Source: Thermococcus sp. MV5
GTDB lineage: Archaea > Methanobacteriota_B > Thermococci > Thermococcales > Thermococcaceae
DNA length: 24,000 nt
Assembly: GCF_012027425.1 (NCBI RefSeq)
Contig: NZ_SNUE01000004.1
Span: forward strand, 113,887-137,886
Direction: 5' to 3'
Shown here: positions 1 to 24,000 of the stretch, piece by piece
Numbering within the stretch: the first letter of the stretch is position 1
How the letters are laid out: the number at the start of each line of letters is the position of its first letter
Translations under genes and position numbers: made by a program
Notes under the pieces: generated by a model
Databases searched by the model: none
The model's input: only the letters and a program-made list of their open reading frames with translations
Told to the model about the DNA's origin: nothing

Positions 1-984
1 ATGTGCCACCCCAAACCCGGAGCAAATGATAATGCAAGTGGCGCGGCCATGTTAATAGAGCTAGCCAGAGTTCTCAAAGAGTTTTACAACAACTCCTTCA
101 GGTTTGGATTTGCATTTCTCTGGATCCCAGAGCACTATGGTACCCAAGCTTTTATAGAAAATTGGGCCCATCTTGAAGAGTATTATGCAGTGATAAATCT
201 AGACATGGTTGGTGGTAGTGAGGATAGATCTGGATCAACTATAATGGTAATAAAAACCCCACTTTCACGATTTTCTATAATATCAGGACTACTGGAATAC
301 TTCATTAACTTGGCAAACTTCGGAGGAGAAAGTTTTGGTGGAAGTCCATTACCAAAGATGAAAGTGAAAAGCTATTCCTACGAGATGGGAAGCGATCATG
401 ATGTCTTCAACTTTTTTGGAATTCCAAGCGTGATGCCTATAACATGGCCCGATAAGTTTTACCATTCAAGTGAAGACACCATTGAGAAAATTAGTAAAGA
501 GAGCCTCGAAATTATTGGAAAAGCCGTTCTAGCAACTTCATTAGCACTTTCTAAAGGAGAGACCAAGCAGCTCAAACGCTTTGCAAGAGCATATACAATG
601 AAATACCTGGGAGAGCTGAATATGGAAAAAGATCTTGAAGTTGCTGAGAAACTCGTCATGAATGGATTAAACAGAGACTCGGACTTTTTAGGAATAAATT
701 TAGGTCATGAATTGAAATCAAACCCCTGGTTAAAGTGGCAAAGAAAAGGATTAATCTCCCCACGTTCTATTCGGCAGTTTGACGAAAGAAAAGGAATGGA
801 ATTGGCTAAAATATTCGAAGATAGAAAAATAGGAATCCTCCTCCATGAACTCTTAATGCTTGGAGAAATGCTATCAGAAGAAGAAACTTACAATGCGTTG
901 AAAGAGGAATTTGGAGAAATAGACCGGGAAAAACTTGAGAAGGCCCTTGAGATATTGAAATCACTCGACATTGTCTCTTTTTAG
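1..984 (+). CDS. M28-family zinc peptidase / aminopeptidase-like protein, C-terminal part (5' end lies outside the window)
   Basis: The ORF is open to the window edge. It has an HPKPGANDNASGAA motif (the M28 metal-ligand region) and later GSDHD and HSSEDT motifs. It ends in a helical C-terminal domain of about 90 aa. Confidence 0.75.
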   Translation: MCHPKPGANDNASGAAMLIELARVLKEFYNNSFRFGFAFLWIPEHYGTQAFIENWAHLEEYYAVINLDMVGGSEDRSGSTIMVIKTPLSRFSIISGLLEYFINLANFGGESFGGSPLPKMKVKSYSYEMGSDHDVFNFFGIPSVMPITWPDKFYHSSEDTIEKISKESLEIIGKAVLATSLALSKGETKQLKRFARAYTMKYLGELNMEKDLEVAEKLVMNGLNRDSDFLGINLGHELKSNPWLKWQRKGLISPRSIRQFDERKGMELAKIFEDRKIGILLHELLMLGEMLSEEETYNALKEEFGEIDREKLEKALEILKSLDIVSF

Positions 985-1294
985 TTCCTTTTCAATTTCA
1001 TTTATTTTCTTCACAACGTTCTCCCTAAGCTTTGCCAAGAGTTCCGATGGAGAAACTGCGGAGTAAGCATAACCAAGCCAACCTCTCTCTATAAGCTCTC
1101 TTAAGAACTCCACGCCTATAGAGATTAAGCACATGCTCCCTAACACTTCTTTCACTTATTCCCAGCTCTTCTTTTATTTCTGTAACTCTCATAGAACTGT
1201 TTTTCTCAAGAAGGAGACGGTATATCCTAAGTTCATTCTTTTTAAAACCTAAGCTTCTTAGGAGCCCTTCCAGTTTCTCATAAATATCTCCCAT
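961..1294 (-). pseudogene. Small TrmB-like winged-helix transcriptional regulator, split by a frameshift
   Basis: Frame a reads MGDIYEKLEGLLRSLGFKKNELRIYRLLLEKNSSMRVTEIKEELGISERSVREHVLNLYRRGVLKR, then turns to nonsense. Frame b (ORF 961..1155) continues sensibly as (E)LIERGWLGYAYSAVSPSELLAKLRENVVKKINEIEKEL. The frames switch at the AAGAGAGC (AG)n run, + strand about 1094-1103. The start could instead be 1327. Confidence 0.6.
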
Positions 1295-1333
1295 CTTTAT
1301 CTCACACCTATGAAAATTTATCTTCATAATATT

Positions 1334-1993
1334 TTAAGGTTTCGGCTCTAGTTCAATTACTCCAAGGTACGTGCCATCTGGAAGATAGGCCTCTCCCTCC
1401 AAAGATCTCTTTAAAAAGGGCACCATTTTTATTCCTTCTCTTACATCAAACCCCTCTATGTATGGATTTACTGTAGGAAGAATTAGGAAGTTACCAATTT
1501 TGAAAAAACATTTGGCCTTTTTAGTTCTATTCCCGATCTTTACACTAACTGCAGGATGAATATGACCTAGAATTACCCTCTCAAATTCAACTTTTGGAAG
1601 CGACTGGTGACCATGAAGAAAAAGCATGTTATCCAAAATAAAATAATCCACAACATTTATGTTCTCAAACTTTGCTGTTATTTCTTCTATCTTCCCATCG
1701 TGGTTTCCCTTTGTAATAACAATCCTAAACTCACTAAGCTCAGAAAAGAACTCCATTAACAGCTTTTTAGTGAAAGTTCCTAATCCAATAGGCTCTTTAA
1801 CATCTCCAAGAACAATAAGCAAATCTGGTCTTTTTGACTTTACAAACTCTACAAGGGTCTTTTCAAACCAAGTTCTTACCCGCAAACCTCTAGAAAGCTC
1901 AAATGCTATGTGAGGATCACCTAAAACAAGAACTTTCCCAAAGGAGGTGTTAAGTTCAAGAGAAAGGTTCTCATAAAGAGAAAATGGTTCCAT
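1334..1993 (-). CDS. Calcineurin-like metallophosphoesterase (archaeal SbcD-related/MJ0037-like family)
   Basis: Ordered phosphoesterase motifs are present: GDPH, GDVKE, GNHDG, LHGH and GHIHP. I chose the start at 1993 (MEPFSLY) because aGTGAT-N4-ATG precedes it. The ORF track extends to a GTG at 2002. Confidence 0.8.
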   Translation of the reverse strand: MEPFSLYENLSLELNTSFGKVLVLGDPHIAFELSRGLRVRTWFEKTLVEFVKSKRPDLLIVLGDVKEPIGLGTFTKKLLMEFFSELSEFRIVITKGNHDGKIEEITAKFENINVVDYFILDNMLFLHGHQSLPKVEFERVILGHIHPAVSVKIGNRTKKAKCFFKIGNFLILPTVNPYIEGFDVREGIKMVPFLKRSLEGEAYLPDGTYLGVIELEPKP

Positions 1994-2037
1994 ACGCATC
2001 ACTTAAAAATAGAAGTGGTAAGGCAAAGGAAGAAAGA

Positions 2038-2151
2038 TCAGATCAGTCCTCTCTCCTTCTTTCTCTGCCTCTTGAGTCTCCTAATCCTCTTTTTAATCCA
2101 TTTCCACCTCATTCTTCCTTTCTTTTTCCATTTCCTTGGTCTTCTCTTCAT
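2038..2151 (-). CDS. rpl41e: Ribosomal protein eL41 (37 aa, extremely basic)
   Basis: The peptide is [37 protein letters not shown]. Its core [19 protein letters not shown] matches my recollection of eukaryotic eL41 (MRAKWRKKRMRRLKRKRRK). A perfect GAGGTGAT-N4-ATG precedes this internal Met of the 81-aa ORF 2038..2283. Confidence 0.75.
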
Positions 2152-2537
2152 GATGATCACCTCTATGATCGTTTCAGAGTATCCTCGCTTTGCTTGGTTT
2201 TTAAGCTTTTCCATCAAAAGATACCAGAGCATAGCAAAAATAAAAAAGACAAAATAAAGGAGATAAATAACGATTTTGACCAATCAGAACTTTTCCCTTA
2301 TTCTGGATATACCACAGCTACGAAAAGAGTTAATAATCGATAAACAGAAACAAAAACTTTCCTTAATCCCTTTGTGATACTCACAATATTGATCTATACG
2401 TGTAAAGAGTTGTCAAGTACGTTAAGACCGTTAAAAGATCTTAAAATTTTGTTTTTTCAACTATTCCCCCCAGCCTCTCCCTGGACTCCCGATAAATTAT
2501 TAACTGTTTATAAACCTAATAATTGTGAGGGGAGAAA

Positions 2538-3332
2538 ATGAAAGTAGGCTTCATTCAGATGAAACCAAAACTTTTAGACTTAGATGCCAACTTAAGCAAA
2601 GCAGAGAAACTGCTTAAAGAAGCTGCAAAACAGGATGTTAAGCTTATTGTACTACCAGAACTCTTTGACACGGGATATAATTTTGAGACAAAAGATGAGG
2701 TTATGGAAATAGCTCAGCAAATCCCGGATGGTGAAACAACCCAATTTTTAGTCGAACGGGCAAAAGAACATGAAATATTCATCGTAGCTGGCACTGCAGA
2801 GAAAGATGAAAAGGGAAAACTTTACAATTCTGCCGTTATTGTAGGGCCCATTGGGGGAGGCTACATTGGAAAATACAGAAAAATTCACCTTTTTTACAGA
2901 GAAAAACTCTTTTTTGAACCAGGAAATCTTGGATTTCACGTATTTAATATTGGAATTGCTAAAATTGGAGTAATGATTTGCTTTGACTGGATTTTCCCTG
3001 AGGCCATGAGAACCCTAGCACTAAAGGGAGCTGACATTGTAGCACATCCAGCTAACCTTGTTCTCCCTTATGCTCCAAGGGCTATGCCAATAAGGAGTCT
3101 CGAGAACAGGGTATTCAGCATAACCGCAAACAGAATTGGAGAAGAGAGAGGATTGAGATTCATAGGAATGAGTCAGATAAACTCACCAAAAGCTGAAATT
3201 TTACTTAGGGCGAGTGAGGATAAGGAGGAAGTTGGTGTCGTCAAAATAAATGTTGAAGATGCCAGGAATAAAAAATTAAATGAATTTAACGACCTATTTA
3301 AAGATAGAAGGCCCGAATATTATATCCCCTGA
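2538..3332 (+). CDS. Carbon-nitrogen hydrolase (nitrilase superfamily)
   Basis: The Glu-Lys-Cys triad context is present: LPELFDTGY, YRKIHLF and VMICFDWIFPE. The length of 264 aa is typical of Pyrococcus nitrilase-like enzymes. GAGGGGA lies upstream, and a TTTATAAA box lies at about 2507-2514. Confidence 0.85.
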   Translation: MKVGFIQMKPKLLDLDANLSKAEKLLKEAAKQDVKLIVLPELFDTGYNFETKDEVMEIAQQIPDGETTQFLVERAKEHEIFIVAGTAEKDEKGKLYNSAVIVGPIGGGYIGKYRKIHLFYREKLFFEPGNLGFHVFNIGIAKIGVMICFDWIFPEAMRTLALKGADIVAHPANLVLPYAPRAMPIRSLENRVFSITANRIGEERGLRFIGMSQINSPKAEILLRASEDKEEVGVVKINVEDARNKKLNEFNDLFKDRRPEYYIP

Positions 3333-3349
3333 GTCCGAAGGGGTGCGGA

Positions 3350-5077
3350 ATGGGTGGACTCTTCAAAAATGATTATATAACAAAAGAACAGCCTTTATCC
3401 ACTCAAGAAATTATTCAAAAAGGAATAGACAAAGAGACTTTAGATAAACTACTAGAACGAATTAAAGAAGGAGACCTCCCAACAAAAATCAGAACACTTC
3501 AGATATTGAATGAAAAAGTTAAACTTACGGATATAGAACAACGAAAAGAATTTTTAGAAAAAGGCTTGGAGATACTGCTAGAAAATCTCTTTGATGAAAA
3601 TCAGAGAATCCAAGAACTAACCCTGAAAGTGCTGGAATCACTAATAAAGGGAATATCACTATCAGTTAACGCTTCCCTAAAAATTTTTGAAACAATTAGC
3701 ATTCCACGCATACTAGAGGATGATTTTGTATTCCTACAGCTTGTAAATACATTCAAGGCTTTGAAGTTCATAAATCCTCATCCCTCTATTTTAAAGTGCC
3801 TTACTGAAATGACACTCTCAAGAGATGATAGAGTACGAGCCCTGGGAACATGGGGCCTCTGGAGGTTTTTGAATTCTACTAGAGATATCAGATCAACAGA
3901 AATTCTGGAAGGGATTTTATCAAAGATCCCCAGTCTGTTAGAGAGTGACGATGAAACTGTAGTGGAAGTTACACTTGAACTTATCAAGGAGATTGCAACA
4001 AGATACCAAGATTCAGGTGAAATTATTAGGAGATCATTTGCATGGATGAAAGCTATGCAAGAAGTTAGAAAATCCGGCAGCTGGCTTATAAAAAGTGAAC
4101 TTGAAAAAACCATTAAATACCTCACTGAGCTTGTTCGTAATTACTATCGGATGAATATAAATGAGACATTTAAAGTGTTAGAAGAGTTGATTCATGAAGA
4201 AAGATACGAGGATGCAATAACTCTAGCAGGGATAATAGACAATGAAGATATTCTCAAATGGGTCTCTCATAAGATAAAAGAAATAAAAAGAGAGAAAAAA
4301 GCCGAGATCGAGACTCTTCCTAGGGTTGTGGGAGGACCTAAATATTTTAGCATTCCTCCAGATTTAAAGGATAAAACAATTTATATACCTAGTTTAAGCT
4401 CTCTAGCACTCAGAAAAAAGACAGTTAAAAATGATGAGAATGCAAATACCCAATTTGAATTGAGCAAAATGAAAAAAGAGCTTACAAACCTCATGACAAA
4501 ACTAAGGAGCAGTGATCATGCAGAAATTATAGATGGTCTCTGGGAGCTCTATGAACTTTCCAATGAGATAAGCTCCCAAAACGTGGAGGAGTTTAAACTT
4601 TTTGTTCCCGAACTTCTTAGAATTTTATCCTCCACTGATAATGAATGGGTGGTAGATAAAACTGCGAAAATTCTTGCAAAGATATTAAGTATCCTTCCAA
4701 ATTCGCAAGAATATATAAACAATATCGCCAAATTCTTGTTTTTAGAAGACAAACACAGAATGAGGGCCCTAATTTTCTTTAAATATTATCTAAAAAACAG
4801 GTGGGACGAGAGTGCATGGGAGCTGATATTAAAATATTTGCCCAGATTACTTACAAAAAAGAAAACTGCAATATGGACACTAGGAATCATGGAAATCATT
4901 ATCGATACTATTCCACCCGAAGAAACGGAAAGGTTATGGGAATTGATGACGATTCTGGAGGATCTGCACTCCAAAGTACCGGAAATCGTGGAAAGAAGAA
5001 CAAAAATTCTGATTGAAGAAATAAACAAAAAATTAAAAGACCAAAGAAACATAAGAATTAATGTAAAATCGGAATGA
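3350..5077 (+). CDS. HEAT/armadillo-like repeat protein, function unknown
   Basis: A 575-aa uninterrupted ORF preceded by GGGGTG-N4-ATG. It is all-helical with repeated D-x-x-x-(V/I)-(R/V) HEAT-type units: DENQRIQELTLKVL, SRDDRVRALGTWGL, SDDETVVEVTLELI, SSDHAEIIDGLWEL, STDNEWVVDKTAKIL and EDKHRMRALIFF. Confidence 0.8.
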   Translation: MGGLFKNDYITKEQPLSTQEIIQKGIDKETLDKLLERIKEGDLPTKIRTLQILNEKVKLTDIEQRKEFLEKGLEILLENLFDENQRIQELTLKVLESLIKGISLSVNASLKIFETISIPRILEDDFVFLQLVNTFKALKFINPHPSILKCLTEMTLSRDDRVRALGTWGLWRFLNSTRDIRSTEILEGILSKIPSLLESDDETVVEVTLELIKEIATRYQDSGEIIRRSFAWMKAMQEVRKSGSWLIKSELEKTIKYLTELVRNYYRMNINETFKVLEELIHEERYEDAITLAGIIDNEDILKWVSHKIKEIKREKKAEIETLPRVVGGPKYFSIPPDLKDKTIYIPSLSSLALRKKTVKNDENANTQFELSKMKKELTNLMTKLRSSDHAEIIDGLWELYELSNEISSQNVEEFKLFVPELLRILSSTDNEWVVDKTAKILAKILSILPNSQEYINNIAKFLFLEDKHRMRALIFFKYYLKNRWDESAWELILKYLPRLLTKKKTAIWTLGIMEIIIDTIPPEETERLWELMTILEDLHSKVPEIVERRTKILIEEINKKLKDQRNIRINVKSE

Positions 5078-5124
5078 TGAGTCTGGAGCCCCCTGAGTGA
5101 TGAGGAAGTTTCGCGGGGCTGACC
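5071..5124 (+). ncRNA. Candidate archaeal C/D-box sRNA (2'-O-methylation guide)
   Basis: The layout is GG-AUGAUGA (C, 5074-5080), a 12-nt guide, CUGA (D', 5093-5096), 3 nt, AUGAGGA (degenerate C', 5100-5106; alternatively GUGAUGA at 5097-5103), a 12-nt guide, then CUGA (D, 5119-5122)-CC. A terminal GG/CC closing pair is present. The element fills the 50-nt gap between two CDSs. Confidence 0.55.
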
Positions 5125-5127
5125 GTA

Positions 5128-5406
5128 ATGATAAAAAGAATCCTCTGTAAGGACCTCTATCAGGAAATAGAGAGACTTGAACGTTCTATTATTGAGCTTG
5201 AAGAAGAAATAATTGAGTTAAAGACTCAACTTAACATGAAAACAGAAGAAGCTACTAGTCTTTACATTGAGAACCAGAGCCTAAGGCACAAAATAGAAAG
5301 ACTAGAAAAAACACACAACCAGCTCATTGAAATGCTCAAGAAGATGAAAATACCCTTTGTAGTAATTGATGAGGACGAATTCAAGGATATAGAAGTTAAC
5401 AAATAG
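5128..5406 (+). CDS. Small coiled-coil protein, function unknown
   Basis: A 92-aa ORF with strong heptad character (LERSIIELEEEIIELKTQL and LRHKIERLEKTHNQLIEML). It is co-directional with its neighbours. The SD is weak. Confidence 0.5.
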   Translation: MIKRILCKDLYQEIERLERSIIELEEEIIELKTQLNMKTEEATSLYIENQSLRHKIERLEKTHNQLIEMLKKMKIPFVVIDEDEFKDIEVNK

Positions 5407-5507
5407 AGTATTTTTATCTCTACTCCAAAGTTATGAAGCATCATTCAGACAAAGGCTTTTTAACATAAAGCACAACTCTTAGGTTAGAATTAGAAATGGT
5501 GATAATC

Positions 5508-8234
5508 ATGGACATGAGTACTAGGATGTTCAAAGAGGAAGGATGGATAAGAAAAACGTGTAAAGTGTGTGGGAAGCCATTCTGGACCCTAGATCCAGAT
5601 AGAGAGACATGCGGAGATCCACCTTGTGATGAGTATGAGTTCATCGGAAACCCAGGAATTCCAAAGAAATATACTCTAGATGAGATGAGAGAGGCATTTC
5701 TAGGCTTTTTTGAGAGAAACGGACATGGAAGAGTAAAACGTTATCCAGTACTCCCTAGATGGAGAGATGATGTTCTTCTAGTTGGTGCAAGCATTATGGA
5801 CTTCCAACCATGGGTTATAAGTGGAGAAGCCGAGCCCCCAGCAAACCCCTTAACTATTTCGCAACCCTCAATTAGATTTACTGACATTGACAACGTGGGT
5901 ATCACTGGAAGACACTTTACAATCTTCGAAATGATGGCACATCACACTTTCAACTATCCTGGAAAACCGATATACTGGATGGATGAGACTGTTGAGTACG
6001 CTTATGAGTTCTTTACTAAAGATCTAGGTATGAAAGGAGAGGATATAACTTTCAAAGAAAACCCATGGGCCGGAGGTGGAAATGCTGGACCTGCTTTTGA
6101 AGTGCTTTACCGTGGCCTAGAAGTGGCAACCCTTGTTTTCATGCAATATAAATTAGCCCCACCTGATGCAGATCCATCTCAAATAGTGGAGATAAAAGGA
6201 GACAAATACATCCCCATGGATACGAGAGTAGTTGACACTGGTTACGGTCTGGAGAGACTCGTATGGATGAGCCAAGGGACACCAACAGCCTATGATGCCG
6301 TCCTTAAATATGTTGTTGAGCCGCTCAAGAGACTGGCAGGAGTGGAGAAGATAGATGATAGAATCCTAATGGAGAACTCCCGCCTTGCTGGAATGTTTGA
6401 CATAGAAGATATGGGCGACCTGAGAGTATTGAGAGAGACTGTTGCTAAAAAGGTTGAAATTGCTCCAGACGAACTTACAAGACTCGTTAGACCATACGAG
6501 CTTATCTATGCAATAGCAGATCATACAAAAGCTCTCACCTTCATGCTGGCCGATGGAGTTGTTCCATCAAATGTAAAAGCCGGTTATCTGGCAAGACTTC
6601 TCATAAGAAAGAGTATAAGACATCTCAGAGAGCTTGGTTTAGAAATCCCCCTCAGTGAAATAATGGCACTGCACATAAAAGAACTCCACAAGACATTCCC
6701 AGAATTCAAAGAGATGGAAGATGTCATCTTAGACATGGTAAATGTTGAAGAAAAGAAATATGCCGAAACTTTAGAAAGAGGTAGTGGACTTGTCAAGAGA
6801 GAAATAGACAAACTCAAAAAACAGGGCATTGGAGAACTTCCACTTGATAAACTCATGCTCTTCTATGAAAGCCATGGATTAACTCCCGAGATTGTAAAAG
6901 AAATAGCCGAAAAAGAGGGTATGAGGGTCCATGTTCCAGATAACTTCTACAGCCTAATTGCAAAAGAGGCCGAGAAGACTGCCAAAAAAGAAGAGGGAGA
7001 ACAAAAGATAATAGATTTTGAACTTGTTCAGAATTTACCAGATACAAGGACGCTCTATTACGAAGACCCATTTATGAGAGAATTTGATGCAAAAGTCCTC
7101 AGAGTTATTGAAAATTGGGTTGTCCTAGATGCCACAGCGTTCTATCCCGAAGGTGGTGGACAACCGTGTGATTTGGGAGAGTTGAATGGCATTGAAGTCA
7201 TAGACGTTCAAAAGATAGGAAAAGTAATACTGCATAAGGTCAAGAACCCAGAGAAATTCAAGGAAGGCGAAGTTGTGCATGGGAAGATTGCCTGGCAAAG
7301 GAGAATACAACATATGAGACACCACACTGGAACCCACGTTCTTATGGGGGCCCTTGTTAGAGTTCTTGGAAAGCATGTATGGCAGGCCGGTTCCCAGTTA
7401 ACCACTGATTGGGCAAGATTAGACATAGCTCACTACAAGCGCATCAGTGAGGAGGAACTTAAGAAAATAGAACTTCTAGCAAACAAGATTGTTATGGAAG
7501 ATAGAGAGGTAAAATGGGAGTGGCTTCCAAGAACAGAAGCAGAACAAAGATATGGTTTCAGACTCTACCAGGGCGGTGTGGTACCCGGAAGAACAATTAG
7601 AGTACTTAATATCAAAGACTGGGATGTTCAAGCATGTGGTGGTACCCACTTATCAAGGACAGGGTTAATTGGACCGATAAAAATCTTAAGAACAGAAAGA
7701 ATCCAAGATGGTGTTGAGAGAATAATATTCGCATGTGGTGAAGCCGCTATTAAGAAATGGCAAGAAGAAGGAGAGATTTTACGCAAAACAAGCGAAGTCT
7801 TTAGAGTACCACCGGAAAAATTACCCGAAACTGCCGAAAGGTTCTTTGAAGAGTGGAAACAAGCAAGAAAAGAAGTGGAGAAACTAAACAAAGAGCTTGC
7901 AAAGCTTTTAGTCTATGAACTCGAGAGTAAAGTGGAAAGAATTGGAGAAGTAGAGTTCATTGGAGAGATAGTAGAAGGAGAAATAAATCACTTAAGGGAA
8001 GCAGCACTCAAACTCAAGAAAGCGAACCGTATTGTAGCGTTAATAAGCGAGGATACAAACGCAGTCGTGATCAGCGTTGGAGACGATCTACCACACAAAG
8101 CCGGTGATTTAATAAGGACAATAACAAAAGTCGCTGGTGGAGGCGGTGGAGGCAAGAAGGATCTTGCCCAAGGAAAGATAAAGAACATTTTAAAGGCTAA
8201 AGAAGCCATAGAAGAGCTTAAAAAAGCTCTTTAA
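5508..8234 (+). CDS. alaS: Alanine--tRNA ligase
   Basis: An archaeal AlaRS with an N-terminal Zn-ribbon-like [23 protein letters not shown], the editing-domain HxxxH motif ([11 protein letters not shown]) with CGGTH, and a C-terminal [15 protein letters not shown] chose the start at 5508 because of GGTGAT-N4-ATG. The ORF track starts at 5496. Confidence 0.95.
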
Positions 8235-8246
8235 TTTTCCAACTTT

Positions 8247-8627
8247 TTGGAGGGTTTTAAAATTAAGATAAAAGCTCTCACCAATGAGATAATTGAAATC
8301 TCAGAAATGATGGGATTTAAGGCCGTAAAGGAGCTCTCTACTAGAGATGGTGCCCGAATAGATTTAGCTATTCTGAAAGAAAACGAAAAAATCCTAGCAA
8401 TTGAATTCGAAAATTCCTATAAATGGATAAAGCAGAGAGTTCTTTACAACACAATAAAAGCCCATAGAGATGGATTCAACAGGCTTTGGATCGTATATCC
8501 CTTCAACAATAAACCCCTAAAAAATAGCTGGGTTGGAAGCTTTATAGAGGAACTTGGAGTAGAAATCGAAGTTATTCATCCTAAAGAGATTGGAAAAAAA
8601 CTAAAAGAATTTTTAAAATCACTATAA
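8247..8627 (+). CDS. Hypothetical protein, possibly restriction-endonuclease-like (PD-(D/E)xK-type) fold
   Basis: A 126-aa ORF. The pattern NEIIEISEMMGF...RIDLAIL...ILAIEFENSYK resembles the E...D...ExK core of Hjc-like nucleases, but the canonical K is displaced. The start is uncertain: the TTG at 8247 overlaps a GGAGG box, and the first ATG is at 8307. Confidence 0.55.
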   Translation: MEGFKIKIKALTNEIIEISEMMGFKAVKELSTRDGARIDLAILKENEKILAIEFENSYKWIKQRVLYNTIKAHRDGFNRLWIVYPFNNKPLKNSWVGSFIEELGVEIEVIHPKEIGKKLKEFLKSL

Positions 8628-9389
8628 TCCCGTGGGATTATCAATAAACACAGTTTTAACCTCAAATTTCTCTCTTAAGAGGGGCATAAGGGCCTTAACT
8701 CCAAGAGTTTCAGTTGCATAGTGTCCAGCAGCAATAACGCTGAGCCTTCCTTCTTTGGCCTTGTGATAATCATCGTGTAAAAATTCGCCGGTTATGAAGA
8801 GATCCATCCTCTTCTCAATAGCCTCGGGTATAGCAAAGCCTCCCCGACCGCTTACAACGGCAAGGGTTTTTATTTCCTCAACCCCGAATTCATAAGCCTT
8901 TACATAATCTACCTTCAGTTTCTCTACAAGAATTTGAGCTATTAAAGGAAGAGGCTTTGGCTCCTTAAACTCCGCCATGTACCCAATGCTTAAGCCATTG
9001 TACTCTCCGAAGGATTCTTTGGGCTCCAAGTCCAAAAGCTTCAAAAGTTGAGCGTTATTGCCAACCTCTGGATGGACATCGAGGGGGAGGTGAGCGGCGT
9101 AAAGGTTTATTTCATTTTCAAGAAGAAACTTGAGTCTCTTCTGCACGAGCCCTCTAACGTACTCTATCCCTCCCCATATTAAGCCGTGATGAACTATCAA
9201 CATATCTGCTCCTAGAGCCTTAGCTTTCACAAAGGTATCCATGCAGGCATCGACTGCAAAGGCAATCTTTTCTACTTCTTCTTTCCCCTCAACTTGCAGT
9301 CCGTTGCGGGATTTATCGGGAAAAGCATTTATGTCTAGGTATGCATCAAGGAATGCCACAATCTCATCTTTGAGTACCATTTTCTTCAC
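8622..9389 (-). CDS. Nif3-like dinuclear metal centre protein (NIF3/YbgI family)
   Basis: Family signatures are present: NGLQVEG, LIVHHGLIWGG, YAAHLPLD and GHYATE. GAGGTGA-N5-ATG lies upstream. Confidence 0.9.
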   Translation of the reverse strand: MKKMVLKDEIVAFLDAYLDINAFPDKSRNGLQVEGKEEVEKIAFAVDACMDTFVKAKALGADMLIVHHGLIWGGIEYVRGLVQKRLKFLLENEINLYAAHLPLDVHPEVGNNAQLLKLLDLEPKESFGEYNGLSIGYMAEFKEPKPLPLIAQILVEKLKVDYVKAYEFGVEEIKTLAVVSGRGGFAIPEAIEKRMDLFITGEFLHDDYHKAKEGRLSVIAAGHYATETLGVKALMPLLREKFEVKTVFIDNPTGL

Positions 9390-9820
9390 CTCTTAATAAT
9401 TGCTTTTAACATGTTTAAATGTTTTTCATAATACTCGACAATTATCTAAAATCTACCAACTATAGCCGAAAATTTTAAATACAGAAATGTAAAAGTTCCT
9501 ATTTGGTGAAACCACATGAACAAAGTAGGACAAAACCTATACGAAATTTTCGGAGAAGTTATAGCAGAACACGACTTTCTAAAAGCATTTTTAATTACAG
9601 GCATATCAGCATTTTTAATGTACTTCAGCGCTTGAATTGTTTGAGCCTCTCGTGGTTAATTTTATTCCAGATTACTGCCGTTGCTTGGGCCAACTCGAAA
9701 AGGATTCTTTCTTGACCCTTTGAGGGCTGGAGTTTTACCGTTACCGAACGCTTCATTTTAAAGTATGGTATAGATTTTAAGCTTTAAAAAGTATCTCTTT
9801 CCCACTCAACAGCTTAATCC

Positions 9821-9873
9821 TTCGAACACTTTACCCCGCCCTAAAGGGCGAGGTTTGAGAAGAGTGTCAAAAG
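9821..9873. repeat. Dispersed hairpin repeat, copy A
   Basis: The hairpin is ACCCCGCCC (9833-9841), TAAA loop, GGGCGAGGT (9846-9854). A conserved tail TTTGAGAAGAGTGTCAAAAG follows. It aligns with copies at 15340, 16014 and 16992. Confidence 0.7.
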
Positions 9874-10742
9874 CCAAAATACTTGCACTGCTGGCAATAT
9901 TCCCCTTTGCAATGCTTATTCAAGGACTCAGAGGATTGTATGGACAATCAGCCTTCATAAGTATCTTCTTGGCTATTACTATAGGCCCAATACTCTACGA
10001 GCTTTTAACCCTAATCTCTCCAAATAACCACCGCCTAAAGCGCGAGGATTATGCACGGATTAAGCTCGTAAAGACTGGAAAGATTTCACTAAACCCCCTT
10101 CACCATCTCACAAAAGCTGAAGTTACTCTTTCATCGGTCTTAGCTGGATTAAGTAGCATCCTAGCAACTTTCATGAGTCCCGTTGGATTAACGGTTCTCT
10201 TCGGCGATCTCACAAAGGAAAGCCAAAAAGACGAGCTTAAGGGATCTCTCATGGCATATGCAGTGAGAGACGCTATAAAGAACGCTACTTACATTGGAGG
10301 AACGTTGATACCCCTTATAGCATTAGGAGTTCCCACTGGTCCAATGTCCGCTGGTCCAGCACATCCATTCTTTGCTGAACTCGCAGCATTTGGAGGAGCC
10401 ACACCGAGAGATGTCCTACTCCAGAGGTATTCAACCCCAACCATAATGCTTGTAACAATTTATGCAACTATATTTGCCGCATTCCTTGCATACTTCATAT
10501 TGATCAAGTACTCAAAGCAATTAACTAGGTTTGTCTTCAAAAAAGTGCCTGCAGAAGCATTGTATGCTATATTCTTAGCAATAGTACTGGTGTTAGCATA
10601 CAATGACGCAGGAATTGCAGGAATCTTTGGTTCAATCCTAGTGGGCCTTATCTCAGCGACATTTGTTAGAAACGGTGTCTCAATTGGAATACTCTTCATG
10701 GTGCTAGTTGCTGCACCATATCTTGTAGGATTGCTCTTTTGA
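9855..10742 (+). CDS. Polytopic membrane protein, possibly a TctA/DUF112-like transporter, probably 5'-truncated or disrupted
   Basis: A 295-aa hydrophobic ORF with several predicted TM helices and a GGTLIPLIALGVPTGPMSAGP segment. It starts at a TTG inside repeat copy A with no SD. A promoter, SD and ATG for the same frame lie 339 nt upstream at 9516, but five stops intervene. Confidence 0.55.
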   Translation: MRRVSKAKILALLAIFPFAMLIQGLRGLYGQSAFISIFLAITIGPILYELLTLISPNNHRLKREDYARIKLVKTGKISLNPLHHLTKAEVTLSSVLAGLSSILATFMSPVGLTVLFGDLTKESQKDELKGSLMAYAVRDAIKNATYIGGTLIPLIALGVPTGPMSAGPAHPFFAELAAFGGATPRDVLLQRYSTPTIMLVTIYATIFAAFLAYFILIKYSKQLTRFVFKKVPAEALYAIFLAIVLVLAYNDAGIAGIFGSILVGLISATFVRNGVSIGILFMVLVAAPYLVGLLF

Positions 10743-10826
10743 GGCACTTTGCTTCCCTTTATTTTATTGCACAAAAACTTTTAAGCTTCCCACTTTTTTT
10801 CCTAAGTGAGCTGCAAGGTGAGAAGC

Positions 10827-12590
10827 ATGGAAGAAAAATATCAAAAAGCCTGTGAAGAAATTGCAAAGGTCTTAATAAGTGGCGAGATTAAAGATAGGGA
10901 TGAGCTTAACAAATTTAAGGTAAAAATCGCGAGAAAATACCATCTAAGCAAACTTCCAACTAATTCGGACATTCTTAGAGTGATGAATAAAGAGGATAGA
11001 GAGAAATTCAAGGACTTCCTCAAAAAGAAACCAACCCGTACAATAAGCGGTGTGGCCGTTGTTGCTATGATGACTAAACCCTTCCCCTGTCCCCATGGTA
11101 GATGTATCTATTGCCCAGGAGGTCCAAGTGAAGGTTCTCCTCAAAGTTATACTGGAAAAGAGCCTTCTGCTCTTAGAGCTCTCCAAAATGTTTACCATCC
11201 TTACCTCATAATGATAAATCGCCTCAAGCAACTCTACGATATAGGTCACGATATCGATAAAGTAGAAGTCATAATCCAGGGTGGAACCTTCCCTGCAGTT
11301 GATCTAGATTACCAAGAATGGTTCATTAAAGAGGCCTTCAAAGCTATGAATGACTTTCCACATTTCAAAGACATAGAAAACCTTGAGGAAAAGATAAGGA
11401 AGGCAGTTCTCTTTGGAAATATTGATGAAGATCCACTCTTTAAAGCAGCTTGGAAAAGAACACACAAGAAACCTTACTACTATCTCGAAGAGGAGCAGCG
11501 AAAAAATGAAAGAGCAAAGGTCAGAATGGTTGGATTAACAATAGAAACTAGACCCGATTGGGCCATGGAGAAACACATTGACAGAATGCTCAAACTCGGT
11601 ACCACAAGAGTTGAACTTGGAGTTCAGACGGTTTTTAACTTCATCTATGAGAGGGTTAAGAGAGGCCACACCGTTGAGGACACAATTAGAGCAACTCAGT
11701 TACTCAAAGACGCTGGCCTTAAAATCAACTACCATATGATGCCCGGCCTGCCAGGGAGTAGTTTTGAAAGAGATTTGGAGTCATTTAAGATTATATTTGA
11801 AGACGATCGGTTTAGGCCAGACATGCTCAAGATTTACCCTACTCTGGTTACAAGAGATACTCTCCTCTATAAATGGTATAAAGAAGGCAAGTACAGACCT
11901 TATACAACTGAAAAAGCCGTAGAGCTCCTAGTTGAAGTTTATAAACTCCTTCCAAAATGGGTTAGGATTATGAGAATTCAGAGGGATATACCTGTACAAC
12001 TCGTGGAAGCTGGAGTAAAACATTCTAATTTGGGCCAACTTGTGTTTAACGAACTTGTGAAAAGAGGAATAAAACCAAAAGAAATTCGCTTTAGAGAAGT
12101 GGGACACCAAATGCAGAAATTTGGAATAGAGCCTGAAGTGGAACACATCAAACTTTTGAGAGAGGATTATGAGGCAAGTGAAGGTCACGAGATATTCCTA
12201 AGCTTTGAAGATGTGAAGAATGACATCTTAATTGGTTTCATAAGGCTTAGAATTCCAAGTGAAAAGGCCCATAGAAAAGAAATTAACTGCTGCCCATCTG
12301 CAATAGTCAGGGAACTCCATGTCTATGGACCGCTTGTGCCAATAGGAGGAAGACCAAAATATGAATGGCAACACAGGGGATATGGAAAGGAACTTCTAGC
12401 TGAAGCGGAGAGAATAGCCTTTGAAGAATTTGATAGAAAGAAAATGCTTATCATAAGTGGTGTTGGCGTTAGAGGGTACTACAGAAAGTTCGGCTACCGC
12501 AAGGATGGGCCCTATGTAAGCAAGAGACTTGATAAGGGATATGCCAACTTCATAAAAAGCAGAGAGTTCGATGGGCACTTGAATACCTAA
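10827..12590 (+). CDS. elp3: Elp3-type radical SAM/GNAT tRNA U34 modification enzyme
   Basis: It has the CPHGRCIYCPGG radical-SAM cluster motif and a C-terminal GNAT domain (QHRGYGKELLAEAERIA). I chose the start at 10827 because of GGTGA-N5-ATG. The ORF track starts at a GTG at 10806. Confidence 0.9.
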   Translation: MEEKYQKACEEIAKVLISGEIKDRDELNKFKVKIARKYHLSKLPTNSDILRVMNKEDREKFKDFLKKKPTRTISGVAVVAMMTKPFPCPHGRCIYCPGGPSEGSPQSYTGKEPSALRALQNVYHPYLIMINRLKQLYDIGHDIDKVEVIIQGGTFPAVDLDYQEWFIKEAFKAMNDFPHFKDIENLEEKIRKAVLFGNIDEDPLFKAAWKRTHKKPYYYLEEEQRKNERAKVRMVGLTIETRPDWAMEKHIDRMLKLGTTRVELGVQTVFNFIYERVKRGHTVEDTIRATQLLKDAGLKINYHMMPGLPGSSFERDLESFKIIFEDDRFRPDMLKIYPTLVTRDTLLYKWYKEGKYRPYTTEKAVELLVEVYKLLPKWVRIMRIQRDIPVQLVEAGVKHSNLGQLVFNELVKRGIKPKEIRFREVGHQMQKFGIEPEVEHIKLLREDYEASEGHEIFLSFEDVKNDILIGFIRLRIPSEKAHRKEINCCPSAIVRELHVYGPLVPIGGRPKYEWQHRGYGKELLAEAERIAFEEFDRKKMLIISGVGVRGYYRKFGYRKDGPYVSKRLDKGYANFIKSREFDGHLNT

Positions 12591-12591
12591 T

Positions 12592-14274
12592 TCAGTTTAT
12601 GACTATTTTAACTCCATTAATTTCCCTTTCTTTTTTCTCGGTTTTCTCAAATGTGAGTTTTTCCCAGTTAAATCTATAAGAGGAGCCATTAATATTAGCA
12701 ATCCAGTTATTGGGGTCTAAAATTATCATTATGGGTCTTTCCTTGGTTTTAACCTCCAGGGAAGATGAGCCATTCACAAGGATTCTCTTCGTTATGTTCT
12801 CTGCCAGTGTTACAATTCCTACTTCAAGAGGCATCGTAAAGCTGTTTTCTTCAGTGATGTTAAGTATTAGAGTATAATAGCCACTATTTTGGGTAATTTT
12901 CAAGCTGGAGACTGTGAAGTTTGGATAATCTGCTGTATAAAACCATTCTTCGAAAAACCAGTTCAAATCTCGATTCGTCATATTCTCAAAGATTTCCTTG
13001 ATCAGAGTTAAAGTTTCTTCGGTTTTGGTGCAATCCTTAACATGGCAAATCTTGAGGAGCTCTCTGAGTCCTTCGAAAAATGTTTCATTTCCTACAACAA
13101 ACTGAAGGGAACGGAAAATAAAACCCCCCCGATAGTAAAGGTTGGCCGTTATGTCCGTCATCCGAGACATCTCGATATTCCTCATTTCAGCTATTGGTGT
13201 CCTCTTTTTTGAACTAAAGCAAAAAGCCTCCCATTTATCTAAAGTATCAAGTGTCAAGTTATTCATGGAAATTGATGTATATGTAGCAAGAGATTCATCT
13301 AAAAGTCCTAACTCCGCATACATCCCAAACCAGTTATGAGCAACCTCATGAGGAATGACACTCTTGAATTGTGTCCCCAAAGCTCCACCATAGAGACCGC
13401 AGCCCTCATATTCACTTCTATGTCCTTTGAAGCGTATGTAGATCAGCTCACGATAGGGATATGGAATAAGCTGGGATGAATAGATTTTAAGGATTTTTGC
13501 AAGCTCATCAACAACCCATTCTCCCTCATCAGTAAGAGCTACCACATCTACATTTTTTCCATCAATCACGATGTTCTTCTTGTAAATATTCCACCTTCCA
13601 AGAAGGACGTAAAATCTTCCACCATCAGTGTAAAAAGCACCCTTTTCTGGAAGAAGTGGCTTGTATTTGTTGTTTGGGAGCTTTAAAATACCAGCAAGCG
13701 TGTAGCTCGCTGGGTAAGATTCCACGTTGATTGTGACGTTCCCATCTATCTTAGGGATCAGCATATAAGCCTCCGGAGGAAGATAGAAGTAATCTTCAGT
13801 TGATTTCATGTGCCACTCAATTATATCTCTCTCCTCAATGTCTAAGAGAGGCTGATACCGCAAAGTGTAAACTATTTTAATCCGCTGAACTCTTTCAATT
13901 GGAGTTACATTGAGGAGCAAAACACCATATTTCCCATCATAAAACGCTTCCATGGTTGCTTTTGCACCGTAGACCTCGATTTTCTTAATGTTCATATTCA
14001 GAATAGAGAAGTTTTCGAAGAAGAAAGTAACAAGAGTCGGAGATGTCAAAGAGAGCTCAACCTCTTGAATCCCACTAATGAGTGCATTCCAACCATCAAA
14101 AGTTATCTCTAAAGAAATACTGCTATTACCATTAATAGGCCCCTTGCTTCTTTCAAAAAGGAGCTTAGCATTGTCTGTTTTTGAAAATTGGAACTTATCA
14201 AATGCATATGGGGGGCTGATACACATGACTATGAAAGCTATTAAAAACACTACTACAACAGAACGTGCTTTCAT
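12592..14274 (-). CDS. Secreted or membrane-anchored zinc metallopeptidase (gluzincin, M1-like HEXXH)
   Basis: It has an N-terminal hydrophobic signal/anchor (MKARSVVVVFLIAFIVMCISPPYA) and an HEVAHNWFG...E motif. There is no SD, and a TATA box lies about 25 nt upstream, which suggests a leaderless transcript. Confidence 0.7.
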   Translation of the reverse strand: MKARSVVVVFLIAFIVMCISPPYAFDKFQFSKTDNAKLLFERSKGPINGNSSISLEITFDGWNALISGIQEVELSLTSPTLVTFFFENFSILNMNIKKIEVYGAKATMEAFYDGKYGVLLLNVTPIERVQRIKIVYTLRYQPLLDIEERDIIEWHMKSTEDYFYLPPEAYMLIPKIDGNVTINVESYPASYTLAGILKLPNNKYKPLLPEKGAFYTDGGRFYVLLGRWNIYKKNIVIDGKNVDVVALTDEGEWVVDELAKILKIYSSQLIPYPYRELIYIRFKGHRSEYEGCGLYGGALGTQFKSVIPHEVAHNWFGMYAELGLLDESLATYTSISMNNLTLDTLDKWEAFCFSSKKRTPIAEMRNIEMSRMTDITANLYYRGGFIFRSLQFVVGNETFFEGLRELLKICHVKDCTKTEETLTLIKEIFENMTNRDLNWFFEEWFYTADYPNFTVSSLKITQNSGYYTLILNITEENSFTMPLEVGIVTLAENITKRILVNGSSSLEVKTKERPIMIILDPNNWIANINGSSYRFNWEKLTFEKTEKKEREINGVKIVIN

Positions 14275-14298
14275 ATTTTTACTTTTTATTCCGAGAGA

Positions 14299-14306
14299 TT
14301 TAAAAG
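14299..14306. promoter_or_regulatory. Single TATA-like box (TTTAAAAG) shared by divergent genes 64 bp apart
   Basis: It is the only strongly TATA-like element in the 14275-14338 spacer. It lies about 25 nt from the ATG at 14274 (-) and about 33 nt from the GTG at 14339 (+). Confidence 0.4.
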
Positions 14307-14338
14307 TTTTGGGAATAGCTTTTCATGAGGGTTGAAAA

Positions 14339-14860
14339 GTGCGATTCAAACCAAGACCATTAACGAGTGATGTAAACTTTGAATGTAAATTCTGCCTTGA
14401 CTGTTGTCGGGGTAGATTTATCTATTTAACCCTTTTAGATATTGAGAAAATAATAAACCACGGGCATGACCCACAAGAATTCATGCTTTTAACTGCAGAA
14501 GGGGAAGGAATCCGCTTCGTACTTTCATACAGAGAATGGGATCTGGGGTGCATCTTCCACGATCCAGAAACAGGGAAATGCAAAATCCACGATTACAACC
14601 CTTTAGTCTGCCAGATCTATCCGTTCATGGTTTCTCACAAACCACTTGGCATTGAAGGAGAGGAACCGTTTGAGTACAGGGGCGAAAAGTTTTGGCTTTA
14701 TTATGACGAGAATTGCCCTGGACTCGGAGAGGGAGAAAACGTTATAACAAGAGAACAGATAGCCGAGCTCGGCATGAAATTCCACAGAGAGTTTGAGAAA
14801 ACTGATTTAGATAGTTTAAACAGACTTCTGAATGGTGGCGAGAATGGAGCTCCAGTATAG
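14339..14860 (+). CDS. YkgJ-family cysteine-cluster protein (CxxCxxCC, putative Zn/Fe-S)
   Basis: It has the N-terminal CKFCLDCC motif and a later GCIFHDPETGKCKIHDYNPLVCQIYPF motif. The start is GTG. Confidence 0.75.
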   Translation: MRFKPRPLTSDVNFECKFCLDCCRGRFIYLTLLDIEKIINHGHDPQEFMLLTAEGEGIRFVLSYREWDLGCIFHDPETGKCKIHDYNPLVCQIYPFMVSHKPLGIEGEEPFEYRGEKFWLYYDENCPGLGEGENVITREQIAELGMKFHREFEKTDLDSLNRLLNGGENGAPV

Positions 14861-15344
14861 AAAAACATTACCCCAAGAGCTTGAACTAATAACAAAAGAA
14901 GCAGAAAAGTTTGGAGAGCTGAAACATAAATTCTTTGGTGTAGTCGAAGGAAAATTTATAGACATTTATGCTGTAAATGAGGAGATTTGGAGAGAAATAG
15001 AGGACTTAAAAGTACCTTCTTACTCTTTTGGAACATTTGTTGGGACAATTAAAAAGGATAAGAACCTCGTTGAGAAATTCTACCCTAACATCGAGTTCTT
15101 TTACTTTGTAGAGATAAAGAAAAACTATGCAATTTTGAAAGCCAAACCGGCATTTCTATTTACTACAGGAAAGGATGTTCCAAAGAATGGGGTTAGGGAA
15201 TACGTCTGGCAGGGCAGCAAAAAAATAGTCGTTATGAACGAAGAAGGTATAATTCTTGGACTAGGCTTAATAAACCCCCAAAGCGAAAGAAAATTTATCA
15301 AAAATATTACCGATATAGGAGAGTTTATTCGAAGACACCGCTGA
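14844..15344 (+). CDS. nip7: Nip7-like PUA-domain RNA-binding protein (ribosome biogenesis factor homologue)
   Basis: It gives a near-collinear match to my recollection of P. abyssi Nip7 (KEAEKFGEL, VVEGKF.DIYAVNEE, NLVEKFYPN, FLFTTGKDVPK, WQGSKK and DIGEFIRR). The 166 aa obtained from GGTGG-N5-ATG match the length of that homologue. Confidence 0.75.
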   Translation: MELQYRKTLPQELELITKEAEKFGELKHKFFGVVEGKFIDIYAVNEEIWREIEDLKVPSYSFGTFVGTIKKDKNLVEKFYPNIEFFYFVEIKKNYAILKAKPAFLFTTGKDVPKNGVREYVWQGSKKIVVMNEEGIILGLGLINPQSERKFIKNITDIGEFIRRHR

Positions 15345-15395
15345 CATCTTCTCTATCCTAACGGCAAGGCTTTCGGAGAAAAAGGCAATAAAAAC
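15340..15395. repeat. Dispersed hairpin repeat, copy D (degenerate)
   Basis: GCTGACATCTTCTCTATCCTAACGGCAAGGCTTTCGGAGAAAAAGGCAATAAAAAC aligns with copy B over its full length. It overlaps the nip7 stop codon. Confidence 0.5.
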
Positions 15396-15423
15396 ACGAC
15401 CTCAGGATATAATAAAGGCGCGA

Positions 15424-15948
15424 TTATTCTTTCTTCAGCACTACGAACTCTTTGTAGTCCATGACCTTTTTGAAACCCTTCTTCAGATAGTAGCTATAAG
15501 CTTCGAGATTTGGAAACGTTATTATATAAGGCTCTTTTTTCAATTCTCTTAAACGTTCCACAGCAAATTCAAGAAGCTGTGAACCATAGCCTTTACCTTT
15601 GTATGCAGGATCCACCATGAAAAACTCTATAAGACCCGTCTTTTCACCTTTGATATCCTCTGGCACCCACCACACATCTTTGCCATCAAGAGTGTAAACG
15701 AGAGCTACGGTACCAATGACTTTCTCTTCTTTAGTTCCTAAATACAGTTCATCAAACTCTTTTCCAAGTCTAAACTCAAGAAATGGTCCATATACTCTCC
15801 TAAAACCCTCAAAATCATCTATGCTTGGCTTATCTTCCACCCATTCAAGGGCTGGATATGCTCCGTTGGTTCCTTGATAGACGCGGAAAACAAACTTTAC
15901 TAACTCATCTTTAAGTTCTAATGGATTTTTAACCTTAGTTATTCTCAT
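15424..15948 (-). CDS. GNAT-family N-acetyltransferase
   Basis: It has the acetyl-CoA binding motif region FMVDPAYKGKGYGSQLLEFAVERL and a YYLKKGFKKV tail. GGTGAG lies upstream. Confidence 0.85.
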   Translation of the reverse strand: MRITKVKNPLELKDELVKFVFRVYQGTNGAYPALEWVEDKPSIDDFEGFRRVYGPFLEFRLGKEFDELYLGTKEEKVIGTVALVYTLDGKDVWWVPEDIKGEKTGLIEFFMVDPAYKGKGYGSQLLEFAVERLRELKKEPYIITFPNLEAYSYYLKKGFKKVMDYKEFVVLKKE

Positions 15949-16013
15949 GCTCTCACCATACCAGAATTAAGAAAAAGTGGCTAATAAATCCAACGGATGA
16001 GACAGAAAAATTA

Positions 16014-16067
16014 GCTGACCTCCTCCCTACCCTAAAGGGTGAGGCTTGGAGAAGAAAAGTCAAAAAG
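16014..16067. repeat. Dispersed hairpin repeat, copy B
   Basis: The hairpin is CCCTACCC (16025-16032), TAAA loop, GGGTGAGG (16037-16044). The tail is CTTGGAGAAGAAAAGTCAAAAAG. The stem differs from copy A by compensatory changes. Confidence 0.7.
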
Positions 16068-16105
16068 TTAATTAGGGGATAAAATAATTAAGAAATGGTG
16101 GTATT

Positions 16106-16582
16106 ATGAATGAACTTGAAGCTTTGGGAGTAGCTTTAGAAGTAGAAAAAGCCGAATTAAAGTTTTATATTGATATGGCTAAAAAAGCAAGTGATGAAAA
16201 GGCCAAAAAGATGTTTCTCTTCTTGGCACATGAAGAGGCCGAGCACTGGGATATTTTTGAGAAAAATTTTATCAATAAACTTGTAGAAAAGTGTGAACTT
16301 CCCTCCGTTACCAAAGAAATGTTTGAAACGTTAATTCCAAAATATGAAGGAGAACTAAGTGAAGTCAAGGCTGTGGAAATAGGGATGGAACAGGAAAAAA
16401 GGACCTGGGAATTTTATGAGAAAGCTGCAGAAGAAGTTAAGGACAAAAATTTGAGAAAAATATTCGATGAACTTGCAAAAGTTGAAAAATCTCATTATGA
16501 ACTTCTTAAGGCCCAATACGATTCCGTTATGAAAACTGGCATCTGGATGGATTATCAGGACTTCAGTCTTGAGGTGGATTAG
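16106..16582 (+). CDS. Rubrerythrin-like ferritin-fold diiron protein without rubredoxin domain (COG1633-type)
   Basis: It has a four-helix ligand set: EKAELKFY, HEEAEH, EQEKRTWEFY and VEKSH (E, ExxH, E, ExxH). GGTGGT lies upstream of the ATG. Confidence 0.8.
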   Translation: MNELEALGVALEVEKAELKFYIDMAKKASDEKAKKMFLFLAHEEAEHWDIFEKNFINKLVEKCELPSVTKEMFETLIPKYEGELSEVKAVEIGMEQEKRTWEFYEKAAEEVKDKNLRKIFDELAKVEKSHYELLKAQYDSVMKTGIWMDYQDFSLEVD

Positions 16583-16631
16583 TCCAAGAGGGGATTTTCG
16601 AAAAGAACATGTAAATTTCTAGAGAAAAAAC

Positions 16632-16655
16632 TTATTTAGTTTGAAAACTAAATAA
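16632..16655. promoter_or_regulatory. Near-perfect 24-bp palindrome TTATTTAGTTT-GA-AAACTAAATAA
   Basis: 11-bp perfect arms at 16632-16642 and 16645-16655. It ends 5 nt before the SD of the gene that starts at 16670. Confidence 0.4.
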
Positions 16656-16669
16656 ACTTGGTGATAAAT

Positions 16670-16981
16670 ATGTTGGGATTGAACCCTATTTCGATATCTC
16701 GTGAAAAATCCCTATCAAAAGGAGAAATTGCCCAGGCCCTAAGATGGGCTATCATCGCAGAACTAGATGCCATAACATTCTATGAACAATTTGCAGCATT
16801 AATAGAAGATGAAAACATAAAGAAAGTATTTTTAGACGTAGCAAAGGAAGAGAAAGCCCACGTAGGAGAGTTCATGGCCCTTCTGCTTAATCTAGATCCC
16901 GAACAGCTCAATGAACTTAAGGATGGTTTTGAAGAAGTTGAGGAATTAACGGGAATTAAAACGGAAATAAATTCCCCATAG
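16670..16981 (+). CDS. Two-helix half-ferritin of the encapsulated-ferritin (EncFtn)-like type
   Basis: A 103-aa protein. AELDAITFYEQ and AKEEKAHVGEF match the E...Y / EEKxH pattern I recall for EncFtn (ELEAVDWYDQ / DEEKEH). There is only one E + ExxH half-site per chain. GGTGAT-N4-ATG defines the start. Confidence 0.7.
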   Translation: MLGLNPISISREKSLSKGEIAQALRWAIIAELDAITFYEQFAALIEDENIKKVFLDVAKEEKAHVGEFMALLLNLDPEQLNELKDGFEEVEELTGIKTEINSP

Positions 16982-16991
16982 AGAGAAACAA

Positions 16992-17046
16992 GCCTGACTT
17001 TTCCTTACACTAAAGGACAGAGCTTTCAAAAGAAAAATGTAAAGCA
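16992..17046. repeat. Dispersed hairpin repeat, copy C (degenerate)
   Basis: GCCTGACTTTTCCTTACACTAAAGGACAGAGCTTTCAAAAGAAAAATGTAAAGCA aligns with copies A, B and D. It abuts the point where homology of the truncated binding-protein gene ends. Confidence 0.55.
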
Positions 17047-17740
17047 CCTTTATCGTCCTCAAGTATCTTAAGACCAAAGAGGTCAACACGGGCATCTGTA
17101 GTGTAAGCGGAAATTGCATCTACTTGGTCGTTCTTTATAGCTTCATACATTAATGTGGGTTCATCTGCTTAACATCCCCAAAGGTGAAACCATATACCTC
17201 TTTAATCCTCGGCAACCCGTCTGGTCTCGTAGCAAATTCTGGATCTGTACCTAAAACCATGTTGGGAGCATATGGAGCTAAATCACTCAACTTTTGAAGG
17301 CCATTTTTCTCAGCAAATTCTTTCTTCACAGCTATCGCATAGTCGTCCCTAAAACCCAATTTTACAACCGTTAAAACACCATCACGACTGAGCATTTCCT
17401 CTTTACTCTTTTCATATACATAATCAGGATCCCAGTTTTCTGGAGGATTAAGTTTAAGAATATTATTGTATGCTGTTCCAGTGTACTCCACATAAATATG
17501 AATTTGGCCCTTCTTCAATGCTTCATAATTTACCAGTGTTCCACCAAGCCCCTCTTTTACCTCAGCCTTATAGCCGTTATTCTCCAAGAGAAGAGCTATC
17601 ATATGGGCCAAAATGTACTGTTCATTGAATGGTTTAGAGCCAATAACTATCGTGGGGACTTCTTCTTTTTCACTTATGCAACCACTTAGAAAAGAAACCA
17701 AAACCAAGCTTCCAACAATCAAAGCAGCTAATTTGTGCAT
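17040..17740 (-). pseudogene. Glycine-betaine/osmoprotectant-type ABC substrate-binding lipoprotein, frameshifted and 3'-truncated
   Basis: It has a lipobox signal ([21 protein letters not shown]) and an OpuAC-like body. The reading frame stops at 17150 (KQMNPH*), but a different frame continues as [39 protein letters not shown]. The shift maps to the GGG run at 17157-17159. The expected last 50 or so residues are absent, and no permease or ATPase gene is nearby. Confidence 0.65.
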
Positions 17741-17819
17741 TCTTACACACCTCTACTATATTGTTCGAGCATTTTAATAAACTTTTCGAAAAATTAAAAG
17801 TAAAAGTATAGAGTTCGAA

Positions 17820-18629
17820 CTAACCTAGCATAGAATCCAAGAAGAGCATTACATAGAAGCCAATGAAGAATCCAAGAGTTACATAGAGCTCATTTTCCTC
17901 CCTTTTGTATATCTCCGGGATCATTTCTTTCACAGTTACGTAAAGCATTGCTCCTCCTGCTAGGCCCAAACCGTAAGGAAGGAGATTGCGAAATGTTGTA
18001 AAGAAGAGTGCACCAACAAGCACCATGACCATTTCCGCTACACCACTCAAGCTCCCCATCAGAATTGGTTGGAGTCGTTTCTTTTGGAGAGTTGCCAAGG
18101 GAAGAGAAATCACCGCTCCCTCTGGAAAATCTTGAATACCTATCGCTATGGCTGTGATAATACCGGTCCTTAGATCAAAGACTATTGAAGTGCCCACTGC
18201 AAGGCCTTCAGGGAGATTGTGAATTACAACAGCAAGAACTATGAGCCAAATCACTCTGAGCCTATCCTTCAGCTCTTTTGGACCTTCGTACCCCCGAACT
18301 AAGTGCTCATGTGGGATAAACCTATCCAACACATAAATAAACAGTACTCCTGAAAGTATTCCAATTCCTGCTGGAGTAAAACTATTTGTAAATTCAATCG
18401 CTGGCAGTATTAAGCTGGTGAAACTAGCCACAATCATAACTCCAGCAGCAAAAGATAAGCTCACATCAATTCCCCACTCTGGCAGCTTATTGGAGAATAT
18501 AGCCAACAAAGAGCCCAGTGAAGTCATTATTGCCACAAAGAGACCTGCATAGAAAGAGACCACTACGAGATTGCCCCCCGATATATCGAGCAAGTATTCC
18601 CCAAGTCTTGCAATAGAGCTCTCTAGCAC
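17820..18629 (-). CDS. zupT: ZIP-family divalent metal transporter (ZupT/GufA-like)
   Basis: It has HNLPEGLAVG and QDFPEGAVISLPL motifs and multiple TM helices. I chose the GTG start at 18629 because of AGGTGGTT-N4-GTG. The ORF track starts at 18680 and would overlap the upstream gene. Confidence 0.8.
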   Translation of the reverse strand: MLESSIARLGEYLLDISGGNLVVVSFYAGLFVAIMTSLGSLLAIFSNKLPEWGIDVSLSFAAGVMIVASFTSLILPAIEFTNSFTPAGIGILSGVLFIYVLDRFIPHEHLVRGYEGPKELKDRLRVIWLIVLAVVIHNLPEGLAVGTSIVFDLRTGIITAIAIGIQDFPEGAVISLPLATLQKKRLQPILMGSLSGVAEMVMVLVGALFFTTFRNLLPYGLGLAGGAMLYVTVKEMIPEIYKREENELYVTLGFFIGFYVMLFLDSMLG

Positions 18630-18666
18630 TTTTAACCACCTGATAAATAAAATTGTCAAAAAAGTA

Positions 18667-19188
18667 TTACGGACCAACATGCATCATTTGGGAGTACATT
18701 TCCCAGTCAAGGAGAAGCTCATACTCTGTCTTCAGAATGAAGTAGTGCGTATTTTCCATAGAAGCAAGATACCTAAGAAGACCTTTTTTAGCATTGTCTT
18801 GCGTCATATCTTCAAGCTTTGAGTAAAACTCTTTAGCTATTCTTTCGGCCTCCATTGCCCAACGAATAAGCTCTAATATATCGTGAACATCTTTAACTTT
18901 CTCTAAAACCGGTTTCAACTCAGGGCCTACATGTTCTTTCGGAAATACAATATCTTCTCCCGGGAAGGACTGAGCATAAAGCTTTCTCAAAAACTCTTCA
19001 TGCTTTTCCTCTTCACCTGCAAGAAACTCAAGCTTCTTTTTTAAGGTTTCTACACCCACATTCTCAGCCATGCTTCTATAAAACTCCTTTGCCCCAATTT
19101 CAGCCTTTATAGCCATTCCCAAAAGTTCCCTAAGGGAGAATTCATTTACCCTCTCAAGAGGAATTCCCATATCCATATTAACCACCAT
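18667..19188 (-). CDS. Rubrerythrin-like ferritin-fold diiron protein without rubredoxin domain
   Basis: The ligand helices are KAEIGAKEFY, GEEEKH, EAERIAKEFY and MENTH. GAGGTGAT-N4-ATG defines the start at 19188. Confidence 0.8.
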   Translation of the reverse strand: MVVNMDMGIPLERVNEFSLRELLGMAIKAEIGAKEFYRSMAENVGVETLKKKLEFLAGEEEKHEEFLRKLYAQSFPGEDIVFPKEHVGPELKPVLEKVKDVHDILELIRWAMEAERIAKEFYSKLEDMTQDNAKKGLLRYLASMENTHYFILKTEYELLLDWEMYSQMMHVGP

Positions 19189-19326
19189 TTGTATCACCTC
19201 ATTTCAAAAACCTGATATTATCTAATAGAACCTCCTTTGTACTAAAACCTTTCCATTTGATAAAGTTTTTAAATAGCAAAAAAACTATTCACGGGCATAC
19301 TGAGATTCTATCTCGAGATTGCTAAA

Positions 19327-19920
19327 TCAGATTCTAGCTACATAACGCAATCTCACGAGAGTATAAATCCAAATGACGAGCGACAATAAATAGATTATTG
19401 GAGCCATTGTTCTAGTAGATTGGAGTGCATTGAGCCAAATGAAGACCACAAATATCCAAGATGAAATTTTTGCGAGTGTTTTGTAATTTTCTGGCGTTCT
19501 AACGTATCCTGCTATTGCATTAATGAGGAGAATCAATGAGACTGAAGATCCTAATTCAATAACATGAAACCCCTTATTCTCAACCAAGACCGTAGAACCC
19601 ATTATAAGCACTATTTGCAAGAGCATTGTCCAAGTTGCTTTCACAAGCTTACTCTCGGAGAGAGAATATGCTATCATGGCAGGGCCTAAAAGAATTGCAA
19701 TACTTATAATGGCCTCGTGAACCTCTAACATAGTGGCAATAAACCCAAGTGAGGTTAAAATACCTCCAAGAAGAATATAGCGAGAGAGTCGCCTACCCCT
19801 GAGCCTTACTTTTTCTATTTGCTGTGATAAGTTCCATGTGAGAAAAATTCCTACAAGCACCAAAATACCACCAATACTCATGAAGATTTGATATTGGTCA
19901 ATCATGTTCCCATCATCCAC
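19327..19920 (-). CDS. Uncharacterised integral membrane protein (about 6 TM helices)
   Basis: A hydrophobic 197-aa ORF with no recognisable motif. A TATAAACA box at + strand 19935-19942 lies close to the start, so a near-leaderless transcript that initiates at the ATG at 19905 is an alternative. Confidence 0.6.
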   Translation of the reverse strand: MDDGNMIDQYQIFMSIGGILVLVGIFLTWNLSQQIEKVRLRGRRLSRYILLGGILTSLGFIATMLEVHEAIISIAILLGPAMIAYSLSESKLVKATWTMLLQIVLIMGSTVLVENKGFHVIELGSSVSLILLINAIAGYVRTPENYKTLAKISSWIFVVFIWLNALQSTRTMAPIIYLLSLVIWIYTLVRLRYVARI

Positions 19921-19970
19921 GTCTTTGACTATTATGTTTATACAGAAAAGTAAATAAATCTTCCGAATAT

Positions 19971-19992
19971 ATTGAAAAAATTTGAGAAAAAA
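19971..19992 (-). terminator. Oligo-T tract terminator candidate after the rubredoxin-SOR operon
   Basis: On the - strand, two T6 runs (TTTTTTCTCAAATTTTTT) begin directly after the SOR stop codon. This is the usual form of archaeal intrinsic termination signals. Confidence 0.5.
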
Positions 19993-20340
19993 TCACTCAA
20001 ATACAACCTCGTTTTCCCAGAGGCCATGGATGTTACAATAGCTTAAGGCATAAAGCTTCCCTTTTTTAACCGTCTTAAAGAAGAATTTAGCTATGGGCTC
20101 TGTTAAGGGATCTGTGTGGTTTGCAAATTCTGCCCTGCCAACAAGTATAGGAAAGTTCTCCCCCTCTGGGTGGAAGTAAAGTTCGATCCAGACTATATGA
20201 TGTTCGGGAGTATTTGGATGTGGAATTTCCTTACCAACTTGAACTTTTACTTTTACCAAATCCCCTTCTTTTTTGTACTCTATAACAGGTACATGTTTTT
20301 CTCCTTTCCAATCCCCACTTCTTATAGTTCCACTAATCAT
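19993..20340 (-). CDS. sor: Superoxide reductase (1Fe-SOR, neelaredoxin type)
   Basis: MISGTIRSGDWKGEKHVPVIEY...IPHPNTPEHHIVWIELYF...LYALSYCNIHGLWENEV is nearly identical in pattern to P. furiosus SOR, including the His4-Cys ligands. GAGGTGGT-N4-ATG defines the start. Confidence 0.95.
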   Translation of the reverse strand: MISGTIRSGDWKGEKHVPVIEYKKEGDLVKVKVQVGKEIPHPNTPEHHIVWIELYFHPEGENFPILVGRAEFANHTDPLTEPIAKFFFKTVKKGKLYALSYCNIHGLWENEVVFE

Positions 20341-20350
20341 ATCAACCACC

Positions 20351-20515
20351 TCAATCCTCTATCTTCTCGAACATATCTTTTGGGGCCCCACAGAGCGGGC
20401 ATACCCAATCATCCGGTATTTCCTCAAATTTCGTTCCTGGATTAACCCCACTGTCTGGATCCCCTGCTTCTTCATCATATATATACCCACATACTATACA
20501 TTTCCACTTTGCCAT
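20351..20515 (-). CDS. rub: Rubredoxin
   Basis: [54 protein letters not shown] is 54 aa with two CxxCG knuckles. An AGGTGGTG SD is present. The 82-aa ORF in the track is an upstream over-extension. Confidence 0.95.
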
Positions 20516-20591
20516 GTTTCCACCACCTAATATTACTAGGTCGACCTTAAAAAGTTTGTGTTCCAAACCAATATGGTTAAAAATTGAAAAG

Positions 20592-21107
20592 TCATTCAAA
20601 CACTACAAACTTTTCTCTCGAAGCCCCACACACTGGACAGTATTCAGGAGCCTCATCTATAACTGTGTATCCACATACTGGGCATATGTAGACCCTCTTT
20701 ATTTCAAGATCTTTTTTCTGTTCTGCCAGTTCTTTGGCTTCCTTGTAAAGCTCTGCATGAATTTTTTCTGCCTCCAAAGCATAATGAGTACTCCTCACAG
20801 CCTCTTTCTCACCTTGAAGCTCAGCAGTTGCTTTGTAAACTGGATACATCTCTTCGACTTCAAAAGTTTCTCCATCTATTGCTATCTGAAGGTTGCTAGG
20901 AGTGTCCTTAATGTTGCCAAGTGCTTGATAGTGATTTTTAGCATGTACAAGCTCAGCAAAAGCTATTGCTCTAAAGAGCTTTGCTATATTCGGGAATCCT
21001 TCCCTCTCAGCAACATCCGCAAAAATTAGATATCTCATATGCGCTTGGCTCTCCCCTGCATATGCATCTTCAAGAAACTTCTTTGTCATTTTCCTTTCAA
21101 CCACCAT
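20592..21107 (-). CDS. rbr: Rubrerythrin (diiron domain plus C-terminal rubredoxin-like domain)
   Basis: [27 protein letters not shown]...CPVCGYTV...[15 protein letters not shown] is 171 aa and collinear with my recollection of P. furiosus rubrerythrin. GGGGTGAT-N4-ATG defines the start. The 208-aa ORF in the track over-extends into the NROR gene. Confidence 0.95.
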
Positions 21108-21137
21108 TGCTATCACCCCAAAAGGCATTATTAATTC

Positions 21138-21165
21138 GATAGAGAAATATAAAAGGTTTTCTATC
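21138..21165 (-). promoter_or_regulatory. rbr promoter: TATA box flanked by an inverted repeat
   Basis: GATAGAGAAA (21138-21147), TATAAAAGG (21148-21156), then TTTTCTATC (21157-21165). The TATA box lies about 41-49 nt upstream of the rbr ATG. Confidence 0.45.
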
Positions 21166-21192
21166 CGAAACTTATAAAGAGGGGCGAAAATA

Positions 21193-22284
21193 TTAAAGTT
21201 CGTTAACGCTAACCCCAAGTTTTATTTTCCTTTCACATTTCAATGCTCTTTTCACATCCTTAACGATAACTGCTCCAACAACCCGTTCTCCTTTTAGGAA
21301 TACTTTTGTTTTATCATCTACCCACTTCCCATTCCCCTTTATTTCTCCTATGATAGCTATGGGGAAGTCACCAAACTTAAAAACGGTAGAACGAAACTCA
21401 AAAGCATATCTATCCTCTTCACCTCGTATGAGATTTGCAAGAACTCTCGCGTGTCCCATTGCACCTTTAGCGGTTCCACAGATTATTCCATTATATTCTG
21501 CACAGTCTCCAATGGCATAAACATCCCGAGCCGAGGTCCTGAATTTATCATCGATCAAAACCCCTCGACCCGCATGAATGCCACTCTTCAGAGCAAGTTC
21601 TTTGTTCGGGATTATCCCTATTGCACAGATTTTTACTCTTCCCTCTATATACCCCTTCTCAGTGAAAACACCCTCTTTATCAGCTTTTAATACATTGGCA
21701 TTTAAATAGAATTCCACGCCTTTAGATGCAAGCTCTTCTATTATCAGTTTTGTAAGCTCATTATCAAGACCAAGAAGAGTACTTCCTCTATGAACAAGTT
21801 TAACCCTATAGCCAGCTTTTGATAAGTTGCCCGCCAGCTCAAGCCCTATAAACCCACCTCCAACGATAAGGACATCACCCTCATTTTCAACTAGTTGCTT
21901 TATTTTCTCTGCATCTTTTAATGTTCTGAGTGGCATTAGATTCTCTTTTCCTTCTATCATTGGCTCCCTAGCCCTAGCTCCTGTGGCTATTACGAGAAGA
22001 TCATAAGGAAGTTCTCCCGCACTCGTTATCAGTTTTTTACGGCCTCTATCTATAACCTCCGCTTTAGTCCCCAACCTTAGCTCTATCCCTTTATTTTCAT
22101 ACCACTCAAACGAATAAGGAAAAAGTTTCTCCTTTTTTACAGTCCCTGCTATGTAATGACTCAACATAGGCTTGGTATAGTAAGGAAGATCCTCCTGCTC
22201 TATGATAGTTATCTCGTATTCGTCGGAAAGTTGCTTTGCTAATTCAGCTCCCCCCGGGCCATTTCCAACAATCAAAAATCCCAT
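21193..22284 (-). CDS. NAD(P)H:rubredoxin oxidoreductase (FAD-dependent pyridine nucleotide-disulfide oxidoreductase family)
   Basis: It has the FAD fingerprint [12 protein letters not shown], the NAD(P)H fingerprint [13 protein letters not shown] and the AIGDCAE motif. It is 363 aa. The genomic context with rubredoxin supports the NROR assignment. Confidence 0.85.
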
Positions 22285-22293
22285 AAAATTCCC

Positions 22294-22836
22294 TCATGGC
22301 TGAGTTCTAGGTTTATAATATATCTCCACCTGATTAAATATTACATGCGCTGGTATCTCAGCATATTCGGGCTTTCCTCTCATCAGCCCTTCAAGGTACT
22401 CTTTATGGGCTTCAATAGCTTTATAGTGTGCTCTTTCCTGTGTAGCTAGGAAATCAAAGAGGGTTTTATGTTCGGGAAGCTTTTGAGCCAAAAGAGTGTA
22501 AACTCTTTCAGCGGTCTTTTCATTCATGAGGGCTGTTTTCAATGCCTCCACTAAGTTTCCGAGAGTTACGATATTAACCGTGCTCTCTACAAGGGGAATA
22601 TTTTCTGGGACTGTATACTCTTTATCCCCAAAGATATCATCATAGAGGTTCAAGAGAAGTGTCTTATGGACCCGTTCGGCATTTGCAAGGTCTCTAAAGA
22701 ATTCTCCTATCAGCTCACCCTTCCCTTCAGCAAGTTTAAGATAGAATTGCCTCGCATCTTCCTCAGATGCAATTGCATATCCTAAAATCTCCTTTTCAGA
22801 GAGTTTCTCCAACTTTTTAACGATTTCTTCTTCCAT
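22294..22836 (-). CDS. Rubrerythrin-like ferritin-fold diiron protein without rubredoxin domain
   Basis: The ligand helices are ASEEDARQFY, NAERVH, NEKTAERVY and TQERAH. GGGGTAAT-N4-ATG favours a start at 22836; the ORF track starts at 22842. Its stop lies 9 nt before the NROR start, so the two are probably co-transcribed. Confidence 0.8.
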   Translation of the reverse strand: MEEEIVKKLEKLSEKEILGYAIASEEDARQFYLKLAEGKGELIGEFFRDLANAERVHKTLLLNLYDDIFGDKEYTVPENIPLVESTVNIVTLGNLVEALKTALMNEKTAERVYTLLAQKLPEHKTLFDFLATQERAHYKAIEAHKEYLEGLMRGKPEYAEIPAHVIFNQVEIYYKPRTQP

Positions 22837-22960
22837 TGACATTACCCCAATAATATTTTTTCATTAGCTTCTATTTAAGAGTATCCAAAACAATACCAAA
22901 AGTTTTCACCTAAAAGTAGATGATACTAGGCCTTAGGATACAATCTAAAAATTTAAAAAG

Positions 22961-24000
22961 TCATTTCCTAAGCTTTTGAATGAGCTTTCTTACAGCATCT
23001 CTTATCCTCACCTCGTCTTCTGGAGTGGTTTGACCTTTTACCTCAATTGTATCCACATGATCAAACTTTGATCTTTTGATGAGCGTCTCTATTTCCCTTC
23101 CCGCAACTCCCGCCCATCCAAAAGTACCAAGTATAAGCACAGGTTTCTCATAATTGGCTTTATCAAGTAACTCATAGAGAATGTATCTTATGCGGGGGTG
23201 TATATTTGCCTCATAAGTCGAGGCTCCAATTATCAAGGCCTCAGTATCAGGAACTTCTCCAAGGATATCACTGACTGCTGGTGCTTCTTTATCTGTAAAC
23301 TTATAAACTACCGAATTAAATCCCTGTGTCTTTAACTCATCAATAGCTATTTGGATACTTTTTTCAACAAATCCATACATTGAATCATAGACCACTAGAA
23401 CTTTTCCTTTTGTTGGAACCCCAGCTCCAACTTTTGCATAGTATTCAAAAATCCTCTGCGGCTTTTTACGCCATATTAAACCATGGCCAGGGAGAATCAT
23501 TTTAACATCGTTCACAATACCCAGATTCTTTATTTTCTCGAGATTTTCTACAATGTACTTGTGATAGTGGCCAATAACAGTTACAATATACTTCGTTATA
23601 TATGGGAGGTACTTCTCCACGATTTCCTCGTCACTATCATCTATTGCCTCAGGTATTGAGTATCCTCCCCCAACATCACAGCCAAAGATTATCTTGTCCT
23701 CAACCAAGTAAGTTATCATTGTATCGGGCCAGTGCAACCATGGAACTGTTATGAATTTTAACGTTCTGCTTCCTATTCTAAGCTCTTCTCCATCCTCAAT
23801 CGCGTGGATATTCTCCTTTATCCCAAAAAATGCCTCCAGAAGTCTTTTTGCAAATATAGTCCCAATTATTTTCGCTTTATAGCCGTTGGTCTCAAGCACC
23901 TTTGGTAATGCTCCACTATGGTCGGGTTCCATATGATGAACTACAATATGAGTTATCTCCTTAGGATCAACGAGGCTAGAAAGTGCCTCAAGAAATTCTT
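22961..24000 (-). CDS. fprA: Flavodiiron protein (FprA/A-type flavoprotein; metallo-beta-lactamase plus flavodoxin domains), N-terminus outside the window
   Basis: The reading frame stays open past the listed Met to the window edge and contains VVHHMEPDHSG (the H-x-E-x-D-H diiron motif). A C-terminal flavodoxin-like domain is present (KVLVVYDSMYG...GTFGWAG). Confidence 0.9.
   Translation of the reverse strand, partial: EFLEALSSLVDPKEITHIVVHHMEPDHSGALPKVLETNGYKAKIIGTIFAKRLLEAFFGIKENIHAIEDGEELRIGSRTLKFITVPWLHWPDTMITYLVEDKIIFGCDVGGGYSIPEAIDDSDEEIVEKYLPYITKYIVTVIGHYHKYIVENLEKIKNLGIVNDVKMILPGHGLIWRKKPQRIFEYYAKVGAGVPTKGKVLVVYDSMYGFVEKSIQIAIDELKTQGFNSVVYKFTDKEAPAVSDILGEVPDTEALIIGASTYEANIHPRIRYILYELLDKANYEKPVLILGTFGWAGVAGREIETLIKRSKFDHVDTIEVKGQTTPEDEVRIRDAVRKLIQKLRK

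Follow-up and report, generated by a model that had tools for sequence, protein, structure and literature searches.

Hairpin repeats in a Thermococcus genome are probably debris of an ISTsi3-like, tnpB-only IS200/IS605 lineage

Introduction

The HgcC and sot0042 RNAs arise from the 3′ end of tnpB together with the right end of the transposon, and are now seen as omega-RNA/reRNA guide scaffolds. A link between HgcC and the right ends of IS1341-type tnpB has been described (Gomes-Filho 2015). In IS608, the element lies next to a TTAC target; the guide tetranucleotide AAAG precedes the hairpin foot on its 5′ side, and right-end cleavage takes place 10 nt 3′ of the foot; its transpososome requires two hairpins, one per TnpA monomer (PMC3201880).

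Here, we analyze a 24-kb stretch of Thermococcus sp. MV5 DNA (the window), in which an initial annotation had noted four co-oriented copies (A–D) of a dispersed hairpin repeat. Among the identities that it considered, solo transposon ends or PATE- or MITE-like elements proved to be the correct one.

Results

Detection of the four copies

We searched both strands of the window, with filters off, using a covariance model (R1) that was trained on 34 external metagenomic copies and on no copy from the window. Its top four matches are the four annotated copies, at the places and in the single orientation originally described, all on the minus strand, which is the informative reading (Table 1). Copy B ranks first, and a fifth copy is absent from the window, the next match on either strand scoring 12.7 bits (E ~0.5). 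A and B have in common an exact 19-mer, CCCTAAAGGGYGAGGYTTG, of a kind found in 0/100 shuffles, and pairwise local scores reached 38 for A–B and 36 for B–D against a null of 12 ± 3, and 22–24 for A–C and B–C (p ~0.006), while A–D taken alone was not significant against the null. The chance of four co-oriented copies is 0.125, and on other contigs with copies the orientations are mixed. The gene contexts differ as well: one copy lies in a promoter region, two lie at 3′ ends and one marks a site of gene disruption.

Table 1. Features of the four repeat copies, with R1 scores from the search of the 24-kb window.
Feature	Position	Strand	Details
ISTsi3-like IS200/IS605 (IS1341-type) relic	9633..9865	-	left end, promoter-like TTTTTAAAG box, 5′ tnpB stump
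Truncated tnpB, first 42 codons only	9631..9756	-	MKRSVTVKLQPSKGQERILFELAQATAVIWNKINHERLKQFK
Copy A hairpin, left-end imperfect palindrome	9834..9853	-	CCTCGCCC TTTA GGGCGGGG; R1 25.6 bits, E=6.6e-4 (hairpin only)
Copy A target TTGAC	9866-9870	-	5′ of 12-nt flank ACTCTTCTCAAA, then hairpin
Copy D, solo	15341..15385	-	(CC)TTTTTCTCCGAAAG + CCTTGCCG TTA GGATAGAG + AAGATGTCAG; R1 24.0 bits, E=1.5e-3
Copy B, 44-nt single-hairpin solo	16015..16058	-	left-end flank TTTTCTTCTCCAAG, hairpin CCTCACCC TTTA GGGTAGGG (16025-16044), right-end tail AGGAGGTCAG; R1 62.5 bits, E=4.5e-12
Copy B target TTGAC	16059-16063	-	
Copy C, decayed solo	16994..17038	-	ATTTTTCTTTTGAAAG + CTCTGTCC TTTA GTGTAAGG + AAAAGTCAG; R1 26.6 bits, E=4e-4
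Copy C target TTTAC	17039-17043	-	

Copy A is a left end joined to a tnpB stump

Copy A had been tentatively read as a transposon right end. It is instead the left end of an ISTsi3-like element, since a tnpB cut short after 42 codons follows it. A promoter-like box and these first 42 codons are found about 75 nt downstream of the left end, and 36/42 encoded residues (86%) are identical to T. sibiricus TnpB (ISTsi3 orfB; tblastn, E=1e-17). On the minus strand, the hairpin is followed by a left-end-type tail, TAAAGTGTTCGAAGGATTAAGC. Copy A further aligns with the left ends of six full elements, including those of T. sibiricus, L130, L231, L233 and L234, all of which start immediately 3′ of TGAC/TTGAC. 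Its hairpin is stable as single-stranded DNA (−10.3 kcal/mol, z=-3.8), with seven Watson-Crick pairs and one wobble pair.

The closest relative, L122, matches the window over 8623-9632 and 9865-16977 (blastn), and window 9633-9864 occupies the place of L122 2206-2825, such that the relic stands where L122 keeps 620 bp. The element at this locus was probably truncated later, with the remainder lost along with the 620 bp of host DNA. A TctA-type transporter gene is cut short by the deletion that accompanies copy A.

Copies B, C and D combine both transposon ends around a single hairpin

The remaining three copies are chimeras, in which a left-end flank and a right-end tail surround a single hairpin. 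Their common plan consists of a TTGAC/TTTAC target, a 14-16-nt left-end flank, one hairpin, and a 10-nt right-end tail, AGGAGGTCAG. The GCTGAC head formerly ascribed to all four copies does not unite them, as A has a left-end tail at this place and B, C and D the right-end tail.

Copy B sits 3′ of its target in the divergent promoter region of GNAT and rubrerythrin genes. In the sister lineage (L121, L122 and L123) the site is empty, with a 46-column gap after TTGAC; the filled site reads TTGAC/element/CTAA and the empty one TTGAC/CTA, with no target duplication. The copy B hairpin has six Watson-Crick pairs, one wobble pair and one mismatch, and folds no better than shuffles (z=-0.9). Copy C retains a 5′ flank identical to the external consensus and has lost its hairpin (three Watson-Crick pairs, three wobbles, two mismatches; z=-0.6). 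It lies within a window-specific 325-bp segment (16978-17302) that is unaligned with L121 6919-7692. Copy D is the oldest and most decayed solo and no longer folds (z=+1.0). Its plus-strand ...GTCAG end overlaps the TGA stop of a NIP7-like gene (14832-15344), and L121-L123 retain the tail half, with 25 nt of the 5′ half missing.

These folds do not bear out the proposed ongoing selection on an RNA or single-stranded DNA structure, the stem being lost in C and D and weakened in B. Of the compensatory changes claimed between the A and B stems, G-C to A-T is truly compensatory, but C-G changes to C.A on the minus strand and is disruptive; the supposedly retained C/A mismatch is, in the minus-strand reading, the standard T.G wobble of the family. 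Conservation of the structure applies to the active transposon family as a whole and does not extend to the window loci.

The sister lineage carries a fuller orphan HgcC-like copy (L122 12675-12854), and a related right-end relic there adjoins a 4.2-kb indel.

Full elements and dispersed solos

The hairpin of the window copies is homologous to both the left-end and the right-end hairpins of eight full elements (T. sibiricus, L128-L131, L231, L233 and L234), and these full relatives encode a TnpB with both PF01385 and PF07282. The similarity of 8/8 full elements ends exactly after a right-end tail that is AGGAGGTCAG or a one-base variant, and flanks diverge directly after this 10-nt tail in all full elements and solos. 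The same hairpin occurs in at least 120 genome stretches from archaea and bacteria. Among the matches listed, a long same-strand ORF ends at the loop TAG in 11/123, and 5/5 tested loop-terminated ORFs are TnpB (PF01385 and PF07282). The tie to the 3′ end of archaeal IS200/IS605 tnpB that the annotation had suggested holds, with the tnpB stop in the hairpin loop in many genomes and copy B matching the HgcC 3′ module (see below). Its peptide frame (SPFRAG), however, differs from that of tnpB in the ORFs inspected, which end ...PAL* at the loop TAG.

The repeat also belongs to a dispersed family, as had been proposed: beyond the window copies found with the external model, a metagenome scan yielded 53 distinct further Thermococcales-type solo loci with both flanks unique, and T. 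sibiricus carries one solo. TTAC/TGAC stands directly 5′ of 43/53 Thermococcales-type copies, compared to a background of 7%; this target is therefore likely the TnpB TAM. Many solos at separate loci are identical across 46 nt; the scan pattern placed constraints on hairpin and tail, so the uniformity seen is inflated. Five matches cluster within 10.5 kb of contig L197, and a second class of the same design comprises 33 loci in Thermoproteota-type contigs, all after TTAC.

The 5′ flanks of solos equal the left-end flanks of the full elements L233 and L234, and an intermediate form, a tnpB-less element of ~405 bp running from left end to right end, is present at L197 8423-8828. Since assemblies tend to break at repeats, metagenome contigs probably contain too few full-length elements, which makes the solo-to-full ratio unreliable. 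The Y1 transposase (TnpA) was not seen in ~700 kb of Thermococcales-type and metagenome DNA; it is readily found beside hairpin-bearing tnpB in other phyla.

Guide and cleavage-site pairing

In our own tabulation, following the IS608 paradigm, the fourth bases of guide and right cleavage site are complementary in 55/78 right ends, in the combinations GAAT/TCAA, GAAG/TCAC, CAAG/TGAC and GAAC/TCAG. By the rule extrapolated from IS608, the left guide (A/C)AAG agrees with TTAC/TGAC; at the right end of the solos, the same extrapolation sets AAAG against TCAG, giving G.G and no complementarity. The IS608 geometry and a covariation of guide and cleavage site appear to extend over both domains.

Relation to the HgcC RNA family

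Copy B gave a partial HgcC match (16005-16061, minus strand; 22.9 bits, E=0.012) against a gathering score of 50, covering no more of the 130-nt model than its final ~45 nt, with a 70-nt internal model deletion. The matching part, its hairpin plus AGGAGGUCAG, is the 3′ module of Rfam HgcC (RF00062). A, C and D have no HgcC match, and there are no gathering-level matches anywhere in the window. HgcC and sot0042 do match full Thermococcales tnpB genes at their 3′ ends, with 43-44 bits and E down to 1e-8. We rejected the copies as complete small-RNA genes on the score and the partial extent of the copy B match.

Discussion

Taken together, these data make it probable that the four copies are debris of one ISTsi3-like, tnpB-only IS200/IS605 lineage, and that the solos are immobile scars of collapsed elements. 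They are ordinary transposon debris, not a new RNA, and the kind of element is already known. The left-end and right-end hairpins of an element are nearly identical 20-nt direct repeats, and recombination or replication slippage between them would collapse a full or tnpB-less element into a solo. This would account for the make-up of B, C and D, in which the left-end 5′ flank and one hairpin are followed by the 10-nt right-end tail that ends in the right cleavage site TCAG. We infer that solos are immobile because their guide (A/C)AAG, which suits the left site TTAC/TGAC, does not fit TCAG, and the window copies presumably have no present function. The collapse step itself went unobserved: among the loci compared, none has a solo in one lineage where a second lineage has the full element. 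The 46-nt identity of solos across loci could instead reflect proliferation of the solos.

According to the main competing explanation, which we regard as unlikely, the 44-nt single-hairpin units are themselves mobile, as a minimal, REP-like IS200/IS605 derivative copied or moved in trans by a Y1 (TnpA-/RAYT-like) enzyme encoded elsewhere, which would act on TTAC/TGAC as target, on the single hairpin and on the TCAG end. Copy B, present in the window and absent with a restored target in three relatives, is what such movement would leave, as are the 46-nt sequences that are near-identical at dozens of loci whose flanks are unique, and the clustering in L197. The solos also keep the left cleavage site, guide, hairpin and right cleavage site at IS608-like spacing, and the second class after TTAC repeats the design. 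The preference of 43/53 copies for TTAC/TGAC likewise agrees with mobility, but insertion of full elements with later collapse predicts this preference and the clean ends just as well, and the flanks of solos match the left ends of full elements. Moreover, the IS608 transpososome requires two hairpins (PMC3201880), the guide is unfit for TCAG under the covariation of genuine right ends, TnpA was not found in the ~700 kb of relevant DNA, and C and D are simply decaying. The Thermococcales and Thermoproteota classes have the same hairpin and tail. It is unlikely that these 39-46-nt units, made up of a TTAC/TGAC target, a short left flank, one hairpin and AGGAGGTCAG, are an undescribed REP-like minimal class of IS200/IS605 elements, amplified in trans in hyperthermophilic archaea. 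If they were, no smaller unit would be known to move by single-strand 'peel and paste' transposition, and the solos would be an archaeal counterpart of bacterial REPs.

Recruitment by the host, whether as small structured RNAs, orphan omega-RNA/HgcC-like genes, terminators or UTR regulatory hairpins, appears quite improbable. All four copies are intergenic and B lies in a divergent promoter region; in P. abyssi, HgcC-like orphan repeats are transcribed and some bind L7Ae (Phok 2011), and overexpression of a PATE-derived RNA improved Halobacterium growth (Gomes-Filho 2015). Against recruitment, all that B, C and D preserve of the 130-nt HgcC model is its final ~45 nt, they do not contain the scaffold that TnpB-type guide RNAs require, and the four copies are placed differently with respect to genes. 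In the relatives, lineages that are ~90% identical, B is absent and D half-deleted; neither C nor D retains its stem, and the fold of B is no better than that of shuffles. A chance resemblance of low-complexity intergenic segments would be compatible with the A–D score, with the T-rich flanks, and with a copy D 'head' that partly coincides with the closing stretch of a coding sequence, stop codon included. It is refuted by the externally trained model, which places exactly these four segments first (E 4.5e-12 to 1.5e-3, others E ≥ ~0.5), and by the tnpB fragment physically joined to copy A, leaving it a negligible probability.

If the four copies are transposon debris, as we favor, such repeats are best labelled IS200/IS605 (ISTsi3-like) relics in genome annotation, rather than candidate small RNAs or regulatory hairpins, and partial HgcC matches of ~20 bits become readable as right-end tails. 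The repeats mark past transposon activity at sites of structural change, namely the deletion at A and the replaced segment at C. The data also define the ends, target and right boundary of a widespread Thermococcales TnpB element.

With HgcC (RF00062) and sot0042 (RF02656), families that include P. abyssi sRk48/sRk52, copy B shares CCUCACCC UUUA GGGUAGGG followed by AGGAGGUCAG. Some ~70-90 nt of scaffold are missing, however, and scores lie far under the gathering thresholds; the 5′ half of B, C and D is left-end derived and falls outside these RNA families, and copy A is unrelated except for its hairpin. Like the sequences of bacterial REP/RAYT systems, the repeats are short single hairpins akin to IS200/IS605 ends, have a conserved tetranucleotide on the 5′ side, and occur in tens of dispersed copies. 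Unlike REPs, which usually form inverted pairs (REPINs/BIMEs), the units described here display the left-flank and right-tail halves of a specific IS, and no RAYT/TnpA gene was found nearby. Solo LTRs, the remnants of recombination between direct terminal repeats with deletion of the interior, offer an analogy of origin only: the repeats here are 20-nt hairpins rather than long terminal repeats, and the process would have been a comparable one.

Haloarchaeal PATEs and MITE-like derivatives are likewise gene-less, built of IS200/IS605 ends, dispersed and intergenic. They keep separate left and right hairpins over hundreds of bp, whereas B, C and D span 44-45 nt with one hairpin; the ~405-bp element of the related contig L197 is a true example of a PATE/MITE-like derivative. 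The closest relatives are IS200/IS605 elements of the IS1341 group (ISTsi3 of T. sibiricus; paradigm IS608 of Helicobacter pylori). The window differs from ISTsi3 and IS608 in that it contains no complete element and no intact tnpB, A being truncated after codon 42, the single hairpin of B, C and D stands for both ends, the right cleavage site is TCAG and not TCAA, and TnpA was not found in the ~700 kb of related and metagenomic DNA. The elements described here otherwise agree with them in having a subterminal hairpin at each end, in inserting 3′ of TTAC/TGAC with no duplication, and in placing a guide tetranucleotide immediately on the 5′ side of the hairpin foot (AAAG in IS608, (A/C)AAG here). 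They also agree in that cleavage at the right end falls exactly 10 nt beyond the hairpin on its 3′ side, that the 3′ end of tnpB overlaps the right-end structure and, for ISTsi3 itself, in the 86% identity of the 42 codons retained at copy A to its TnpB.

Copies A to D as a repeat family

The four repeat copies A to D reported in the initial annotation are present where it placed them. A and B have an exact 19-mer in common, such as 0 of 100 shuffles showed, and local alignment scored A-B at 38 and B-D at 36, where the null gave 12 ± 3. The alignments of C with A and with B were weaker (p about 0.006), and that of A with D did not reach significance by itself. We built a covariance model (R1) from 34 distinct external copies and scanned the window with filters off. 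Its four top-ranked matches were B, C, A and D, all on the minus strand (see table) and with E-values from 4.5e-12 to 1.5e-3, followed by a fifth at 12.7 bits. On other contigs R1 located more copies, in clusters and mixed orientations. Co-orientation was not taken as a sign of strand-specific insertion, given these mixed orientations and a 24-kb stretch too short to establish replication direction. Copies A to D are a true repeat family of a known kind, IS200/IS605, of modest interest for its minimal architecture.

Locations of the repeat copies and associated features
Feature	Location	Strand	Remarks
Copy A, hairpin	window 9834-9853	-	R1 25.6 bits
Copy A, IS relic	window 9633-9865	-	
Copy D	window 15341-15385	-	R1 24.0 bits
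Copy B	window 16015-16058	-	R1 62.5 bits
Copy C	window 16994-17038	-	R1 26.6 bits
C/D-box sRNA sR23 (RF01138)	window 5072-5124	+	70.1 bits, E=2e-15; in the 50 nt separating ORFs 3350-5077 and 5128-5406
TctA-type transporter gene	window 9855-10742	+	295 codons
Sister-lineage region compared with the TctA-type locus	L122 2089-3703		TctA-type gene of 452 codons
Segment between EncFtn-like and OpuAC genes	window 16978-17302; L121 6919-7692		unrelated between lineages
Oxidative-stress genes	window 15424-24000		
Orphan right-end/omega-RNA-like module, sister lineage	L122 12675-12854; L121 ~9772-9818	-; -	sot0042 30.5 bits, HgcC 26.8 bits
Window equivalent of orphan module	near window 19349-19372		TTTAT/ACTCTCGTGAG
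T. sibiricus right end	L127 16021-16083	-	two hairpins
51-53-aa ORF at tnpB start	L127 17365-17526; L129 1849-2004; L231 549-704	-;;	
tnpB-less element	L197 8423-8828	+	~405 bp

A transposon-end hairpin

This is a hairpin of transposon ends. When one genome per species was scanned with the pattern CCYCRCCCTTTAGGGYRGGG, at least 120 archaeal and bacterial stretches matched, with no Thermococcales among the matches listed. Among these matches, a long same-strand ORF stopped at the loop TAG in 11 of 123 cases; all five such ORFs tested are TnpB, since they carry OrfB_IS605 and a Cas12f1-like TNB domain, and a Y1 TnpA adjoins tnpB at several loci. The tail of about 10 nt 3' of the hairpin reads, again among the matches listed, AGGAGGTCAG in hyperthermophilic archaea, while many bacteria and haloarchaea have AGGATGTCAA; similarity between loci ends after the tail. 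The 20-nt hairpin of the scan (CCYCRCCC TTTA GGGYRGGG) often holds the tnpB stop TAG in its loop; the listed matches come from Actinomycetota, Deinococcus, Pseudomonadota, Poribacteria, haloarchaea, methanogens and Thermoproteota.

At gathering thresholds, the sole Rfam match in the window was the sRNA sR23. With thresholds relaxed, and only then, copy B (minus strand) resembled the last ~45 nt of HgcC (RF00062; 22.9 bits, E=0.012, against a threshold of 50 bits), a module made up of the hairpin CcCCGcccUUuAgggCGggG and then AGGAGGUCAG. The 3' ends of full Thermococcales tnpB genes likewise stay below the gathering scores of HgcC and sot0042 (RF02656), and membership in either family can therefore not be claimed by score. 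This module match, with the loop TAG that ends TnpB ORFs, bears out the link to archaeal tnpB 3' ends that had initially been proposed.

Between A and B the hairpin differs by three substitutions, all transitions. The compensatory changes described by the initial annotation reduce to one pair (G-C to A-T) accompanied by one disruptive change, and its "retained C/A mismatch" is the T.G wobble of the family read on the minus strand. Departures among 17 non-consensus hairpins are mostly one-sided, and genuine double changes are few (innermost C-G to G-C in the left end of locus L129 and in locus L197; G-C to A-T in B). The stem is lost in C and D and weakened in B, which argues against the selection on structure at host level proposed for these loci; conservation of the structure serves the transposon's own machinery and does not extend to the loci A to D.

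Copy A, a left end with a tnpB stump

An exact search with the rubrerythrin encoded in the window gave no match; this rubrerythrin shares 96% identity with a metagenomic protein and 81% with its T. paralvinellae counterpart. The nearest material for comparison was three syntenic, metagenomic sister-lineage contigs (L121-L123; about 90% DNA identity), to which we added T. paralvinellae-like and T. sibiricus loci.

Copy A represents a left end. In T. sibiricus, a full tnpB of 432 aa, named ISTsi3 orfB, is preceded by GCTGAC/TTTTCTCTTTTTCAAG-hairpin-TACAGTCTTCAAAAGATCAGC and then a promoter-like box (slashes mark junctions). Read on the minus strand, A aligns over its full length with this left end (TTGAC/ACTCTTCTCAAA-CCTCGCCCTTTAGGGCGGGG-TAAAGTGTTCGAAGGATTAAGC...TTTTTAAAG...ATG), and window 9756->9631 corresponds to TnpB residues 1-42 (36/42 identical, E=1e-17). 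Left ends at five further loci (L130, L129, L231, L233 and L234) have the layout of A and start directly 3' of TGAC or TTGAC. Relative to L122, 620 bp, which include the 5'-terminal third of a TctA-type gene, are replaced by a 232-bp IS relic (window 9633-9864), and therefore an insertion was followed by a deletion; this deletion probably inactivated the TctA-type transporter. The small gene upstream is also cut (70 aa in the window, 84 in the sister lineage).

In some ISTsi3-type elements, a 51-53-aa ORF (MGVITISVDDEVE...KLWIKKVEEEEE), ribbon-helix-helix-like by eye, overlaps the tnpB start; it is absent from L128, L130, L233, L234 and the copy A relic, and L131 has its last codons only. At the T. 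sibiricus right end, the first hairpin, whose loop contains the tnpB stop TGA, is of the left-end type in reverse complement, and the second (CCCCTCGCC ATTG GCGGGG, with a bulged T) is followed by AGGAGGTCAG.

Copies B, C and D, single-hairpin solos

On the minus strand, copy B reads TTGAC/TTTTCTTCTCCAAG-CCTCACCCTTTAGGGTAGGG-AGGAGGTCAG/CTAA, 44 nt in which one hairpin sits between a left-end flank and a right-end tail. All eight full elements terminate in AGGAGGTCAG or a one-base variant, where similarity stops, and the orthologous site of B is empty in three sister contigs (TTGAC/CTA). C and D are decayed versions of this layout. D is partly common to the sister lineage, where 25 nt of it are absent, and its GTCAG end overlaps the TGA stop of a NIP7-like gene; C lies within a 325-bp segment without counterpart in L121. 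In place of copy C, L121 has a 127-aa ABC-ATPase fragment and an EncFtn-like gene 7 codons longer.

Oxidative-stress genes are dense around B to D (two rubrerythrins, an EncFtn-like ferritin, a desulfoferrodoxin-type gene and, by synteny with locus L124, NROR/flavoprotein genes), and gene order in this region differs markedly among Thermococcus species. The sister-lineage orphan module ends ...AGGAGGTCAG/ACTCTCGTGAG and borders a 4.2-kb segment that the window lacks; the equivalent site in the window resembles an unoccupied target.

Scanning metagenomes for the solo layout gave 99 stretches; reduced to distinct loci, these comprise 53 of Thermococcales type and 33 of a second type, TTAC/AACTGAAAG-hairpin-AGGAGGTCAG, with flanks unique on both sides. 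The second family (L132, L140-L143 and 28 further loci; hairpin CCTCGCCCTTYAGGGCGGGG; unit length after TTAC 39 nt) apparently comes from Thermoproteota-type hot-spring contigs. T. sibiricus carries a solo as well, identified by R1. The 10.5-kb contig L197 has five R1 matches in mixed orientation. Its tnpB-less element, in which the left-end hairpin stands apart from a right end of GTTAGAAC-hairpin-AGGAGGTCAG, bridges full elements and solos as a PATE-like intermediate.

Origin and mobility of the solos

In IS608, a guide tetranucleotide immediately 5' of the hairpin foot (AAAG on the left) pairs with its cleavage site (PMC3201880). Among the matches listed, the fourth guide base was complementary to the last base of the right cleavage site in 55 of 78, and the tetranucleotides covary (GAAT with TCAA, GAAG with TCAC, CAAG with TGAC, GAAC with TCAG). 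Genuine Thermococcales right ends combine GAAC with TCAG; solos have AAAG or CAAG with TCAG, a guide that fits the left site and not the right, and would thus be uncuttable at their right end. Within one element, the left- and right-end hairpins form direct repeats of 20 nt that are nearly identical (e.g. L197), and recombination or slippage between them would produce exactly the observed solo. The 5' flanks of solos match those of full-element left ends (TGAC/TTTTTCTTTTTTCAAG in L233, TGAC/ATTTTTCTTTTGCAAG in L234). Because of these direct repeats, the flank match, the guide mismatch and the stem loss in C and D, solos are most likely immobile scars of ISTsi3-like elements.

Alternatively, in view of identical solos at many loci and no observed full-to-solo transition, solos could be REP-like units amplified in trans. 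We consider this unlikely. No Y1 transposase was present in any fetched Thermococcales-type locus (about 700 kb of relevant DNA), so that neither reading has a candidate transposase in this DNA. Since no RAYT was found, solos cannot be called REPs. A terminator (hairpin plus T-runs), a palindromic transcription-factor site upstream of the oxidative-stress genes and a C/D-box sRNA (suggested by CTGA) were dropped once transposon homology and the insertion polymorphism had been established and C and D had proved to be decayed.

Comparison with known systems

Literature text searches returned nothing on the hairpin and tail strings or on ISTsi1-3, nor any paper that connects palindrome-associated transposable elements with hyperthermophiles. 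Searches of this kind, for sequences and ISTsi names, hint that the solo form may so far be undescribed, though such absence is no proof. HgcC has been tied to the right-end tetraloop of IS1341-type tnpB, to sense-overlapping transcripts and to PATEs (Gomes-Filho et al. 2015), and P. abyssi has repeat-derived RNAs similar to orphan OrfB 3' ends (Phok et al. 2011). The window elements relate to HgcC and sot0042 through the right-end tail only, and solos are not PATEs, which have two hairpins. IS608 inserts 3' of TTAC, with cleavage sites 19 nt 5' of the left hairpin and 10 nt 3' of the right hairpin (PMC3201880). The solos are IS608-like in that TTAC or TGAC precedes 43 of the 53 external copies (background 7%), (A/C)AAG forms the four bases 5' of the hairpin, and the tail is exactly 10 nt.
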